64,000 nucleotides of DNA from the NCBI GenBank assembly GCA_017625935.1, contig JAGALA010000032.1, forward strand, positions 16,744 to 80,743, in the 5' to 3' direction. The stretch comes from Clostridia bacterium. GTDB lineage: Bacteria; Bacillota; Clostridia; Oscillospirales; CAG-272. Positions 1-64,000 of the stretch are shown here, one piece after another (within the stretch, counting starts at the first letter, position 1; each line of letters begins with the position of its first letter). The notes below the pieces were generated by a model. It made no database searches. It was given only the letters and a program-made list of their open reading frames with translations, and was not told the origin of the DNA. The position numbers and the translations under genes were made by a program.

Positions 1-1
1 C

Positions 2-544
2 GCGATGGAGGAATTAACTAATATCGGCGCTGACACGTTTATACGTATCGGCACGTGCGGCGGCATTAACCTTGACGTGCTTCCAGGTGATATCGTGGTT
101 GCAACGGGCGCTATCCGCTACGAGCACACCTCTCTTGAATACGCACCTATTGAATTTCCGAGCGTGCCGAGCTTTGACGTTACTCTTGCACTGAAAAACG
201 CAGGCGAAGCACTTGGCTATCGCACACACACGGGTGTTGTACAATGTAAGGACTCCTTCTACGGTCAGCACTCACCCGAAAAATCCCCTGTTCACTACGA
301 GCTTTTACAAAAATGGGAAAGCTGGAAGCGCTTGGGCGTTTTGGCGAGTGAAATGGAATCCGCCGCGCTTTTTGTTGTTGCCGCCGCACTTGGTGTGCGC
401 TGTGGCAGCTGCTTCCACGCGGTTTGGAACCAGGAGCGCGAAAAGCTCGGTATGGCTATGCCAATGACTGAGGACACCTCGGGCGCAATTAAGGTTGGAA
501 TCGAGGCAATGAAGGAGCTTATTAAAGCCGATTTGAAAAAGTAA
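2..544 (+). CDS. udp: uridine phosphorylase, C-terminal ~180 aa (5' end lies outside the window)
   Basis: The ORF is open to the window edge. PNP/UDP-family motifs IRIGTCGG and [10 protein letters not shown] align with E. coli Udp. A hairpin terminator follows the stop. Confidence 0.8.
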
Positions 545-550
545 GTTTTT

Positions 551-582
551 GGGGTGGCACAACGCCACCCCCCCTATTTTTT
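551..582 (+). terminator. Rho-independent terminator after udp
   Basis: Stem GGGGTGGC (551-558) / GCCACCCC (564-571) with a 5-nt loop, followed by a T-run at 576-582. Confidence 0.6.
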
Positions 583-616
583 ATATTTACAGAGAACGGT
601 TAATTTTAGAATTTTT

Positions 617-1471
617 TTAGAAAAGCCTTCTATATGCAAGAGGCGAATAGCCAAGGCTCTCCTTAAAAACTCGTATAAAAAAGTTAGCATCCTTGTAGCC
701 GCACATATTTGCGATTTCGTTAATTTGCATTTGACTGTTTGAAAGAAGCTCGCAAGCATATTGCATTCGCAGCTTTATAATATACTTTGTCGGCGGCATT
801 CCCATTATCCTTTTGAAATGCTTGTTGTAAAGCGTAACACACATATTCTCCATTTTTGCAAGTGTGGCGATTTTTATGCTTGTTGTATAAAATTCGTTAA
901 TATACCTTATGGATTTAGACAGTGTTGATTTATCAAACTCCTCGTTTTCAATAGCTCTTGCTACTTCTATCAAAATTCCGTCAAGATAGCTTGCTAAATC
1001 TTTAGTTTTAAATCTGTCCTTTTTGGAAAATCCGTCAAAAAGCCTGTGGAAGCGCTTCGGTATTTCGTTGCTTATAGATGTTTTGTTAACCTTAGGAAAT
1101 AATTCTATTTTATATTCGTTTAGTATGCTTTCAACCTCAGCTCCTGTAAAATGCACGCAATAAAAATAAATATGCTCACCCGTGCATTGAAATTTCCAAG
1201 GCGTGTTAGGCGGAATTACAATTACCTCGCCGGGCCTTACTAAAACATTATCACTTGTGATAATATCCTTTAGTTGTCCTGAAACCAAATATATTAAATA
1301 ATAATCAAGCCTACCGTGGTCGTTTTTGTTAATATGCTGCTGTATAGTATTTACGCAAGCACCACAGTTTACAAACAATGGCAGCTCCTTATTAATATTG
1401 CTGCCAAAGCTTGTACTGATAACTCCCTCGGGAATAACAACATTGTCTAAATAAAATCTTCGATCTTCCAT
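617..1471 (-). CDS. AraC-family transcriptional regulator (cupin-like sensor plus double HTH)
   Basis: 284 aa. The C-terminus (NEIANMCGYKDANFFIRVFKESLGYSPLAYRR) is a typical AraC HTH. The gene is divergent from the LRR surface-protein gene. Confidence 0.85.
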   Translation of the reverse strand: MEDRRFYLDNVVIPEGVISTSFGSNINKELPLFVNCGACVNTIQQHINKNDHGRLDYYLIYLVSGQLKDIITSDNVLVRPGEVIVIPPNTPWKFQCTGEHIYFYCVHFTGAEVESILNEYKIELFPKVNKTSISNEIPKRFHRLFDGFSKKDRFKTKDLASYLDGILIEVARAIENEEFDKSTLSKSIRYINEFYTTSIKIATLAKMENMCVTLYNKHFKRIMGMPPTKYIIKLRMQYACELLSNSQMQINEIANMCGYKDANFFIRVFKESLGYSPLAYRRLF

Positions 1472-1588
1472 AAAGTCTCCCGTGTTAAATAATGCTATTT
1501 TTATATTGAATAATCTCTTGAACCATTATTAAAATTATGATAGCATAAAAGTGACAAAATGTCAAATAATTTTATTTTGGAGGACACT

Positions 1589-3145
1589 ATGAAAAAAATA
1601 TTGACTATTGTTTTTGCAATTTTGAGTATGTGCTGCTTGTTTTCGATCGCAGCCTCAGCGGTAGAGATTGACGGTGTTGATTATACCTTGACCGAAAGCG
1701 ATTCGGGAAATACCGCGGCAGTTTCAATCGCAAACAAAAAAATGCAAACAAAGGATGTAGTTATTCCGCAAACAGTTACTTATGAGGATAAGACCTATAC
1801 TGTAACAACAATTGTGCGACAAGCGTTTGAAGCTAACACCAGCATTGAAACACTTGTTATCGAAGCGAATTTAGGTGCAACAGGATTAAAGGGCTATGCT
1901 TTCAGCCAATGCTCAAACTTAAAGCAGGTTACCTTGCCAAGCAGCTTAACTGTAATTCCGGAAAGGTGCTTTAAACAATGTACGTCTCTTACAGAGTTTA
2001 CATTACCGAGCAATCTGCAAGAATTAGGTAGCTGTGCTTTTTGGAAATGCACAGGACTTACAAGTATTGATATTCCCGCATCTGTAACCGAAATCTCTGA
2101 TAAGGTGTTTGAAGAATGCACAGGCTTAAAATCAGTTAAAAGCGCATCACCTGTTATAGGCGAGAGAATGTTCTATAACTGTAAAGCGGTTGAAACCGCA
2201 AGCTTTACAAACACAGTCAGCATTGGAAAATATGCATTCCATTATTTTGGTGTAAAAAACGGTAATGGTGTTGTAGTATTACCCGATACCTTGACAACTG
2301 TTCAGTCAAATGCTTTTGAATTCTGCTATTTTAACACAGTTATTCTTCCTAAATCTATAACAAATGTTGCAGAAAACGGCTTCATTTATTTGAAAAATTA
2401 TTGTAAGACAATCAAATTTACAGGCACCGAGGAGCAGGCAAACGCACTGTTTTCGAGCTATGGAATTTCATATGAGTTAGTTAACCACTGCGAAATCTAT
2501 TACAACGGTATCCATGAAGATGACAACAATCCATGCATAATAAATTGTACTCGTTGCAATATATTGGGAGTTGCAGAAGAAAAACCTGTTCATAATCTCT
2601 CAGTAGCTATTGAATATGTAAGCTTTGACACAGCAGGCACAAAAACAGTTCGCTGCACAAACGCGGGCTGCACACACGTAGAAGCAACGGAAGCACCCGC
2701 ACTCTTTGAAAACAAGGGCTACTCTGCGGCTGAATACGCAGGCGGCGGTATGTCAGTAGGCTTTAAGGTAAACAAGGCGGCAATTACAGAGTACGAGGAG
2801 GCGACAGGAAAGACCGTTAGCTACGGCGTGTTCGCGGTTTTGGCAGAGAAAATTGGAGCAAACGATATATTTGATTCCGAGGGCAAAGCCCTTGACGGCG
2901 TTATTGCCGCAGATATCACGGATACAGATTTTGATATTTTCAACCTTAAAATAGTAGGCTTTACGGGAGAACAGGTTGACAAGGATCTTGTAATGGGCGC
3001 GTACGTTGAAGTAAGTAAGGACGGCACGACCGAGTATGCATATTTACAGGACGCAACCCCCGAAAAGAATGAAAAATACTACTTTGCTTCTTATAATGAC
3101 GTAAAGGACATTCTTGATAACAAAAGCGCAGCAAGCGCACAATGA
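1589..3145 (+). CDS. secreted BspA-type leucine-rich-repeat protein with a C-terminal ~120-aa shared module
   Basis: ATG at 1589 is preceded by GGAGGA (1579-1584). Signal peptide MKKILTIVFAILSMCCLFSIAASA. Repeated (F)xxCxxLxx(V/I)xLP units of the LRR_5/BspA type. The longer 1559 start lacks an RBS. Confidence 0.75.
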   Translation: MKKILTIVFAILSMCCLFSIAASAVEIDGVDYTLTESDSGNTAAVSIANKKMQTKDVVIPQTVTYEDKTYTVTTIVRQAFEANTSIETLVIEANLGATGLKGYAFSQCSNLKQVTLPSSLTVIPERCFKQCTSLTEFTLPSNLQELGSCAFWKCTGLTSIDIPASVTEISDKVFEECTGLKSVKSASPVIGERMFYNCKAVETASFTNTVSIGKYAFHYFGVKNGNGVVVLPDTLTTVQSNAFEFCYFNTVILPKSITNVAENGFIYLKNYCKTIKFTGTEEQANALFSSYGISYELVNHCEIYYNGIHEDDNNPCIINCTRCNILGVAEEKPVHNLSVAIEYVSFDTAGTKTVRCTNAGCTHVEATEAPALFENKGYSAAEYAGGGMSVGFKVNKAAITEYEEATGKTVSYGVFAVLAEKIGANDIFDSEGKALDGVIAADITDTDFDIFNLKIVGFTGEQVDKDLVMGAYVEVSKDGTTEYAYLQDATPEKNEKYYFASYNDVKDILDNKSAASAQ

Positions 3146-3185
3146 AATATATAAGATTTAATCACACGAAGTAAAAGGAATTTGT

Positions 3186-5600
3186 ATGAAAATAAAACTT
3201 TTAATTACTGCTCTGTTCACATCCTTGCTGATTTGCTTTTTTGCGTTTTCGGCAAGCGCGGCTTGCTCAGATGAGCATAGCTACGAATATCACGTAGAGC
3301 TTAGTGAAGAGGGCTTTTTGGGTGAGATTACACTAAACGGTGTTTGCACTGCACCAAGGTGCTACTCAAAAACGACAGAAAAGATAAGTCCTATATTCAT
3401 TTATCGCGGTCATTCACACAATGAAAACAGCTACACTCAAGGTTATATCGTAAATCGCGAGTCACTTGCAGAATACGAGAAATTTTCGGGCGATAGCTTG
3501 GAGTTCGGCGCTGTTACGGCTACTGTCAGTGTTATAGGGGAGGGTAATCCTCTTGACAATGATGGAAATCCCGTTTCTGAAAAGGTAATGAGATGCGATT
3601 TTACAAATACAGATTATACATTTATCGATGTATGCGTAAAGGGGATCCCCGAGGATTTAAAAAATGAGGAATTTATTTGCTCTCTTTATGTTAAATCACG
3701 AGGAAGCATTACATACCTTGACAACGCAGTTGAAAAAACAAGCCGCGGAGCAAGATCATATAATGATGTTGAATCGGGCATACAAAAGGAAGAGCCATCA
3801 CGTAAGGAGCATACCGTAATTGACGGCGTAAGCTACCGTCAGCTTGAAATGTCCTTTGCTAAGGGTGCTTATTGGTCAAGTGGCGCACTTTCAGCAAGCG
3901 GTGCGGACCTAAATAAGAAATTCTGGGCTGCTGCCGTTCCGCTTTCCCAAAAGGAGCTTCCCGTTGGCTCAATAATTATTCTTGATTGCGAAAATTATTG
4001 GCAATACAGAATTGATAAGGATGCAACGCGCGGAACAAATACAAAGCAATCAGTTCTCAAAATAGATGAGGATTGGTGGGGTACTGCAAAAACAGCATCC
4101 TTTACTCTTTCAATGCACAAAACTGAAAATACAACAAGCAGTCCAAGCGTTGACCTTTCAGGCCTCACAGATGCAGATTTGAAAAATGCACTTAAAATTT
4201 ATGTTCCTGTAACTGAAACAGTTAGTGAGGAAAAGACCTACACAAAGCAGGATTGGGACGATGACGGCGCATTAAAGGTGCTTTTAATCGGTAATAGCTT
4301 TTCACAGGACACCTGCTATCTTTCATTCCAAGCAGCAAAGTCTATGGGAATTGAGGACGTTAAAATTGCTAACCTTTATATAGGTGCGGGAAGCATAAGC
4401 GATCATATATATAGACATAAGCAGGGTGCAACTGCTTCCTTCCAGCAAAGCACATCAAAAGGCGGTTGGTCAAGTACCAATGCAACGCTTGAGACTGCTG
4501 TAAAGAGTGAAAATTGGGACTTTATCGTGCTTCAGCAGGTTAGCTCACTTAGTGGTGAGGCTTACTCATTTGAATCTGTAAATACGCTTGTTGATATTAT
4601 CGAGCCTATGTGTCCATCAGCGCGCTTAGCTTGGAATATGACCTGGGCATACCAAAGCACCTTTGATGATGCACGCTTTGACCGCTACGACAGAGACCAG
4701 GCAAAAATGTATCAAGCGATTATTTCAGCAACACAGTCAAAAATCGTAACAAACGACAGAATTGAAATTATTGTTCCAACCGGTACGGTAATTCAAAACG
4801 TAAGAAGCTCTTATATCGGTGATACTCTTACACGCGATGGCTACCACCTAAACGAATCACTTGGCAGACAAATTGCCTCTCTTGCTTTGGTGCATACCTT
4901 GACGGGTGTATCAATCGACGGTGTAAATACTACAAATTACAATAAAATCACAGATGAAAATGCTCTATTGGTGGCGATTGAAGCAATTAAAAATGCAACC
5001 AAAGCTCCTTTTGAGGTAAGCGAGTCACAATATAAGGACGAGAGTGAGGCTGTTCCTCCTGAAAACCCTGATATTAACGAGGGTGGCGACAACACAGGCG
5101 GCAGTACAGGTGGTGACAACACGGGCGGCAGTACAGGTGGTGACAACACAGGAAACGAGGGAGCTGACACTCCAAGCACAGAAATCTCCGGCTACACGCA
5201 GCTTACCGTAAGTGAAATGGAGGTAACAAGGGGTCAGTATTACAATTCAAACAACGGTACCATTTCAAAAGGAACTAATGTTTGCTATCCCGGCTACTAT
5301 ACAATAAAGAAGTTTACAAAGGAAACCTTGCCTGTCGGCTCCAAGATTTTCTTGGCAGCGGGATGGCAATACCGTTTAATTGTAAAGGACGAAAACGGTA
5401 AATATTCAAACAGCTATGTTAAGACAACTGAGGATAAGTACGTGGAAATCACCGAGGAATGGTGGAGCGGCCGTAATGAAATTTGCTTTACCGTTTCTGC
5501 AAAGGATCACGCATATGGCAAGGTGCCAACAACCGACTTGACAGCTGAAGAGGTTGGCACAAGCAAGTTTATTATCTACATTCCGATATTCAGCAATTAA
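3186..5600 (+). CDS. secreted DUF4886 (SGNH-hydrolase-like) domain protein
   Basis: 804 aa with a signal peptide ending FSASA. The central segment KVLLIGNSFSQDTCYLSFQAAKSMGIEDVKIANLYIGAGSISDH matches the DUF4886 signature. That domain is flanked by two copies of an ELPVGS...WQYR...E(D/E)WW(G/S) module. Confidence 0.65.
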   Translation: MKIKLLITALFTSLLICFFAFSASAACSDEHSYEYHVELSEEGFLGEITLNGVCTAPRCYSKTTEKISPIFIYRGHSHNENSYTQGYIVNRESLAEYEKFSGDSLEFGAVTATVSVIGEGNPLDNDGNPVSEKVMRCDFTNTDYTFIDVCVKGIPEDLKNEEFICSLYVKSRGSITYLDNAVEKTSRGARSYNDVESGIQKEEPSRKEHTVIDGVSYRQLEMSFAKGAYWSSGALSASGADLNKKFWAAAVPLSQKELPVGSIIILDCENYWQYRIDKDATRGTNTKQSVLKIDEDWWGTAKTASFTLSMHKTENTTSSPSVDLSGLTDADLKNALKIYVPVTETVSEEKTYTKQDWDDDGALKVLLIGNSFSQDTCYLSFQAAKSMGIEDVKIANLYIGAGSISDHIYRHKQGATASFQQSTSKGGWSSTNATLETAVKSENWDFIVLQQVSSLSGEAYSFESVNTLVDIIEPMCPSARLAWNMTWAYQSTFDDARFDRYDRDQAKMYQAIISATQSKIVTNDRIEIIVPTGTVIQNVRSSYIGDTLTRDGYHLNESLGRQIASLALVHTLTGVSIDGVNTTNYNKITDENALLVAIEAIKNATKAPFEVSESQYKDESEAVPPENPDINEGGDNTGGSTGGDNTGGSTGGDNTGNEGADTPSTEISGYTQLTVSEMEVTRGQYYNSNNGTISKGTNVCYPGYYTIKKFTKETLPVGSKIFLAAGWQYRLIVKDENGKYSNSYVKTTEDKYVEITEEWWSGRNEICFTVSAKDHAYGKVPTTDLTAEEVGTSKFIIYIPIFSN
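5082..5153 (+). repeat. in-frame 27-nt tandem repeat (2.7 copies) encoding a GGDNTGGST linker
   Basis: ggtggcgacaacacaggcggcagtaca (5082-5108), ggtggtgacaacacgggcggcagtaca (5109-5135), and a partial third copy at 5136-5153. Confidence 0.9.
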
Positions 5601-5610
5601 GGAGGTTAAA

Positions 5611-5787
5611 ATGAAAAAATATATTAAGCCAAGTATTGAGCTTGAAATGCTCGAAACCAAGGATATAATGACTACCTCCGGCATTGTTGACAACGGTCAA
5701 AGCTCTTATGAGGATGAAAACGGCAATATCATTTCCGGTCAAAAGGGCACATTTTCCAGCTGGTTTGAAAGCATTTTCAAATCATAA
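5611..5787 (+). CDS. small acidic peptide P1 (58 aa), member of a 3-copy family in this window
   Basis: AGGAGG lies 6 nt upstream of the ATG, which starts 11 nt after the stop of the 804-aa gene. The N-terminus MKKYIKPSIELEMLETKDIMTTSG is paralogous to the peptides at 27959-28108 and 31931-32092. A terminator follows. Confidence 0.55.
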   Translation: MKKYIKPSIELEMLETKDIMTTSGIVDNGQSSYEDENGNIISGQKGTFSSWFESIFKS

Positions 5788-5879
5788 AGAAAAAATGCAA
5801 ATAGGGGCTAAGCCAAAGCCCTTATTCGTAAACTAAAGCTTATTACATTTGCTTTGGGAAACACCATACAAGCAGAGAA

Positions 5880-5927
5880 AGAGCAAACACGCAAGACGAG
5901 AATCTTGTATGTCTGCTCTTTTTTCTT
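5880..5927 (+). terminator. Rho-independent terminator after peptide P1
   Basis: AGAGCAAACA (5880-5889) pairs with TGTCTGCTCT (5909-5918) with 1 mismatch. There is an inner CAAGA/TCTTG stem, then TTTTTTC. Confidence 0.6.
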
Positions 5928-6051
5928 TTAGCAATGTTTTTGCTGACGCAAAAGTGATGTAATGCTTGACATTGTGTCGATAACACAACATCATTCACAC
6001 AGTGAGCATCACGCTATTAGGCCCCTTTTTCACTATTTTCGATGTGCATTT

Positions 6052-6080
6052 TTGCAAATTCTCTTTATTTTTCTTATAAT
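6052..6080 (+). promoter_or_regulatory. sigma-A-type promoter of the tdk-deo cluster
   Basis: TTGCAA (6052-6057), a 17-nt spacer, then TATAAT (6075-6080), about 45 nt upstream of the tdk ATG. Confidence 0.5.
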
Positions 6081-6124
6081 ATATGCTATAATATATTAGA
6101 TACATAAAGAAACGGAGTTTTTAT

Positions 6125-6715
6125 ATGGCTAAATTATATTTTAAATATGGCGCTATGGGCTCGTGCAAGACGGCGCAGGCACTGACAACAAAGTTTAATT
6201 ACGAGGAGCGCGGAATGAAAGTTTGGCTAATCAAGCCGGCTATCGACACGCGTGACGGAGAGAGCGTTGTTAAATCTCGCATTGGTCTTTACGCACCCTG
6301 TGAGCCTATCGATAAGACATCTGATTTATATGAATTGTTCAAGAGCGAGCATGGTGATGCGGACGTAATAATTGCCGACGAATGTCAGTTCTTTACCGAG
6401 GAGCAAATTGACCAGCTAAGACATATTGTTGACGAATGCGAGCTGCCTGTTCTCTGCTTTGGCTTGCGCACGGACTTTTTGTGCCACTTATTCCCGGGAA
6501 GCAAGCGTCTTTTTGAAATTGCCGACTCAATTTCCGAAATCAAAACCATTTGCGCGTGCGGCTCTAAGGCGACGGTCAATGCACGCCTTGACGGTAATAT
6601 GAACGTAGTTACCGAGGGCGCACAGGTTATGATTGGCGGAAATGAAACATACATCGCTATGTGCCACCGCTGCTGGCACGAAAAAATCCAAAAACAGAAG
6701 AACAAGGAGAATTAA
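6125..6715 (+). CDS. tdk: thymidine kinase
   Basis: 196 aa. P-loop [14 protein letters not shown], and a C-terminal Zn ribbon CxCG...CxxC typical of type II TK. Confidence 0.9.
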
Positions 6716-6716
6716 A

Positions 6717-7385
6717 ATGAACATTAAGGACATTCTTTCAAAATGCGACCACACGTTACTCGCGCAGGGTGCAACCTGGGCGGACATCAAATCTGTTTGC
6801 GACGATGGAATTAAATATCAAACCGCATCCGTTTGTATTCCCGCATCACACGTAAAAAGAGCCAAGGAATACGTTGGGGATAAGCTCCAAATTTGCACGG
6901 TAATCGGATTTCCAAACGGCTACTCCACCACAGCTGTTAAGGTTTTTGAGTGCAAGGACGCGCTTGCAAACGGCGCTGACGAGATTGACACGGTTATCAA
7001 CATCGGCGACTTAAAGGCAGGCTTATACGACGAGATTTTATACGAGCTTAAGAGCTTAAAGGAAGCGTGCGGCGAGAAAATTCTCAAGGTTATTATCGAG
7101 ACCTGCTTATTAACCGACGAGGAAAAAATCAAAATGTGCGAGATAGTTACCGCCTCGGGCGCTGACTTTATCAAGACCTCTACAGGCTTTTCAACCGCGG
7201 GCGCGACAAAGGAGGATGTAGCTCTCTTTGCAAAGCATATCGGTAAGGGTGTGCAGATTAAGGCGGCGGGCGGCATTTCCTCACTTAAGGACGCTGAGGA
7301 CTTTATAAACCTCGGTGCTACTCGCTTGGGTACAAGCCGTATAGTAAAAATTGCAAAAAATGAAGAAAGCAACGCAAGCTACTAA
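6717..7385 (+). CDS. deoC: deoxyribose-phosphate aldolase
   Basis: ATG at 6717 follows the tdk stop by 1 nt, with RBS AAGGAGA. Motifs CDHTLL, VCIP and FIKTSTGF (Schiff-base Lys) are present. The upstream extension to 6633 overlaps tdk and was rejected. Confidence 0.9.
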
Positions 7386-7408
7386 GGCATGCGATTAAGG
7401 AGAAAATT

Positions 7409-8137
7409 ATGAAGGATCAACATACACCGCATATTAAGGCAACAAGCGCTGATTTTGCAAAGACCGTGCTTATGCCGGGAGACCCTCTGCGCTCCAAATT
7501 TATCGCAGAAACATTTTTAGAAAATCCAAGGCTTATTAACAACGTGCGCGGTATTCAAGGCTACACGGGTACATACAAGGGTGTTCCCGTTACCGTTATG
7601 GCAAGCGGAATGGGTATGCCGTCAATCGGCATTTATTCCTATGAGCTTTACAACTTCTTTGGCGTTGAAAACATTATTCGCGTTGGCTCGGCAGGCGGTC
7701 TTAGCGACGACGTGCAGCTGCGTGACGTTATCATTGGAATGGGTGCTTGCACAAACTCAAATTACCAAAGCCAATTTAATTTAAACGGAAATTACGCGCC
7801 TATTGCAAGCTACGAGCTGCTTGAGCGCGCTGTCGAGGAAGCAAAGAACATTGGTGTGCGCTACAAGGTAGGCAACATTTTGTCCTCAGATATCTTCTAC
7901 CACGCCGACCCTAACTTTAACCAAGGCTGGTACAAGATGGGCGTGCTCGGTGTTGAAATGGAGGCGGCATCACTCTATATGAATGCGGCGGCGGCAGGCA
8001 AGCGCGCGCTTGCGATTTGCACGGTTTCCGACCATATTCTGCGCGGTGAGGCACTTGATGCTGACGCGCGTCAAACAACATTTACAGATATGATGAAAAT
8101 CGCGCTTAACGTTGCGGTTTCAATGGAAAAAATATGA
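7409..8137 (+). CDS. deoD: purine nucleoside phosphorylase, DeoD type
   Basis: 242 aa. LMPGDPLR, VMASGMGMPS and VEMEAASLY match hexameric PNP. Confidence 0.9.
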   Translation: MKDQHTPHIKATSADFAKTVLMPGDPLRSKFIAETFLENPRLINNVRGIQGYTGTYKGVPVTVMASGMGMPSIGIYSYELYNFFGVENIIRVGSAGGLSDDVQLRDVIIGMGACTNSNYQSQFNLNGNYAPIASYELLERAVEEAKNIGVRYKVGNILSSDIFYHADPNFNQGWYKMGVLGVEMEAASLYMNAAAAGKRALAICTVSDHILRGEALDADARQTTFTDMMKIALNVAVSMEKI

Positions 8138-9255
8138 CACGCCGCGTATTTTTAATTGTGCTTGACTCCTTTGGCATAGGTGCTGCGCCCGATGCCGCCG
8201 CATTTGGTGACAGCGGTGCTAACACGCTAAGAGGAGTTAACGGCACAGGGATTTTGTCACTTTCCAATATGGCATCATTAGGTCTTGGCTGTATTGACGG
8301 CGTAAGTGATATAGAAAAGACAGAAAATCCGCTTGCAAAGCACGCGCGCTTACAGGAGCGCAGTATGGGCAAGGACACAACCACAGGTCACTGGGAAATG
8401 GGCGGAATTATTTCAAGCGCGCCAATGCCGACGTTTCCAAACGGCTTCCCGCGTGAGCTGCTTGACAAATTTGAGGCGGCGGTTGGACGCGGCACGCTTT
8501 GCAACCTTCCCTACTCCGGCACGGACGTTATCCGCGACTACGGGGAGGAGCATATAAAGACGGGCAAGCTAATTGTTTATACCTCTGCTGACAGCGTTTT
8601 TCAAATTGCCGCACATGAGGAAATTGTTCCCGTTGACGAGCTATATGAAATTTGCCGCACGGCACGCAAGATGCTTGTGGGCGAATATGGCGTTGGGCGC
8701 GTTATTGCGCGTCCGTTTGTAGGACAGGCGCCTGATTTTAAGAGAACCGAAAACCGCCGTGACTTTTCCTTGGTGCCGCCGAGCGATACTATGTTAAATA
8801 AGCTTTCAAGGGAAGGCTTTGACGTAATCGGCGTTGGTAAAATCGGCGATATTTTTGCAATGTCTGGGCTTACCGAGACTTACCCAACTCACAACAACGG
8901 CGAGGGAATGGAAAAGACAAGCGAGCTGATTTCAAGGGATTTTGGCGGTCTTTGCTTTGTTAATTTGGTTGATTTCGATATGAAATACGGTCACCGTCAG
9001 GACGCAAACGGCTACGCCACGGCACTAAACGAGTTTGACAAATGGCTTGGTGAGACGTTGCCGAAGCTACGCGAGGATGATGTTTTGATTATCACCGCAG
9101 ACCACGGCTGTGACCCGACGGACAACAGCACCGACCATACAAGAGAGTACGTTCCGTTTTTGATGTACGGGGCTGAAATTGAGCCCGAAAACCTTGGCAC
9201 TATTCTCGGCTTTGACTATATTGCCAAAACCGTGTATAAGCTGCTTAACGCTTAA
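8134..9255 (+). CDS. deoB: phosphopentomutase
   Basis: 373 aa. N-terminal VLDSFGIG and C-terminal ITADHGCDPT metal-site motifs. ATGA overlap with deoD. Confidence 0.9.
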   Translation: MTRRVFLIVLDSFGIGAAPDAAAFGDSGANTLRGVNGTGILSLSNMASLGLGCIDGVSDIEKTENPLAKHARLQERSMGKDTTTGHWEMGGIISSAPMPTFPNGFPRELLDKFEAAVGRGTLCNLPYSGTDVIRDYGEEHIKTGKLIVYTSADSVFQIAAHEEIVPVDELYEICRTARKMLVGEYGVGRVIARPFVGQAPDFKRTENRRDFSLVPPSDTMLNKLSREGFDVIGVGKIGDIFAMSGLTETYPTHNNGEGMEKTSELISRDFGGLCFVNLVDFDMKYGHRQDANGYATALNEFDKWLGETLPKLREDDVLIITADHGCDPTDNSTDHTREYVPFLMYGAEIEPENLGTILGFDYIAKTVYKLLNA

Positions 9256-9267
9256 ACGAGGTATTTT

Positions 9268-9678
9268 ATGAATACTGAAAAATATTCTGATCTTGTAAAA
9301 AAAGCTATTGAGGCACGAAAGAAAAGCTATTCTCCCTACTCCGCCTTTTCGGTTGGAGCGGCGCTCCTTTGCGCTGACGGCACGATCTACACAGGGGCAA
9401 ACATTGAAAACGCCTCATATACACCGACGGTTTGTGCAGAGCGCGTTGCCTTTTTCAGCGCATTGCACGAGGGACAAAGAGATTTTTGCGCAATTGCAAT
9501 TGTCGGTGGCAAAAGCGGCGAGGAAATTTGCGAGTATTGCCCACCGTGTGGCGTTTGCCGACAGGTGATTAGCGAATTTTGCGGGGATGATTTTGAAATT
9601 ATCCTAAGTGATGGCAAGGAAAACAAGGCTTTAACCTTGAAGGAGCTTTTGCCGTATAGGTTCGACTTATTAAAATAA
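9268..9678 (+). CDS. cdd: cytidine deaminase
   Basis: 136 aa with zinc motifs CAER and CPPCGVCRQ. Confidence 0.9.
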   Translation: MNTEKYSDLVKKAIEARKKSYSPYSAFSVGAALLCADGTIYTGANIENASYTPTVCAERVAFFSALHEGQRDFCAIAIVGGKSGEEICEYCPPCGVCRQVISEFCGDDFEIILSDGKENKALTLKELLPYRFDLLK

Positions 9679-9796
9679 AACCAAGCATAAACATCAGGAG
9701 CAACATCCTGCCATACAAGAAAAAATATAAATGCCCATTAGCTCGGCACGGGCTAATGGGCGAAAAATAAATTTTGGAGAGAGGTATAGTTTTAGA

Positions 9797-10429
9797 ATGA
9801 ACAATCGTCTATTTATTGGTATCGCAGGTGGCTCGGGAAGTGGAAAAACGACCTTGGCTAAGCATTTGTCGCACTATTTTGGCGACCGTCTCTCTCTTTT
9901 GCGCCACGATGACTACTACAAGGCGCAAAGCGACTTGACTATTGAGGAGCGCGCAAGCTTGAATTTTGACCATCCAGATGCGTTTGACACTTCTCTCTTA
10001 ATTGAGCATATGGATGAATTGCGCGCAGGGCACGACATTGCCTGCCCTATTTACAACTACTCTTTGCACGACAGAAGCACGGACGTGCGCTTGGTGAAAT
10101 CCACCGAGGTAATTGTGCTTGAGGGAATTTTGATTTTTGAAAATCCCGAGATTTTGAAGCGCTTAGACATAAAGATTTACGTTGACACGGATGCGGACGT
10201 GCGCATTATAAGAAGAATAAAGCGCGACGTGAGCGAGCGCGGACGTGACCTTGACTCCGTTATTTCTCAATACTTTGCAACGGTAAAGCCGATGCACGAG
10301 GCATTTGTTGAGCCGAGCAAGCGACACGCCGACATTATTGTGCCCGAGGGCGGAATGAACCGCGTGGCACTTGAAATGATAATCCACCGCATTATTTCCC
10401 ATATGGACTCTAACCAAAAGGGTGAGTAA
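9797..10429 (+). CDS. udk: uridine kinase
   Basis: ATG at 9797 with an upstream GGAGAGAGG. P-loop IGIAGGSGSGKTT and the DHPDAFD motif. The 9731 extension lacks homology-type sequence. Confidence 0.85.
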   Translation: MNNRLFIGIAGGSGSGKTTLAKHLSHYFGDRLSLLRHDDYYKAQSDLTIEERASLNFDHPDAFDTSLLIEHMDELRAGHDIACPIYNYSLHDRSTDVRLVKSTEVIVLEGILIFENPEILKRLDIKIYVDTDADVRIIRRIKRDVSERGRDLDSVISQYFATVKPMHEAFVEPSKRHADIIVPEGGMNRVALEMIIHRIISHMDSNQKGE

Positions 10430-10479
10430 TTTGGGCATTGGTGAGATTAAGCTAAACAAGAAAGGAACAAGCACCGAAA

Positions 10480-11418
10480 ATGTTTGAAAAAATACACGAG
10501 CTTATAGAAAAATACCCTCGCATTATTTTGCACAGGCACAAAAACCCCGACGGAGATGCCTTGGGTGCACAAGAGGGTCTTAGAAAAATTCTTAAGGAAA
10601 GCTACCCAGACAAGGAAATATATGCCGTTGGCGATATGACACCGCGATACGGCTTTATTGCGGAGCCTATGGATGAAATTTCAGACGAGATTTATTCGGG
10701 CGCGCTTGCAATTATCTTGGACTGTGGCTCATCATCCCTTATTTGTGATGACAGATACACTCTTGCCGAAAAAACGGCGAGAATGGACCACCACGTTTTC
10801 TCGGAAAAAATTGCCGACTGTGAGGTTGTTGAAACATTGTTTGAAAGCTGCTGCGGTATGATTGCCGCGATGGCGAAGGAATGCGGTCTTTCAGTTTCAG
10901 CCGAGGCATCAAAGGCGCTTTACACGGGTATGATAACCGATTCGGGCAGATTCCGCTACGATTCCACCACCGCAAAGACCTTTGAGCTGGCTTCTTTTTT
11001 GATGGAGCGCGAGTTTGACACGTCAAGCATTTACAGGAATTTATATGCGGACGAGCTTTCAATGCTTCAGCTTCGTGCTAAGTTTACGCTTAAAATCCAA
11101 ACGACAAAAGAGGGCGTGGCTTACATTTACACACCGATTGACGAGCTTAAGAGCTATGGCGTTGACAATTTCACAATTTCACGCGGCATGGTTAACGTAA
11201 TGGGTGATATCCGCGGCATACATACCTGGGTGAATTTCACGGAGACGGAAAACGGTGTACTTTGCGAAATCCGCTCAAATCAGTACAATATCAACCCCAT
11301 TGCCACAAAATACGGCGGTGGCGGACATCAAAAGGCGAGCGGTGCGACTCTTAAAAATAAAGAGGAGGCAATGGCTTTGCTTGAGGACTTAAAAATGCTT
11401 TCGGAGGAAAATTTATGA
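10480..11418 (+). CDS. DHH/DHHA1 phosphoesterase (NrnA-like nanoRNase/pAp phosphatase), copy 1
   Basis: 312 aa. Motifs HRHKNPDGDALG, MDHH and GGGGH (DHHA1). Confidence 0.8.
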   Translation: MFEKIHELIEKYPRIILHRHKNPDGDALGAQEGLRKILKESYPDKEIYAVGDMTPRYGFIAEPMDEISDEIYSGALAIILDCGSSSLICDDRYTLAEKTARMDHHVFSEKIADCEVVETLFESCCGMIAAMAKECGLSVSAEASKALYTGMITDSGRFRYDSTTAKTFELASFLMEREFDTSSIYRNLYADELSMLQLRAKFTLKIQTTKEGVAYIYTPIDELKSYGVDNFTISRGMVNVMGDIRGIHTWVNFTETENGVLCEIRSNQYNINPIATKYGGGGHQKASGATLKNKEEAMALLEDLKMLSEENL

Positions 11419-12398
11419 ACGTAGCTTTGGCACAAACGGTGCTTGACACAATAAAGGAATATAAGAAAATTATAATTTTCCGTCACTTTAGACCCGACGG
11501 TGACGCGGTTGGCTCAACGAAGGGTCTTAAGCGCATTTTGGAGCTTTCCTTTCCCGAAAAGGAAATTGTTTTGCAAAACTGTGACTTTGCCACTTATCTT
11601 ACCTTCCTTGGCGGTGAGGACGAAATACGCGAGGATGAGTTTTACAGTGACGCGCTAGGTATTGTGCTTGACACAGCAACTGCGGCGCGCATTTCAAATC
11701 AGAAGTTCTCTCTTTGCGAAAAAATAATTAAGATTGACCACCATATTCCCATCGAGTCATACGGTGACATCAACTGGGTTGAGGAGGAGCGCTCCTCGTG
11801 CTGTGAGCTTATTGCAGCATTTTACGATACGATGCGAGGCGAGCTGAAAATTGACACCGAGGCATCAACGTATCTTTACACAGGCATGGTGACGGACTCA
11901 GGTCGCTTCCGCTTCCGCTCGGTAAGTGGGGAGACAATGCGCTTGGCAGGCATGCTCCTTAACCTCGGCATTGACACGGATATTCTCTACGCGCACCTAT
12001 ATATGAAGGATTTTGAGGAATTTAGGTTTGAGGGCTTTGTACTGAATAACATCAAAATGACCGAAAACGGCGTTGCCTACATCCATATTACCAGGGAAAT
12101 TATAGATGAATACGGGCTTTCGACCGAGCAGGCATCCGCTTGCGTTTCCTATATGGATTCAATAAAGAACAGCTTGATTTGGATTGCCTTTATCGATACT
12201 GACAAAGAAAACGAGATTCGCGTGCGTATTCGCTCACGATTTGTAACGGTAAACGCGCTCGGTGAAAAATACGAGGGTGGCGGTCACGCCTGTGCCTGCG
12301 GTGCTACTGTTCACGATATGGCAGGGGTTGAAGCGTTGCTTTCTGACGCGGACAAGCTCCTTAGCGAATACAAGAGCACAAATGAAGGATGGTTATAA
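11415..12398 (+). CDS. DHH/DHHA1 phosphoesterase (NrnA-like), copy 2
   Basis: 327 aa. Motifs FRHFRPDGDAVG, IDHH and GGGH. ATGA overlap with copy 1. Confidence 0.8.
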   Translation: MNVALAQTVLDTIKEYKKIIIFRHFRPDGDAVGSTKGLKRILELSFPEKEIVLQNCDFATYLTFLGGEDEIREDEFYSDALGIVLDTATAARISNQKFSLCEKIIKIDHHIPIESYGDINWVEEERSSCCELIAAFYDTMRGELKIDTEASTYLYTGMVTDSGRFRFRSVSGETMRLAGMLLNLGIDTDILYAHLYMKDFEEFRFEGFVLNNIKMTENGVAYIHITREIIDEYGLSTEQASACVSYMDSIKNSLIWIAFIDTDKENEIRVRIRSRFVTVNALGEKYEGGGHACACGATVHDMAGVEALLSDADKLLSEYKSTNEGWL

Positions 12399-13121
12399 AT
12401 GAAGATACTTATTACTAATGATGACGGCGTTGCCTCACCCGTTTTGCCCCTGCTTGCTAAGTGGGCAAGCAAGCTTGGCGAGGTTACCGTAGTTGCACCG
12501 AAGGTTGAGCAAAGCGCGAAGAGCCACGGTATTTACCTCTCCGAAATGGAGGTTACAGAGGTTACGCTTGACGGCATCATAACCGCATACGCAGTTGACT
12601 CCACCCCTGCTGACTGTGTGCGCTTTGGCGTGCATTGGTTCAAAAATGACTACGATTTGGTGCTTTCGGGCATCAACCGCGGCTATAATTTGGGCGACGA
12701 TATTGTTTACTCGGGCACGTGCGGCGCAATTTTCGAGGGTGCAAGAATGGGTATCCCAGGGCTTGCGGTATCAAGCGATATTGTAAACCTGATGGAAGCG
12801 CCCGACTCACTTGATGCGATTTGGGAGTACATACAGAAGAACAAGCTTTACGATTACAATTTGCTTTATAACGTGAATATTCCACCGTCTCCAACAGGCG
12901 AAATTCGCATAACGAAGCAGGGCGGCCCCTACTACTGCGACACGTTTATACGTGCAGAGGGCGAAAATATGTTTATTCAAACGGGATATATCTGCCAGAA
13001 TTCGGGAAATGACCCGACAAGTGATATTATTTCCGTACGTGCGGGCGTAATTTCTATTACACCGCTTATTACAACGCGTACAAATATGGACGCTTTTAAT
13101 AAGCTAAACAGCCGTGGATAA
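12399..13121 (+). CDS. surE: 5'/3'-nucleotidase SurE
   Basis: 240 aa. The N-terminal ILITNDDG motif and SGINRG match SurE. Confidence 0.9.
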   Translation: MKILITNDDGVASPVLPLLAKWASKLGEVTVVAPKVEQSAKSHGIYLSEMEVTEVTLDGIITAYAVDSTPADCVRFGVHWFKNDYDLVLSGINRGYNLGDDIVYSGTCGAIFEGARMGIPGLAVSSDIVNLMEAPDSLDAIWEYIQKNKLYDYNLLYNVNIPPSPTGEIRITKQGGPYYCDTFIRAEGENMFIQTGYICQNSGNDPTSDIISVRAGVISITPLITTRTNMDAFNKLNSRG

Positions 13122-13154
13122 ATATTTTATCAATTCTCTTGGATTTATTCCAAA

Positions 13155-13181
13155 ACGGCAGGAGCAAGCCCCTGCCCTACA
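13155..13181. repeat. REP-like hairpin element, family A, copy 1
   Basis: ACGGCAGGAGCAAGCCCCTGCCCTACA. Stem GGCAGG/CCTGCC around the loop AGCAAGCC. The second copy is at 59114-59143. Confidence 0.6.
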
Positions 13182-13185
13182 GTTT

Positions 13186-13220
13186 TAAAAAAGCTTCCCG
13201 AAAAATCGGGAAGCTTTTTA
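13186..13220. terminator. bidirectional terminator between convergent surE and the RNase gene
   Basis: 10-bp stem AAGCTTCCCG (13191-13200) / CGGGAAGCTT (13207-13216), flanked by an A-run and a T-run. Confidence 0.7.
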
Positions 13221-14984
13221 TGCGTATAAGAAAATTTTTCTTGTATCAATATAGTAAATAATGCTGACTGTATCGATTTGTGATGTGATTTTTAAGTCTG
13301 TAAGAGCTGTTGGAACGTATGGCGTTGGGTTATAATCGCTTTTGCTTGAAAGCTTGCCGCCGCCCGTTATGTTGCCGAACATTTCGCCCCATCCGCCGTA
13401 ATAGTTTAGGTATTCCTGGAAGTCGTTATAGTGATTGTAGGTATAGAAAACGTAGCGCTCGTCTGCGTCTATTGTGCCGTTTTGGTCGTCATCCTCGCAG
13501 CAGTAAACGATACGTGCCGCGCCGCGCGTGATTATTATGCCGTCATTATAATCCGTTACATAATATGCAGGGTCGCAGTCGGTGCCTGTTGTGCCAATAT
13601 CCATTTCGTAGTAGCTTAACGTGCCGCCACAGCCCGAGATATTGGGAAGCTCCGGCTCGTATGGGTACTTTGAGGTGCTGCCCGAGAAGGATGTGTGATT
13701 TAAACGCAGGTATATTCCCCACTCGCTTGACGTCGGCTTGGTGTTCTTTGAGGCGGTTTGGTTTGCAGGTGGCTCGCCAAATGCAAAGACGTGTGCCGCA
13801 ACCTCCTCGAGCATTATGTACGCTGCGCCCTTGTATATTTCCATTACAACGTCACCGTATGCATCAACAACGTAGTAAACACAGCCGTCCTCGGAATAAA
13901 GCATTTCGCTATTGCGGACGAATTTGCCGTTTTGCTTTGGCTGGAACGCAGAGATGGTCGGTGCTTGGTCCTGTGCGCCGATTGTGCCCGACATTAAGTT
14001 GTGCAAGGTTCTAAAGTACGCGTCCTCGTAGCTTTGCGCGGGCTTGTAGTTTGCGTAAAATTCATCCACGTCAACGTCGATATAGGGGTCCTCGGTATCG
14101 GTTGGCGCATCGGGATTATAAAAATCGATAATTGTTGCATTGTCAACCTCTAACGTGCCTTTATAATTTCGGAGTGTGCCGCTAATGAGCACGACGTCAC
14201 CCGATTTGAGTGTTGAGCTTGAAACGCTTGAGCCGTCAAGCATTGTGGATTTATAGACGTAGATTGTGCCCGTTTCGTCATAAACGTACATTCTGCCTTC
14301 AGTTAGACTGCTGATTTGCTTTACGGTTGCGACGATGTAGTACGTTTCCTCTGATGAAGCGCTTGTGTACTGCTCTGCTAACTCAAGTGCCTCTGAAACG
14401 GTGATGGTGTCATAGCCTTGGGCAAAATCGTTGTCTGTGATGTCATCATCGGTTGTGCCGTCATTTCCGCCACCTGTGGTGTCGTCGTTTTCGCCGCCCG
14501 TTGTGTTGTCGTCACCTGTGGTATCGTCATTACCGTCGCCTGTAGTGTTGTCGCTATCGTCATTGTCGGTATCGTCGGTGATTGTGTCACTATCGGTGCT
14601 TGGGGTATCCGTGTCGATGCCCGGGACAATTATAATAACGCTGTCTGAATAGTCACCAATTGTTGCCTTGACAACCGAGGTGCCGTATGAAAGCACGGTT
14701 ACAACGCCGCCCTCGACCTTAACGCAGCTATGGCTGCTTGTCCACGTAACCTTGCCCTCTATTTCCTCATTCAAGGTATATGTCAAGGTGATTTTGTCAC
14801 CCTTGTCAAGTGTATAGCGGTTTGCACCGTTTATGTAAAATGCTTTTTCTCCGCTGTCGGTGCTTGACTCGGTGTCGGTATTGCCTGCGCTGTCTGTGCT
14901 GCCAAGCAATGTACAGGACGAAACGCTAAGAAGCATTGATATAATCAAGACCACCGAGACTAAGATTTTAGATAATTTTTTCAC
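13218..14984 (-). CDS. tethered lipoprotein with an OB-fold module and a C-terminal barnase-like (microbial RNase N1/T1/barnase family) domain
   Basis: 588 aa. Lipobox LSVSSC and a T/D/N-rich linker. OB-like segment YYIVATVKQI...MYVYDETGTIYVY...ISGTLRNYKGTLEV. The C-terminus LSYYEMDI...RGAARIVY...YVFYTYNHYNDFQEY aligns with barnase TWREADI...NSDRILY...LIYKTTDHYQTFTKI. Confidence 0.6.
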   Translation of the reverse strand: MKKLSKILVSVVLIISMLLSVSSCTLLGSTDSAGNTDTESSTDSGEKAFYINGANRYTLDKGDKITLTYTLNEEIEGKVTWTSSHSCVKVEGGVVTVLSYGTSVVKATIGDYSDSVIIIVPGIDTDTPSTDSDTITDDTDNDDSDNTTGDGNDDTTGDDNTTGGENDDTTGGGNDGTTDDDITDNDFAQGYDTITVSEALELAEQYTSASSEETYYIVATVKQISSLTEGRMYVYDETGTIYVYKSTMLDGSSVSSSTLKSGDVVLISGTLRNYKGTLEVDNATIIDFYNPDAPTDTEDPYIDVDVDEFYANYKPAQSYEDAYFRTLHNLMSGTIGAQDQAPTISAFQPKQNGKFVRNSEMLYSEDGCVYYVVDAYGDVVMEIYKGAAYIMLEEVAAHVFAFGEPPANQTASKNTKPTSSEWGIYLRLNHTSFSGSTSKYPYEPELPNISGCGGTLSYYEMDIGTTGTDCDPAYYVTDYNDGIIITRGAARIVYCCEDDDQNGTIDADERYVFYTYNHYNDFQEYLNYYGGWGEMFGNITGGGKLSSKSDYNPTPYVPTALTDLKITSQIDTVSIIYYIDTRKIFLYA

Positions 14985-15091
14985 AATATTCCTCTTTTGT
15001 ATGCCTGACAGGAATGGAACAAATCATTCCTGCCAGGCATCTATTTTCACTATATTGTATCATTTTTAGGCGGAATAATCAAGAGGTTTAT

Positions 15092-15122
15092 AAAAAACCA
15101 CGCCCGAGGGCGTGGTTTTTTT
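15092..15122 (-). terminator. Rho-independent terminator after the 1217-aa gene
   Basis: CCACGCCC (15098-15105) / GGGCGTGG (15109-15116) with A/T runs on both sides. Confidence 0.7.
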
Positions 15123-15134
15123 ATTTAGGAAATA

Positions 15135-18100
15135 TTAACCCCAAAATGCGATTGAGTCAATCATTGCTCTAACACCGCCAGAAACAGTTGTGAAATTAAT
15201 TGTTTTGGTGGTTGTTGTGTCGATTTCGATTGCTGTGTACTCACCGTTGTTTGAAGCGGATGTAATTGTGTAATCAACACCGTTTACATTAATCTTTGTG
15301 CTGTTAGCCTTATATTGAGCAACCATGATAACTACCTTATCAACGTCGTCAGCTACAGTAAAGCTAAAACTACCAACAACCTTAGATGTACCAAGCTTAA
15401 TTGCGGAGTTACCCTTTGCGTCAGTTGCAGGACCGTATACCTTGCTCATATTTTCAAGAGTGAGCGTATAGCTGCCTTCTGTATAGGACTTAGATGCACC
15501 GAGGTCATTACCGTCAACGTGCTCGGCTGCTCCGTTTGCACCAAATTCGAACTTTGCAAGCTCCTTTTGGGAAGCTGCTGCATTTTGGTCAAATCCACAA
15601 ACAGTGCATATACCGTCTGCACCGATGTTGTGGCCAAGAGCCTCAGTCATAACTGCTTCGCAAAGTGTGCATTTTTGAGCCGTTGTACATGTTGCTTCAG
15701 AGCCTGCTACACAAGTATGCTTCTTAGTGATTGTAACCTCTGAACCCTTTTGAGCGATTTGGTTTGCACCGCTATATGTGCCGATTTCACCCTTAACTGA
15801 AACCTCGTCACCAACTGAAACTAACGTTGTGATTCTGAAAAGAAGGATTTGGTTGTCTTCTCCGTCAGAGAGCCACACATCCATATTGTTGTACTGTGTG
15901 CTCCAAGAGGACTTGATTTCTGAAATTGTACCTGTAAGAATAACCTTCTTGCCAACAGGTGCTGTAAGTGCGTCTTCAATGCTGATTGAGTAGTAGTAGT
16001 TAGGATCGTCAATGCCACAGCCGTTAGCGCAAACGCCGTCTGTGTATGAGTGACCAAGTGCTTCTACTTCATTGCCGGTATATGAGTGACCGCAGTCTGG
16101 TACTGTACATGTATATGTTGTGAAGCCAGCCGCTGTACATGTAGGAGCTGTAACTACCTCATTGTACACGTGCTCGTGATCTGTAGCGCCGCAAGCTGTG
16201 CAGGTGCCTTCTACATATGAGTGACCGAGAGCGTCAACGTATGTATCAACTACAATGTCACCGCATGAGCATGTGTGTGTTGTGTAGCCTTGCTCTGTGC
16301 AAGTAGGAGCTGTTACTTCGTCTGTATATTCGTGTGTGTGTGCTGTAGCCAAGCTGATTTGAAGCATAGCGTTAAGCGTTGCATCAACCTTTACACCACC
16401 AACGGTTGTGAATTTTCTTGCGAAGTCAGTGCCGAATGTGTAGTTCTCGCCTTCGAGCACCTTGTAGAATACCTTGTTTGTAGCATCAAATGAGAAGCCA
16501 ACCTCAGGAGCAGTATCTACGTATACTGCATTCTTGTGTGTGCCGCTAACAACGAGGTCCATATACTTTGTTGCACCACCTACTGTGAGGGTGATGTAGT
16601 ATGTATCATCTGTAGGACCTGCTAAAACTGTAATCTTAGCTGCAGCTGCTTGAGTTGAAACTGTAGCCATGTAGTACTTAGCGTTACCTGTTGCCATTTC
16701 GCCTGTGATGTAGCAAAGTGCGCCGTCTTGTGTCATAGCGAAGAAGTATTCGCTGCCAACAACCGGGCTAACTGCTTCGAATGGGATTTCGTCAGAGCTG
16801 TCGCCGCCGTTACCGTCAATTGTAGCTGTTGCGCCTTGAGCAACCTGTCTTTCTCCGTCCCAAGTAGCCATTTCACCCTTAACTGTGATTATATCACCGA
16901 TTTCAACCTTAGTTGAAAGTCTGAAGAGGTAAAGCTTGTTGCCGTCTGCGTCTATAATTGTAACGTTCATGTTACCATATTGCTCGTTCCAAGCACCCTC
17001 GATAGAGCAAACTGTACCTGTAACCTTAATCTTTGTTCCGTCTGCTGCTGAAAGTGCCTCAGTAATTGTCATTTCTGTGTAGTTGTCAGGTGTAGATGCG
17101 CCCTCGTTGTCAGGGTGAACCTTATGGTCAACTACCTTTGCGTTCTTAAGCTGAACGTCTGTGTTGTACTTACCAACTGAGGAAAGAACTGTGATGGTGT
17201 CACCCTTGAGTGGCTTAGGATCCATCTTGTCGTATCTTACCTTACCTGTTGCATCGTAAAGACCGTAGATGTAAAGTCTGAATTCGCCTGATTCATCTAC
17301 CAAGTAGAGGTTACCGTAAGTATCGTTTGCTACGCTTTCAACGATACCTGTGATGTAGTATATTTCGTCTGTGTAGTTGTTTGAAGCCATTGGGTCGCCA
17401 ATGTTGTTTGCTTCTTCAATTGTGATTGTTGAAATCGGTTTAACTGCGATTTCGTAATCCTTTGTCTTTGAAACCTCACCGCTTGTAACGGTTGCTGTAA
17501 GCTTTACAGTCTTAGTTTCCTCAGGAATTGTAACTGTAAGTGTTGCGCCGTTCAAGGTTGCAACGTCTGCGCCGTCAACAAGCTCCCAAGAGATTGAAAC
17601 GCCAACAAGGCTTGAGAATGTTGTTGGAAGTGTTGTGTCGCCTGCAACTTGAATCATACCGGGAATGGTTGTGTTTTCAAGTGTGATGTCAACTTGTACG
17701 TCGTCAGGCTTTTCTTGTGCAACAATGTTTGCAAGAGCATCCTTTGAAACAGGCATAAGGTACATATTGCTGTTATAAACTGCGATAATACCTGTTACGT
17801 CTGCTGCGTTGTAGAAGTTGTTGTTAAATGTTGATGTGAGTGTTCTGCCATCATCCTCTGTAATGCAGTTTGATGAGGTTGAAATTCTGAAGTATGTCTT
17901 GTGGTTACCGATTTCGAAGTTGTGGTAACCGTTTGATTCGCTGTATTGAAGAAGTGTAACGCCCTTGATTGTAACGAGCATACCGTTTAAGTTTGTAAGC
18001 GCCTTATCATCAAGTGAAGCTGCGCCGATAACTGCATCGGTAAAGTCAACAGGAGTAACTGTATTGATTGTTTCGTCAATAACGATTACGTCTGCGTTAA

Positions 18101-18788
18101 CAAGCTCGAAAGTGCCGTTATAGTTCTTCTTTTCGCCTCTAACCTCAACGGTCATACCAACCTTGATATTTGTGAGGTCTGTCTTTGAATTGTATACGTA
18201 GTAACCGCCGTTACCGTTAAGGTCTTGGAGATACAAGCTCTCTTCCTTTGTAGAGGTGTTATGTGTCTTTGCCATAATACCTGTTACGATACCTTGAACG
18301 ATAAGTGCTTCACCGTCTTCTGCTGCAACGTATTGGTCGTGTGTGTTAACTGAGAATACAGGAACAGTCAAATTGAAGCTGCCCATCTTCTTCTCGCCCT
18401 TATCATTCTCAATTGAGAACTTAAGTGTGTAGTTGATGGCTGTGTCGCCAAGCTCAGGAATGTTTACAACGTAGCTTGTTCCATCCTCTGATTCTGTGAT
18501 AGTGATAGCGTCATTGTCTGTTGACCATGAGATATTGAAGATTTTGTCGCCGATTGGTGCATTCTTCATAACCTCAAAGCTTGCTGCTGTTACGTTAAGG
18601 GTCTTGTATGTAAGCTTAACATAGTCATAAGCCGCTGCAAGATCCTCATCGGGTTGACTACCTGTTGAGGTGTCTGTGTTGTCGCTTCCGCTGTCCGTGT
18701 TTGTGTTTGTGTCGCCACCGCAGGAGGTGAGAACAAAGAGACCGCAAACGAGAACAAGAACGAGAAGCAAGAGTGAAAGTTTTTTCAT
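15135..18788 (-). CDS. 1217-aa lipoprotein with multiple OB-fold-like modules and Cys-rich repeats (putative nucleic-acid-binding surface protein)
   Basis: Lipobox VLTSCGG and a T/N/D/S tether. At least five modules fit the pattern (I/V)xGxVxxI...YxN(M/L)x(V/L)xDxxG...(L/I)Y(R/G)... such as KVTGTVCSIEGAWNEQYGNMNVTIIDADGNKLYLFRL. There are two PTCTxxG(Y/F)TT(H/Y)TC...ALGHSY repeats. No catalytic motif was recognised. Confidence 0.6.
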   Translation of the reverse strand: MKKLSLLLLVLVLVCGLFVLTSCGGDTNTNTDSGSDNTDTSTGSQPDEDLAAAYDYVKLTYKTLNVTAASFEVMKNAPIGDKIFNISWSTDNDAITITESEDGTSYVVNIPELGDTAINYTLKFSIENDKGEKKMGSFNLTVPVFSVNTHDQYVAAEDGEALIVQGIVTGIMAKTHNTSTKEESLYLQDLNGNGGYYVYNSKTDLTNIKVGMTVEVRGEKKNYNGTFELVNADVIVIDETINTVTPVDFTDAVIGAASLDDKALTNLNGMLVTIKGVTLLQYSESNGYHNFEIGNHKTYFRISTSSNCITEDDGRTLTSTFNNNFYNAADVTGIIAVYNSNMYLMPVSKDALANIVAQEKPDDVQVDITLENTTIPGMIQVAGDTTLPTTFSSLVGVSISWELVDGADVATLNGATLTVTIPEETKTVKLTATVTSGEVSKTKDYEIAVKPISTITIEEANNIGDPMASNNYTDEIYYITGIVESVANDTYGNLYLVDESGEFRLYIYGLYDATGKVRYDKMDPKPLKGDTITVLSSVGKYNTDVQLKNAKVVDHKVHPDNEGASTPDNYTEMTITEALSAADGTKIKVTGTVCSIEGAWNEQYGNMNVTIIDADGNKLYLFRLSTKVEIGDIITVKGEMATWDGERQVAQGATATIDGNGGDSSDEIPFEAVSPVVGSEYFFAMTQDGALCYITGEMATGNAKYYMATVSTQAAAAKITVLAGPTDDTYYITLTVGGATKYMDLVVSGTHKNAVYVDTAPEVGFSFDATNKVFYKVLEGENYTFGTDFARKFTTVGGVKVDATLNAMLQISLATAHTHEYTDEVTAPTCTEQGYTTHTCSCGDIVVDTYVDALGHSYVEGTCTACGATDHEHVYNEVVTAPTCTAAGFTTYTCTVPDCGHSYTGNEVEALGHSYTDGVCANGCGIDDPNYYYSISIEDALTAPVGKKVILTGTISEIKSSWSTQYNNMDVWLSDGEDNQILLFRITTLVSVGDEVSVKGEIGTYSGANQIAQKGSEVTITKKHTCVAGSEATCTTAQKCTLCEAVMTEALGHNIGADGICTVCGFDQNAAASQKELAKFEFGANGAAEHVDGNDLGASKSYTEGSYTLTLENMSKVYGPATDAKGNSAIKLGTSKVVGSFSFTVADDVDKVVIMVAQYKANSTKINVNGVDYTITSASNNGEYTAIEIDTTTTKTINFTTVSGGVRAMIDSIAFWG

Positions 18789-18878
18789 GATGTGCTCCTT
18801 TTTCTTTTTTTGTTAGCTGTTTTATATGAAAATTGTAAATAAAATTTACAAAAATCAACTAATTAATAAGTAATTGAA

Positions 18879-20315
18879 TTATTCATGAATAGTAATATCG
18901 TTAATGTTGAAAACCTTTACCTGATAATCGTTAAAGTAGTCAACTATACCCTTAACGCTGATAACAGTGCCTACAGGGAAATCAGAAGCTACAACGATTG
19001 TCTTATCCTCTCTTACGAGCTTGGATGCGGTACGGATTTGAATTCTAACACCGTTCTCATCCTTACAGGTTATAGTAAGCGCACCGTTTGAATCTGTATC
19101 GGTGGTTGTTGTATAAACGCTTTGTACTGTAAGATTTGAGAGCTTAATTGTGCTGTGAAGTGCGAGTGCACCGTAGTCAAACTCAACGGTTTGAAGCTCC
19201 TCGGTGGTTTCGCCGTTTTCATCCTCAACCTCAACGTATGAATCAATTTTGATTTTTCCGTTTAGAAGTGTGCCCGCATCGCCCTCGCGATATGATGCCT
19301 CGTTACCTGTTTCCAAAACGCTGCATCCGCCTGCCCACTCTTCGTCGAGGATATCGAATTTAAGGTTAGAAACCTGATATGTGCCGCCGTTTTCCCAATA
19401 TTGGAGAGTGCCAACTATTGAAACACGGTTGCCTATTGCAAATCTATCCATAATCGGACAGCCTGCGCCTGCGAAAATCTGCATTCCGAAATACATATCG
19501 TTTTCAGCGTCGTATTCCTCAACGTAGAAGGTATAGCCTGATTTCTTTGCAACTACGGCTTCAAACTTAACGAGTGTGCCCTCGTATTTTTCAGCATTTG
19601 CCTTGAGCTCCTTAAGAGTAAGGGTTTGTGCCGCGCCGTAATAGAAATCGGGGTCCTTTACCTTTTTGTTGAACACAAAAAGCTTCATTGTGGTTGCTTG
19701 ATAAAGCGCCGCTGTTGTATATTCACTATATGTATTTGAGGTAGTACCTGAGCCGAATGCAAGGCCCTGTTGGAGAATTTCAATGTTGAGGTTTCTGTAC
19801 TCACCGTTTTCCTCGGTCTTGTACCAAATCCAAAGAAGGTATCTTCCTCCTGTGGAGTCAAGGTCCCAGCCATCGGTGTCAGACTCAACGATAATTCCGT
19901 TTTTGATTGATTCAGCCTTTTTGAGCTGTGTTTTTGTATAGTTAGATGCCTTTTTACCCCACGGCTCAACAACACCTGTTGACTCGGGAGTATTGATACC
20001 GAGGTATCTTGCCTTGATAAAGCCCTCGGAGATTTCATCCTTATCAATGAAAAAGTGAGTTGTGTCACCGTCGATATATGACTTTACGGTAACGTATGCC
20101 CATTTTTTACCTGAATCGGGATTGAATTTAAGCTGTGAAGCATAGTCAACAAACTCGGGCTCTTCTCCACCGCTTGTATCGGTATTGGTGTTTGTGTTTG
20201 TGTCACCGCTACCGCTATCACTTCCCGTGTCGGGAGTGGGCCCGCAGGCAACAAACGTGCCTACGAGCATCACTATCACGAGAAGCAAGATCAAAATTTT
20301 AGATAACTTGTTCAT
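18879..20315 (-). CDS. lipoprotein thermonuclease (SNase family) with C-terminal OB-like modules
   Basis: 478 aa with lipobox FVACG. YIDGDTTHF...ARYLGINTPES...EPWGKKASNYTK...GGRYLLWIW aligns with staphylococcal nuclease IDGDTVKL...FRLLLVDTPET...EKYGPEASAFTK...GRGLAYIY. Confidence 0.75.
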   Translation of the reverse strand: MNKLSKILILLLVIVMLVGTFVACGPTPDTGSDSGSGDTNTNTNTDTSGGEEPEFVDYASQLKFNPDSGKKWAYVTVKSYIDGDTTHFFIDKDEISEGFIKARYLGINTPESTGVVEPWGKKASNYTKTQLKKAESIKNGIIVESDTDGWDLDSTGGRYLLWIWYKTEENGEYRNLNIEILQQGLAFGSGTTSNTYSEYTTAALYQATTMKLFVFNKKVKDPDFYYGAAQTLTLKELKANAEKYEGTLVKFEAVVAKKSGYTFYVEEYDAENDMYFGMQIFAGAGCPIMDRFAIGNRVSIVGTLQYWENGGTYQVSNLKFDILDEEWAGGCSVLETGNEASYREGDAGTLLNGKIKIDSYVEVEDENGETTEELQTVEFDYGALALHSTIKLSNLTVQSVYTTTTDTDSNGALTITCKDENGVRIQIRTASKLVREDKTIVVASDFPVGTVISVKGIVDYFNDYQVKVFNINDITIHE

Positions 20316-20339
20316 AATCTTTCCTTAATAAGTTAAGAA

Positions 20340-21836
20340 TTAGTTATTATATAGACATTCCTCAATTGCGCCCTTGAATGCGTCAAGAATCATTGCATCA
20401 ACGTCGTCTGTCTTTTGAGTGAAGCAATATTGAATAAGCTTACCAACCTGGTCACGAGCCTTTGTTGAGCCGTTGAATGCAGGTGAAATGAATGCTGCAT
20501 CTGCTTGCTCAAACGCACTGTTGATAACTGTTGCAACGAGGTTACCCTCACCGTCTGCGTTCTTGAGCCAGTTAGCATATGACTTAACTTCCTTAGCGGA
20601 GTTGATAACAGGCATATAGCCTGATGTCTTTGAGAATGCTGCTTGGAATTCAGGTGTTGTGCAAAGGTACTTAACGAAGAGCCAAGAAGCCAAAACCTCT
20701 TGATTGTTATCAAACGTATCGTTGTCGCCTGTTTGGCTGAAGATACAGAGTGAAGGACCCTGTGAAATTACCTTTGGAGCGTCAGGATTAACCTGTGGGA
20801 TTGGAGCTATACCAACCTCGAATGGGAAGTTATCGTCCTCGCCAACAGGGATTTGGTGGCTCGCACCACCTGTTGAACCGATGCACATATAGCATGATGG
20901 CTTTGTTGGGTCTGTGTTTGTAAAGAGCTGTGATGTGTAAGCACCGTAGAGCTCTTGTGTTGTAACGTAGCCGGCTTGGTACCACTCTCTGAATTCCTTA
21001 ACGAACTCACGGTTTGTTTTGTTGTTAAAGAGGAAGTGGTCGTTCTTGTCGTTTGATGTGTACGGTGAGCCGTATTGCTCTGTCATTGTGATGAACCAGT
21101 TTGACTCTGAGTCATAGCCGAGAGGAATGTCTGAGTCGTTTGCGCTGTTGGAGTCAGACTTAAGGATGTCCTTGATTTGAGCGCAAACGGTTTCCATTTC
21201 GTCCCAAGTTGTTGGAACCTTCAAGCCGTTAGCCTCGAAGAAGTCCTTATTGTAGAAGATAACCTCTGTTGACTTTGAAAGTGGCATTGTATACATTGTG
21301 CCTGCTGTATCAAATACAGTACCCTCGTTGTAGTAGGTTTGAATGAAGTCTGCCTTTTGTTCAGCTGTAAGACCGATGATTTCGCCGTCCATACCCTCGA
21401 TTTCGATTGTGCAATCGATAAGGTTGTCAAGCGGAATAACCTTCTTTGTTACGTTGTAAAGAGCAACGTGGTCAGGATAGCAGTATGCAATGTTTGGTTG
21501 GTTGCCTGCTGTTAACTGCTTGTTTGTTTGGTCACGAACCTCATCATAGCCACCGATTTGTGAATGCTCGATAGTGATGTTGGGGTAAATCTCATTGAAC
21601 TTTTCAATGTACAAATCAAGCACGTTACGCAAGTTTTGTCCCATTGTGTGTGAGAATGTGATTGTGATTTCTGCCTCTGTGTCAAATCCCTCTACAGGAA
21701 CCTCCCAACGAACCTTCTCAGCAGTATTTGTGTTACCGCTGTTAGTGTTTGTGTCTGTGGAAGGTGTCGGGCCGCAAGCTACTAATGTAAGAGCGAAAAC
21801 GGCGAGAAGGAGGAGAGCTAAAATCTTCTTTTTCAT
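20340..21836 (-). CDS. ABC transporter substrate-binding lipoprotein (family 1 / CUT1 type)
   Basis: About 498 aa from MKKKILALLLL. Lipobox LVACG and a T/N-rich tether. Overall SBP_bac_1-like composition. An alternative ATG at 21848 has no spaced RBS. Confidence 0.8.
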   Translation of the reverse strand: MKKKILALLLLAVFALTLVACGPTPSTDTNTNSGNTNTAEKVRWEVPVEGFDTEAEITITFSHTMGQNLRNVLDLYIEKFNEIYPNITIEHSQIGGYDEVRDQTNKQLTAGNQPNIAYCYPDHVALYNVTKKVIPLDNLIDCTIEIEGMDGEIIGLTAEQKADFIQTYYNEGTVFDTAGTMYTMPLSKSTEVIFYNKDFFEANGLKVPTTWDEMETVCAQIKDILKSDSNSANDSDIPLGYDSESNWFITMTEQYGSPYTSNDKNDHFLFNNKTNREFVKEFREWYQAGYVTTQELYGAYTSQLFTNTDPTKPSCYMCIGSTGGASHQIPVGEDDNFPFEVGIAPIPQVNPDAPKVISQGPSLCIFSQTGDNDTFDNNQEVLASWLFVKYLCTTPEFQAAFSKTSGYMPVINSAKEVKSYANWLKNADGEGNLVATVINSAFEQADAAFISPAFNGSTKARDQVGKLIQYCFTQKTDDVDAMILDAFKGAIEECLYNN

Positions 21837-21895
21837 TTTGATTTCCATCCTTTAATATAAATTTATTTTTAAGACTTTCGTCATTAAAACTTGTT

Positions 21896-23032
21896 TTATC
21901 CCTTGATACCGGATCTTGAAACGCCCTTCATAATATACTTACGAAGGAAAATGAACACGAGGAACAAAGGAATTGATACCATCGTTACCGCCGCCATCTG
22001 TTGTGGGATGTTGGCAACGCCTGTGTTTGCATCCTGGAATGCAGTACGCAAGCCGTTTGTGATAAGGTGGAATTTCTGTGGGCTAACGAGTCGCGGCCAT
22101 ACGTATGAGTTCCACGCACCCATCATCTTAAGAATTGTAATTGAGATAAGAGTTGGAAGTGCAAGCGGAATCATAACCTTCCAAAGGTATTTCAGGTCAC
22201 TTGTACCGTCAACCTTTGCGGCAAGATATAGCTCGTTTGGTATCTGCATAAAGTTTTGCTTTAACAGATATATGTAGAAAATACTGATAAGGAACGGAAT
22301 GATAAGTACGCCGTAGCCCTGTAAGAAGTTGATAGAATTACCCGTGGTGGTATCAACCCAGCCCCATTTTGAAACCGTAACATAGTTTGTGATGGTGAAA
22401 AGCTCACCGGGGATCATCATTGTGCCAAGAAGAACTGCAAAGAGTGTATCTCTGCCCTTGAATTCAAGACGCGCAAATACGAATGCGCTAATTACGGTAA
22501 CTATAAGCGAAAGTATCGTTGAAACGACACCTACTATAACTGTGTTTTTGAAAAGATTGAAAAGTGAAGCTGCTTTTATCGCCTCGGAGTAGTTACTCCA
22601 CACTATCGTTTGTGGGAACAACGTAGGAATTGGAAGCTCGTATTCCTGCACACTCTTAAGAGATGAAATAATCATCCAATAGAATGGGAAGATGATAACG
22701 AGTGCCATTGAGCCGAGGAAAAGATAAAGCAAAATTTGTGCAATAACCTTGAACACCTTTTGTGCGGAGACAACCTTCTTCAAATCCTTTTCTTGCATTG
22801 TCTTTATCTTTTTGCTTTTGGTTGGTTTTGCAGTTGGTTCTTCAGCGCTTACTTCTTGCACTTCTACTGCTTCAGCAGGCTCTTCAGCCGCTTCTGACGC
22901 TTCAGCTTCAACTGCTTCTTCAGCCGCTTCTTGTACTTCAGCTTCGCTTGCAGCTGCTTCTTGTGCTTCAGCCACTGCTGCTTCTTCAGCTGCTTCAACT
23001 GCTTCTAATTTCTCGTTTTGAGATTCAGACAT
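21896..23032 (-). CDS. ABC transporter permease (MalG-like) with a ~95-aa acidic Ala/Glu-rich N-terminal extension
   Basis: 378 aa. The C-terminal 280 aa carry 6 TM segments and the EAA-type loop (AAKVDGTSDLKYLWKVMIPLALP). The N-terminus reads EAVEAAEEAAVAEAQEAAASEAEVQEAAEE... Confidence 0.85.
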   Translation of the reverse strand: MSESQNEKLEAVEAAEEAAVAEAQEAAASEAEVQEAAEEAVEAEASEAAEEPAEAVEVQEVSAEEPTAKPTKSKKIKTMQEKDLKKVVSAQKVFKVIAQILLYLFLGSMALVIIFPFYWMIISSLKSVQEYELPIPTLFPQTIVWSNYSEAIKAASLFNLFKNTVIVGVVSTILSLIVTVISAFVFARLEFKGRDTLFAVLLGTMMIPGELFTITNYVTVSKWGWVDTTTGNSINFLQGYGVLIIPFLISIFYIYLLKQNFMQIPNELYLAAKVDGTSDLKYLWKVMIPLALPTLISITILKMMGAWNSYVWPRLVSPQKFHLITNGLRTAFQDANTGVANIPQQMAAVTMVSIPLFLVFIFLRKYIMKGVSRSGIKG

Positions 23033-23050
23033 TAAAGAAGCCCTCCTTTA

Positions 23051-24598
23051 TTAATAATGTGTTTTCTTCTTACTTACATAGAGGTTAACGAGTGTAACCG
23101 CAAAGATAAGCAAGAACAAGATAATTGCCGCGGCTGACGCCAAGCCCTGTGAGTTGGTTTCAAGTGCCTCATAAATAAAACCAACCATTGTTTGTAGTCT
23201 TGGTGTACCTGTCGCTGCGCCCGGTGGCTGCATTTTATCACCGAAGATACCGATGATACTTGTATATTCCTTAAATCCACCGATGAAGCCTGTGATAACA
23301 ACGTATGCAATCATTGGTGAAAGAAGCGGAACTGTAATTCTTGTGAACACTCTCCAAGCGGGAGTTGCATCCACCTTTGCCGCCTCGTAGTACTGCTTGT
23401 TTACACTTTGGAGTCCTCCGAGAAGGATAAGAATCTTAAATGGAAGCGCATTCCAAACAATGTAAATAATCATTACCGCGATGTTAGCCCAGTAGCCCGA
23501 GCCCTGGTTAATCCAGTTGACAGGTCCTAAGCCGACAACTCCTATGATATTATTAATAATACCAAGGGATTTACTGAGCATAAGCTCATGCTCGTTAACG
23601 CCGACGATGTTAAACATAGCGGCGAAAACCATGCCTATCGCAATTGAGTTTGTAACGTAAGGCATAAAGAAAATTGTTTGCAAAAATCTTCTAAGCGGCT
23701 TGATTGCGTTAAGACAAACTGCAATCAAAAGTGCCAAGAAGGTTGAGATCGGAACCGTCGCAACACAAAGAATAATAGTATTCTTCATAATTTGAAGGAA
23801 GCCGTCGTATTTAAGAACCTCGGTAAAGTTGCTTATACCGAATTGGAACTTTGTTTCGCCTGCGATATCAAGGCCCATATTGTAGCCCTTGTATTTACCG
23901 TAGCCTAAGATAACCTTTTTACCTGTATCGTCATCTGTGACGATATCACCGTTTTCGTCATACTGATAAATTGGAGCATCCGGGTCCCAATATACAGTAA
24001 ACGCCATCTTAACGGTATTGATGAGTGGCCAGAAGGTAAAGATTGCAAGAAGGATGAGTGTTGGGAGCAAATAGAGCCATGCCTTCCATTTGTCGAACTT
24101 GATTTTGTCGGCAAACTTTCTCTTGAACTTCTTCTTTTCCCACAAAACTCTCTTAACGCCAAGCTTATACGCCTTATTTTCAGGGTTAAACTCTTTTTTG
24201 AACTCTTTCTTTTTTGCCTTGAGCTCCTTGTTTAACGATTTTTTGTTTTCCTTTATAAGCTTTTTGTTATTCTTTTCTCTTGCCTTAATGTCCTTTTGAA
24301 GCTTCTTGATTTTTTCTTCAACCTTTTCAAGCTTTTCCTTTTTCTTGTCATCCTTCGATGCTTTAAGATCGGCTAAAAGCTCTTTCTTTTTCTCTTCGTA
24401 GGACTTAAGCTTTGCTCTTTTGTCGTCAAGCTCGCCATCAAGCTTAGCCGCCTTATCGGCAAGCTCCTGCTTTCTTGCGTTGACCTCGCTCTTAAAAGCC
24501 TGCTTCTTTGCGTCAAGCTTTTCCTTAAGAGCTAATACCTCTTCTTCAGATACCGTTGAATTTACACTTTTTAATGCTACAACTGATTGATCGCTCAT
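23051..24598 (-). CDS. ABC transporter permease (MalF-like) with a ~175-aa Lys/Glu-rich coiled-coil-like N-terminal extension
   Basis: 515 aa with EAA loop EAAKVDATPAWRVFTRITVPLL. The N-terminus reads KEKLDAKKQAFKSEVNARKQELADKAAKL...KKKEKLEKVEEKIKKLQKDIKAREKNNKK... Confidence 0.85.
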   Translation of the reverse strand: MSDQSVVALKSVNSTVSEEEVLALKEKLDAKKQAFKSEVNARKQELADKAAKLDGELDDKRAKLKSYEEKKKELLADLKASKDDKKKEKLEKVEEKIKKLQKDIKAREKNNKKLIKENKKSLNKELKAKKKEFKKEFNPENKAYKLGVKRVLWEKKKFKRKFADKIKFDKWKAWLYLLPTLILLAIFTFWPLINTVKMAFTVYWDPDAPIYQYDENGDIVTDDDTGKKVILGYGKYKGYNMGLDIAGETKFQFGISNFTEVLKYDGFLQIMKNTIILCVATVPISTFLALLIAVCLNAIKPLRRFLQTIFFMPYVTNSIAIGMVFAAMFNIVGVNEHELMLSKSLGIINNIIGVVGLGPVNWINQGSGYWANIAVMIIYIVWNALPFKILILLGGLQSVNKQYYEAAKVDATPAWRVFTRITVPLLSPMIAYVVITGFIGGFKEYTSIIGIFGDKMQPPGAATGTPRLQTMVGFIYEALETNSQGLASAAAIILFLLIFAVTLVNLYVSKKKTHY

Positions 24599-24599
24599 A

Positions 24600-25703
24600 T
24601 CAGTTCACCTCGAATCTAATTCTTTCTTCGGTTACTGAATCAAAGAGAAGCACCTTGTGTGGCTTAAGGTTGAATTTAACTGTTTCTGCTTCTCTGTCAA
24701 TCTTATAGTCAGCATCAACAATAGCACGAACAAATGGATTTGCGGAAGCATCGTTTGTACAAACAACGCTAACGTCGCGGCCCATTACCTCAACGCTGCT
24801 GAGCTTACATTCAAAGGCACCCTCATCTGAAGGAATGAAGCCCTCGGGGCGGATACCAACGAAAACATCACGGTCATCAACACCGGGAACGTCAAGCACC
24901 GCTGCGTCGCCAATAATAAGCTTGCCATCCTCTACCCTACCGTTAAACACGTTGATAGGCGGTGTGCCAAGGAACTTTGCAACGAAAAGATTGGTTGGGT
25001 CATCATAAACGTTTTGAGGTGCACCGATTTGTTGAACAACACCAAGCTTCATAACAACGATAATATCAGAGATGGACATTGCCTCCTCCTGGTCGTGCGT
25101 TACGAAAATAGTTGTGATGCCTGTTTCCTTTTGGATTCTCTTGATTTCCTCACGTGTTTGGAGACGCAAGCGCGCATCAAGGTTTGAAAGCGGCTCGTCA
25201 AGAAGGAGCACCTTTGGCATTTTTACAAGCGCACGTGCGATAGCAACTCTCTGCTGCTGACCGCCTGAGAGCTCACTTGGCTTACGCTCCATAAGCTCGT
25301 CAATTTGAACGAGTCTTGCTGCCTCATACGCCCTTTCGATCATTTCCTTCTTTTTAAGCTTGTCCGGTCCGCGAAGGTTTTGGAGCGGGAACAAGATGTT
25401 CTGCTTTACCGTCATATGAGGATAAAGCGCGTAGTTTTGGAACACAAGTCCAACGCCACGATTTTCGGGAGTGAGCTTTGTAACATCGTCATCACCGAAG
25501 AAAATTTTACCGCCAGTGGGTACTTGAAGTCCACTGATCATGTAAAGGGTTGTGCTCTTACCACAACCGGAAGGACCTAAAAGTCCAACGAGCTTACCAT
25601 CAGGAATGGTAAATGTGAAGTCATTGACAGCAATTGTTTCCTTGCCCTTCTTTTTATCGCGGGCGGGGAAAATCTTTGTCAAATTCTGCAAAACAATTTT
25701 CAT
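24600..25703 (-). CDS. ABC transporter ATP-binding protein (MalK/MsmX/UgpC type)
   Basis: 367 aa. Walker A GPSGCGKST, signature LSGGQQQR, Walker B LLLDEP, and a C-terminal MalK-like regulatory/OB domain. Confidence 0.9.
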   Translation of the reverse strand: MKIVLQNLTKIFPARDKKKGKETIAVNDFTFTIPDGKLVGLLGPSGCGKSTTLYMISGLQVPTGGKIFFGDDDVTKLTPENRGVGLVFQNYALYPHMTVKQNILFPLQNLRGPDKLKKKEMIERAYEAARLVQIDELMERKPSELSGGQQQRVAIARALVKMPKVLLLDEPLSNLDARLRLQTREEIKRIQKETGITTIFVTHDQEEAMSISDIIVVMKLGVVQQIGAPQNVYDDPTNLFVAKFLGTPPINVFNGRVEDGKLIIGDAAVLDVPGVDDRDVFVGIRPEGFIPSDEGAFECKLSSVEVMGRDVSVVCTNDASANPFVRAIVDADYKIDREAETVKFNLKPHKVLLFDSVTEERIRFEVN

Positions 25704-25769
25704 ACCGTTTCGCCTTTCTATATTAATTATTTTTATTTGTCGTTTTTGGTTAGTAAACGCTGAGCGGAG

Positions 25770-26603
25770 TTATCCCCTTTGAGCGTCTACCGTTTCCTTG
25801 TGGAGAGACTGCTTGTAAGCAAGGAGCTCCTCGGGGCTGTCGAACACCATTTGGCTTGCATAGTCCATTGTGACTGTGCCTGACATGATGTCGTGAATTG
25901 GGGTTCTCGCCTTTGTCGCAAACAAAAGAACAACCTCAGCTATTATGATTGCCACAAGAACAATCAATCCAATAAAGCCCATCTGTCCATTTAATATTAA
26001 TAAAATTATGTAGATAGGGACAAGAGCCTCAAGCGTTGCTTTCCCCAAGATTGAACGAAGGAACAGCTGAAGCGGCGTTATTCTCACGCCATCGACGCGC
26101 ATAACTCCGATGCCGAATATTTTTTTGCCAAGCGTTTGCCCGTTCTTCAGAATGAGCGGCAGGATAAACTCCATAATGAAAAATCCCGCAAGCACGCTGA
26201 GCGTGGCAATCAAAAATCCGAGATTGTCAACTATCTCCTTTCGAGCCATATACTCTTTATAAAGCTTTTTCAGCTCAGGGTCAGCCTCGATATTTTTGCC
26301 GTGATTTTCCTTTTCCTTTTCGACCGTAGCAAGATAGGCGGTTTTTTCATCCTCGGTTAGCGCCGCGTACTCTTTTTGGTGTGCCTCACAGCACTCCTCC
26401 ATATTTAAGTGAACGCCATACCGCTTTTCATATTCATGATAGATATCTTGAAGCTGCGAGGTCGCTTTATCCACGTGAGTCGTTGTTCTAAAGGCGAGAG
26501 CAAGGAGGGAAGCGGCACCAACGATAACAATGCCGATAAGGATAAAATCGAAGAGCCACGCAGAAATACGCTTCCACATATTCGCTTTTTGAAAATCGTA
26601 CAT
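25770..26603 (-). CDS. RDD-family membrane protein
   Basis: 277 aa. N-terminal WKRISAWLFDFILIGIV, with TM segments flanking a charged insert. Confidence 0.65.
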   Translation of the reverse strand: MYDFQKANMWKRISAWLFDFILIGIVIVGAASLLALAFRTTTHVDKATSQLQDIYHEYEKRYGVHLNMEECCEAHQKEYAALTEDEKTAYLATVEKEKENHGKNIEADPELKKLYKEYMARKEIVDNLGFLIATLSVLAGFFIMEFILPLILKNGQTLGKKIFGIGVMRVDGVRITPLQLFLRSILGKATLEALVPIYIILLILNGQMGFIGLIVLVAIIIAEVVLLFATKARTPIHDIMSGTVTMDYASQMVFDSPEELLAYKQSLHKETVDAQRG

Positions 26604-26787
26604 TATTTCACCTCCTTATTATACACGCATAATATTCTAACATATTATAACACACGTTTTAGAAAATTTCAAGCGTGCGCACAGAAACAAATATTGGCAA
26701 ATTTAACAATTATTCGACACATTTTTTGGTGACAATAAACAAATTTAGACACAGTATGAGGTTTTTTTAGATTTTAAAATATTCTAC

Positions 26788-26816
26788 TTGCTATGGAAAT
26801 AAGATTGTGGTATAAT
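26788..26816 (+). promoter_or_regulatory. sigma-A-type promoter of the ygjV-like gene
   Basis: TTGCTA (26788-26793), a 17-nt spacer, then TATAAT (26811-26816) with TGg upstream. The RBS GAAGGAGGGGG precedes the ATG at 26846. Confidence 0.55.
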
Positions 26817-26845
26817 GATTCAAAGCTAAAGAAGGAGGGGGTTTT

Positions 26846-27400
26846 ATGGAGCTTATCGATTACGTTGCGCAAGGCTTTGGAATTGTGGGTATGGTTTTCA
26901 ACATACTCGTTTTTCAGCAAAAAAAGCAGAAAAACGTTTTGCTGTTTCAGCTTTTTGCCGCGGTTTCATTTGGCATAAACTACTTTATGCTGGGTGCTGT
27001 AATGGGTGGACTGCTGAATGTCGTAGGCTCGCTTCGCTCTATTATTTACCTTTTTGAGAAAAAGACGAGGGCAAACTCCGTTGTATGGTTTATTATCTTC
27101 ATTGTGCTCTTCTCTTCCTCTTACCCATTGACGTTTTTGGTTTTCGGCACAGAGCCAACGCTTGGCAATTTCATCATTGAGGCGCTTCCTGTTTTGGCTA
27201 TGATAACTGCCACTCTAGCAATCCGCTTGGGCACATCGAAGATGGTAAGGCGCCTGGGTCTTATCTCCTCGCCCCTTTGGCTCACCTACAATTGCTTCAG
27301 CGGCTCTATAGGCGCAATATCAAGCGAGGTTTTGAACCTTATTTCAATTATTGTTGGAATTATAAGACTCGATTTAAGAAAAAAGAAATCAAAAAAATAA
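26846..27400 (+). CDS. YgjV-family inner-membrane protein
   Basis: 184 aa and polytopic. The N-terminus GIVGMVFNILVFQQKKQKNVLLFQLFAAVSFGINYFMLGA resembles the Imp-YgjV family. Confidence 0.65.
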   Translation: MELIDYVAQGFGIVGMVFNILVFQQKKQKNVLLFQLFAAVSFGINYFMLGAVMGGLLNVVGSLRSIIYLFEKKTRANSVVWFIIFIVLFSSSYPLTFLVFGTEPTLGNFIIEALPVLAMITATLAIRLGTSKMVRRLGLISSPLWLTYNCFSGSIGAISSEVLNLISIIVGIIRLDLRKKKSKK

Positions 27401-27421
27401 TCGCCCTGCACGGCATAAGCA

Positions 27422-27452
27422 AAAAGCACCCTTTTCGGGGTGCTTTTCTAAT
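27422..27452 (+). terminator. Rho-independent terminator after ygjV
   Basis: AAAAGCACCC / GGGGTGCTTTT hairpin with loop TTTTC and a T-rich tail. Confidence 0.65.
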
Positions 27453-27565
27453 TTCAGTCGGGGGAGTGTCTGTTTTTCGGTATATTCTGCGAGGTGTTAG
27501 GGTTATCGTTTCTTCGGTTCACGGACAGTCGAGGGCGCCTATCCTTACGGTTTAATCAACGCCTT

Positions 27566-27672
27566 GGCGTTGTATATCATCGCGGTTTACCGTGTATATC
27601 ACCAATTCCAAAGGAATTGCATATCATCACATCTTGATGTGTATATCACCACACGTATGTGTGTATATCATG
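27566..27672. repeat. five direct copies of (T)G(T/C)ATATCA at ~22-bp spacing (iteron-like array)
   Basis: GTATATCA at 27572, 27594, 27641 and 27663, and GCATATCA at 27619. Spacings are 22, 25, 22 and 22 nt. Confidence 0.8.
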
Positions 27673-27681
27673 TACACCTCA

Positions 27682-27732
27682 TCCGTCACGGCAAGCGCGC
27701 CACCTTCCCCTCCCATCAAAGGGGAAGGCTTT
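27682..27732 (+). repeat. REP-like element, family B, copy 1
   Basis: TCCGTCACGGCAAGCGCGCCACCTTCCCCT-loop-AGGGGAAGGCTTT with a 9-bp stem (27703-27711 / 27720-27728). The homologous copy is at 51356-51401. Confidence 0.6.
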
Positions 27733-27897
27733 CCCTGTCATTCCGAGCCTCACGAGGAATCTACACGGGAAAGAAGGAAGCGAAAGGCAAAGGAAACGAG
27801 TGAGAGAAAGAAAATGATGTATGGGAAAAGAAAGAGTGCACAAGAAAAGGATATAAAATAGGAAAATAAATGTAATATGGGGAATTGACGTAGAAAA

Positions 27898-27930
27898 GGA
27901 AAAGGCTACGCGAAGTCGCATAGCCCTTTT
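27898..27930 (-). terminator. terminator after peptide P2
   Basis: GGCTACGCGA / TCGCATAGCC hairpin (1 mismatch), followed on the minus strand by TTTTCCTTTTC. Confidence 0.5.
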
Positions 27931-27958
27931 GTTGTTTAAGTTTTTTAAGCGAGATGCT

Positions 27959-28108
27959 TTACCATCCGAAATCCTTCATATTAAATGAAAAATCTCCGTT
28001 AACCGTACCGTCAGCATTAACCGTTTCATTTTCTTGAATTTCGCCGGATGCTAAAATTTCTTCTGCTTCTACAACGATTTTTTCAAACGTTGGGGATTCG
28101 TATTTCAT
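27959..28108 (-). CDS. small acidic peptide P2 (49 aa), same family as P1 and P3
   Basis: Below the ORF-track cutoff and translated by hand: MKYESPTFEKIVVEAEEILASGEIQENETVNADGTVNGDFSFNMKDFGW. GGAGGT lies 7 nt upstream. It starts 29 nt after the CotH-protein stop. Confidence 0.5.
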   Translation of the reverse strand: MKYESPTFEKIVVEAEEILASGEIQENETVNADGTVNGDFSFNMKDFGW

Positions 28109-28137
28109 TTTAGTTACCTCCTTAATTTTCAAGTTAA

Positions 28138-31100
28138 TTATTCAGCTTTCTCTGGTGCGTAGTATGTGAGCAAGTAAGCGTAGCTTTCGTTGAGATAATT
28201 CTCGATGTAAGCAAGATGCTCTTCCCAAGTTGCGTATTTTCTGAACTGTTCGGGAACGCTCCAGTTACCACTTGCTTGTGATGCATTTACGTTGCCGATA
28301 AGGTTCCACTTTGTAAAGTTCTTTTCGTAAGCTTCCTTGTGTGCTCTTGCGTATGCAAGGTCGTAAGCGATTGAGTCTTTTATTCCCTTTTCGTTTGCAA
28401 CAAGCTCCTCATATACAAGTGTTCTGAATTCTTCAAATTCAAGAAGCTCTCTCATCCAGTCATTACGCTCTGCCGTCCAAAGTCTTTCTGTGTTGGAGAA
28501 GATTTGCCAGCCTGTGTTGCTTTCCTTATGTGTTACGTTACCTACTGCCATATCGAAGTCCCAAAGAGGAGCTGCAACGAGCTTGCCGTTTACATCCTTA
28601 TAATAATATACGCTTGAATAGTTAACGTCAGGGTTCTTAAAGAGGTCGAAAATGATGTATGCCTGTGCAAATGACTTAACGTCGATTAGCTCACAAAGCT
28701 TTTCATAATTTCCTTCAACAGTGGCATCTGCATTGATTGCATTGTGGCACTCTTGTAAATATCCTTTAATGTAGTCAAGGTAAGGCTTTGCCTTATCCGC
28801 ATCAAACTCACCATTCTCATCAAAGAACACATCCTCGGGGTCTTTAATTACATATGGCTTTTGTCCGCCGCTAATCGTAACAAAAACGTCGCCGTCCTTT
28901 GTATAGTTAGGAAGGTTTTGGTTTGCGCCATCAGCTGCCCAAGCATCCATTTCAACGAGGTAGCCAATGCTATCGGGGTCGATCATGCCGTCGCCGTCTT
29001 TGTCAACGCCCTTGTCCTCAGCAGTAATGTTTACACGGTTGTCCTTAACCTGAATTTGCTCGCAGAGGTAATAAACGCCTCTGTACTCACCGTTTAAGTA
29101 AAGCTCAACGCTTTGTCCCTTTGAGGTGTAGCCAAGCTCGGACATTGAAAGTCCTGCATTGAGTGCGAGCATATTACGAAGGAGTGAGTAGTCTCTTGCA
29201 TCAGCGAGAAGCACCCAGGTTTTTTCCTTACCGTAGCCAAAGAGGTCTTGCTTTTTGTCAAACTTGAACTTGTATGGCTTCTTATCAAATTTTTCCCATG
29301 TGGAGTTTCCTCTGCCCTTGATTTCAGCAACGGCTGAACCAACGCTGTCACCCTTACCTGAGTTGTCGAAAAGTGTAATTTCACAGTTAACGTAATTCTC
29401 AAGTGAGTTGATAGCTGCGCCGTTTTCGGTGTTGATTGTGATTACAGGCAAGCCTGTGCTATTTGGAACGAAGCTTGCGGTAAGTGTTGCTTTCTTTTCA
29501 GCAGTAACTGTAATTTCAGGAGTTTGCGTGCCGTCACTCCAGCAAGCGAAGGTGTAGCCTTCCTTTGCAACCGCCTTTACAGTTGACGTTGATTGACCGT
29601 CATAAACCGTCTGTGAGGTTTCACCCTCTAAAGTACCCATTGTTTCGTCGCAAGCGAAGGTGATTTGGTACCTTGGTGTGCATGCCTCTGCAATATCAGC
29701 AAAGGTAATTGGAGTTGCATAAGCCTGTTGAGAAATTTCGTTAGATGCATTTGAGTAGAGATATTCTACCTTTTTGCCGTCGGTTACGAATGCGCAAATA
29801 ACTGCAGTCTTTGCGTAGTTGCTTTCATTAAAGCCGTCAACAAAGAGGTTGAATGAATCGTATTTTTTGCTAACCTCGCGAACAACCGCGGTAGCAGTGC
29901 CGTTTACTGTAAAGTCGGGGTTAACAGGGTTAAACGCGCTTATATCGTCACCCTCACCCGGGATTGCGATAACAAGGCCGTATGAGAGGTTTTCAAGGTA
30001 TGCTTGTGTTTTCTTGTCAACTGAATAGCCAACTGTTACGCGCTCGCCGCCAATTTGTGCGGAAAAGCCCTTATATGTAAGGAGCGGAGCGTACTCTGTT
30101 GCTTCTCCCTTGTCGCCACATACGGAGCAAACCTCGCCAACTACAAATGAAGTCAAAGCATCCTTATATGTGTTTGTAGCAACGTAGCTATGCTCAAGCA
30201 TATCAACCTCGCTGTCAACGTATGTGTCGCCGCACGCCGAGCAGGTATTGGTTGTATAGCCCTTTGATGTGCAGGTTGGCTCGGTAACCACCTTATCGTA
30301 GCTGTGTCCGAGCGCGTCAACGTTATTGCCAACGTAACTCTCGCCACATACTGTACAGGTATAGGTTGTATAACCGCCGTTTGTGCAATCCGGTGCGGTT
30401 ACTGTCTCTGAATAGTTATGCTCTGTGCATTCAATTTCCTTAACGAAACCACAGTTGTTGCAGGAAATATCGTTTTCGTCATCGAATACGTGTGCATCTT
30501 TATCAATAGCAATTTCAACCGAATATTCCATTGAGCAAGCCGCGCAAATATAGGTTGTTACACCCACGGTTGTGCAGGTTGGTGCGATTGACTCAACAAC
30601 ATCACCCATTGTGTGGTTTTCATATGATGACACACAATCAGGTGTGTTATAAACGATAACGTGGTGTGTTTGGCTATTGTTAATTGGGAAATTATCGTAT
30701 TTATTCTTGTCGGCAATATATTCTTCGTAGCTTATAATTGCGCCAACTCTTTGTCTGAAGTTTTTGTCAGATACCTGTTGAACGCTCTTTACATAGTTCG
30801 CGTCACCGTGAACGAAAAATACGACGCTTGAACGGAAATCAACAAATCCCTTATAATTTTCCGAATTAATGTCTTGTCCTCTTTGTGAGTCAAACATTTG
30901 GAAAGCATTACCGCCTGTTAATATAAGGTTCCCGGGAACATGTATATACTTAAGCGGGAACGTTGTTATTTTGTTGACATCTCTAACATAAATGTATTCC
31001 TTGTTTAAATATCCAATTTTGGTCATATTCTCACCAAAAATAATGGTTTCAAACTGTGTACAACGGAAAAATACATTATTTGTAAGCTCTGTCATCGTGC

Positions 31101-31839
31101 TTGGGAACTTGACATAGCTGAGTGACATACAGTTTCTGAAGTCTTGGTCGTCACCTGCACTTGTTTTTGTTGCCTTAAGTGTTGTAATTCCTTCAGGAAT
31201 GACAAGCTTTTTAAGGTTCGCACAGAATTGGAACGCCTTGTTCGGGAATTGTGTATAAAGAACAGTATTGTCCTCCCACTCAAGCACTCTGATTGAGGTG
31301 CGGTAACAGAATTGATCAGGAATTTCCTCTAAAGTCTTTGGCAAATAGAGGAACAAAAGATATTTTCCATTTGCCACTTGACAGTATTCATTATACTGTG
31401 GGTTGTTTCCCGATGGAGGCGTGATTGCCGTTGTCATAAATAGCGCAGTGTCAAATCTCTTAATGTCCATGCCAAAGAAGTTTACACTGACAACATTGTC
31501 TGCGGTAACGTCGCCCGTAAAGGTAAATTTACCGTCTGTAATAACGCCGGCGTCAGCGGTTTTGATGCTTTTAACGGTAATATTGCGCACGTCGGTTCCG
31601 TTGTCGTCAGCTACAACGTACCAAGTGAGCGAATTGCCGTTTGCATCGGTTTTTGCGAGGGAGCCAGATTCAGTTTTAATCAACTCATACTTCTTAGCGC
31701 CCTCAAATTCAGCAGTTGCACTGTAGAGTGGATTACCGTCTTCATCGCTATAAACGTAGGTTGTTGCACCAACAGCAATAGCGAAAAGACAAACGAGCAC
31801 AAGTGCTAAAACAGCTGAAATAAGCAGTTTCTTTTTCAT
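28138..31839 (-). CDS. 1233-aa secreted protein: BspA-type LRR, Cys-rich repeats, shared ~120-aa module, and a C-terminal CotH (atypical kinase-like) domain
   Basis: Signal peptide ...FAIAVGA. CotH signature GRGNSTWEKFDKKPYKFKFDKK...WVLLADARDYSLLRNMLA...VELYLNGEYRGVYYLCEQI...PLWDFDMAVGN. Confidence 0.8.
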   Translation of the reverse strand: MKKKLLISAVLALVLVCLFAIAVGATTYVYSDEDGNPLYSATAEFEGAKKYELIKTESGSLAKTDANGNSLTWYVVADDNGTDVRNITVKSIKTADAGVITDGKFTFTGDVTADNVVSVNFFGMDIKRFDTALFMTTAITPPSGNNPQYNEYCQVANGKYLLFLYLPKTLEEIPDQFCYRTSIRVLEWEDNTVLYTQFPNKAFQFCANLKKLVIPEGITTLKATKTSAGDDQDFRNCMSLSYVKFPSTMTELTNNVFFRCTQFETIIFGENMTKIGYLNKEYIYVRDVNKITTFPLKYIHVPGNLILTGGNAFQMFDSQRGQDINSENYKGFVDFRSSVVFFVHGDANYVKSVQQVSDKNFRQRVGAIISYEEYIADKNKYDNFPINNSQTHHVIVYNTPDCVSSYENHTMGDVVESIAPTCTTVGVTTYICAACSMEYSVEIAIDKDAHVFDDENDISCNNCGFVKEIECTEHNYSETVTAPDCTNGGYTTYTCTVCGESYVGNNVDALGHSYDKVVTEPTCTSKGYTTNTCSACGDTYVDSEVDMLEHSYVATNTYKDALTSFVVGEVCSVCGDKGEATEYAPLLTYKGFSAQIGGERVTVGYSVDKKTQAYLENLSYGLVIAIPGEGDDISAFNPVNPDFTVNGTATAVVREVSKKYDSFNLFVDGFNESNYAKTAVICAFVTDGKKVEYLYSNASNEISQQAYATPITFADIAEACTPRYQITFACDETMGTLEGETSQTVYDGQSTSTVKAVAKEGYTFACWSDGTQTPEITVTAEKKATLTASFVPNSTGLPVITINTENGAAINSLENYVNCEITLFDNSGKGDSVGSAVAEIKGRGNSTWEKFDKKPYKFKFDKKQDLFGYGKEKTWVLLADARDYSLLRNMLALNAGLSMSELGYTSKGQSVELYLNGEYRGVYYLCEQIQVKDNRVNITAEDKGVDKDGDGMIDPDSIGYLVEMDAWAADGANQNLPNYTKDGDVFVTISGGQKPYVIKDPEDVFFDENGEFDADKAKPYLDYIKGYLQECHNAINADATVEGNYEKLCELIDVKSFAQAYIIFDLFKNPDVNYSSVYYYKDVNGKLVAAPLWDFDMAVGNVTHKESNTGWQIFSNTERLWTAERNDWMRELLEFEEFRTLVYEELVANEKGIKDSIAYDLAYARAHKEAYEKNFTKWNLIGNVNASQASGNWSVPEQFRKYATWEEHLAYIENYLNESYAYLLTYYAPEKAE

Positions 31840-31930
31840 TTTGGTTTTTCTCCTTAAATTATTTTTATAATATAGCCTGCATACTGCAAATTACTTTTGA
31901 TAAAATGCAGTATGCTCTTAGCTTTATTAA

Positions 31931-32092
31931 CTATTTATTTGGATTAAAGAGGTTTGAAGCGTCGATGATGAAGTCTGCAACTCCGTCTGCAACGTTTTCT
32001 ACCTTAACGTCCTCTTCTACCTCGCCTGAAGCTGAGAGGATGTCCTCTACCTCAATTTCCATTCTTTCATATTTTGGGGAAACGTATCTCAT
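31931..32092 (-). CDS. small acidic peptide P3 (53 aa), same family as P1 and P2
   Basis: Translated by hand: MRYVSPKYERMEIEVEDILSASGEVEEDVKVENVADGVADFIIDASNLFNPNK. The ATG lies 1 nt after the TAA of the 824-aa gene (TAATATG). GGAGGAGG sits inside the upstream gene's last codons. Confidence 0.55.
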   Translation of the reverse strand: MRYVSPKYERMEIEVEDILSASGEVEEDVKVENVADGVADFIIDASNLFNPNK

Positions 32093-32093
32093 A

Positions 32094-34568
32094 TTATTCC
32101 TCCTCCTTTGGAAGCTTGCTATAAGAAACTGTATGATACTTGTTACCGCTTATCGGTGCTTTTGGTTGAACGTATGATACCCTTGCGCCATCATTTACGT
32201 ACATACCCATTACGATTTCAGCCGCCATAAGCTCCTCTGTATTGAAGCCAACGAGCTTAAGGTTGAGTGCTTCAAGCTCCATGCTTGATGTTTCCTTGCT
32301 GATTACTCCGCTAACGGTATTTCCGTTTGCATCAAATATATCATTGTTTCCAATTACCTCTGATGCAGCCGCAAATACACCGTATACAAGCTCAGTGCCT
32401 GTAAATTCCTCGTATTCTGCGATTGCTTCATTATTCATTTTGTAGCCAACGGTAATTCCGCCAAGCTCTGCCTCTGATGCTGAGTAGCCAAGTGCAACGA
32501 AGAGCGCGTCAACGCTTTCTTCATTTGTTTCGCCACAAGCGCACTCTGTTACCTTTACGCCTGCTTTGCCATAGCCGTTTGCATAAGCTATGCTTGATAC
32601 AGTGTCAAAGCTATGTGCTTCAACTGTGTATACGTCACCGTTTGCTGTTGCATGCAAGCCGTCTGCTAAGAAGCTTGTGTTAGGACCCTCGGACACGTTG
32701 TTTGCAGGGTTGAAGCCAACAAATGTACCGCCGTAAACTGTGATTGTGCCACGGTTGTCGTCGTTTTCGTTAAGAGCCCATATGCCTTCGCCTGCTATGA
32801 ACGTACCGCCGTTAATTGTAACTGTACCGCCGTTCTTTGTGTAGATAAGGTCGTTTTGGTGGTTAACGTCGGTTGTAGATGAGTCGCCGCCAACAGAGTA
32901 AGAACCGCCGTTGATAACAGCGTGACCGCCGTTTGCCCAAACTGCACACCACGAGCCAACACCCGCTGTGCCTGCATTAACTGCAAAGTTGCCGTTTAAG
33001 GTAAGTGTTGCGCCGTTTGTTACAACAAATGCGTCGCCTGTTGACTCAATTGTGATACCCTCGATATTGAGTTCTGTATCCTCTGTTACTGTTACAGGAG
33101 CAAGGAGAACAATTGTGTCGCCTGCCTTTGCATTTGCAAGTGCAGCTTCGAATGATGCATAGTATGTATTACCGATTGCAGCTGCTGCGATATAATCTCT
33201 TACCTCAAAGTAGTCACAATTTGCACATTCGTTTGTTTCTTGTCCTACTTTTCCGTATACAGGAGCTGTTGTAAGAGTCCAGCCGCTCATTGAGTGTCCA
33301 AGTGCTTCGGTTACGTTATCTGTATAGCTATCGCCGCAAGCTGTGCAGGTGTAGGTCGTGTAGCCGCCGTTTACACAGTCGGGGGACGTTACCTTCGAAG
33401 AAAGTGCAAGGTGATTTGTTTCAACTATGTTCTCACTCTTGGTAACACTTGCGTCCGTTGTCTTAGTAGCTGAAAGCTGCAAGCTTAATTCACATGCGCT
33501 ATCATACGCAAAGCTACATTCGCTAATCAAGTACTGTGTTGCACTACCGATTGTTGTTTGCTTGCCAATTGACGTGGCAGTCGTTGTGTCTGCGTAATAG
33601 TAAAGGTCAAACTCGCCCCAGTTATCAAAAAGGTTTGTTCGGCTCTTTCCGTTTACAACGTCCTTAGAAAGAATGATTACAGTATTGATGTTTGCCTTAA
33701 TGCCTACATCATTTCCGTTATTGAGGTTGCGAAGCTCTTTTGTGTCAGGACCTACAATTAAGGTTTCAAAATAATTATTAAGACTAAATTGCTTATTTCC
33801 TTCGCCGTTTTGAATACCAACGAGCTTAACGGCGTTTATATAAACCGTACCGCCAACATGTGCGTTTGAAAACGCAAATACACCGAAGGTTTCAAGCTTT
33901 TTGGGCCAAATAATTGTGTTTTCCTGTCCACCGGTAACATTTTTGCCGCCGATTCGCGTGCTTGCGAACGCTTGTGGGCTAATGTTCTTTACGTTGTAAA
34001 GATTGATTGGCTCACCGTTGTAATTCCATACGGCTTGGCTTACGTTATTTGCATTGCCGGAAAACATAAATGCAGATTGATCAATGTTTTCGGTATTGTC
34101 AAACTTAATATAGACATTATTAATTGCCGTACAGCCAAAGAAGCATTCGTGCATAAAGTGATTAATCGGCGAGGTGATATTCAAGGTTTTAAGAGATTTG
34201 CAATCTCTCATTAAAACTCTCGGAATTACCGTGATATACTCACTTGTAATGTTTAGCGTTTGAACGCTTGATTTTTGCTGAATTGAGCCAATGTCAAACA
34301 ATTCGTTGTAATTCGGTATATTACCCTTAATTGTATCAAAGGCAGTTACCTTATACACAATACCGTCGACCGTTATTGTGCTTGGAATTGTCACCACCGT
34401 AGCGCCCTGAATAAAGTCGTTAACAGTAGCGTACGGCTCTTCGCCATCGTGCAGAGTATACTTAACGCCATTTTCTGTGTCATCGTACGTTGCCGCACCA
34501 ACGGTGACTGCAAGCAAGCAAACGAACAAGCACAGCATCAAGCTGATAAGTAAGATTTTCTTTTTCAT
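32094..34568 (-). CDS. 824-aa secreted protein: BspA-type LRR, Cys-rich repeat, right-handed beta-helix-like region, and the shared C-terminal module
   Basis: Start moved to the ATG at 34568 (RBS AGGAGA; MKKKILLISLMLCLFVCLLAVTVGA signal peptide). Gly/Asn/Thr-rich segments such as INGGSYSVGG, TINGGTF and TVYGGTF suggest a beta-helix. Confidence 0.75.
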   Translation of the reverse strand: MKKKILLISLMLCLFVCLLAVTVGAATYDDTENGVKYTLHDGEEPYATVNDFIQGATVVTIPSTITVDGIVYKVTAFDTIKGNIPNYNELFDIGSIQQKSSVQTLNITSEYITVIPRVLMRDCKSLKTLNITSPINHFMHECFFGCTAINNVYIKFDNTENIDQSAFMFSGNANNVSQAVWNYNGEPINLYNVKNISPQAFASTRIGGKNVTGGQENTIIWPKKLETFGVFAFSNAHVGGTVYINAVKLVGIQNGEGNKQFSLNNYFETLIVGPDTKELRNLNNGNDVGIKANINTVIILSKDVVNGKSRTNLFDNWGEFDLYYYADTTTATSIGKQTTIGSATQYLISECSFAYDSACELSLQLSATKTTDASVTKSENIVETNHLALSSKVTSPDCVNGGYTTYTCTACGDSYTDNVTEALGHSMSGWTLTTAPVYGKVGQETNECANCDYFEVRDYIAAAAIGNTYYASFEAALANAKAGDTIVLLAPVTVTEDTELNIEGITIESTGDAFVVTNGATLTLNGNFAVNAGTAGVGSWCAVWANGGHAVINGGSYSVGGDSSTTDVNHQNDLIYTKNGGTVTINGGTFIAGEGIWALNENDDNRGTITVYGGTFVGFNPANNVSEGPNTSFLADGLHATANGDVYTVEAHSFDTVSSIAYANGYGKAGVKVTECACGETNEESVDALFVALGYSASEAELGGITVGYKMNNEAIAEYEEFTGTELVYGVFAAASEVIGNNDIFDANGNTVSGVISKETSSMELEALNLKLVGFNTEELMAAEIVMGMYVNDGARVSYVQPKAPISGNKYHTVSYSKLPKEEE

Positions 34569-34638
34569 TTTGTTTTTTCTCCTTATAATTTTTTGCGCTA
34601 TAATATTAACATATATGTGGAAAACTGTCAAGTTGAAC

Positions 34639-34654
34639 AAAAAAAAAAAAAAAA
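34639..34654. repeat. A16 (T16 on the minus strand) homopolymer in a divergent promoter region
   Basis: 16 consecutive A residues, 71-86 nt upstream of the 824-aa surface-protein start and ~255 nt upstream of the fucosidase start. Confidence 0.95.
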
Positions 34655-34907
34655 CAAATGATTTTTGTGAAAAGTGCACAAAGTTTCGTTCTATTTCTAT
34701 GATTTTCAACATTTTTTCAAAGGTGTTTAATAGGTATTTATTGGTATTTCTTTGGTTAGTTTGCACAACGGTGGTTGAAATGTTAATTTTTTGTAAATAA
34801 TGCGTTTTTACGCACGCAAACAGAAAAAACTCTTAGCTTATCTTTTTTGTTGCAATTTACGGTGGGATATGGTACAATGCTTTTATCAACTTATGCGAGG
34901 TTTTACT

Positions 34908-35936
34908 ATGGAACAAATTAAATGGTTTAAGGAAGCAAAATACGGTCTTATGCTACACTTCGGGCTTTACTCTATGCTTGGCGGCGTTTACAAGGGACAG
35001 CGCTCGGACTACTACTCCGAGTGGATTCAATCCTACTGTGCTATTCCGAACAGCGAGATGGAAAAGCTGGCAAAAGCGTTCAATCCTATTTATTTTGACG
35101 CGGAGGAGTGGGCGCGCTTTGCATACGACTGCGGAATGAAATACATTGTTATTACAACGAAGCATCACGACGGCTTTGCGCTGTTTAAGTCAGAGGCGGA
35201 CTCCTACAACTGTCACGATTTTTCTCCGTTTGGACGAGATATAATCAAGGAGCTTTCCGACGCTTGCCGTAAATATGGCTTAAAGTTCGGCATTTACTAC
35301 TCACAGGACCTTGACTGGCACGAGAAAAACGGCGGCGGATATCTTACCGAGCCTGTTGGGTGTGCGGGCGTTTCGTGGGACAACTCCTGGGATTTTCCTA
35401 ATAAGGACGAAAAGAATTTTGAGATAACGTTCAGGAACAAAATTTTGCCTCAAATTGAGGAAATAATGACGAAATACGGTGAAATTTCTCTTGCTTGGTT
35501 TGATATGCCGCTTACCTTGACGAGCGAGCAAAGCGAGGAAATTTACAACCTTGTAAAGAAGCATCAGCCGTCTTGCCTTGTAAACTCACGCCTTGGAAAC
35601 GGTAAATACGACTACGTTTCACTCGGTGACAATGAAATTCCAAGCGAGTTTAGTGAAGCGAATGATGTTGAGATTGACTACAACTCTATCGAAGGCTTTA
35701 AGCCCTCGCCGTACGGTTTTTATGAATCGGCGTGTACCTTGAACGATTCTTGGGGATATAGCTCATGGAACCACAATTGGAAAAGTGCAGAAACGATTTA
35801 CGAAAATAAAAAGAGATTAAACGGTCTTGGAATTAATTACCTCATAAATATAGGCCCCGACCACCTTGGCAGATTTCCCGTTGAAGCACAGGAAATATTA
35901 AAAGGCGCAAGAGAGCTTGAAAAGAACAATAAATAG
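34908..35936 (+). CDS. alpha-L-fucosidase (GH29)
   Basis: 342 aa from MEQIKWFKEAKYGLMLHFGLYS. The ITTKHHDGFALFKS motif is present. TGgTACAAT, an extended -10 element, lies at 34870-34878. Confidence 0.85.
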   Translation: MEQIKWFKEAKYGLMLHFGLYSMLGGVYKGQRSDYYSEWIQSYCAIPNSEMEKLAKAFNPIYFDAEEWARFAYDCGMKYIVITTKHHDGFALFKSEADSYNCHDFSPFGRDIIKELSDACRKYGLKFGIYYSQDLDWHEKNGGGYLTEPVGCAGVSWDNSWDFPNKDEKNFEITFRNKILPQIEEIMTKYGEISLAWFDMPLTLTSEQSEEIYNLVKKHQPSCLVNSRLGNGKYDYVSLGDNEIPSEFSEANDVEIDYNSIEGFKPSPYGFYESACTLNDSWGYSSWNHNWKSAETIYENKKRLNGLGINYLINIGPDHLGRFPVEAQEILKGARELEKNNK

Positions 35937-35988
35937 TAAAATAGTGCGAATTTTGGACACGTGGTGAGGTTTTTTTCAAATCATGCAT

Positions 35989-36024
35989 AAAAAAAGAAGC
36001 TTGTGAATTCAAGCTTCTTTTTTG
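35989..36024. terminator. bidirectional terminator between the fucosidase and thioesterase genes
   Basis: AGAAGCTTG / CAAGCTTCT stem flanked by an A-run and a T-run. Confidence 0.7.
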
Positions 36025-36055
36025 TTGAATAATTCTTTGCGATGTGAATTTGGCA

Positions 36056-36439
36056 CTATTTAAGCTTTGAGTAGGTACGGGTAAGAAACTTTTCGGAATA
36101 GACGATAAATCTTTCGTGCGTGCCTTCTCCAATAAGCCCTGCTTCGTCGTACGCTTTTACCGAAAAGCAGACACGTCTGCCGTCAATTTCGGTAATTTCG
36201 GCTTCAACGGTGACATCCATACCAACGGGTGTGGCACTGACGTGCTTTACATTCATAAGAGTGCCAACGGTGGTTGTGCCTGCCTCCAAATCTGCGCTTA
36301 TGCACTTATAGGCACATTCCTCCATAAGAGCAATCATACGGGGAGTTGACAAAACCTCAAGCTCACCGCTGCCAAAGACCTTTGCGGTATCACTCTCTTT
36401 CACCTTGGTTATTATCTGATTCCTCTGCCCTATCTGCAT
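36056..36439 (-). CDS. hotdog-fold thioesterase (FlK-like family)
   Basis: 127 aa. DTAKVFGSGELEVLSTPRMIALMEE and GEGTHERFIV are typical of this family. RBS GAGGAAG lies 7 nt upstream. Confidence 0.75.
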   Translation of the reverse strand: MQIGQRNQIITKVKESDTAKVFGSGELEVLSTPRMIALMEECAYKCISADLEAGTTTVGTLMNVKHVSATPVGMDVTVEAEITEIDGRRVCFSVKAYDEAGLIGEGTHERFIVYSEKFLTRTYSKLK

Positions 36440-37082
36440 TTTTTTCTTCCTCTTTTTTCTTTTTATTGATTTTTACCTTTTTGCGTGATTTCCACGCCAT
36501 TTGCGAAAACAAAATTATTGCTTGAATCGGAACTCCCACCAAATATAGGAGCCAAAAAACAGAGCTATCAAGCGGCGTAAAGAAAATGAATGTCAGTATT
36601 ATTGCGGTGATTGATGACCAAACGGTAATGGAGCCGAAAATGAAATGTGCAATCCAGCTGAAATGCTGTCTGCCGATAAGCATAACGACTGCACAGGAAA
36701 CGGGAAGTGCCCAAACAAATGCAATCCAAAGCGGTGGCATTGGCTCAACAACCATACTGGAAATGAAACACAGGGTCGCCAAAAACCACGTTGCAGCTGC
36801 ACCCGTGATGCAAGACCAGATACGGTACATTTGGCGGTGCTTTTTCGCCTCATCCCTTTGGGGTGCTGTGCATTCCTCATTTGTTAAATCATTCATCGTT
36901 ATTCCGTAGAACTCACAAATCTCGTATAATACGTTTAGGTCGGGGAGAGTGTCGCCCTTTTCCCATCTTGATATCGCTTTATCCGAATAGTTAAGCCTCT
37001 CCGCAAGCTCCGCCTGCGTAATGCCCTTTTGCTTTCTTAAAGCTGAAAGGTTAACCGAGACTATAGATTTTATATCCTTCAT
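36390..37082 (-). CDS. XRE-family HTH regulator fused to a polytopic membrane domain
   Basis: The ATG at 37082 has RBS GGAGGA. HTH segment LRKQKGITQAELAERLNYSDKAISRWEKG, followed by 4-5 TM segments and a Lys/Glu tail. Its 3' end overlaps the thioesterase start by 50 nt. Confidence 0.75.
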   Translation of the reverse strand: MKDIKSIVSVNLSALRKQKGITQAELAERLNYSDKAISRWEKGDTLPDLNVLYEICEFYGITMNDLTNEECTAPQRDEAKKHRQMYRIWSCITGAAATWFLATLCFISSMVVEPMPPLWIAFVWALPVSCAVVMLIGRQHFSWIAHFIFGSITVWSSITAIILTFIFFTPLDSSVFWLLYLVGVPIQAIILFSQMAWKSRKKVKINKKKKEEEKNADRAEESDNNQGERE

Positions 37083-37143
37083 TGTTCCTCCACGCGCCAA
37101 AAAACAATGGCGCGGTATATAATTTCAAATGTAATTTTTGCGC

Positions 37144-37195
37144 GCGTACTATACGCGTTATTCATATTATAGCGCATATATTATAAAAAATCAAG
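37144..37195 (-). promoter_or_regulatory. promoter of the XRE regulator with a downstream palindrome
   Basis: On the minus strand: TTGATT (37195-37190), a 17-nt spacer, then TATAAT (37172-37167). The palindrome CGCGTA-CTA-TACGCG at 37144-37158 lies just downstream of the -10. Confidence 0.5.
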
Positions 37196-37382
37196 TAAAA
37201 TTTGCATATTCTACAATTTGTGGAGTGGCTTTTCTCACTTTTTTAGACACGCACGCCCGTTTTTTAGATAAGAAAACATAATATGTCCTTTACTATTTGG
37301 GTATAATTTGATAGAATTTCACCGTAATAAGCACCGCATAGCGACATATTCACTATCACTTTGAGAGGAGGGAGGGCTTCCC

Positions 37383-38189
37383 TTGAAGAAAAAAAGGGTT
37401 ATTTATTACAGCGATGAATTAAACGATGAATTTTCAACGGCTAAGATTGAGCCGAGAGTAATCGATGACGGGTACAAATACGTAAGAGAGTCGTTTGGCG
37501 ACAAAATCAAGCGTTTCTTTTGGTACAGAATGGTTTTCACCCCAATTGCCGCGTTTTACGCCAAGGTTATCAGAGGGCAGAAAATTGTCAACTCGCGCTT
37601 ACTCAAAAAATTCAAGTTTACGGGATATTTTCTTTACGGAAATCACACACACGCAATTGGCGATGCGCTAATGCCGCATTTTGCAAATTTCCCAAAGCAC
37701 AATTACATCATCGTGCATCCAAATAACGTTTCGATGAAATTTTTAGGGAATATCACGCCGTATCTCGGCGCACTTCCCTTGCCCGACACAAAGGGTGCCT
37801 ACAAAAGCTTTTGCGAAGCGATTGAAACAAGAATAAAGCAAAAGAAATGCATAATTATTTATCCGGAGGCACATATTTGGCCATACTATACTAAGATAAG
37901 GCCGTTTGTTGACACCTCGTTTTCGTATCCCATTAAGCACGACGTGCCTACGTTTTGCTTTACAAACACATACCAAAAGCGGCGCTTTTCAAAAAAGCCG
38001 CGTGTGGTAACTTACATTGACGGGCCGTTTTATCCGAACACGGACCTTTCCCCAAAGGAGCAAAGAAAGCACCTGCGCGACCAGGTATATGAATGTATGT
38101 GCGAGCGTGCCAAGCTTTCAAACGTCGAGGTTATAAGGTATCAGCGGCGCAAGAGCACGGACGAAGATGAAAACGGACAAAAATTTTAA
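37383..38189 (+). CDS. PlsC-type (lysophospholipid) acyltransferase-family protein
   Basis: 268 aa. TTG start preceded by GAGAGGAGGGAGG. Motifs GNHTHAIGD and IIYPEAHIWPYY are paralogous to the C-terminal domain of the 40056-41588 product. Confidence 0.65.
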   Translation: MKKKRVIYYSDELNDEFSTAKIEPRVIDDGYKYVRESFGDKIKRFFWYRMVFTPIAAFYAKVIRGQKIVNSRLLKKFKFTGYFLYGNHTHAIGDALMPHFANFPKHNYIIVHPNNVSMKFLGNITPYLGALPLPDTKGAYKSFCEAIETRIKQKKCIIIYPEAHIWPYYTKIRPFVDTSFSYPIKHDVPTFCFTNTYQKRRFSKKPRVVTYIDGPFYPNTDLSPKEQRKHLRDQVYECMCERAKLSNVEVIRYQRRKSTDEDENGQKF

Positions 38190-38264
38190 ATTTGACTTTC
38201 AATGGCAGAGCAATGCAATGCCACACGACTTTTCAACATAGCAGGATAACAAAAGGAAGTAAGA

Positions 38265-39098
38265 ATGGTAAATATTTTGTTTTGCGGAAACGATACGGTT
38301 TTTGACGGAATTTTGACATGTTCTCTTTCTATTCTCAGAAGAAGCCGTACCGACGAGGCGATAAATTTTTATATTTTCACAATGGACGTGTCGCATTTAC
38401 GCTCCGACTACGTTCCTATTTCAGACAAAAAGGTTGAGTTTTTAAATGACGTTGTTAAAAAATACAACTGTGACAACAGGGTTATTAAAATTGACGTTAC
38501 GGACTTATATATGCGCGAGTTTGATGGATGCCCAAACGAGGGAGCTTACTGCTCTCCCTACACGCTAATCCGTTTATTTGCCGATATTGTCCCGTTGCCC
38601 GACAAGGTGCTTTACCTTGATGCAGATCTGCTTTTCAACCGCGACATTCATCTTCTTTACGATTTGGACGTCTCGGGCTACGAGTATTTCGCATCAAGAG
38701 ACCACTACGGCAAGCATTTAATTAGTCCTAACTATATAAACGCAGGGGTTCTGCTTCTCAATATGAGAATGATAAGACAAACAGGGCTGCTTAAAAAGGC
38801 ACGTGAGCTTATCAAAACAAGGAAGCTGACGTTTGCCGACCAAAGCGCGATAATCCGCGCAACCACAAAGAAAAAGGTTATCTCGCAAAGATTTAACGAC
38901 CAAAAATCGCTACACAGAAAAACCGTTATAAGGCATTTTTCCAAGCGGCTATTTTGGCTACCCTACCCACACACCGCGAATATCAAGCAATGGAACATAA
39001 ACCGCGTGCATAAGGTATTCAGGTATTATGGGTTCGATGATATTCTTTATGAATATCTATATCTAAAATCCAAATTTGACAGGGAGTACAAACAATGA
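38265..39098 (+). CDS. glycosyltransferase family 8
   Basis: 277 aa. VLYLDADLLFNRD (DxD) and NAGVLLLN motifs. Confidence 0.8.
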   Translation: MVNILFCGNDTVFDGILTCSLSILRRSRTDEAINFYIFTMDVSHLRSDYVPISDKKVEFLNDVVKKYNCDNRVIKIDVTDLYMREFDGCPNEGAYCSPYTLIRLFADIVPLPDKVLYLDADLLFNRDIHLLYDLDVSGYEYFASRDHYGKHLISPNYINAGVLLLNMRMIRQTGLLKKARELIKTRKLTFADQSAIIRATTKKKVISQRFNDQKSLHRKTVIRHFSKRLFWLPYPHTANIKQWNINRVHKVFRYYGFDDILYEYLYLKSKFDREYKQ

Positions 39099-40042
39099 AT
39101 AAGCAAATTCCGATTTTTTATGCTTGCGACGATGCGTTTGTCAAGTATACAATAGTTTCCTTGACCTCTATCAAGGAAAATGCTTCTTCGGACAGAAAAT
39201 ATCACGTTTACGTTTTATATACAGACATTTCCGACGAAATGAAGCAAAAGTTGCTCGCGCTTGGCGACGAGAATTTTGAAATCAGCTTTGAAAACGTTAG
39301 TGAGCAATTGAATTTGATTTCAAAGAGCTTGCCGCTTCGCCACTACTACTCTAAAACGACGTATTACCGTCTTTTTATCGCTACTATGTTTCCCAAGCTT
39401 GACAAGGCAATTTATATCGACAGCGATACTATCGTCCTTGGTGATATAAGCAAGCTTTACGGTATAGAGCTTGGCGACAAGCTCGTTGGCGCGTGCCACG
39501 ATCAGGCGATGGAGCAGATTGACGTTTACGGCACTTACGTTGAGGAGGTTATCGGCATTTCAAGAAACGAATTCTTTAACGCAGGCATTTTGCTTTTGAA
39601 CACTAAGGCGATAAGAGAATTCGGCGTGCTTGACAAGTTCATTTACTACCTTGGCGTGTACGATTTCATAGTAACTCAGGACGAGGACTACCTAAACCTC
39701 GTTTGCAAGGACCGTGTGCTTTGGCTCGACCAAAAGTGGAACACGGAGCTTATTGAGTTCTTTAAGTACGACTATGACATCACCGAGGCGAATATTTTGC
39801 ACTACATAATGGTTAACAAGCCCTGGCACTACCACAATTGCCGCGGTGCAGATATATTCTGGAAATATGCAAAAATGACCTCGGTTTACGATATGCTCGT
39901 TTCCGAGCTTGAGAGCTACACAGACGAGGAAAGAGCGCGCGACGCGGAGTCTGCCGACAATCTTTGCCAAATGGCAATTAACGAAACAGCGAGAGAGGAC
40001 AGCTTTTACAAGGTTTGGAAGGATAAGCTGCCGTTAGTTTAA
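39095..40042 (+). CDS. glycosyltransferase family 8
   Basis: 315 aa. AIYIDSDTIVLGD (DxD) and FNAGILLLN motifs. 4-nt overlap with the upstream GT8. Confidence 0.8.
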   Translation: MNKQIPIFYACDDAFVKYTIVSLTSIKENASSDRKYHVYVLYTDISDEMKQKLLALGDENFEISFENVSEQLNLISKSLPLRHYYSKTTYYRLFIATMFPKLDKAIYIDSDTIVLGDISKLYGIELGDKLVGACHDQAMEQIDVYGTYVEEVIGISRNEFFNAGILLLNTKAIREFGVLDKFIYYLGVYDFIVTQDEDYLNLVCKDRVLWLDQKWNTELIEFFKYDYDITEANILHYIMVNKPWHYHNCRGADIFWKYAKMTSVYDMLVSELESYTDEERARDAESADNLCQMAINETAREDSFYKVWKDKLPLV

Positions 40043-40055
40043 TAAGGAGCATATT

Positions 40056-41588
40056 ATGAAAAAGCAAAAAACCTGCTTATATTTCCCTTGCGAGATCATC
40101 GATTTTGATAAGCTTTCAAGGATTGCTTTAAAGCTTGGTAATTATTTTTCACCAAATGAAACGGAAATTCACTTTTTAGTGAAGGAGATAGGCGGCTGTG
40201 ATGCAGAAGCGCTCACCTCTCTTTTCGGTGACTTTAAGTGCTGCTTTGACGACGTGAGCGAATACGTTTGCGACAGCGGTAGCTTCTATAAATTTGCTAT
40301 ACCCGCGATTTGCAAGGCGGACAAGGCGATTTTTATAAATCCCGAGTCGAAAATAGAGCTTGACCTTGGAAAGCTGTCGTCTTTGGAGCTTGGAGATTAC
40401 TACGTTGCGGCGTACCACGATATTTCCTTTGATACGTCTCCCCTTTCTGACTATTCGGAAAAGGTGCTCGGCATAAGCCACTATTTGTACACTGTCGGTG
40501 ACTACGTTATATTTAACGTAAAAAAGCTACGCCAAAACGGTGCTTACGAAAGATTTATGCTATACCGCGATTTTTGCGATTTTACGTTTGCGCGCGAGGA
40601 TTCACTTTTCAACCTTGTTTTCAAGGACAGAATTTTACTTATCGGCGATATTGAAAGCGGAACGGTTGCGGGTGAGGACGTGGCGCGTCAGCTTGAGAGT
40701 GAGGACGCCTTCCTTACAAAATGGAACCGTGAAAAACGCGCGGGCGACAGAGTTGGTGTTTGCCAAAAAATCGAGGATTTTGAGAAAAACGGCATATTTG
40801 ACCAGGACGTTGAGGACGACGTGCCCGGTAGGATGATAATGCCCGAGGAAATTGAATACGTAAAGAAAACGGCAAAGGAAAAAATAAAGGCAAAGATCGC
40901 GTTTTCTATGGCGAAAAGATTTTACTACAAGCTCGAAAAGAAAAAGATGGTTATGATAAATGACGAGGTTGACGGGCTTGAAAATCTTGCTAATTTAGAC
41001 ACAGGTGCGGTTATAACCTGTAATCACTTCAACGCAATGGACAGCTTTGCAATGCATTGGGTGTATCTAAAATCGAAACAAAAAAAGAGAAAGCTATATA
41101 GGGTTATACGTGAGGGTAACTACACCTCATTCCCCGGATTTTTCGGCTTCCTTATGCGCAATTTCTACACTCTGCCACTCTCCTCTAACCATAAAACAAT
41201 GAGAAAATTTATGGCAGGTGTAAACGAGCTTTTAACGACGGGACATTTTGTGCTTGTTTACCCTGAGCAGTCAATGTGGTGGAATTACAGAAAGCCAAAG
41301 CCACTGAAGCCCGGTGCATTTTCATTTGCCGCAAAGAACGGTGTGCCTGTTTTACCTATCTTTATTTCAATGCGTGATTCGGGCGTTTTAGGCCCTGACG
41401 GCTACTACGTTCAGGAATATAAAATGCATATCGGCAAGCCGATTTACCCCAACCCAGATATGGGCTCACGCGAAAATATTGACGTGATGATGAAGGAAAA
41501 TGAGCGCGTTTGGCGTGAAATATACGAGCGTGAGTATCAGATTCCACTTGAATATACAAAAGACGCAGAAAATGCTGCAATAGAATAA
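40056..41588 (+). CDS. fusion protein: degenerate GT8-like N-terminal domain plus PlsC-type acyltransferase C-terminal domain
   Basis: 510 aa. The N-terminal domain aligns with the two GT8s, but the DxD position reads AIFINPESKIELD. The C-terminal domain has CNHFNAMD (HX4D) and VLVYPEQSMWWNY. Confidence 0.7.
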   Translation: MKKQKTCLYFPCEIIDFDKLSRIALKLGNYFSPNETEIHFLVKEIGGCDAEALTSLFGDFKCCFDDVSEYVCDSGSFYKFAIPAICKADKAIFINPESKIELDLGKLSSLELGDYYVAAYHDISFDTSPLSDYSEKVLGISHYLYTVGDYVIFNVKKLRQNGAYERFMLYRDFCDFTFAREDSLFNLVFKDRILLIGDIESGTVAGEDVARQLESEDAFLTKWNREKRAGDRVGVCQKIEDFEKNGIFDQDVEDDVPGRMIMPEEIEYVKKTAKEKIKAKIAFSMAKRFYYKLEKKKMVMINDEVDGLENLANLDTGAVITCNHFNAMDSFAMHWVYLKSKQKKRKLYRVIREGNYTSFPGFFGFLMRNFYTLPLSSNHKTMRKFMAGVNELLTTGHFVLVYPEQSMWWNYRKPKPLKPGAFSFAAKNGVPVLPIFISMRDSGVLGPDGYYVQEYKMHIGKPIYPNPDMGSRENIDVMMKENERVWREIYEREYQIPLEYTKDAENAAIE

Positions 41589-41605
41589 TTAAATAGCTAT
41601 AAACG

Positions 41606-41650
41606 ACAAAAATCCGCGGATTTCGCTTGAAATCTGCGGATTTATTTTTA
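41606..41650. terminator. bidirectional terminator between the GT cluster and the his operon
   Basis: AAATCCGCGGATTT / AAATCTGCGGATTT hairpin (one G-T pair), followed by ATTTTTATT. Confidence 0.6.
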
Positions 41651-41659
41651 TTATGTCAG

Positions 41660-42454
41660 TCATATTATTTGGTCTAATGAGCGAATATATCTATATCCGC
41701 AAACGCTAAGCTCGCGCATTAATTCCTTTATGCCGAATCCAACCGTCTCCACGCTATGGCTATCGGAGTTGATAACAAACGGCTTGCCACTGTCGGCAAT
41801 TTCGTCCATTATTTCCTCCTGTGGGTAAGGGCAGGTTCTGTATCCGCGCGAAATTGCACCCGTGTTTATCTCAAAGATTGCAGGTGATTTTATAAGCTCG
41901 CTAAGCGCTTCCCTTGCCGCCTTTTTGTAACGCGGCGCGTTTGTGTCGATGAGCGGCAGCTTCTCGTTAAACTTCGTTACAAGGTCGAAATGCCCGATTA
42001 TTTGACACTTTGTCTTGTTGTAAACGTCTTTAACAAGATTGTAATAATCCTCGCAATATGCAAGCGCATCTCCGCCGTAATGCTTTTTAATGTTCGCCTT
42101 CACCTCGTCTGCGCTAATATCTATCGCTAAATACTCGCCGTTTTTATAAATGAAGTGAACGGAGCCGATAACATAGTCAAAGCCGTCCGTGGAATTTTCG
42201 GAAAAATAGTCCTGCTCGATGCCGACGTAGATTTTTATTTGCTCCTTATATTTCTCACGCAGGCTGAAAAGCTCACTTTTATATTCGTCCAAGCGTTCTT
42301 CCTTGATAGCCCAATCCGTCTCAAAAGGAAGGGGGGAGTGTACGGAAAAGCCGATTTCCGTCATATTTGCGCCTATTGCCGCAAGCACCATTTCCTCGGG
42401 TGAGTTCTTTCCGTCACAGTAGGTTGTGTGGGTGTGATAGTTCGTTATTTTCAT
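41660..42454 (-). CDS. hisJ: histidinol-phosphatase, PHP family
   Basis: 264 aa. N-terminal YHTHTTYCDG, later SVHSP and GHFD motifs. It is the last gene of the his operon. Confidence 0.8.
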   Translation of the reverse strand: MKITNYHTHTTYCDGKNSPEEMVLAAIGANMTEIGFSVHSPLPFETDWAIKEERLDEYKSELFSLREKYKEQIKIYVGIEQDYFSENSTDGFDYVIGSVHFIYKNGEYLAIDISADEVKANIKKHYGGDALAYCEDYYNLVKDVYNKTKCQIIGHFDLVTKFNEKLPLIDTNAPRYKKAAREALSELIKSPAIFEINTGAISRGYRTCPYPQEEIMDEIADSGKPFVINSDSHSVETVGFGIKELMRELSVCGYRYIRSLDQII

Positions 42455-43101
42455 TTTGTCATTTTTTCCTGTTTAACCTTGTGGTCGATGATATGACGTG
42501 AGGCAAGCTCTCTTTGAATATCCTCAACAGAAATGCCCATTTGAACCATCAAAACCATTGTGTGATATGCAAGGTCGGCAATTTCGTAGATAGTTTCCTT
42601 TTTGTCGTCTGCCTTGCCTGCAATTATAACCTCGGTGCATTCCTCGCCTACCTTTTTAAGGATTTTGTCCGTTCCCTTTTCAAAAAGATATGTGGTGTAT
42701 GAGCCCTCGGGTCTGTCCTTTTTTCTGCCAACCAAGAGGTCGTATAAGCCGTTTATTGTAAACTCGTGCAGTTCGTCGCTTTGGTAAACCTCGTTTGTAA
42801 AGCAGGTGTCAGTGCCTGTGTGGCAGGCGGGGCCGTCCTTTTCAACAACAACGGTTAAGGCATCAAGGTCGCAATCTGCGGTGATGGAAACGATATGCTG
42901 ATAGTTTCCGCTTGTTTCACCCTTGAGCCAAAGCTCCTTTCTCGAACGGCTGTAAAAGCAGGTCAAGCCCTTCTCCATTGAGATTTTAAGGCTTTCCTTA
43001 TTCATATATGCAACAGTTAAAACCTTTTTGGTAAATGCATCAACAACCACGGCAGGAATCAAGCCGTTTTCGTCATATTTTAATTTTTCTATATCAATCA
43101 T
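42451..43101 (-). CDS. hisI: bifunctional phosphoribosyl-AMP cyclohydrolase / phosphoribosyl-ATP pyrophosphatase
   Basis: 216 aa. HisI part SRSRKELWLKGETSGN...DCD, and HisE part LYDLL...EEC(T)E. Confidence 0.9.
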   Translation of the reverse strand: MIDIEKLKYDENGLIPAVVVDAFTKKVLTVAYMNKESLKISMEKGLTCFYSRSRKELWLKGETSGNYQHIVSITADCDLDALTVVVEKDGPACHTGTDTCFTNEVYQSDELHEFTINGLYDLLVGRKKDRPEGSYTTYLFEKGTDKILKKVGEECTEVIIAGKADDKKETIYEIADLAYHTMVLMVQMGISVEDIQRELASRHIIDHKVKQEKMTK

Positions 43102-43103
43102 CG

Positions 43104-43862
43104 TTATATCCTCGCTTTAATGCCATTATTTATAAGCTCCTTTTTGAGCTCGTTTATTTTTACCTCGCCGAAGTGGAAAATCGATGCGGCAAGACCTGCG
43201 CTCACGCTTGGGATTTCCTTAAAAAGCTCAACAAAATCCTGAGTTGAGCCAGCACCGCCCGATGCAATAACAGGGACATTTACCGCCTCACAAACGAGCT
43301 TTAAGAGCTCGATATCGAAGCCGTTTTTCACTCCGTCAGTATCTATGGAGTTTACAACAACCTCGCCCGCGCCCAGCTCAACGCATTTTTTAATCCACGA
43401 GATTGCCTCCATACCTGTGTTTTCACGTCCACCCTTTGAAAAGACGGTGAAAACGCCATCAACTCTTTTTACGTCTGCGGAAATAACAACGCATTGGTTG
43501 CCGTATTTCTTTGCCGCCTCGGTAATTAGATTAGGGTTTTTGATAGCGCCCGAGTTTACGCTGACCTTATCGGCACCGCATTTTAAAACCCTGTCAAAAT
43601 CGTCAATTGTGTTTATGCCGCCGCCAACGGTCAAGGGGATGAACACGTTTTCTGCCACCTTGGTAAGTATTTCGGTGAACAGGCGTCTTTCCTCGTGTGA
43701 CGCGGTAATATCGTAGAAAACAAGCTCGTCAGCGCCGTTTTCCGAATAGTATTTTGCCAAAACGGCAGGATCGTTTACGTCGTTTATTCCTTCAAAATTC
43801 ACGCCCTTAACAACTCGTCCGTTACGCACGTCGAGGCAAGGGATTATTCTTTTTGTTATCAT
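43104..43862 (-). CDS. hisF: imidazole glycerol phosphate synthase, cyclase subunit
   Basis: Start at [12 protein letters not shown] (ATGA overlap with the hisA stop). The track's upstream extension was rejected. Confidence 0.9.
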
Positions 43863-44572
43863 TTTGAGACCTCGATTGCTTCCTTTAAGTCTATTGCGCC
43901 TGTGTAGTACGCCTTTCCGATAATTGCACCCCAAACGCCGATTTTTTTAAGTGCTTTAACGTCGTCTATGCTTGAAACGCCGCCCGAGGCAACGATTTGG
44001 AGGGAATATTTTTCGCTAAGTTCCTTATATAATTCAAGGTTTGTGCCCTTCATTGCGCCGTCCTTTGAAATGTCGGTGCAGATTACTGCTTTTACGCCGA
44101 TTTTTTGCATTTTATCAAGAAAATCCTCAAGGGAGTATTCGCTTTTTTCGACCCAACCCTTTATGGCGATATAGCCGTCCTTAACGTCCGCACCAACGGC
44201 AATTTTCTCTCCGTATTTTTCAACCGCTTGGCGAAGGAATGCTTCGTCATTTACTGCGCTTGTGCCGAGAATAACGCGGTCTGCTCCGTTTGTAAGATAC
44301 GTTTCCACGGTTTTCATATCGCGAATTCCACCGCCGATTTCAAGAAAAAGCTTTGTAGATGATGCAATTTTCTTAACAACCTCAAGGTTGGGTGTTTCAC
44401 CCGTTTTTGCGCCCTCAAGGTCGACCACGTGGATGAATTTCGCGCCTTTTTTCTCAAAATCGATGGCAATTTCCCACGGTCTTTCGCTATACACGGTCAT
44501 TTGATTGTAGTCGCCCTTATAAAGACGAACCGCTTTTTTGTCATAGAGGTCTATTGCGGGAAAAATATTCAT
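43859..44572 (-). CDS. hisA: ProFAR isomerase
   Basis: 237 aa. IFPAIDL, VVDLEGA and GGGIR motifs. Confidence 0.9.
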
Positions 44573-45189
44573 TTGATAGCCTCCATTTCAGCAAATGCGC
44601 GTAAAATATTAAGTCCAACCTCACCGCTTTTTTCGGGGTGGAATTGGCAGCCCATTACGTTATCCTTAGCAACTATGGCTGTAATGTCCTTATCGTACTC
44701 CGCATATGCAACGAGTGAGTCCTCGCAGTCAACGGCGTAGTATGAATGAACGAAATAAACGAAGTCGCCCTCTTTTATGTACTTAAGAAGCGGGTGGCTT
44801 TTTTTGAAAATCAATGCATTGTAGCCGATGTGCGGAATTTGAAGCTTTTCGTCAATTGCGCCCTGCATTGGCACAACGCTACCCTTAAGGAGCGAAAGCC
44901 CCTTATGCTCACCGTACTCATAGCTTTTTTCAAAAAGCATTTGCATGCCGAGGCAGATGCCGAGAATCGGCTTGCCCGCTTTTGCCTCGTCTAAAATAAC
45001 CTTGTCAAGTCCTGTTTCTCTTAATTTTTTTGCGGCATCCTCGAATGCGCCAACGCCGGGAAGTAGGATGCGATCCGCGTTTTTTATAGCCTCGGGGTCG
45101 CTTGTCACCACCGCCTCAGCGCCTATATACTTAAATGATGATACTACGGAAAAAAGGTTTCCTATGCCGTAGTCAATTATTGCTATCAT
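44569..45189 (-). CDS. hisH: imidazole glycerol phosphate synthase, glutaminase subunit
   Basis: 206 aa. GNLFSV, GICLGMQ (catalytic Cys) and QFHPEKS. Confidence 0.9.
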   Translation of the reverse strand: MIAIIDYGIGNLFSVVSSFKYIGAEAVVTSDPEAIKNADRILLPGVGAFEDAAKKLRETGLDKVILDEAKAGKPILGICLGMQMLFEKSYEYGEHKGLSLLKGSVVPMQGAIDEKLQIPHIGYNALIFKKSHPLLKYIKEGDFVYFVHSYYAVDCEDSLVAYAEYDKDITAIVAKDNVMGCQFHPEKSGEVGLNILRAFAEMEAIK

Positions 45190-45776
45190 TAGATTACTCC
45201 TTTTGTGGAGGGAATTTCGTCCTTAAATTTTTCTTCTATAGTGATGGCCTTCTTAAGCGCTCTTGCAAACGCCTTAAATGCGCCCTCGATTATGTGGTGA
45301 GAGTTTGTGCCTGCTAATTGGCGGAGGTGAATTGTAATTCCGCTTTCGCGACTAAGTGCCGCGAAGAACTCATAGCAAAGCTCGGTATCGAAATCACCAA
45401 CCTTATATGCGGGAATATCGAATGCGAGGTACGAGCCGCCTCTGCCTGAAATATCAATTGCACAAAGAATGAGCGCTTCGTCCATTGGAAGTGTAATATC
45501 TCCGTAACGGACAATGCCCTTTTTCTCGCCAAGAGCGTCCTTTATAGCACCGCCTAAGCAAATTGCAACGTCTTCAGCTGTGTGGTGGTAATCAACGAAG
45601 GTGTCACCTATGCAGCTTAATTCAAGGTCAACTCTTGAGTGGCGTGCAAAAAGAGTGAGCATGTGGTCAAGAAAACCGCATCCGCTTGAAATTTTTGAAT
45701 TTCCCTTACCGTCAAGATTAAGGGCGAGCTTTATATCTGTTTCGTTTGTTTTTCTTTCAATTTGCGCTGTCCTCAT
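45189..45776 (-). CDS. hisB: imidazoleglycerol-phosphate dehydratase
   Basis: 195 aa. FLDHML, DYHHTAED and SHHIIE motifs. Confidence 0.9.
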   Translation of the reverse strand: MRTAQIERKTNETDIKLALNLDGKGNSKISSGCGFLDHMLTLFARHSRVDLELSCIGDTFVDYHHTAEDVAICLGGAIKDALGEKKGIVRYGDITLPMDEALILCAIDISGRGGSYLAFDIPAYKVGDFDTELCYEFFAALSRESGITIHLRQLAGTNSHHIIEGAFKAFARALKKAITIEEKFKDEIPSTKGVI

Positions 45777-45778
45777 AA

Positions 45779-46837
45779 TTAAACCTCCAAAATTTCCTTG
45801 GTTTTATTTAAGAATACGTCCATTTGCTCCTTGGTGCCAATTGTGATTCTTGTAAATTCCTTTATTCTCTCCTTGTCAAAGTGGCGCACCAAAACGCCCT
45901 TTTCCTTAAGCTTCAAATAAAAGTCCTTACCGCTGATTTTATCGCTTTTTGCGAAAATGAAGTTTGCGCGCGAGTCAAGCACGAAAAAGCCAAGCTTTTC
46001 AAGCTCCTTTTTGGTGTACTCACGGTTTTCGATAATTTTTTTGCAGTTGTCCATATAATATTTATCGTCGTCTATCGCTTTCGCGCCTGCTATTTGGCTT
46101 AAGCGGTTGACGTTATACGGATTTGTTGAATATTTTATAGTGTTTAAGTCGTTGATAATCGCTTCCGAGGCAATACCAAAGCCAATTCTGCCACCTGCCA
46201 TAGAGCGCGATTTTGAAAACGTCATTGTAACAAGCAGATTTTCATATTTATCGACAAGCGATACTGCGCTTTCAGCACCGAAATCAACGTACGCCTCATC
46301 GATAACAACCACGTTATCAGGGTTTGATTTTACGATTCTTTCAATCTCGTCAAGTGATATCGCCTTGCCTGTCGGTGCGTTCGGATTTGCAATAACTACG
46401 GTTGTGTTTTTGCCGATATAATCGTTTATATCAACGGAAAAATCGCTTGTTAGCGGTACCTCTTTATACTTTATTCCGTTAAGCTCGGCAAATACGGTAT
46501 AAAAGCCGTAGGTGATATCGGGGAAAAGCATCTCCTTTTTATCACTGCCGTACGCCATAAACGCAAAGTTTAATACCTCATCACTACCGTTAGTAACCAA
46601 AACCTGTGTCGGCTTAACGCCGTAGCGCTTTGCGATTTTTTCTGTAATTACCGTTGCTTGAGGATCGGAGTAAAGATGGAGCTTTTCCGCCTCGCGCTTT
46701 ACCGCTTCGTAAACGCCATTTGATGGCGGAAACGGTGATTCATTTGTATTTAGCTTTACATATTCCATATTTTTCGGTTGCTCGCCCGGGGTGTATGGAA
46801 CAAGATTTGAATATTTGGGGCTGAAAAACCTGCTCAT
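45779..46837 (-). CDS. hisC: histidinol-phosphate aminotransferase
   Basis: 352 aa, class II aminotransferase, with TFSKSRSMAGGRIG (PLP Lys). Confidence 0.9.
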   Translation of the reverse strand: MSRFFSPKYSNLVPYTPGEQPKNMEYVKLNTNESPFPPSNGVYEAVKREAEKLHLYSDPQATVITEKIAKRYGVKPTQVLVTNGSDEVLNFAFMAYGSDKKEMLFPDITYGFYTVFAELNGIKYKEVPLTSDFSVDINDYIGKNTTVVIANPNAPTGKAISLDEIERIVKSNPDNVVVIDEAYVDFGAESAVSLVDKYENLLVTMTFSKSRSMAGGRIGFGIASEAIINDLNTIKYSTNPYNVNRLSQIAGAKAIDDDKYYMDNCKKIIENREYTKKELEKLGFFVLDSRANFIFAKSDKISGKDFYLKLKEKGVLVRHFDKERIKEFTRITIGTKEQMDVFLNKTKEILEV

Positions 46838-46869
46838 TTCTTCCTCCTTAAATTATTTTGCGTAGTGCT

Positions 46870-48150
46870 TTATTTATCCTCGAATCGAATTGTTGCGCTC
46901 TTTGCGTGGGCGTGCAAGCCCTCCTTTTCGGCAAATGCGGCAACCTTTTTATATACCGCCTCAAGACCCTCTTTTGTATAGTAGGTGAATTGGGATTTCT
47001 TTTGGAAATCGTCAACTGACAATGGGGACGAGAACTTTGCGCTACCGCTTGTCGGGAGCGTGTGGTTTGGTCCTGCAAAATAGTCACCGAGTGCCTCGGG
47101 GCAATATTTGCCCATAAAGATTGAGCCTGCGTGCTTAACCTTATCAAGATAGTCAAATGGGTTTTCAACGAAAAGCTCTAAGTGCTCGGGTGCTATCTCG
47201 TTTGCAATATCGATAGCGAGGGTGAGATTATCCTCTGCCACGATAATTTTGCCGTTATTATCAATTGAGGCTCTTGCAATTTCAGCCCTTGGAAGAAGCG
47301 GAATTTGCGCCTCAAGCTCGTCACTTACTGCCTTTGCAAGATCGTATGAGTCTGTTACTAAAACGGCGCTTGCCATTTTGTCGTGCTCGGCTTGGGAAAG
47401 AAGGTCTGCGGCAACGTAGCGCGGATTTGCTGTTTTGTCAGCAACAACCAAAATTTCGCTCGGGCCTGCTATCATATCTATTGAAACCTTGCCGAAAACC
47501 TGCTTTTTTGCCTCGGCAACGAATGCATTTCCCGGTCCTACAATCTTATCAACCGCAGGGATTGACTCCGTGCCGTATGCAAGTGCGGCAACTGCCTGTG
47601 CGCCGCCAACCTTAAATATTCTGTCAACGCCTGCAATTTTCGCCGCCGCCAAAATAGCGGGATTCACCTTGCCGTCTCTCGACGGAGGGGTTACCATAAC
47701 TATCTCACTACAGCCTGCGATTTTTGCGGGAATACTGTCCATTAAAACGGTTGAGGGATATGCGGCGGTGCCGCCCGGAACGTAAAGACCTACCTTTTCA
47801 ATAGGTGTGATTTTTTGTCCCTTAACCACGCCGTTTTCCTCTCTCATTTCAAAGCCGCTTCTTAACTGCTTTTTGTGGAAGGCGGTGATGTTTTCCTTTG
47901 CTTCCTTTACTATTTCGATAAACTCAGGCTCAACGGAGGCAAATGCCTCGTCAATTTCCTCGTTTGAAACCTCAAGGGTGGAAAGAGTCGCCTTGTCGAA
48001 TTTCTCGCAGTACTCAAAAAGTGCCTTATCACCGTTTTTTCTTACGTTATATATAATGTCACAGACGATATTTTCAACGCCGCTATCAATGTTGTCGCGC
48101 GCGAAGATTTCGCTGTTTGGAACCTCGCCGTATTTGTAAATCTTAATCAT
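46870..48150 (-). CDS. hisD: histidinol dehydrogenase
   Basis: 426 aa. Motifs GPGNAFV, SQAEHD and PEHLEL. Confidence 0.9.
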   Translation of the reverse strand: MIKIYKYGEVPNSEIFARDNIDSGVENIVCDIIYNVRKNGDKALFEYCEKFDKATLSTLEVSNEEIDEAFASVEPEFIEIVKEAKENITAFHKKQLRSGFEMREENGVVKGQKITPIEKVGLYVPGGTAAYPSTVLMDSIPAKIAGCSEIVMVTPPSRDGKVNPAILAAAKIAGVDRIFKVGGAQAVAALAYGTESIPAVDKIVGPGNAFVAEAKKQVFGKVSIDMIAGPSEILVVADKTANPRYVAADLLSQAEHDKMASAVLVTDSYDLAKAVSDELEAQIPLLPRAEIARASIDNNGKIIVAEDNLTLAIDIANEIAPEHLELFVENPFDYLDKVKHAGSIFMGKYCPEALGDYFAGPNHTLPTSGSAKFSSPLSVDDFQKKSQFTYYTKEGLEAVYKKVAAFAEKEGLHAHAKSATIRFEDK

Positions 48151-48772
48151 TTTCGCTTACCTTTTTACCTAAAAGACGGGAAATATTTTCAATTTCCTCA
48201 GTTTTGAATTTGAAGCTCGCCTTGTTTGAAATAAGACGTGCTGAAATATTTACGATTTCCTCCTTAACCTCAAGGTCGTTTTCCCTTAAGGTTGTGCCTG
48301 TTTCAACGATATCAACTATTACGTCGGAAAGGTTAAGAATGGGGGCAAGCTCAATAGAGCCGTTTAGCTTGATTATATCAATATCGCGGCATTTCTCCTG
48401 ATAATAGGTTTTTGCGATATTAACAAATTTTGTCGCCACCCTTAAGGTTTTTGTATTGTCGTCGTAAAAGTCCTTTTTGCCTGCAACCGCCATACGGCAC
48501 TTACCGATGTCGAGGTCTAAAAGCTCATATACATCGGGCTCGTATTCAAGCAAAATGTCCTTGCCGCAAACGCCAATATCGGCGGCACCGCGCTCAACGT
48601 AAATCGAAACGTCCGAGGGCTTCACCCAAAAGTATCTGACACCCTTTTCCTCGTTTTCAAAGATGAGCTTTCTATTGTTTTCCAAGATGGACGGGCATTC
48701 GTATCCGCACTCTGCGAACATTTTGTAAACCTTTTCGCCAAGACGTCCCTTTGGAAGTGCTACGTTAATCAT
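48143..48772 (-). CDS. hisG: ATP phosphoribosyltransferase, short form
   Basis: 209 aa. ALPKGRL and DIVETGTTLREN motifs. It lacks the C-terminal regulatory domain, consistent with the adjacent hisZ. Confidence 0.9.
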   Translation of the reverse strand: MINVALPKGRLGEKVYKMFAECGYECPSILENNRKLIFENEEKGVRYFWVKPSDVSIYVERGAADIGVCGKDILLEYEPDVYELLDLDIGKCRMAVAGKKDFYDDNTKTLRVATKFVNIAKTYYQEKCRDIDIIKLNGSIELAPILNLSDVIVDIVETGTTLRENDLEVKEEIVNISARLISNKASFKFKTEEIENISRLLGKKVSEND

Positions 48773-48783
48773 ATTAAGTCCTC

Positions 48784-49866
48784 TTAAATCTCTATAATTT
48801 CTCTGTATCTGAGCTTCTTTGGTATGCTCCTTTGTGCGCTGACGCTCTTGCCGCTTGCTATTTCCTTTTCGGTTGCTTCCTTCACCGCTTGGGCGCTTGT
48901 AGTATCGCTGTAAATAATAAGCGTGTCAACGTCATAGCCACATTTTGCGGTATTTAGCTGAGAGAGCAAATCGGTGTAGATTGCAAAGCCCATACCGCGA
49001 CAGCTCTTGCCCATTTTTTGAAGGAGCTTGTCATAGCAGCCGCCGTACAAAACGCACTCACAAATACCGTTGATGTAGCCGTTTATAACGAAGCCGTTAT
49101 AGTATTTCATATCGTTGACAATTGAAAAGTCAAGACGGATTTTTGTGCTGTCGCCATCCTTGCACAGAAGCTCACAAATTGTTTTAAGCTCGCAAAGATA
49201 TTTACCAAAGCAAACCTCGCTATCAAGCGCGTCAAGACGTGCAAGGACGTCACTTGGCTTGCCGTAAAGTGTAGCGAGCTGACAAAGGAGCGCTTCGTTT
49301 TGTGCGCTAAGTGCGTATTTTGCACATACCGCCTTAATTTCGTGTGTGCTCTTTTTCTCAATACATTCAAGCGCTTCCTCGTAAAACGCTTTATCGTCAC
49401 TGATTTTGTTAAGAATAGCAAATATAATTCCCATATGGGAAATTTCCAAAACGTAGTCCGATGAGATTGCCTCAAGGGTTTTGCGTGCCAAGGAAACCAC
49501 CTCGTAGGCATCGTAAAGGTCAATATCACCGATACATTCAAGACCCGTTTGCATAATTTCCTTGTATTCTCTTGTGCCGCCCGAAATACGGTATACGTTT
49601 TCGTTGTAGTAAACCTTATTTTTTATGCCGCTCTCGTCACTTGCATTCTTAATAATAGACAATGTAACGTCGGGCTTGAGTGCCAACAGCTTGCCGCTTG
49701 TGTCGGTAAAGGTGATTACACCGTCGCCGATTAAAAAGTCCTTATTCTTGGCATAAAGGTCATACTCCTCGAATTTATTCATTTTATACGGCAGGTATCC
49801 GTATTTTGAATATAACGAACGCAAAGAAAGCGTAATTCTTTCCTCGTCCTTCAAATACTTTTCCAT
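48784..49866 (-). CDS. hisZ: ATP phosphoribosyltransferase regulatory subunit (HisRS paralog)
   Basis: 360 aa with a class II aaRS-like core, sitting immediately upstream of hisG. Confidence 0.85.
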   Translation of the reverse strand: MEKYLKDEERITLSLRSLYSKYGYLPYKMNKFEEYDLYAKNKDFLIGDGVITFTDTSGKLLALKPDVTLSIIKNASDESGIKNKVYYNENVYRISGGTREYKEIMQTGLECIGDIDLYDAYEVVSLARKTLEAISSDYVLEISHMGIIFAILNKISDDKAFYEEALECIEKKSTHEIKAVCAKYALSAQNEALLCQLATLYGKPSDVLARLDALDSEVCFGKYLCELKTICELLCKDGDSTKIRLDFSIVNDMKYYNGFVINGYINGICECVLYGGCYDKLLQKMGKSCRGMGFAIYTDLLSQLNTAKCGYDVDTLIIYSDTTSAQAVKEATEKEIASGKSVSAQRSIPKKLRYREIIEI

Positions 49867-49941
49867 AATTTTCTCCTTTGGTATATCGGCAGTGCATATA
49901 CAACCGATTTTGAAACAGCCAATGATGATGTCAGATACGAA

Positions 49942-50241
49942 TTATTTTTTTGATTCCTTTTTTTCAAGGCGATCAAGAATCATAGAATAACCGCCGTCAC
50001 CGTATTCAAGGCAACGGTTAACACGGCTAATCGTTGCTGTGCTCATTCCCGTATCCTTTGTAATCTCCGCATAGTTCACGCCTTGGCGAAGCATTTTTGC
50101 CGCCTTTAATCTTTGGGCGATTTCCAAAACCTCTTTAATTGTGCAGGCGTCACCGAAAAACCTATAACATTCTTCCTTTGTTTTAAGTGAAAGTATTGCG
50201 TCGAATAATTCCTCTACCTCTTTAGTATGTAGCTTGCTCAT
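49942..50241 (-). CDS. yerC: TrpR-like YerC/YecD-family DNA-binding protein (candidate histidine-operon repressor)
   Basis: 99 aa. TIKEVLEIAQRLKAAKML...YAEITKDTGMSTATISRVNRCLEYG is the YerC/YecD signature. It lies 75 nt upstream of hisZ with no terminator in between. Confidence 0.8.
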   Translation of the reverse strand: MSKLHTKEVEELFDAILSLKTKEECYRFFGDACTIKEVLEIAQRLKAAKMLRQGVNYAEITKDTGMSTATISRVNRCLEYGDGGYSMILDRLEKKESKK

Positions 50242-50284
50242 TTCATTTCCTCGCTTTACAACATTATTATTTTATAACTTTAAC

Positions 50285-50331
50285 GCTTTAGTGTACTAAA
50301 TCATTATAATACTTTAGTGCGCTAAAGTCAA
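50285..50331 (-). promoter_or_regulatory. consensus sigma-A promoter of yerC-his with two palindromic operators
   Basis: On the minus strand: TTGACT (50331-50326), a 17-nt spacer, then TATAAT (50308-50303). Operator ACTTTAG-TGCG-CTAAAGT (50311-50328) overlaps the -35 and spacer. Operator CTTTAG-TGTA-CTAAA (50286-50300) covers the expected +1. Confidence 0.7.
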
Positions 50332-50449
50332 GCATTATTTTATAATAATATATATAAATTGAAAATTTTGTTAATTTGGTCAAAAAAGAGCCGCGAAAGG
50401 CTGGTTCTCATAAGGAAGTTACTCATAAGGCATAAATTTGCATTGCAGT

Positions 50450-50492
50450 AAAGAAAGATAAACACCGACAGATTTTGAAGTCTGTCGGTGTT
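50450..50492 (-). terminator. terminator after the 224-aa orphan gene
   Basis: Perfect 12-bp stem AACACCGACAGA (50461-50472) / TCTGTCGGTGTT (50481-50492), then a T-rich tail on the minus strand. Confidence 0.7.
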
Positions 50493-50498
50493 TAGTGT

Positions 50499-51173
50499 TT
50501 ATATTATTATGTTTTTTATAAAATCTTCGGCTTCCCGAGTGGTCTTGAACGATTCTTTATAATTATGTCTATCAAGGATATTATATAGTTTTCCTAAATA
50601 ATTAGGTTTACTTATTTCCCTTGCTTTATAAAGAGCCTCTTTAGCCTCAACCATGTCACCGTGGTGCAAAGCAATCACAAGAGTTGCGATAGCTAATCTA
50701 AATTCATTCTCTATAAATGATTTAGAAAAATCGTCCGTTGTTACATAACACGAGTAATAATTCTCTAATTCCTGCGAATAGCAGAAAGAATCTATATGTA
50801 ATTTCATCCACATAAGATCCTTTGAAATTTCTTTAACATATTCGGGATGGTCAGTTCCAAGTGATTCTTTGGCCATTTGATATGATGCAAACGCGTTCTT
50901 AAAATCGCTTGTTTTTTCATATATATGCCCGATATAAAGATATGATGTGTATGTAGAAAACCAATCATCTTCAAAGTTTTCAAGACCGTATTTAATTAGT
51001 TTAATCGCTTGATCTGCATACTCAGGCAGGAATTGAATGGCAGTTGTGTAGCAATGTTGTCGCTTCAAAAAATTCCCACGCACTCTTTTTAATATTTTTT
51101 GGTATTCAGCAAAATCTTCATCCGTCATACCTTGCTTGATGATTTTTTGCTCCAGCTCGTCTATTTTACTCAT
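50499..51173 (-). CDS. hypothetical protein, all-helical, possibly TPR-like, in a low-GC islet
   Basis: 224 aa with no signal peptide. Helical-repeat-like segments such as YLYIGHIYEKTSDFKNAFASYQMAKESL and ALHHGDMVEAKEALYKAREI. Sampled 60-nt lines give 27-37% GC against ~43% in the neighbouring genes. Confidence 0.5.
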   Translation of the reverse strand: MSKIDELEQKIIKQGMTDEDFAEYQKILKRVRGNFLKRQHCYTTAIQFLPEYADQAIKLIKYGLENFEDDWFSTYTSYLYIGHIYEKTSDFKNAFASYQMAKESLGTDHPEYVKEISKDLMWMKLHIDSFCYSQELENYYSCYVTTDDFSKSFIENEFRLAIATLVIALHHGDMVEAKEALYKAREISKPNYLGKLYNILDRHNYKESFKTTREAEDFIKNIII

Positions 51174-51263
51174 ATTATGCTCCTTGGAATTTATCGTTCT
51201 GTTTTATCGCCATTTTCGCATTTGTATTACAAAGCCCATACCCCTCAGGCTGCACTATCCAAA

Positions 51264-51309
51264 GGCTCCCTCAGGGAGGGAGCTCCCGACTGAGTCGGGT
51301 GAGGGAGAG
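51264..51309. repeat. REP-like tandem-hairpin element, family C, copy 1
   Basis: CTCCCTC-AGG-GAGGGAG (51266-51282), followed by CCCGAC-TGA-GTCGGG (51285-51299). Confidence 0.6.
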
Positions 51310-51355
51310 CGCGTTACAATGAAGTTAGCACAAACTTAAAGTCACGCAGGCTCCT

Positions 51356-51401
51356 TCCGTCACGCTAACGCATGCCACCTTCCTCTCGGAGGGAGGCTTT
51401 T
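51356..51401 (+). repeat. REP-like element, family B, copy 2
   Basis: TCCGTCACGCTAACGCATGCCACCTTCCTCTCGGAGGGAGGCTTTT aligns with 27682-27732. Confidence 0.6.
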
Positions 51402-51424
51402 CGATAGCCTCATAATAACACAAA

Positions 51425-51452
51425 TCGGCAGAGGAAAAACATCTCTGCCGAA
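51425..51452 (-). terminator. possible terminator after ridA
   Basis: TCGGCAGAG / CTCTGCCGA 9-bp stem, followed on the minus strand by TTTGTGTT. The T-tract is weak. Confidence 0.4.
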
Positions 51453-51523
51453 ATTTGTAAACACCCTTATAAGAAGGAGCGCAATGCGACTCTTTTGATT
51501 GTTATTCTTGCGTTTTGGTAGGT

Positions 51524-51901
51524 TTAGCTGATTTTTGCGATAAGCTCAACCTCGCAAAGCGCGCCCTTGGGTAAATCCTTAACGGCAACGCAGCTTCTTG
51601 CGGGCTTGGATGTGAAATACTTTGCGTAAACCTCGTTAAAAGCGGCGAAGTCTGCTATTTCGTGAAGGAAGCAGGTTGTCTTAATTACGCTCTCAAAGCT
51701 TGCGCCCGCTGATTCTAAAACCGCACCGAGGTTTTTCATCACCTGCTCGGTCTGTGCTTTTATGTCAGTTGCTTCAATTGCGCCCGTTTCGGGATTTATC
51801 GGAATTTGTCCCGAGGTGAAAAGCATATCTCCGCATATAATTGCCTGTGAATACGGTCCTATTGCGCTTGGCGCTTTTTCTGTTGATACCTTTTTTAGCA
51901 T
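51524..51901 (-). CDS. ridA: RidA-family reactive-intermediate deaminase
   Basis: Start at MLKKVSTEKAPSAIGPYSQA (RBS AGGAGA). C-terminal motif RSCVAVKDLPKGALCEVE. Confidence 0.85.
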   Translation of the reverse strand: MLKKVSTEKAPSAIGPYSQAIICGDMLFTSGQIPINPETGAIEATDIKAQTEQVMKNLGAVLESAGASFESVIKTTCFLHEIADFAAFNEVYAKYFTSKPARSCVAVKDLPKGALCEVELIAKIS

Positions 51902-51992
51902 TTTGTTCTCCTTTATGTGGCGGACAGCCGAAAACGCCTGCCCCTGCAATGATATATTTTGTGTTTTTCAGACACGTGGTGGGGGATTTTCG

Positions 51993-53186
51993 TTATAAAA
52001 GCTTAAATCCGAAGTCGGTAAGACCCTTTTTAATTTCGGTTATATGGTCATAGTTTCTTGTTTCAAGCATAATTCTAAGGTAGCATCCTGTGACGTCAGA
52101 GCCCTCATTTGCTCTTTCGTGGTGAACGGAAATTACGTTACCGCCAAGATCTGCGATTATGCGAGATACGTTCTTTAGCTGACCGGGCTTGTCCGCAAGC
52201 TCGATCATAAGCTGACAGGTTCTGCCGGACATAAGTAAACCGCGCTTGATTACACGTGAAAGAATTGTAACGTCTATATTACCGCCCGAGAGAAGACAAA
52301 CGGTCTTTTTGTTATCGATATCAAGCTTGCCGAACATAGCGGCAGCAACCGCGGCAGCACCTGCACCCTCGGTAACAAGCTTATGCTTTTCCATAAGGGC
52401 AAGGATTGCGGCAGATATTTCGTCATCCGTTACTGTTACTATCTCGTCAACGTATTTTGAGCAGATTTCGTACGTAAGGTCGCCCGGCTTTTTAACCGCA
52501 ATACCGTCGGCAATTGTTGAAACGGCGCTTAATTCCTCAATTTTTCCGTCCTTAACGGATTTATACATTGACGGTGCGCCCGCGGCTTGAACGCCGTAAA
52601 CCTTAACCTGCGGCTTGAGTGTCTTTATTGTATAGGCAATACCCGAGATAAGTCCTCCGCCGCCAATCGGCACGATAACCGCATCCATATCGGGTAACTG
52701 CTCGATAAGCTCAAGTGCGATAGTTCCCTGTCCTGCGATAACGTCCTCGTCGTTAAATGGGTGTATAAAGGTATAGCCCTCGGTGTCGCGAAGCTCAAGT
52801 GCTTTTTTATAGGCATCGTCATAAACGCCTTCAACTAAGCAAACCTCGGCGCCGTAGCTCTTTGTTGCTTCAATTTTGGAAATCGGCGCTCCGTCGGGTA
52901 AGCAAATAACAGATTTTATGCCGTTCTTTTGTGCGGCGAGTGCAACACCCTGCGCGTGGTTTCCTGCCGAGCAAGCAACAACGCCCTTTGCTTTTTCCGC
53001 TTCGCTGAGATTTGACATTTTATAATATGCGCCTCTTACCTTAAACGAGCCTGTGATTTGCAAATTCTCGGTTTTTAGGTACAGCTCCGTGCAGCTTGAA
53101 AGCTTTGGCGCGCGGATGATATCGGTTTTGCGAATTACGCTTTTAAGTGCGTAATTGGCGCGATATACGTTATCAATTGTTAACAT
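51993..53186 (-). CDS. ilvA: threonine ammonia-lyase (short form with an ACT-like C-terminal domain)
   Basis: 397 aa with PLP motifs TGSFKVRGA and GGGGLISG. Confidence 0.85.
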   Translation of the reverse strand: MLTIDNVYRANYALKSVIRKTDIIRAPKLSSCTELYLKTENLQITGSFKVRGAYYKMSNLSEAEKAKGVVACSAGNHAQGVALAAQKNGIKSVICLPDGAPISKIEATKSYGAEVCLVEGVYDDAYKKALELRDTEGYTFIHPFNDEDVIAGQGTIALELIEQLPDMDAVIVPIGGGGLISGIAYTIKTLKPQVKVYGVQAAGAPSMYKSVKDGKIEELSAVSTIADGIAVKKPGDLTYEICSKYVDEIVTVTDDEISAAILALMEKHKLVTEGAGAAAVAAAMFGKLDIDNKKTVCLLSGGNIDVTILSRVIKRGLLMSGRTCQLMIELADKPGQLKNVSRIIADLGGNVISVHHERANEGSDVTGCYLRIMLETRNYDHITEIKKGLTDFGFKLL

Positions 53187-53255
53187 ATTTCCTCTTTTCT
53201 CGACACAGGGTCGCCCCTTTTTGTCAAATTTGGATTAAAAATCAACATTTTAGGT

Positions 53256-54431
53256 TTAGATCAAGCTATCAATAAACTGCTCGGCGCATCTTGCGGAGCG
53301 ATAGCCACGGTTTAAGGCAAACGCCTCAGCTTTGACAAACAGCTCGTTTTCGTCCATTGTCACGCCCTTGCGCTTTGCAAGCTCCTTGATTATTTCAAGG
53401 TAAAGAGGCTTAGACGGCTTTGCAAAGAGAATTGTAAGACCGAAGCGCTCGGAGAGTGAGAGTGTTTCTTGAACGGTATCGTTTCTGTGAATATCGTTAC
53501 CCTCGCGCTCGCCAAAGGTTTCCTTTACTATATGGCGGCGGTTTGAGGTGGCATAAATGACTGCGTTTTTCGCCTTTGCACTTGCCGAGCCCTCAAGAGT
53601 TGCCTTGAGCATACTGAAATTATCATCATTTTTGTTGAATGAAAGGTCATCTATAAATATGATGAATTTAAGCGGATTTTTTGCAATTTGCGCCATAATC
53701 TTAGGGAGCAAAAGAAGCTGAGTTTTTCTGATTTCTATCAGACGTATTCCGCTTTCGAAAAGGTGATTTGCAACCGCCTTTACCGTTGAGGACTTGCCTG
53801 TGCCCGCATCGCCGTACAAAAGAATGTTTGCGGCAGGACGTCCCTCCAAAAACGCAACGGTGTTATCAAGCACCTTTTTTCTTTCCTCACCGTAGCCGAT
53901 GAAGCTGTCAATCGTTGTCTTGTCCGCGCTTTCAATTGGAATAATCTCACCATTGTCGGTTGAAGAAAACATACAGTAAGAAGCAAAAATGCCGTAGCCG
54001 TGGCGGTGAATTTCGCTAAGGCGCGCGCTATATGCTTTTTTAACGTCTAATTTTTCGGTGTCGTATTCGGGAATTTTACCCGTCACCTTCATATCAAGCC
54101 CGAAGCTGTCGCTTGTAAGTGAGGCAAGCGCGCTTAGTGCTTCAAGCTCGAAATTAAGGGAGTTTTCGATTTTTGCGCTTATCTTTTCGTCCTTGGAAAT
54201 TGCTTTAACGTACACGTTTTCGTTTTCAAAGAGCGCTTTCTTTATGCACTCGGAAAGCACGCCGCCGTTTTCATATACGCTTGAAACAAATTCGCCGTAT
54301 TTTTTAAGCTTTTCTCTTTTATTTTCTTCCTCACAGTACGCCATAAATGCGCTGATTACGGGGGTTTTCAAAACCTCTCTCGTTACTGTAAAAAGGCAAA
54401 GTGAGGAATATATTTCTTCTATTTTTGACAT
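53256..54431 (-). CDS. DUF815-family AAA-type ATP-binding protein
   Basis: 391 aa. Walker A LLYGDAGTGKSS and Walker B FIIFIDDLSF. The remainder is typical of DUF815. Confidence 0.7.
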   Translation of the reverse strand: MSKIEEIYSSLCLFTVTREVLKTPVISAFMAYCEEENKREKLKKYGEFVSSVYENGGVLSECIKKALFENENVYVKAISKDEKISAKIENSLNFELEALSALASLTSDSFGLDMKVTGKIPEYDTEKLDVKKAYSARLSEIHRHGYGIFASYCMFSSTDNGEIIPIESADKTTIDSFIGYGEERKKVLDNTVAFLEGRPAANILLYGDAGTGKSSTVKAVANHLFESGIRLIEIRKTQLLLLPKIMAQIAKNPLKFIIFIDDLSFNKNDDNFSMLKATLEGSASAKAKNAVIYATSNRRHIVKETFGEREGNDIHRNDTVQETLSLSERFGLTILFAKPSKPLYLEIIKELAKRKGVTMDENELFVKAEAFALNRGYRSARCAEQFIDSLI

Positions 54432-54458
54432 TTTGCACCTTATGGGTTTTAGAAATTT

Positions 54459-55526
54459 TTAGAGGTTTGCAATAATTTTCTCGGTTACCTCTTTTGTGGT
54501 TAAGTATTCGCCGCCGTGGGCAAGGTCTGCCGTACGGTAGCCATCGTTCAGTAGCTTGTCAACCGCGTTTACGATTGCATCGTTTTCTTCCTTTAAGCCG
54601 AAGGAGTAAAGGAGCATCATTCCGCCCGAGAGAATTGTTGCAATCGGGTTTGCAATGCCCTTGCCTGCAATATCGGGTGCTGAGCCGTGAATCGGCTCGT
54701 AAAGACCGACTGTGGTGTTGCCGAGTGATGCTGACGGGAGCATACCTATCGAGCCTGTGATTTGCGATGCCTCGTCGGAGAGAATATCGCCGAACATATT
54801 TGTTGTTACGATAACGTCAAACTGCGCGGGGTTACGAACAAGCTGCATAGCCGCGTTGTCAACGAGCATATCGCTGACAGTTACACCCTCGTAGTCCTTT
54901 TCCATTTCGTGAACTATTTTGCGCCACAAGCGAGAGGAATCAAGCACGTTTGCCTTGTCAATGCTTGTTAGCTTGCCGTTTCTTTTCTTTGCAGACTCGT
55001 ATGCTACCTTTAAAATTCTTTCTATTTCCATACGGGAATAGCACTCTGTATCGTATGCCTCCTCGCCGTATTTGCCTGTACGCATTCCGCGCTCGCCAAA
55101 ATAAATACCGCCTGTTAATTCGCGCACGATAAGAATATCAAAGCCGTTTTCAACGATATCGGAGCGAAGCGGACACTCACCCTTGAGTGCGGGATAAAGC
55201 TTGGCAGGGCGAAGGTTGGTGAAAAGTCCCATTGCCTCACGAATGCCGAGAAGTGCCTTTTCAGGGCGCATATTGCCCGGTAGCGTGTCCCATTTCGGTC
55301 CTCCAACCGCGCCGAGAAGCACGCTGTCAGATGCTAAGCAGCCGTCAACAGTTTCTTTTGGAAGCGGCTTGCCTGTTTTGTCAATTGCCGCACCACCTAT
55401 TAAATATTCCGTAAAATTGAAGGTGTGACCGAATTTTTTGCCAACCGCCTCAAGCACGCTAACCGCGCTGTCAACGATTTCGGGACCGATGCCGTCACCC
55501 TTTAATAATGCTATATTGTATGTCAT
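54459..55526 (-). CDS. leuB: 3-isopropylmalate dehydrogenase
   Basis: 355 aa. [21 protein letters not shown] and GSAPDIAG. Confidence 0.9.
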
Positions 55527-55538
55527 AATTTACCTCTT

Positions 55539-56033
55539 TTAATTCAATTCGCCCTTTTTGATGGATTCAATAAGACCGCCGTTTGTGATAATCTTTTGAA
55601 TAAACTCGGGGAACGGTTGAGTTTTGAACTCCTTGCCTGTGGTCAGGTTATAAATTATACCGTTATCAAGGTCTGCCTCTACCCTGTCGCCGTCGCTGAT
55701 GTTAGCTACTGCCTCGGGACACTCCAAAATTGCAAGACCGATGTTAATTGAGTTGCGGTAGAAAATTCTTGCAAAGGTATTTGCTATTACCAGGGAAATA
55801 CCGCTTGCCTTTATTGCTATCGGTGCATGCTCACGCGAGGAGCCACAGCCGAAGTTGTCGCCTGCAACCATAATATCGCCTATCTCCACTCTTTTTGTAA
55901 AGTCCTTGTCAAGGTCCTCCATACAGTGTGAGGCAAGCTCAGCGTGGTCACTTGTGTTTAGATATCTTGCAGGGATAATTACGTCTGTATCTACGTTATC
56001 ACCGTATTTAATTACTTTTCCTGTAAATTTCAT
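55539..56033 (-). CDS. leuD: 3-isopropylmalate dehydratase, small subunit
   Basis: 164 aa with the GCGSSREHA motif. Confidence 0.9.
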
Positions 56034-56045
56034 AATTTTCCCTCC

Positions 56046-57305
56046 TTAAATTTTAGCCGGGTCTGCTATCTTACCGGCAATTGCACTTGCTGCGGCTACT
56101 GCCGGGGAAGCAAGATAAACCTCGCTTGTTACGTGTCCCATTCTGCCAACGAAGTTGCGGTTTGTTGTTGCAACCGCGCGCTCGCCAGCCGCCAAAATGC
56201 CCATATAACCGCCAAGGCAAGGGCCGCAGGTTGGTGTTGAAACGACACAGCCGGCATCGATAAAGATTTTAACAAGACCGTTTTCAATTGCTTTTAGGTA
56301 AATATCCTGTGTTGCGGGAATGATAATTGCGCGCACATTTTTTGCAATTTTTCTGCCCCTCAAAATCATTGCGGCTTCCTCAATATCCTTGTACTGACCG
56401 TTTGTGCAGGAGCCGATAACAACCTGGTCTATCGCGATATCGCCGATTTCGTCAAAGGTTTTTGTGTTTTCGGGAAGGTGCGGGAATGCAACTGTTGAAT
56501 CAATTTTCGAGAGGTCAATTTCGTAAACCTCATCGTACTTTGCATCCTCGTCCGCCTCGAATTTTTTAATTTCGCGGTCGCTTCTCTCTTTTATGTAAGC
56601 AACGGTTTGCTCGTCAACAGGGAAAATGCCGTTTTTCGCGCCTGCCTCAATTGCCATATTGCAAATGGTTAGGCGGTCATAGATAGAAAGCGATGCAACG
56701 CCCTCACCAACAAACTCCATTGACTTGTAAAGTGCGCCGTCAACGCCGATTTTTCCTATAATATGTAAGATAACATCCTTGCCCGAAACGTATTTTTTCA
56801 ATTTTCCCTTAAGGACGAATTTAATTGCGCTCGGCACCTTAAACCACGCCTTGCCTGTTGCCATACCGCATGCCATATCGGTTGAGCCGACACCTGTTGA
56901 GAACGCGCCAAGAGCGCCGTATGTGCAAGTATGAGAGTCGGCACCGATAACAACGTCACCGCTCACAACAAGTCCCTTTTCGGGAAGGAGTGCGTGCTCA
57001 ATGCCCATTCTGCCAACGTCATAGAAGTGTGTAACCTCCTTGTCGTTACAGAACTCACGGCACATTTTGCATTGCTCTGCCGCCTTTATATCCTTATTCG
57101 GTGCGAAGTGGTCCATAACCATCGTTACCTTTTCCTTGTCATAAACCTTATCTACACCTATTTTATTAAATTCCTTAATTGCCACGGGAGAGGTAATATC
57201 ATTACCCAAAACTCTATCAAGATTTACCAAGATGAGCTGCCCTGCCTCAACATTGTCAAGCCCTGCGTGGGAAGCCAAGATTTTTTGAGTCATTGTCATT
57301 GACAT
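56046..57305 (-). CDS. leuC: 3-isopropylmalate dehydratase, large subunit
   Basis: Start at [15 protein letters not shown] (ATG 57305). Aconitase-family Cys motifs GADSHT and CGPCLG. The track's N-terminal extension runs through a REP hairpin and was rejected. Confidence 0.9.
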
Positions 57306-57381
57306 AATTAAAATTCCTTTCAACTTGAAATTTCTAACCAAAATGCACAGTTTTCTGTGAGCTTTGGTTAACAATTTCTCA

Positions 57382-57418
57382 GTCAGCGAAGCTGACAGCT
57401 CCCTTAATACAAGGGAGC
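57382..57418. repeat. REP-like tandem-hairpin element, family C, copy 2
   Basis: GTCAGC-GAA-GCTGAC (57382-57396), followed by GCTCCCTT-AATAC-AAGGGAGC (57398-57418), in the ilvD-leuC spacer. Confidence 0.6.
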
Positions 57419-57436
57419 CATCTTGCACGCTTTGTT

Positions 57437-59098
57437 TTATCTGTTAATTATAGCACCTTTATCTGCGCTACTTACCATTTGTGCATATCTCTTCAGATAG
57501 CCCGTTAGGTTTTCCTTTTTCTTGATTACCATTTCGGTTTTTCTCTTTGCAAGCTCGTCATCACTTACCTTAAGCTCGATTTTATATTCGGGAATATTTA
57601 TCGAGATGATGTCGCCGTCCTTGACGTAGGCTATTGTGCCGCCGCTTACTGCCTCGGGGGAAACGTGGCCTATCGATGCGCCTCTTGTCGCACCTGAGAA
57701 GCGTCCGTCAGTAATGAGTGCAACGTCCTTATCAAGTCCCATACCTGCAATTGCAGAGGTTGGAGAAAGCATTTCTCTCATACCCGGACCGCCGCTTGGT
57801 CCCTCATAGCGGATAACCACAACGTCACCCTTTTGGATTTTACCTGCGTAGATTGCGGCAATTGCTTCCTCCTCGCTCTCGTAAACCTTTGCAGGTCCCT
57901 CGTGAACGAGCATTTCGGGCGCAACCGCACTTCTCTTTACAACGCATCCGTCGGGGGCTAAGTTGCCCTTCAATACCGCGATACCGCCTGTTTTGGTAAA
58001 CGGATTGTCGATAGGTCTTATTGTTTCGGGGTCACGGTTAACCGCGCCCTCGATATTTTCACCAAGAGTTTTGCCTGTAACGGTCATTACGCTTGTATCA
58101 AGAAGCCCTAACTTGTCAATTTCTTTAAGCACTGCATATACGCCGCCCGCTTGATAAAGATCCTCCATATATGTTGGGCCAGCAGGGGCGAGGTGGCAGA
58201 GGTTTGGTGTTTTTTCACTGATTTCGTTTACAAAATCAAGGTTGAATTCAACACCGCACTCGTTTGCGATAGCCGGCAAATGAAGCATACTGTTCGTTGA
58301 GCAGCCGAGCGCCATATCGGCGGTGATTGCATTTTTAATTGCTGATTCCGTCATAATATCGCGTGGGCGAATATTCTTCTTTATAAGCTCCATAACCTGC
58401 ATACCTGCGTGCTTTGCAAGCTCAATTCTTGCAGAATATACAGCAGGGATTGTGCCGTTGCCCGAAAGACCCATACCGAGAACCTCGGTTAAGCAGTTCA
58501 TAGAGTTGGCGGTGTACATACCCGAGCAGGAGCCGCAGGTTGGGCACGCCTTGTTTTCAAATTCGCAAAGACCGCACTCGTCAAGTGTGCCTGCTTTGTA
58601 TGAGCCAACTGCCTCAAACATACTTGAAAGGCTTGTCTTGTGTCCGTTTACACGGCCTGCAAGCATAGGTCCGCCGCTGACAAATACGGTTGGAATGTTA
58701 AGACGAGCCGCCGCCATAAGAAGTCCGGGCACGTTTTTGTCGCAGTTTGGAATCATAACAAGACCGTCAAAGCCGTGTGCCATAACCATCGCCTCGGTTG
58801 AGTCGGCAATTAAGTCACGGGTAACGAGGGAATATTTCATACCGACGTGACCCATAGCAATGCCGTCGCAAACGGCGATTGCAGGGAACATAATAGGTGT
58901 TCCGCCTGCCATAGCAACGCCGAGCTTTACAGCCTCGGTAATTTTATCAAGGTTCATATGTCCCGGAACTATCTCATTATACGAGCTGACAATACCGATA
59001 AGTGGGCGGTCAAGCTCCTCGCGCGTTAGACCAAGCGCCTTATAAAGAGAACGGTGGGGGGCGTTGTGTGAACCGTTTACTATTGTATCTTTAATCAT
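57437..59098 (-). CDS. ilvD: dihydroxy-acid dehydratase
   Basis: Start at [18 protein letters not shown] (GGAG 6 nt upstream). Motifs CDKNVPG and GRFSGAT. Confidence 0.9.
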
Positions 59099-59113
59099 TT
59101 TTTGCTCCATTTT

Positions 59114-59143
59114 GTACGGGAGGAGCAAGCCCCTCCCCTACAC
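59114..59143. repeat. REP-like hairpin element, family A, copy 2
   Basis: GTACGGGAGGAGCAAGCCCCTCCCCTACAC. Stem GGGAGG/CCTCCC around the same AGCAAGCC loop as copy 1. Confidence 0.6.
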
Positions 59144-59156
59144 ATATACAATTTAA

Positions 59157-60194
<1,038 letters not shown>

Positions 60195-60207
60195 TTATGT
60201 TCAAATT

Positions 60208-60750
60208 TTAATTATTAGCTGTTTTGTGGACACCTGTTTTTGTTTCCTTGGAAAGAAGCGTGCCCTCTCCTCTTTCAAGTGCTACTATACCCGTACGGCA
60301 CATTTCAAGGATACCGTATGGCTTAATATACTCTATAAACGCATTGATTTTTTCGGGTGCGCCCGTAATTTCAATGCACATTTCGCTTGCGGTGAAGTCG
60401 ATTACCTTTGCGCGATATACGTCAACCGCGGAAAGAACGTCCCCCCTTGTTTCGGAGCTGTTCTTAATCTTAATAAGTGCAAGCTCTCTTTTGATTGAGG
60501 AGCTTTCCTCAATTTCTTCTACCTTTTTTACATTGATGAGCTTACGAAGCTGATTTATAAGCTGCTCCTTTGCGTAGCCGTCACCACTCATACAAATTGT
60601 TATTCTTGAGTACTCGGGGCTTTCGGTTTCGCCAACGGTCAAGGCGTCAATGTTGAAGCCGCGGCGAGTGAACATGCTTGTAACTCTTGTAAGCACGCCG
60701 TATTTGTTGTCAACGTAAACGGCAATTACAAATTTATTTGTTTTTTCCAT
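60208..60750 (-). CDS. ilvN: acetolactate synthase, small (regulatory) subunit
   Basis: 180 aa with an ACT domain (VDNKYGVLTRVTSMFTRRGFNIDALTVG). Confidence 0.9.
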   Translation of the reverse strand: MEKTNKFVIAVYVDNKYGVLTRVTSMFTRRGFNIDALTVGETESPEYSRITICMSGDGYAKEQLINQLRKLINVKKVEEIEESSSIKRELALIKIKNSSETRGDVLSAVDVYRAKVIDFTASEMCIEITGAPEKINAFIEYIKPYGILEMCRTGIVALERGEGTLLSKETKTGVHKTANN

Positions 60751-60760
60751 CGCTTTTACC

Positions 60761-62437
60761 TCACTTTTCCGTGATGATGTCGTCTATCGAGCCACCCGGT
60801 GGGAGCATTGGAAGAACGAACTCATCCTTATCAATAAGTGTATCGATTACAACAGGGCCGTTTATTGTAAGTGCTTTTTTGAATGCATCTTCAAATTCCT
60901 CTATTGTGGTTGCCCTCATACCGTGTGCACCGAATGCTTCCGCAAGCTTAACGAAATCGGTTTTTCTTTCAAGCACCGTATTTGAAAATCTCTTGCCGAA
61001 GAAAAGGTTTTGCCATTGGCGAACCATACCGAGAACACCGTTATTGCAAAGAACTATCACAAGCGGAACTTGGTAAGTAACCGCGGTTGCAAGCTCGTTT
61101 AGGTTCATACCGAAGCTACCGTCACCCGTAATCAAAACGGTTGGGTCATTCGTTGCAACGCGTGCGCCTATTGCCGCACCCAAGCCAAAGCCCATTGTGC
61201 CAAGACCGCCGCTTGAAACAAAGCGTCTTGTGGTGTCGAATTTTGCATACTGCGCCGCCCACATTTGATGCTGACCAACGTCTGTCGTAATTATGGTTTT
61301 TGGTAATTTATACTTGTTTATTACGTCGAATACCATCTTAGGAGTCATACGCGCCCCTGCCATTTTAGCGGCTTTTTCGGCAATTTCCCGTTCCTTTTGC
61401 TTATAAGATTCAACCTCGCTTTTCCACTCGGGCTTTTCGCTCTTTGCAACCTTGTCAAGAATTCTAAGGAAGGAGTCGCGCACATCGGCAACGATACCGA
61501 GGTCAACGCTTACGTTCTTGTTAATTTCGGCAAAGTCGGGGTCGAGCTGAATTATCTTTGTATTCTTCGCAAACTTTGCGGTATTACCAGTGGCTCTGTC
61601 GCTAAAGCGAACACCGACACCGATAATCAAATCCGCGTGCTTTTGCGAGATGGATGATGCGTAGTGACCGTGCATACCCTGCATACCAAGGAAGCGCTCA
61701 TTTCCGTCGGGGACGGCGGAAAGACCCATAAAGGTACAGCCGATAGGTGCATCTATCTTTTCGGCAAGTTCGATAATTTCCTTGCCCATATTAAGTCCTG
61801 CCGCGCCGCCGCCTATGTATATATATGGCTTTTTCGCTTCGTTGATAATTGATACTGCCTCATCAATTGACATCTCGTCCGCCTTGGGAAGCGGAATTTT
61901 CGGAACAATTTCTTGCGGCTCGTAATCATAAACCGCAACTTGAACGTCCTTTGGCACGTCAACGAGAACAGGACCCGGTCTGCCCGATTTTGCAATTTGG
62001 AACGCCTCACGGATAGAGTCCGCCAAGTCCTCGATTTTATTTATAAAATAGTTGTGCTTTGTAATTGGCAGGGTAATGCCTGTAATGTCAATCTCCTGGA
62101 AGGAGTCCTTGCCGATAAGTGAGCATGGAACGTTGCCTGTTATGGCAACCATAGGGATTGAGTCAAGCATTGCGGTTGCAATACCAGTAACTAAGTTAGT
62201 GGCACCGGGCCCCGAGGTTGCAATACAAACGCCAACCTTGCCCGTTGCACGTGAGTAACCGTCGGCTGCGTGCGCCGCGCCCTGCTCGTGTGCGGTTAAA
62301 ATGTGATTTATTCTATCACTGTTTTTATAAAGTGCGTCATAAATATTAATTACCTGTCCGCCGGGATAACCGAAAACGTCGGTTGTGCCCTGCTCGATAA
62401 GCGTATTTATAATTATTTCTGCGCCTGTCATTTTCAT
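60761..62437 (-). CDS. ilvB: acetolactate synthase, large subunit
   Basis: Start at [13 protein letters not shown] (RBS AGGAGG). ThDP motif GDGSFGMN...NN. Confidence 0.9.
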
Positions 62438-62472
62438 AATTATTTCCTCCTTATTTCTTGGGGGCTTTTTCA

Positions 62473-64000
62473 TTACATCTTAGAGAGCATAATGTTAATT
62501 GCACTTACAAGTGCTTTAACTGACGAAACGATAATATCGCTATCGATACCAACGCCGTAAAATGGCTTTGCGCCGTGCTTTATGCTAACGTATGATGCTG
62601 CCTTGGAGCTTGATTTTCCCTCAAGGTCGTGCTCGGTATAGCTATCAAAGATATAATCGATGCCGATTACATCCTTTATTGCATTGGAAACGGCATCTAA
62701 GCGACCGTTTCCTTCCGAGACCCGAACATAGGAAACTCCGTTATACTTAATTGTACATTCTGCCAGGATGCCGCCGTCAAGGTCTTTATAAATCGCCTTT
62801 TCAACGTCAACGGGAGCATTCACGTTTACGAAGTCACGCACGAAAATGTCGTAAACCTCGCTTGGCATAAGCTCTCTATGCTCGTGGTCGGAAATGCTCT
62901 TGACGTGGTAGCCAAACGCTTCTCTCATCTTCGGTGGCAACACGTGCTTATACTGTGTTTCAAGGATATAGCCAATGCCGCCCTTTCCCGACTGCGAATT
63001 GATTCTTATAACATCCGCCTCGTAAACTCTGCCGACGTCGGTTGGGTCGATTGGGAGATACGGCACGTTCCAAATTTTGTCTGTGCCCTCTCTATACTTC
63101 ATTCCCTTAGCAATTGCATCCTGGTGTGAGCCGCTAAACGCCGCAAATACGAGCTGACCGCTATACGGCTGTCTTTCGTACACGTGCATTCTCGTCACCT
63201 TTTCGTAAACCTCGGTGATTGCGGGGAGGTTTGAGAAGTCAAGGGCTGGGTCGATGCCCTGTGAATACATATTGAGCGCTAAGGTAATTATATCTACGTT
63301 ACCCGTTCTTTCACCGTTACCGAAGAGAGTGCCCTCAATTCTGTCGCCGCCTGCCAAAAGTCCAAGCTCGCTATCTGCAACTGCACAGCCACGGTCATTG
63401 TGTGGGTGGAGCGAGATAATCACGTTTTCACGGCAGTTAAGGTTCTTTGACATATATTCAACCTGGTTTGCATACACGTGAGGCATAGAGTGCGACACGG
63501 TAACAGGAAGGTTTATTATAACCTTGTTGTCGGAATCGGGCTTCCAGATATTTATAACCTCGTTGCAAATCTCAAGTGCGAACTCAGGCTCTGTGCCTGT
63601 GAAGCTTTCGGGAGAATATTCAAACGTAACCTTACCCTTTGCCTTAGCCTTATACTCGTTGCAAAGGTTTGCGCCGAATTTGGCAATTTCGACAATCTCC
63701 TCCTTGCTCTTTTTGAACACCTGTTCTCTTTGAGCGACTGAGGTGGAGTTATATAGATGAACAACTGCGTGCTTTGCGCCGTCAATTGCCTCGAAGGTCT
63801 TGGCAATAATATGCTCGCGCGATTGAGTAAGCACTTGAATTGTAACATCGTCGGGTATTAAATTTTTCTCAATTAAGGTTCTGCAAAACTCGTATTCCGT
63901 CTCTGACGCGGCAGGAAAGCCGATTTCAATTTCCTTGAAGCCGACCTTGCAAAGGAGCTTAAAAAACTCAAGCTTTTCCTCAAGTGACATAGGGATAATA
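62473..64000 (-). CDS. leuA: 2-isopropylmalate synthase, long (LeuA type 2) form; 5' end lies outside the window
   Basis: The ORF is open to the window edge. Motifs [11 protein letters not shown] and GNGERTGN, plus a C-terminal LeuA dimerisation/regulatory domain. Confidence 0.85.

Follow-up and report, generated by a model that had tools for sequence, protein, structure and literature searches.

Three short open reading frames spread over a 64-kb stretch of DNA from a Clostridia bacterium (hereafter the window, meaning all 64,000 nucleotides analysed) share the beginning of their deduced sequences, and the question they raise is whether these are genes and, if so, what their products might do. 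A preliminary description, made from the sequence without database searches, had proposed that they could be RiPP precursors matured by genes located elsewhere or, alternatively, small partners of the adjacent surface proteins. Its coordinates and translations for the three are both correct: P1 encodes 58 aa (5611..5787, + strand), P2 49 aa (27959..28108, − strand), and P3 53 aa (31931..32092, − strand). Each has a ribosome-binding site of the AGGAGG type, as had been reported: AGGAGG at 5600..5605 (+) for P1, which overlaps the TAA stop of the upstream gene (5598-5600) and precedes the ATG at 5611; AAGGAGG at 28117..28123 (−) for P2, with its ATG at 28108; and AGGAGGAGG at 32099..32107 (−) for P3, within the 3′ end of the upstream gene, with the ATG at 32092. 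All three, and not two as had been stated, are below 60 aa when counted from the ATG; P1 is listed as a 77-aa frame solely via an upstream TTG start. P1 consists of a leader, MKKYIKPSIELEMLET, a conserved KDIMTTSG, and an acidic tail ending in TFSSWFESIFKS. The three peptides have a pI of 4.05-4.65 and, again in agreement with the earlier account, none contains Cys or a hydrophobic segment. In a six-frame motif scan of the window, P1, P2, and P3 were the sole matches.

One explanation would be that the frames are fortuitous, or that they lie in untranslated sequence such as part of a terminator region, and their shortness and the lack of a Pfam or NCBIfam family go in this direction. This explanation, to which we give next to no credence, is already contradicted by the comparison with relatives. 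Same-length orthologues of each peptide exist in metagenomes and MAGs (78-100% identity in the case of P1), the frames of P1-P3 are intact, and dN/dS is 0.17 for P1 versus L001 (dS 0.26), 0.19 for P2 versus L124 (dS 0.41), and 0.17 for P3 versus L124 (dS 0.30). Moreover, between P1 and a more distant relative, L046, the protein is kept despite saturation of the synonymous sites, and the hundreds of family members described below have degenerate codons, strong ribosome-binding sites, and a constant position. The conservation between orthologues covers the tails as well as the leaders; between the three paralogues in the window, the leader block is common and the tails have diverged. Because of the orthologues, the synteny with the upstream gene, the dN/dS values, and the family found by the profile, the shared block is not due to chance, and P1-P3 are confirmed as real genes under purifying selection (dN/dS about 0.17-0.19).

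The family to which they belong is large. A profile made from P1-P3 and their orthologues, a search of the kind that the preliminary description had recommended, retrieved 368 clusters at 50% identity (HMMER, E<=1e-3, 1.84 billion proteins); nearly all the members are 32-84 aa long, and the match to the profile begins at residue 1. The shared N-terminal block that had been proposed therefore stands, and its exact form is to be revised: the consensus of the members anchored by Y..P is Y-x-x-P-x-[ILYM]-E-x3-[FLIV]-E-x2-D-[IV]-[ILM]-x2-S-G. All 148 anchored members, as well as P1-P3, have the Y and the P; the D is found in 139 and the S in 142 of the 148. Conservation ends sharply after this block of roughly 21 residues, just past the S-G, beyond which the tail is acidic and hypervariable. 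Using a degenerate DNA pattern for the block, at least 115 loci were found in GTDB species representatives; the hosts of the 115 listed are almost all gut or rumen Clostridia, among them Ruminococcus, Lachnospiraceae, Oscillospiraceae, Eubacterium, Blautia, Roseburia, and Coprococcus.

Scans of P1-P3 and 146 family members against Pfam and NCBIfam gave no family, the closest echoes being weak, sub-threshold ones to the StsA and ryptide leaders; the family profile gave only chance matches to PDB chains, and a literature search for the peptide sequence strings gave no match. A leader of the double-glycine (PCAT) type was rejected on the basis of the pattern of hydrophobic positions. Two large proteins, P0075 and P0076, were likewise rejected as family members, since their scores are sums of weak matches to a repeat. 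Many short tails (e.g., L024, L061, L071, and L100) terminate in a motif resembling E-L-P-[FVI]-[IV]-P, and in L120 a Ser-rich secreted protein of 169 aa, encoded upstream of one peptide, terminates in IELPIIPVK. There is also a sub-branch of precursors that lacks the Pro (MEKYTKAQMEVIEFE.EDVITTSG) and has Cys-rich cores; its clusters (L150, 4814-6172; L161, 9731-11086; L171, 4049-5404; and neighbouring genes) contain, in addition, genes for a conserved protein of about 451 aa and for one of 314-323 aa.

What the block might be for is suggested by the genes that lie beside the relatives. In 23 of the 115 peptide-anchored GTDB loci listed, at least one HprK-like, PqqD, SpI-like, or NTP_transf_5 gene is found within 8 kb. 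The kinase candidate is a P-loop protein of roughly 245 aa with weak similarity to HprK/ScmC; the discrete PqqD protein (Pfam E=3.3e-18) has lasso PqqD chaperones as its top NCBIfam matches; the peptidase candidate is a signal peptidase I of the archaeal type, roughly 145-180 aa long (sigpep_I_arch, E=2.6e-9); the exporter, of roughly 560 aa, combines ABC_membrane and ABC_tran; and the NTP_transf_5 protein matches at E=3.5e-44. The order is frequently kinase, RRE, peptidase, exporter, NTP transferase (K-B-S-D-N), as in L013, L080, L082, and L174. A profile of the RREs matches the solved TbiB1, TfuB1, PbaB1 (9x90), and LppB (PDB 9x8z) structures; a single RRE against PDB chains gave no match. 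When the remaining genes in the 23 cluster loci were surveyed, the ABC exporter was the sole recurrent family in the 25 listed of 121 matched families.

The association is also found in the reverse direction. When metagenomes were scanned with a kinase alignment as the only anchor, 80 loci were obtained, of which 50 contain leader matches, all on the strand of the kinase; the loci with leaders also encode the exporter, NTP_transf_5, the peptidase, and the RRE. With a profile of the leaders of P1-P3 and of their close orthologues, and of no other peptides, about 59 short ORFs in the kinase-anchored loci score at E<1e-3 (best E 1.4e-9), and every match lies on the kinase strand (19,477 six-frame segments). 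A narrow profile of the cluster-resident leaders, which is dominated by the Pro-less sub-branch, gives P1 a weak score (E=0.042 in the window) and fails to set P2 or P3 apart, a point against linking P1-P3 to these clusters. The earlier proposal that the Y-x-x-P leader serves PqqD-like RREs, with the maturation genes elsewhere, is thus supported at the level of the family, since genes for discrete PqqD RREs stand beside those of relatives, along with genes for the HprK-like kinase, the SpI-like peptidase, the exporter, and NTP_transf_5. A separate observation concerns two loci (L009, 66-2140; L127, 5883-7957) in which the genes for a GHKL-type membrane histidine kinase and a 251-aa response regulator, divergently oriented, adjoin a tandem array of four to five precursors with maturation genes, which hints at peptide-linked regulation.

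This set of genes is that of the linear polyphosphorylated peptides (LPPs), a class described as recently as 2026, in Bacilli, by Popov et al. (Nat Commun 2026, PMC13381572). In the LPP system, the HprK-like kinase is called LppK and the discrete RRE LppB; the leader peptidase, LppS, is SpI-like, LppD serves as the exporter, and LppN is the NTP transferase. The LppA precursors, of 35-200 aa, have a conserved N-terminus, YxxPxVLxHQxIxFETxxS, and variable C-termini (PMC13381572). The RRE is bound by the YxxP, LppS cuts after F-E-T in an RRE-dependent manner, and several phosphates are carried by Ser3 of the core (PMC13381572). The study centred on Bacilli, and its few Clostridial SpI/RRE entries have the precursor given as "ND"; its main text mentions neither Clostridia nor orphans nor surface proteins (PMC13381572).

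P1-P3 are therefore best regarded as probable RiPP precursors of a Clostridial branch of the LPP type, an assignment in which all of the chemistry, the point of cleavage, and the existence of the pathway in this genome are inferred. The Y-x-x-P-x-hydrophobic N-terminus would dock as a beta-strand on a discrete PqqD-type RRE, which would hand the peptide to the HprK-like kinase; the nearly invariant Ser of the [ST][AT]SG sequence would probably be phosphorylated. The NTP_transf_5 protein may attach a further group, and the acidic product would be released by the MsbA-like ABC exporter. As to the cleavage, the Bacillus LPP precursor (..VYHRPTVLDHQQVRFET/AQS..) aligns with P1 (..KYIKPSIELEMLET/KDIMTTSG..) given a three-residue gap; the cut is therefore most likely to fall after [FLIV]-E-[TAV], which is aligned with the F-E-T of LppA, and phosphorylation is most likely at the conserved Ser. 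The predicted cuts are after T16 in P1, A15 in P2, and V15 in P3. Another possibility is that cleavage may occur after the I-I-T. Cleavage after the SG, which the preliminary description had suggested, is by analogy with LppA the least likely, because the conserved Ser, probably phosphorylated, would stay in the product.

The preliminary description had compared the peptides with Firmicute lasso precursors of the paeninodin type. There is a likeness between the leaders and those of rumen and Firmicute lasso peptides, such as MKAWNTPVIETLEINETAA/GG, and the RREs associated with the family score highest against lasso B1 models. However, the pathway that matches is the LPP type, which has no cyclase: Asn_synthase is absent from the 25 families listed (of 121 matched) when the remaining genes in the 23 cluster loci are considered, although single occurrences below these 25 are possible; Transglut_core, considered here rather than the lasso-specific PF13471 of Pfam, occurs in only 2 proteins of these loci; and the candidate leader peptidases are SpI-like rather than B2. 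Moreover, RREs of the paeninodin type favour WxxP, the YxxP being the LPP form (PMC13381572). Inspection of the tails argues in the same direction, many of them lacking an acidic residue (Asp or Glu) at core positions 7-9 wherever the core might plausibly start (e.g., SGPETDIA and SGDDNALPPMG), and P2 and P3 have no Thr ahead of the S-G (the −2 feature of lasso leaders), with the reservation that acid-rich tails make the core test weak. That P1-P3 are lasso precursors is very improbable.

If P1-P3 are precursors of the LPP type, their maturation genes are not close by. A tblastn search of the 64-kb window with the five maturation proteins gave nothing beyond a generic GT8 similarity at 38.5-39.9 kb, and no kinase, RRE, SpI, or NTP_transf_5 genes were found in about 10 kb to the left (L207) or about 9 kb to the right (L209), where there are metabolic genes only. 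Nor were maturation genes in view in the sampled loci that have tail subfamilies like those of P1, P2, and P3, which weighs against the LPP-type assignment. As there is no maturation gene in the window or its flanks, P1-P3 are orphan precursors, which would be matured in trans by genes at another locus. This absence over about 83 kb in and around the window, together with the very patchy gain and loss of LPP clusters in Bacilli (PMC13381572), could also be explained if the orphans were relics of a pathway whose maturation cluster has been lost and whose processing has ended. Against this explanation, which we consider improbable, are the intact frames, the strong ribosome-binding sites, and the dN/dS of about 0.17-0.19 of P1-P3, the retention of the leader block in three paralogues despite diverged tails, and the retention of orthologues in several related MAGs.

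Another characteristic of P1-P3, and one that is not a usual trait of RiPP precursors, is their tight coupling to surface-protein genes. Each lies 40 nt or less behind a large gene for a signal-peptide surface protein (10, 29, and 1 nt for P1, P2, and P3, respectively) and is the last, translationally coupled cistron behind a Sec-exported protein; the signal-peptide-like N-termini of the three upstream proteins were judged from the translations, and the domains were taken from Pfam (DUF4886; LRR_5; and LRR_5, Listeria-Bacteroides repeat, and CotH). P1 starts 10 nt past the stop of the gene for an 804-aa DUF4886 signal-peptide protein with an N-terminal copy of a domain termed X (3186..5600, +), itself preceded by the gene for a 528-aa LRR_5 surface protein of the BspA type that has domain X at its C-terminus (1559..3145, +), which heads the same-strand run that ends in P1. 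P3 starts 1 nt past the stop of the gene for an LRR_5 signal-peptide protein of about 825 aa with a C-terminal domain X (32094..34571, −; the start at 34571 was chosen by the position of the signal peptide, the frame being open up to a GTG at 34766). P2 starts 29 nt past the stop of the gene for a 1233-aa signal-peptide protein with LRR_5, the Listeria-Bacteroides repeat, domain X, and CotH (28138..31839, −). The minus-strand run of the LRR_5 gene, P3, the CotH gene, and P2 is bracketed by a promoter-like site (34603-34631, −) ahead of the LRR_5 gene and by a hairpin resembling an intrinsic terminator, with 13 pairs and a T run (27900..27929, −), 30 nt past the P2 stop. The pair formed by the DUF4886 gene and P1 is conserved in the related contigs L001-L003 and L207, and the run of the LRR_5 gene, P3, the LRR_5/CotH gene, and P2 in L124-L126.

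Domain X, of roughly 150 aa, is common to four large secreted proteins of the window (2591-3142 and 3273-3800 on the + strand, 29680-30132 and 32097-32639 on the − strand) and has no Pfam match. In other genomes it occurs within proteins that adjoin peptides of the window type. Its AlphaFold2 model is a beta-sandwich (mean pLDDT 73.7), for which no significant match was obtained in the PDB (best E 4e-3, TM <=0.36). As a universal partner of the peptides it was rejected, being found only beside the subfamilies of the window.

The remaining genes of the window are housekeeping ones for histidine and branched-chain amino-acid biosynthesis and nucleoside salvage, with, in addition, an ABC sugar transporter, a fucosidase, two GT8 glycosyltransferases, and an acyltransferase. 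The two GT8 genes and that of the acyltransferase-domain protein lie at 38265-41588 (+), some 4 kb away from the P3 operon; L077 has a GT8 gene directly 3′ of a peptide gene and a PqqD gene. No evidence ties the GT8 genes of the window to the peptides. Cys-containing modules of about 35 aa (..PDCTNGGYTTYTCTVCG.SY....ALGHS..) are repeated in three large proteins of the window, at residues about 409-560 of the product of 28138-31839 (−), about 391-460 of that of 32094-34571 (−), and about 817-1047 of that of 15135-18788 (−), with up to 64% identity over 36 aa between the three proteins (BLASTP). At 13218-20315 (−), genes for proteins of 588 and 1217 aa with matches to the OB-fold (tRNA_anti-codon), the larger of which additionally matches aBig_2, lie beside that for a 478-aa protein whose orthologue in L124 has a weak SNase match; these genes may be a surface nuclease set.

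The coupling is found throughout the family. When peptides at contig edges are excluded, 68 of 107 sampled peptides (about 64%) follow a large protein gene on the same strand at a distance of at most 40 nt, and a further 21 of the 107 lie 41-200 nt downstream. This tabulation of upstream neighbours, another step that had been proposed, shows that the association behind the alternative put forward in the preliminary description is both real and strong. The proteins encoded upstream of the 68 peptides have a median length of 630 aa and reach 2352 aa; the domains found include Flg_new, LRR_5, Laminin_G_3, DUF4886, F5/8 type C, DUF285, CotH, and similar ones, and no RiPP enzyme domain was found in the upstream proteins of the sampled peptides. 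A crude test for signal-peptide-like N-termini is positive for 36 of the 40 upstream proteins that are complete, compared with 90 of 369 other proteins from the same loci. The arrangement of surface protein and peptide also exists within biosynthetic clusters, since in L174 the order is a 1070-aa protein, the peptide, kinase, RRE, peptidase, and exporter, and L132 and L163 are similar. In L211 (MAG GCA_045660785.1, 1-6617), three consecutive modules, each of an LRR_5-protein gene and a 55-aa-peptide gene with 0-nt spacing, occupy 6.6 kb, so the module has been amplified there. Finally, the classes of tail follow the C-terminal region of the upstream protein, and tails within one class vary greatly.

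These observations could be taken to mean that the peptides mainly serve the surface protein encoded upstream as small partners (adaptors, chaperones, or anchors), which we think unlikely as an account of their main role; that the variable tail binds the surface protein and the N-terminus a common cellular machine, not necessarily a RiPP pathway, seems to us no likelier. The proximity of 68 of the 107 peptides to a large gene, the excess of signal-peptide-like upstream proteins, their typical surface domains with no RiPP enzymes, the tail subfamilies that follow the C-terminal region, the conservation of tails between orthologues, and the three zero-spacing modules of L211 are all in favour. 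However, the block is a leader of the RRE type, and the profile made from the window finds precursors within K-B-S-D-N clusters; the tails are very diverse within one C-terminal class and go down to 6 residues past the S-G; the peptides have no signal peptide, whereas their supposed partners are Sec substrates; and the tracking of tail and C-terminus may be plain co-inheritance. Moreover, a partner function is compatible with, rather than opposed to, the LPP-type explanation that we prefer, and the two readings are not mutually exclusive.

The link with surface proteins suggests that the products of the LPP-type precursors act with, or on, these proteins. It is conceivable, if rather doubtful, that, in gut and rumen Clostridia, large surface proteins of the BspA/LRR type and others have LPP-type peptides as their dedicated partners outside the cell. 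Equally tentative is the idea that each surface-protein gene has its own precursor as its coupled last cistron, and, with the same reserve, the acidic product, phosphorylated and perhaps glycosylated, might bind, anchor, or regulate the surface protein at the envelope. If so, the RiPP would be a built-in accessory of the surface protein and not an antibiotic or a signal.

The analysis identifies, at the level of the family, the missing precursors of the Clostridial SpI/RRE/kinase clusters. Gut and rumen microbiomes contain very many members of this family, and most of the precursors are dispersed orphans, coupled translationally to genes for large proteins of the surface or adhesin-like type, even within biosynthetic clusters. 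The link between precursor and surface protein seems not to have been reported, having not been found in the literature, and it gives a testable lead on the function of the peptides, in surface-protein biology rather than antibiosis. Thousands of overlooked small genes would gain an annotation.

Several known systems share part of these characteristics. In the tapA-sipW-tasA operon of Bacillus subtilis, SipW cuts the Sec signal peptides of TasA and TapA; the operon differs in having no RRE, no kinase, and no small leader-bearing peptide. The prochlorosins (ProcA/ProcM) are similar in that many precursor genes per genome, with one leader and hypervariable cores, are scattered far from a single maturation locus; they differ in their lanthionine chemistry and Cys-rich cores, and have no systematic coupling to surface-protein genes. 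In the lasso systems of the paeninodin and pseudomycoidin type, a discrete PqqD (B1) RRE likewise reads an aromatic-x-x-P-x-hydrophobic leader, and HprK-like kinases and enzymes of the NTP_transf_5 type act on a Ser of the precursor; however, in the Clostridial cluster loci, neither a macrolactam cyclase nor a B2 cysteine protease was seen among the families listed and the peptidase is SpI-like, the leader has Tyr and not Trp, and many of the cores, by inspection, seem not to fit the ring rules.

The closest system is that of the LPPs, and here too there are differences. The Clostridial branch is known from genes alone, and its hosts are gut and rumen Clostridia, whereas those in the paper are Bacilli. 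Most of its members lie scattered behind surface-protein genes, one to each, rather than in capsule loci; the Bacillus LPP clusters are in loci rich in glycosyltransferases. The published LPP motif, P-x9-F-x-[T/A], does not occur in the Clostridial family, which has P-x6-[FLIV]-E-[TAV], i.e., three residues fewer before the triplet; this is followed by E-D-[IV]-I-T-x-S-G, and the Ser lies 7 residues past the triplet compared with 3 in the LPPs. The likenesses are nevertheless extensive: in both, the precursors are small, with a conserved N-terminus and a hypervariable C-terminus; both have a YxxP near the N-terminus, with Tyr and not Trp; both have a hydrophobic-E-T/A triplet with a conserved Ser shortly afterwards; and the clusters of the relatives contain the same five genes, often in the K-B-S-D-N order and without a lasso cyclase among the families listed.

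Follow-up and report, generated by a model that had tools for sequence, protein, structure and literature searches.

The locus described here is probably devoted to nucleic-acid utilisation, through capture of the polymer at the cell surface, its cleavage, import of the phosphorylated products by a CUT1-type ABC transporter and finishing in the cytoplasm. It lies in a 64,000-nt stretch of DNA (the window, to which all positions refer) from an uncultured gut bacterium of the Eubacteriales/Oscillospirales-type Clostridia. We observe its gene content, domains, SNase active site, lipoprotein signals, terminators and synteny, together with the solved proteins most closely related to its substrate-binding protein (SBP), and propose from these that the locus has a nutritional purpose. 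The preliminary description of this DNA had interpreted the genes as a capture, degradation and import system, and every refutation that could be attempted in silico, on linkage, SBP family and SNase residues, turned out in favour of that interpretation. Such a system is of a known kind, since the same concept has been put forward in print, as a hypothesis, for both Mollicutes and Izemoplasmatales.

Seven genes on the minus strand, in the order ATPase, permease, permease, SBP, SNase, 1217-aa protein and 588-aa protein, occupy exactly the places first assigned to them, with intergenic gaps of 1, 18, 47 (59 if counted from the second ATG), 24, 90 and 150 nt. The unit is longer than first described, however, since an eighth co-directional gene had been missed upstream; it encodes an RDD-family membrane protein of 277 aa (25770..26603, minus strand; Pfam RDD, E 5.7e-17), and the unit thus reaches ~26672. 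A promoter-like site (26644..26672, minus strand; TTGAAA, 17 nt, TG-TATAAT) precedes the RDD start codon by about 40 nt; it has the top score of the promoter scan, with 11/12 matches to a sigma-70-like promoter and an extended −10 element, and is probably the operon promoter. The RDD and ATPase genes are separated by 66 nt, and no hairpin was found in the RDD-ATPase, permease-SBP and SNase-1217-aa intergenic regions, the tested regions being unstructured, nor was a terminator found between the transporter and nuclease genes. Both terminators reported earlier are present as hairpins with U-tracts. The intrinsic terminator after the 1217-aa gene (15092..15121, minus strand; 13-bp stem, dG −21.4, z −6.8) has a counterpart at the equivalent position in L006, L009 and L012, and would end an operon in which the RDD to 1217-aa genes are presumably co-transcribed. 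The second, after the 588-aa gene (13188..13219, minus strand; 14-bp stem, dG −21.5, z −7.1), is bidirectional and lies between convergent genes. The 588-aa gene had been grouped with the module, and it does have its own terminator; co-transcription is not borne out, its own promoter-like site (15054-15082) indicating a separate transcription unit. This site and a 5′-UTR hairpin (15001-15040; 16 bp, dG −33.6, z −7.1) together occupy 15001..15082 on the minus strand ahead of the gene; the hairpin is not kept in the relatives checked. The lipoboxes LVAC, FVAC, LTSC and VSSC, each followed by a T/N/D/S/G-rich linker, are readable in the translations as described before, and the lipobox is retained in homologues from other species.

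Judged by sequence, the ATPase, the two permeases and the lipoprotein SBP form a type I CUT1-family ABC importer. The ATPase (24600..25703, minus strand; ABC_tran, 1.4e-36) is of MalK/UgpC type, its C-terminus forming a regulatory OB/TOBE domain (further matches to CysA_C_terminal, OB_MalK and TOBE_2), and its best NCBIfam match is UgpC (343 bits, below the cutoff of 432). The MalF/UgpA-like permease of 515 aa (23051..24598, minus strand; BPD_transp_1, 6.9e-19) scores 68.5 bits with MalF and 51.9 bits with UgpA, both far under cutoff, and carries a K/E-rich, lineage-specific N-terminal extension of ~165 aa (homologue median length 328 aa). The MalG/UgpE-like permease of 378 aa (21896..23032, minus strand; BPD_transp_1, 3.9e-12) matches UgpE at 86 bits, also under cutoff, and has an A/E-rich N-terminal extension (homologue median length 302 aa).

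The SBP (20340..21848, minus strand) is a lipoprotein of the CUT1 type (SBP_bac_8, 4.2e-30; SBP_bac_1; lipobox LVAC) with more than 6900 homologues. When its family profile is compared with the PDB, the dinucleotide (UpG)-binding protein of Thermus thermophilus comes first (84 bits, E 7e-23), 24 bits above UgpB, which is next at 59.7 bits, while sugar SBPs reach at most 47 bits. The best 25 Foldseek matches of the AF2 model are all to this same protein, although the model is mediocre (pLDDT 65.6, pTM 0.66) and superposes on UgpB and MalE with TM-scores about equal to that for the dinucleotide binder. The T. thermophilus protein, itself a CUT1-type SBP that binds uridylyl-3′-5′-guanosine, is thus the nearest solved relative by both profile and fold, at ~20% identity; the Clostridia SBP differs from it in being ~100 aa longer and a lipoprotein. 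Five of the eight mutated ligand-site residues of the dinucleotide binder match invariant identical or similar residues of the SBP (Y101, Y124, D126, S193 and Q363), the other three being unalignable. The conserved Tyr and Ser are ligands for phosphate that UgpB has as well, and are therefore not diagnostic of a nucleotide. A published analysis groups the U3G binder with the GPC binder and UgpB in one phosphate-binding branch of CUT1 (PMC12718374). These profile and fold comparisons agree with the earlier view of a repurposed CUT1 transporter, the SBP family being nearest to the dinucleotide-binding CUT1 protein and UgpB and not to oligosaccharide binders. We predict that the SBP binds fragments of nucleic acid that carry a phosphodiester or phosphate.

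The nuclease following the SBP (18879..20315, minus strand) is a lipoprotein with an SNase (thermonuclease) domain at ~70-195 and OB-like domains thereafter. Its identification as an SNase-type nuclease stands: PF00565 scores 29.6 bits, above the cutoff of 21, together with a tRNA_anti-codon OB match, and the equivalents of SNase D21, R35, T41, E43 and R87 are invariant in 78/78 homologues, while the D40 position is N in 75/78. On the sequence evidence, the active site is intact. In the 1217-aa lipoprotein (15135..18788, minus strand), an Ig-like domain is joined by several OB folds, by repeats rich in Cys and by two beta-rich regions without an assignment, with matches to aBig_2, tRNA_anti-codon and the ExeM/NucH model (its N-terminal 135 positions only); Pfam and NCBIfam scans detected no catalytic domain in it. 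An OB HMM built from the 588-aa protein finds residues 178-235 (2.9e-5), 453-556 (1.1e-11) and 615-653 (6.5e-3), so the "multi-OB" label given to this protein has statistical support for three domains, with about two more recognisable by sequence pattern only. Domain scans give OB-fold matches in all three large lipoproteins. Similar N-terminal tRNA_anti-codon/YhcR-type OB folds occur on the cell-surface nucleases YhcR of Bacillus subtilis and ExeM/NucH of Shewanella; unlike those, the OB array lacks endonuclease/exonuclease/phosphatase or 5′-nucleotidase domains, and the SNase and the putative RNase are on separate lipoproteins. Proteins in the same slot of other species carry an OB signal of 66-71 bits and DUF4131, and no enzyme domain was found in them. 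We propose the 1217-aa protein as a nucleic-acid capture protein, binding through its OB array.

The 588-aa lipoprotein (13218..14984, minus strand) consists of an Ig-like domain (~49-120), an acidic linker, an OB domain (~187-290) and a conserved C-terminal domain (~385-560). The Ig and OB domains are modelled by AF2 with pLDDT >90 (Foldseek matches to Big_2, the LysRS N-terminal OB and RPA), whereas the C-terminal domain stays below 50 and its fold was not obtained. This last domain is probably a divergent ribonuclease of the barnase/RNase Sa type, and would have RNase activity. E460, D462, R487, R491 and H518 are conserved at 99-100% across 140 representative clusters of the family, and the E, R...R and H-Y-x-x-F motifs are invariant and in the same order as in the likewise secreted barnase, binase, RNase Sa and RNase T1 (PF00545). 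Ribonuclease PF00545 scores 19.1 bits, under the threshold of 24, and is the top non-OB match, sub-threshold, in 20/25 members. The original barnase-like label is therefore sustained by the E/D/R/R/H motif set and the recurrent PF00545 match, as a weak, below-cutoff assignment. That the domain is instead another enzyme, a binding module or an interbacterial toxin domain is the less likely reading, yet one with real arguments behind it. The family is a closed one of 225 clusters in which none of ten divergent members scanned reaches the Pfam RNase threshold, the PF00545 match being lost; PDB searches with the domain, by sequence and by profile, gave no match; and hhalign and hmmsearch comparisons of the family with RNase sequences were insignificant. 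The protein also differs from the barnase group in insertions of ~12-15 aa between motifs, a long conserved Gly-rich C-terminal extension absent from barnase, its lipid anchor and its fusion to Ig and OB domains. Against these points stand the correctly ordered motifs and the recurrent PF00545 match, the fusion to a nucleic-acid-type OB fold, the occupation of the equivalent slot elsewhere by an OB plus weak EndoU-like protein, and the finding of neither a barstar nor an immunity gene beside the gene.

The module converges on a plus-strand cluster tdk-deoC-deoD-deoB-cdd-udk-DHH-DHH-surE, for which our gene calls agree with the earlier ones. The genes tdk to udk (6125..10429) for nucleoside salvage and catabolism are assigned by Pfam and NCBIfam (TK, DeoC, DeoD at 344 bits, DeoB at 505 bits, cytidine deaminase, Udk at 277 bits); these nucleoside-level enzymes would fit nucleoside import equally well. 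They are followed by two tandem NrnA-like DHH/DHHA1 phosphoesterases (10480-11418 and 11415-12398, plus strand; NrnA model 233 and 226 bits, cutoff 350), 38% identical to each other and carrying the DHH and GGGH motifs, and by a SurE 5′/3′-nucleotidase (12399-13121, plus strand; TIGR00087, 153 bits, cutoff 135). We propose the NrnA-like pair and SurE as cytoplasmic finishing enzymes; in a published parallel, the tandem DHH nanoRNases of M. bovis are needed for nucleotide supply. Because these three genes adjoin the module, the broad range of cargo first listed can be narrowed: phosphorylated or oligomeric products are retained, and nucleosides and deoxyribose are disfavoured. The importer would most likely carry di-/oligonucleotides or 3′-nucleotides.

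Linkage of the transporter to the nuclease, a point raised in the preliminary description, is conserved across 80 species-representative genomes, where counts are not independent events because the loci share ancestry. The SNase lipoprotein directly follows the SBP in 74/74 informative loci, even where identity has fallen to 55% for the SBP and 36% for the SNase, and RDD-ATPase-permease-permease precede the SBP on the same strand in 62/62 informative loci. The OB-array protein is present in 49/58 loci, and the convergent surE-DHH-DHH in only 33/58. In L036, the slot equivalent to that of the 588-aa protein holds an Endonuclease_NS_2 protein and the OB-plus-weak-EndoU-like protein. The gene order is repeated in two further metagenome lineages, and SBP and SNase occur together in three Spirochaete-labelled MAGs (L052, L068 and L071); among the best matches listed (120 proteins, 80 species-representative genomes), all carriers are MAGs.

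Uncharged sugars are the usual cargo of CUT1 systems, which lends some weight to a scavenging locus whose importer takes up unphosphorylated products (nucleosides, ribose/deoxyribose) after complete extracellular breakdown, as do the adjoining genes for DeoD, Cdd, Udk, Tdk, DeoB and DeoC. Wasmund et al. likewise proposed "probable nucleoside or nucleobase transporters" for nuclease-linked ABC systems (PMC8289736). We regard such cargo as unlikely, given that no extracellular nucleotidase/phosphatase domain was found in the module or in the same slot of ten other species, that the closest relatives of the SBP have phosphodiester or phosphate ligands, that little would be left for the two NrnA-like enzymes and SurE to do, and that characterised nucleoside ABC importers are served by PnrA/BmpA-type SBPs. 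Moreover, it is established enzymology that the products of SNase and barnase-type enzymes carry 3′-phosphates. Far less probable still is an ordinary Ugp-like importer of G3P/glycerophosphodiesters, or a sugar importer, next to nucleases with an unrelated role (remodelling of eDNA in biofilms, protection from foreign DNA, or escape from host DNA traps). The best NCBIfam names of all four transporter parts are indeed Ugp or Mal (Ugp for the ATPase, one permease and the SBP, with MalF above UgpA for the second permease), the UgpB alignment spans the full length of the SBP, which falls within the same phosphate-binding branch of CUT1, and mycoplasma surface nucleases also have non-nutritional roles. 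Nevertheless, the Ugp and Mal equivalog scores are all far under cutoff (58.7/411, 86/297, 52/335 and 343/432 bits for Ugp), the context is one of nucleases rather than a glycerophosphodiesterase, the transporter-nuclease junctions are free of terminators, and the SBP profile places the dinucleotide binder well ahead of UgpB. Furthermore, without functional coupling it would be difficult to account for the invariable SBP-SNase adjacency and its tight or overlapping gaps.

The locus has a close parallel in Mollicutes, where the products of the nuclease encoded in a P80-SNase-ABC polycistron were proposed to feed the transporter (PMC3585158, PMC9740415). The mhp379-type nuclease-ABC operon named in the preliminary description is indeed documented in published work (PMC3585158, PMC9740415); examples are M. 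agalactiae MAG_5030 P80/MAG_5040 SNase/MAG_5050-5070, M. hyopneumoniae mhp379, M. pneumoniae MPN133-136 and M. genitalium MG_186. As in the Clostridia locus, one polycistronic unit encodes a single ATPase and two sugar-type permeases together with two lipoproteins, one SBP-like and the other an SNase, but there SBP and SNase lie upstream of the transporter genes, not downstream, and the RDD gene, the large OB-array protein and the barnase-like lipoprotein are absent. The link is one of gene content, the sole sequence hint being a weak match of the SBP N-terminus to the mycoplasma lipo_P68 model (37.8 bits, cutoff 200). Similarly, by gene content, the "DNA-degradation loci" of Candidatus Izemoplasmatales combine extracellular nucleases, ABC transporters and phosphohydrolases beside a ~1000-aa protein with nucleic-acid-binding domains; the neighbourhood argument was likewise made from the SBP, and the cargo was read as nucleosides/nucleobases (Wasmund et al. 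2021, PMC8289736). Those organisms belong to another class (marine, wall-less, Bacilli-related), their loci include a phosphate ABC transporter, and their large protein, unlike the 1217-aa protein, also has nuclease and lamin-tail domains.

Together, these observations suggest a scheme in which the OB domains would retain DNA or RNA from outside the cell on the membrane surface, where the SNase, with the RNase for RNA, would cut it to 3′-phosphorylated mono-, di- and short oligonucleotides. The SBP would bind these phosphodiester- or phosphate-bearing products and deliver them to the permeases. In the cytoplasm, the two NrnA-like DHH/DHHA1 enzymes may then convert oligonucleotides to mononucleotides, SurE may strip their 3′ or 5′ phosphates, and DeoD, Cdd, Udk, Tdk, DeoB and DeoC would allow the nucleosides to be salvaged or fermented. 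Gram-positive polysaccharide utilisation loci combine a surface enzyme with binding modules, an SBP and CUT1 importer, and cytoplasmic exo-enzymes. By analogy, the same logic of surface capture, release of oligomers, CUT1 import and cytoplasmic breakdown would apply here to a nucleic-acid polymer, with OB folds standing in for carbohydrate-binding modules, and NrnA and SurE for glycosidases. The locus is thus a testable candidate for the bacterial uptake of nucleotides or short oligonucleotides as food.

A six-frame ORF list recovers in place the seven co-directional minus-strand genes of the preliminary description: an ATPase gene, two permease genes (23051-24598 and 21896-23032), and the genes for a substrate-binding protein (SBP; 20340-21848), an SNase protein (18879-20315), a 1217-aa protein (15135-18788) and a 588-aa lipoprotein (13218-14984), with gaps of 1, 18, 47 (59 counted from the second ATG), 24, 90 and 150 nt. 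An RDD-family membrane protein gene (25770-26603, minus strand), absent from that description, lies 66 nt upstream of the ATPase gene. Because it is on the same strand at this short distance, RNA folding finds no hairpin in the intervening gap, and the region's top promoter-like site in a promoter scan (26644-26672; TTGAAA, 17 nt, TG-TATAAT) lies ahead of it, the operon likely begins at RDD and extends as RDD-ATPase-permease-permease-SBP-SNase-1217aa. No structure was found by folding in the RDD-ATPase, permease-SBP or SNase-1217-aa spacers. Four of the products are lipoproteins, as proposed, with the lipoboxes LVAC, FVAC, LTSC and VSSC readable in their sequences, the lipobox Cys at position 23-25 and a T/N/D/S/G-rich linker behind it in all four; the lipobox pattern is retained by homologues in 78 loci.

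Strong hairpins follow both the 1217-aa gene (15092-15121, z -6.8) and the 588-aa gene (13188-13219, z -7.1), in agreement with the two terminators originally placed there. The 588-aa gene is predicted to be a transcription unit apart from the operon, with a promoter-like site of its own at 15054-15082 (minus strand). Its 5′ UTR carries a perfect 16-bp hairpin just upstream of the RBS (15001-15040, minus strand; ΔG -33.6 kcal/mol, z -7.1), which was not found in the equivalent spacers of three related loci (L006, L009 and L012). A shared regulatory element was rejected for this reason, and the hairpin may be a lineage-specific transcript-stabilising or translational element. An Rfam scan of the whole window returned no riboswitch and no other RNA family.

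The convergent plus-strand genes at 6125-13121 are, as previously described, tdk, deoC, deoD, deoB, cdd, udk, two DHH/DHHA1 genes and surE. As listed, the deoC ORF (TTG start at 6633, plus strand) shares 83 nt with the 3′ end of tdk (6633-6715); since its Pfam match starts at residue 39, translation of deoC probably begins at a later codon. Just upstream of tdk is a gene for an 804-aa DUF4886 predicted surface protein (3186-5600, plus strand), preceded by one for a 528-aa predicted surface protein with BspA-type LRRs (1559-3145, plus strand). On the other side, a YgjV-family inner-membrane protein gene (26846-27400, plus strand), of a family presumably related to PnuC-type transporters, is divergent from the operon promoter. 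It was not found in 84 related loci, was dropped as a module member and is probably unrelated. Further along are a 1233-aa predicted surface protein with BspA-type LRRs, an InlB-like repeat and a CotH kinase domain (28138-31839, minus strand), and an 890-aa ORF for which Pfam gives nothing at E 1e-4 or better (32094-34766, minus strand), adjoined by an alpha-L-fucosidase gene (34800-35936).

The linkage between transporter and nuclease is conserved in related genomes. More than 6900 homologues of the SBP were found; the named ones among the best 120 are all from uncultured Clostridia MAGs. Searching one genome per GTDB species, we found at least 587 genomes with a relative. The 80 best relatives (55-98% SBP identity), from which synteny was counted, come from gut and rumen MAGs labelled Eubacteriales, Oscillospiraceae, Faecousia and Lachnospiraceae, together with three labelled as Spirochaetes; the closest is a 'Eubacteriales bacterium' MAG (98% identical). 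In a tblastn survey of these loci, which share ancestry so that the counts are not independent events, the SNase gene lies directly downstream of the SBP gene in 74 of 74 loci (one of them, L062, with a 3-nt overlap, counted by hand), and RDD, ATPase and both permease genes lie upstream on the same strand in 62 of 62. An OB-array-like protein is present in 49/58 loci, the convergent surE-DHH-DHH in 33/58 and a protein of the 588-aa type in 13/58; the core is constant while the flanks vary. Two metagenome lineages (SBP identity 71% and 58%) have the same gene order throughout, from RDD-ATPase-permease-permease-SBP-SNase through a ~1200-aa and a ~450-aa protein to convergent SurE-DHH-DHH. That the linkage persists where SNase identity falls to 36%, and also beyond the phylum, argues for functional coupling. 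The three Spirochaete-labelled MAGs (loci L052, L068 and L071, labelled Spirochaetales, Sphaerochaeta and Ornithospirochaeta) also have this RDD-ABC-SBP-SNase module, with SBPs that are 56-57% identical, which suggests that the whole unit moved horizontally into diderm bacteria. Between the module and surE of L052 lies a type III restriction-modification system.

The transporter is of the CUT1 type (TC 3.A.1.1), with a family-1 SBP, two MalF/MalG-type permeases and a MalK/UgpC-type ATPase with a C-terminal regulatory domain. Both Pfam (SBP_bac_8/SBP_bac_1, two BPD_transp_1, and ABC_tran with OB_MalK/CysA_C/TOBE_2) and NCBIfam, where the nearest models are Ugp, Mal and GlcV, uphold this assignment. 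Ugp or Mal models give the highest score for each of the four parts, but the scores fall far short of the equivalog cutoffs (UgpB 58.7 versus 411, UgpE 86.4 versus 297, UgpA 51.9 versus 335, UgpC 343 versus 432), and the Ugp sn-glycerol-3-phosphate transporter was accordingly rejected as its identity. The permeases are long, at 515 and 378 aa compared with homologue medians of 328 and 302 aa. The first (23051-24598) has a cytoplasmic N-terminal extension of ~165 aa that is low-complexity, K/E-rich and coiled-coil-like, with a weak FlgN match, and the second (21896-23032) has one of ~85 aa that is low-complexity and A/E-rich; long permeases also occur in a few other loci (620-699 and 506 aa).

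The nearest solved relative of the SBP is a dinucleotide binder. A profile of the SBP family searched against the PDB places the 7C0F-7C1B group at the top of 42 matches (84 bits, E 7e-23), with UgpB at 59.7 bits and sugar binders lower, at 47 bits or less. Foldseek with the AF2 model of the SBP (pLDDT 65.6, pTM 0.66) ranks the same group 1-25 (E about 1e-21 to 3e-22). These entries are titled 'dinucleotide-binding protein of ABC transporter endogenously bound to uridylyl-3′-5′-phospho-guanosine' and come from T. thermophilus; the protein has been cited as a U3G binder and placed with UgpB and the mycobacterial GPC binder in one phosphate-binding CUT1 branch with conserved Tyr/Ser phosphate ligands (PMC12718374). 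The mutants named in the PDB titles identify eight probed ligand residues (Y56, F79, N81, S127, Y224, T240, Y246 and Q274), and five of the eight align to residues that are invariant in the SBP family of the window: Y56, S127 and Q274 are retained as Y101, S193 and Q363, and F79 and N81 correspond to Y124 and D126. Y224, T240 and Y246 fall in a stretch without alignment, and a separate alignment of the central part of the SBP with this protein found no match. Together, these data support a predicted ligand that bears a phosphodiester or phosphate, the specific nucleotide not being established at ~20% identity.

The SNase protein was correctly assigned in the preliminary description. Its PF00565 match is above the gathering threshold (29.6 bits versus 21), with OB-fold matches in the same protein, and the domain is also called in homologues from four related loci (L001-L004); a PDB sequence search with the protein gave no match. 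In an alignment of 78 homologues with S. aureus nuclease A, D84, R103, T109, E111 and R158 (equivalent to D21, R35, T41, E43 and R87) are invariant in 78/78 sequences, and Asn stands at the position of D40 in 75/78; D21, R35, D40, T41, E43 and R87 are the catalytic and Ca2+-binding residues of that enzyme. As judged from the alignment, the active site looks intact. In the cytoplasm, the two DHH/DHHA1 proteins are NrnA-like oligonucleotide/pAp phosphoesterases, paralogues (38% identical) with visible DHH and GGGH motifs that score 233 and 226 bits against NF053633 (NrnA; cutoff 350), and SurE is assigned as a 5′/3′-nucleotidase by TIGR00087 (153.1 bits, cutoff 135.1).

These enzymes bear on what is imported. 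SNase and barnase-type enzymes leave 3′-phosphorylated mono-, di- and oligonucleotides. Neither the module nor ten neighbouring proteins of other species yielded a surface phosphatase or nucleotidase. Because the nucleases leave a 3′-phosphate, no such surface enzyme was found, and NrnA-like and SurE genes for cytoplasmic enzymes are frequently adjacent, we lean towards di- or short oligonucleotides and/or 3′-nucleotides as the preferred cargo. The main rival is that nucleosides or pentoses are imported, which we consider unlikely. The characterised ABC importers of nucleosides have SBPs of the PnrA/BmpA type, as the preliminary description stated (PMC12892991), and Mycoplasma P48, having a PnrA-type SBP, was set aside as a parallel from a different system.

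The 1217-aa protein, proposed to be a non-catalytic multi-OB array, contains an Ig-like domain and OB-fold matches, and an ExeM/NucH nuclease model is matched at its N-terminal 135 positions only. An HMM of the OB domain of the 588-aa protein matches it at residues 178-235, 453-556 and 615-653, and two more segments fit the OB pattern weakly. Proteins in the same slot in other species have 66-71 bits of summed OB signal plus DUF4131, the N-terminal domain of ComEC, and no catalytic domain was found in them; the proposed array is thus upheld at the family level. A PDB sequence search with the 1217-aa protein gave no match. Cys/His-rich repeats (H-x-H-x-Y...TAPTCT..GYTT.TC...ALGHSY..G.C..CG) are present at residues ~812-930 and 1020-1065, and similar modules, likewise without a Pfam match, occur at the N-termini of SNase homologues in five related loci (L001, L007, L011, L013 and L015); these may be small zinc-ribbon-like spacers. 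Two beta-rich regions (residues ~665-812 and 1060-1217) match no family and could conceivably hide a catalytic or binding domain.

The 588-aa protein has an OB domain of its own (residues 187-290, AF2 pLDDT >90), for which Foldseek returns the lysyl-tRNA synthetase N-terminal OB, RPA and telomere end-binding protein. Its C-terminal domain belongs to an unannotated family of at least 1479 proteins at 90% clustering (225 clusters at 50%), in which E460, D462, R487, R491 and H518 are conserved at 99-100% in 140 clusters. The earlier assignment as a barnase-like RNase stands in so far as PF00545 recurs as a weak match in the family (20/25 members at E 0.1 or better) and the motifs YYE[MI]DI, TRGAARIVY and YTYNHYNDF are ordered like the Glu, Arg and His motifs of RNase T1, RNase Sa and barnase, a correspondence drawn by hand. 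Against it, PF00545 stays below its gathering threshold (19.1 bits versus 24), no member reaches the cutoff, and one of ten divergent members is matched. A PDB sequence search with the protein found nothing, and the family profile matched Ig-like noise only. In direct comparisons, hhalign aligned only the N-terminal helix of barnase (probability 1%), and hmmsearch reached 6 bits or less against barnase, binase, RNase Sa and RNase T1. Foldseek of the AF2 model returned no barnase, the C-terminal domain being unmodelled (residues 331-579, pLDDT <50) while the Ig and OB domains are modelled well. An exhaustive representative search with the RNase-like core gave a closed family of the same 225 clusters, with no bridge to canonical RNases, and barstar was not found in the window or in 84 loci (phmmer with a barstar sequence). 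On balance, we regard the domain as a probable RNase. In L036, a locus from an 'uncultured Agathobacter sp.' MAG, the slot after the OB-array gene holds instead an Endonuclea_NS_2 DNA/RNA non-specific endonuclease and an OB/weak EndoU-like protein (15034-16374, minus strand, and 17020-18765, plus strand, in place of the 588-aa type), which suggests that this position is a variable accessory-nuclease slot.

The concept of a nuclease-transporter locus is not new, given the precedents in mycoplasmas and Izemoplasmatales. The SNase-ABC operons of mycoplasmas, which the preliminary description mentioned, are indeed published: the M. agalactiae genes for the SBP-like lipoprotein P80 (MAG_5030), the SNase MAG_5040, an ATPase and two permeases are co-transcribed, many mycoplasmas keep this arrangement, and the unit was proposed to import nucleic-acid precursors (PMC3585158, PMC9740415). 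Our locus, by its gene content and tight gaps, shares with the Mollicutes operon as described (PMC3585158) adjacent SBP-like and SNase lipoproteins in one unit with one ATPase and two permeases. A lipo_P68 match was rejected as a sign of orthology, being weak and covering the signal peptide and low-complexity linker of the SBP. Furthermore, a tandem DHH nanoRNase pair is needed for nucleotide supply in M. bovis (PMC7373297), and the 'DNA-degradation loci' of Izemoplasmatales combine nucleases, ABC transporters, phosphohydrolases and a 1049-aa nucleic-acid-binding protein, in a study that argued likewise from the SBP neighbourhood (Wasmund et al., PMC8289736). New here are the presence and strict conservation of the module across a large radiation of walled gut Clostridia, the parts added to it (an RDD gene, an OB array that stands alone and a family of putative RNases with a lipid anchor), and the relationship of the SBP to a dinucleotide binder of known structure, through which the cargo can be addressed by direct experiment.

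The gut and rumen are rich in extracellular DNA and RNA, which derive from diet, shed host cells and lysed microbes. To our knowledge, how anaerobes feed on them is poorly known, the passage of phosphorylated nucleic-acid fragments across the membrane is essentially unassigned, and the nuclease-linked transporter of mycoplasmas, hypothesised since 2007, has no known ligand. Our results support the scavenging interpretation originally put forward, amended by the addition of RDD, the separation of the 588-aa gene and a cargo leaning to phosphorylated products. We tentatively propose that Clostridia of the gut and rumen, in hundreds of species, together with some Spirochaetes, possess a dedicated nucleic-acid utilisation locus whose CUT1 transporter imports intact di-/oligonucleotides or 3′-nucleotides, not nucleosides. 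If so, this would be the first defined bacterial nutritional oligonucleotide importer, with the RDD protein as an accessory subunit not recognised before, a non-catalytic OB-fold lipoprotein that catches DNA/RNA and a new, unannotated family of surface-anchored barnase-type RNases, and it would account for the long-unassigned cargo of the mycoplasma transporters. The locus, present in at least about 590 species-level genomes and invariant in its core, provides a defined SBP family for nucleotide- and oligonucleotide-binding tests, with the Thermus dinucleotide binder as a structural lead; the RDD protein gains a candidate function, and at least 1479 unannotated proteins become possible new surface RNases. 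Together, the breadth, the invariant core and the tie to the dinucleotide binder make it testable what nuclease-linked ABC transporters import, and whether bacteria import oligonucleotides as a nutrient. If confirmed, the module would provide a genomic marker of nucleic-acid foraging in metagenomes and a nucleic-acid counterpart of polysaccharide utilisation loci.
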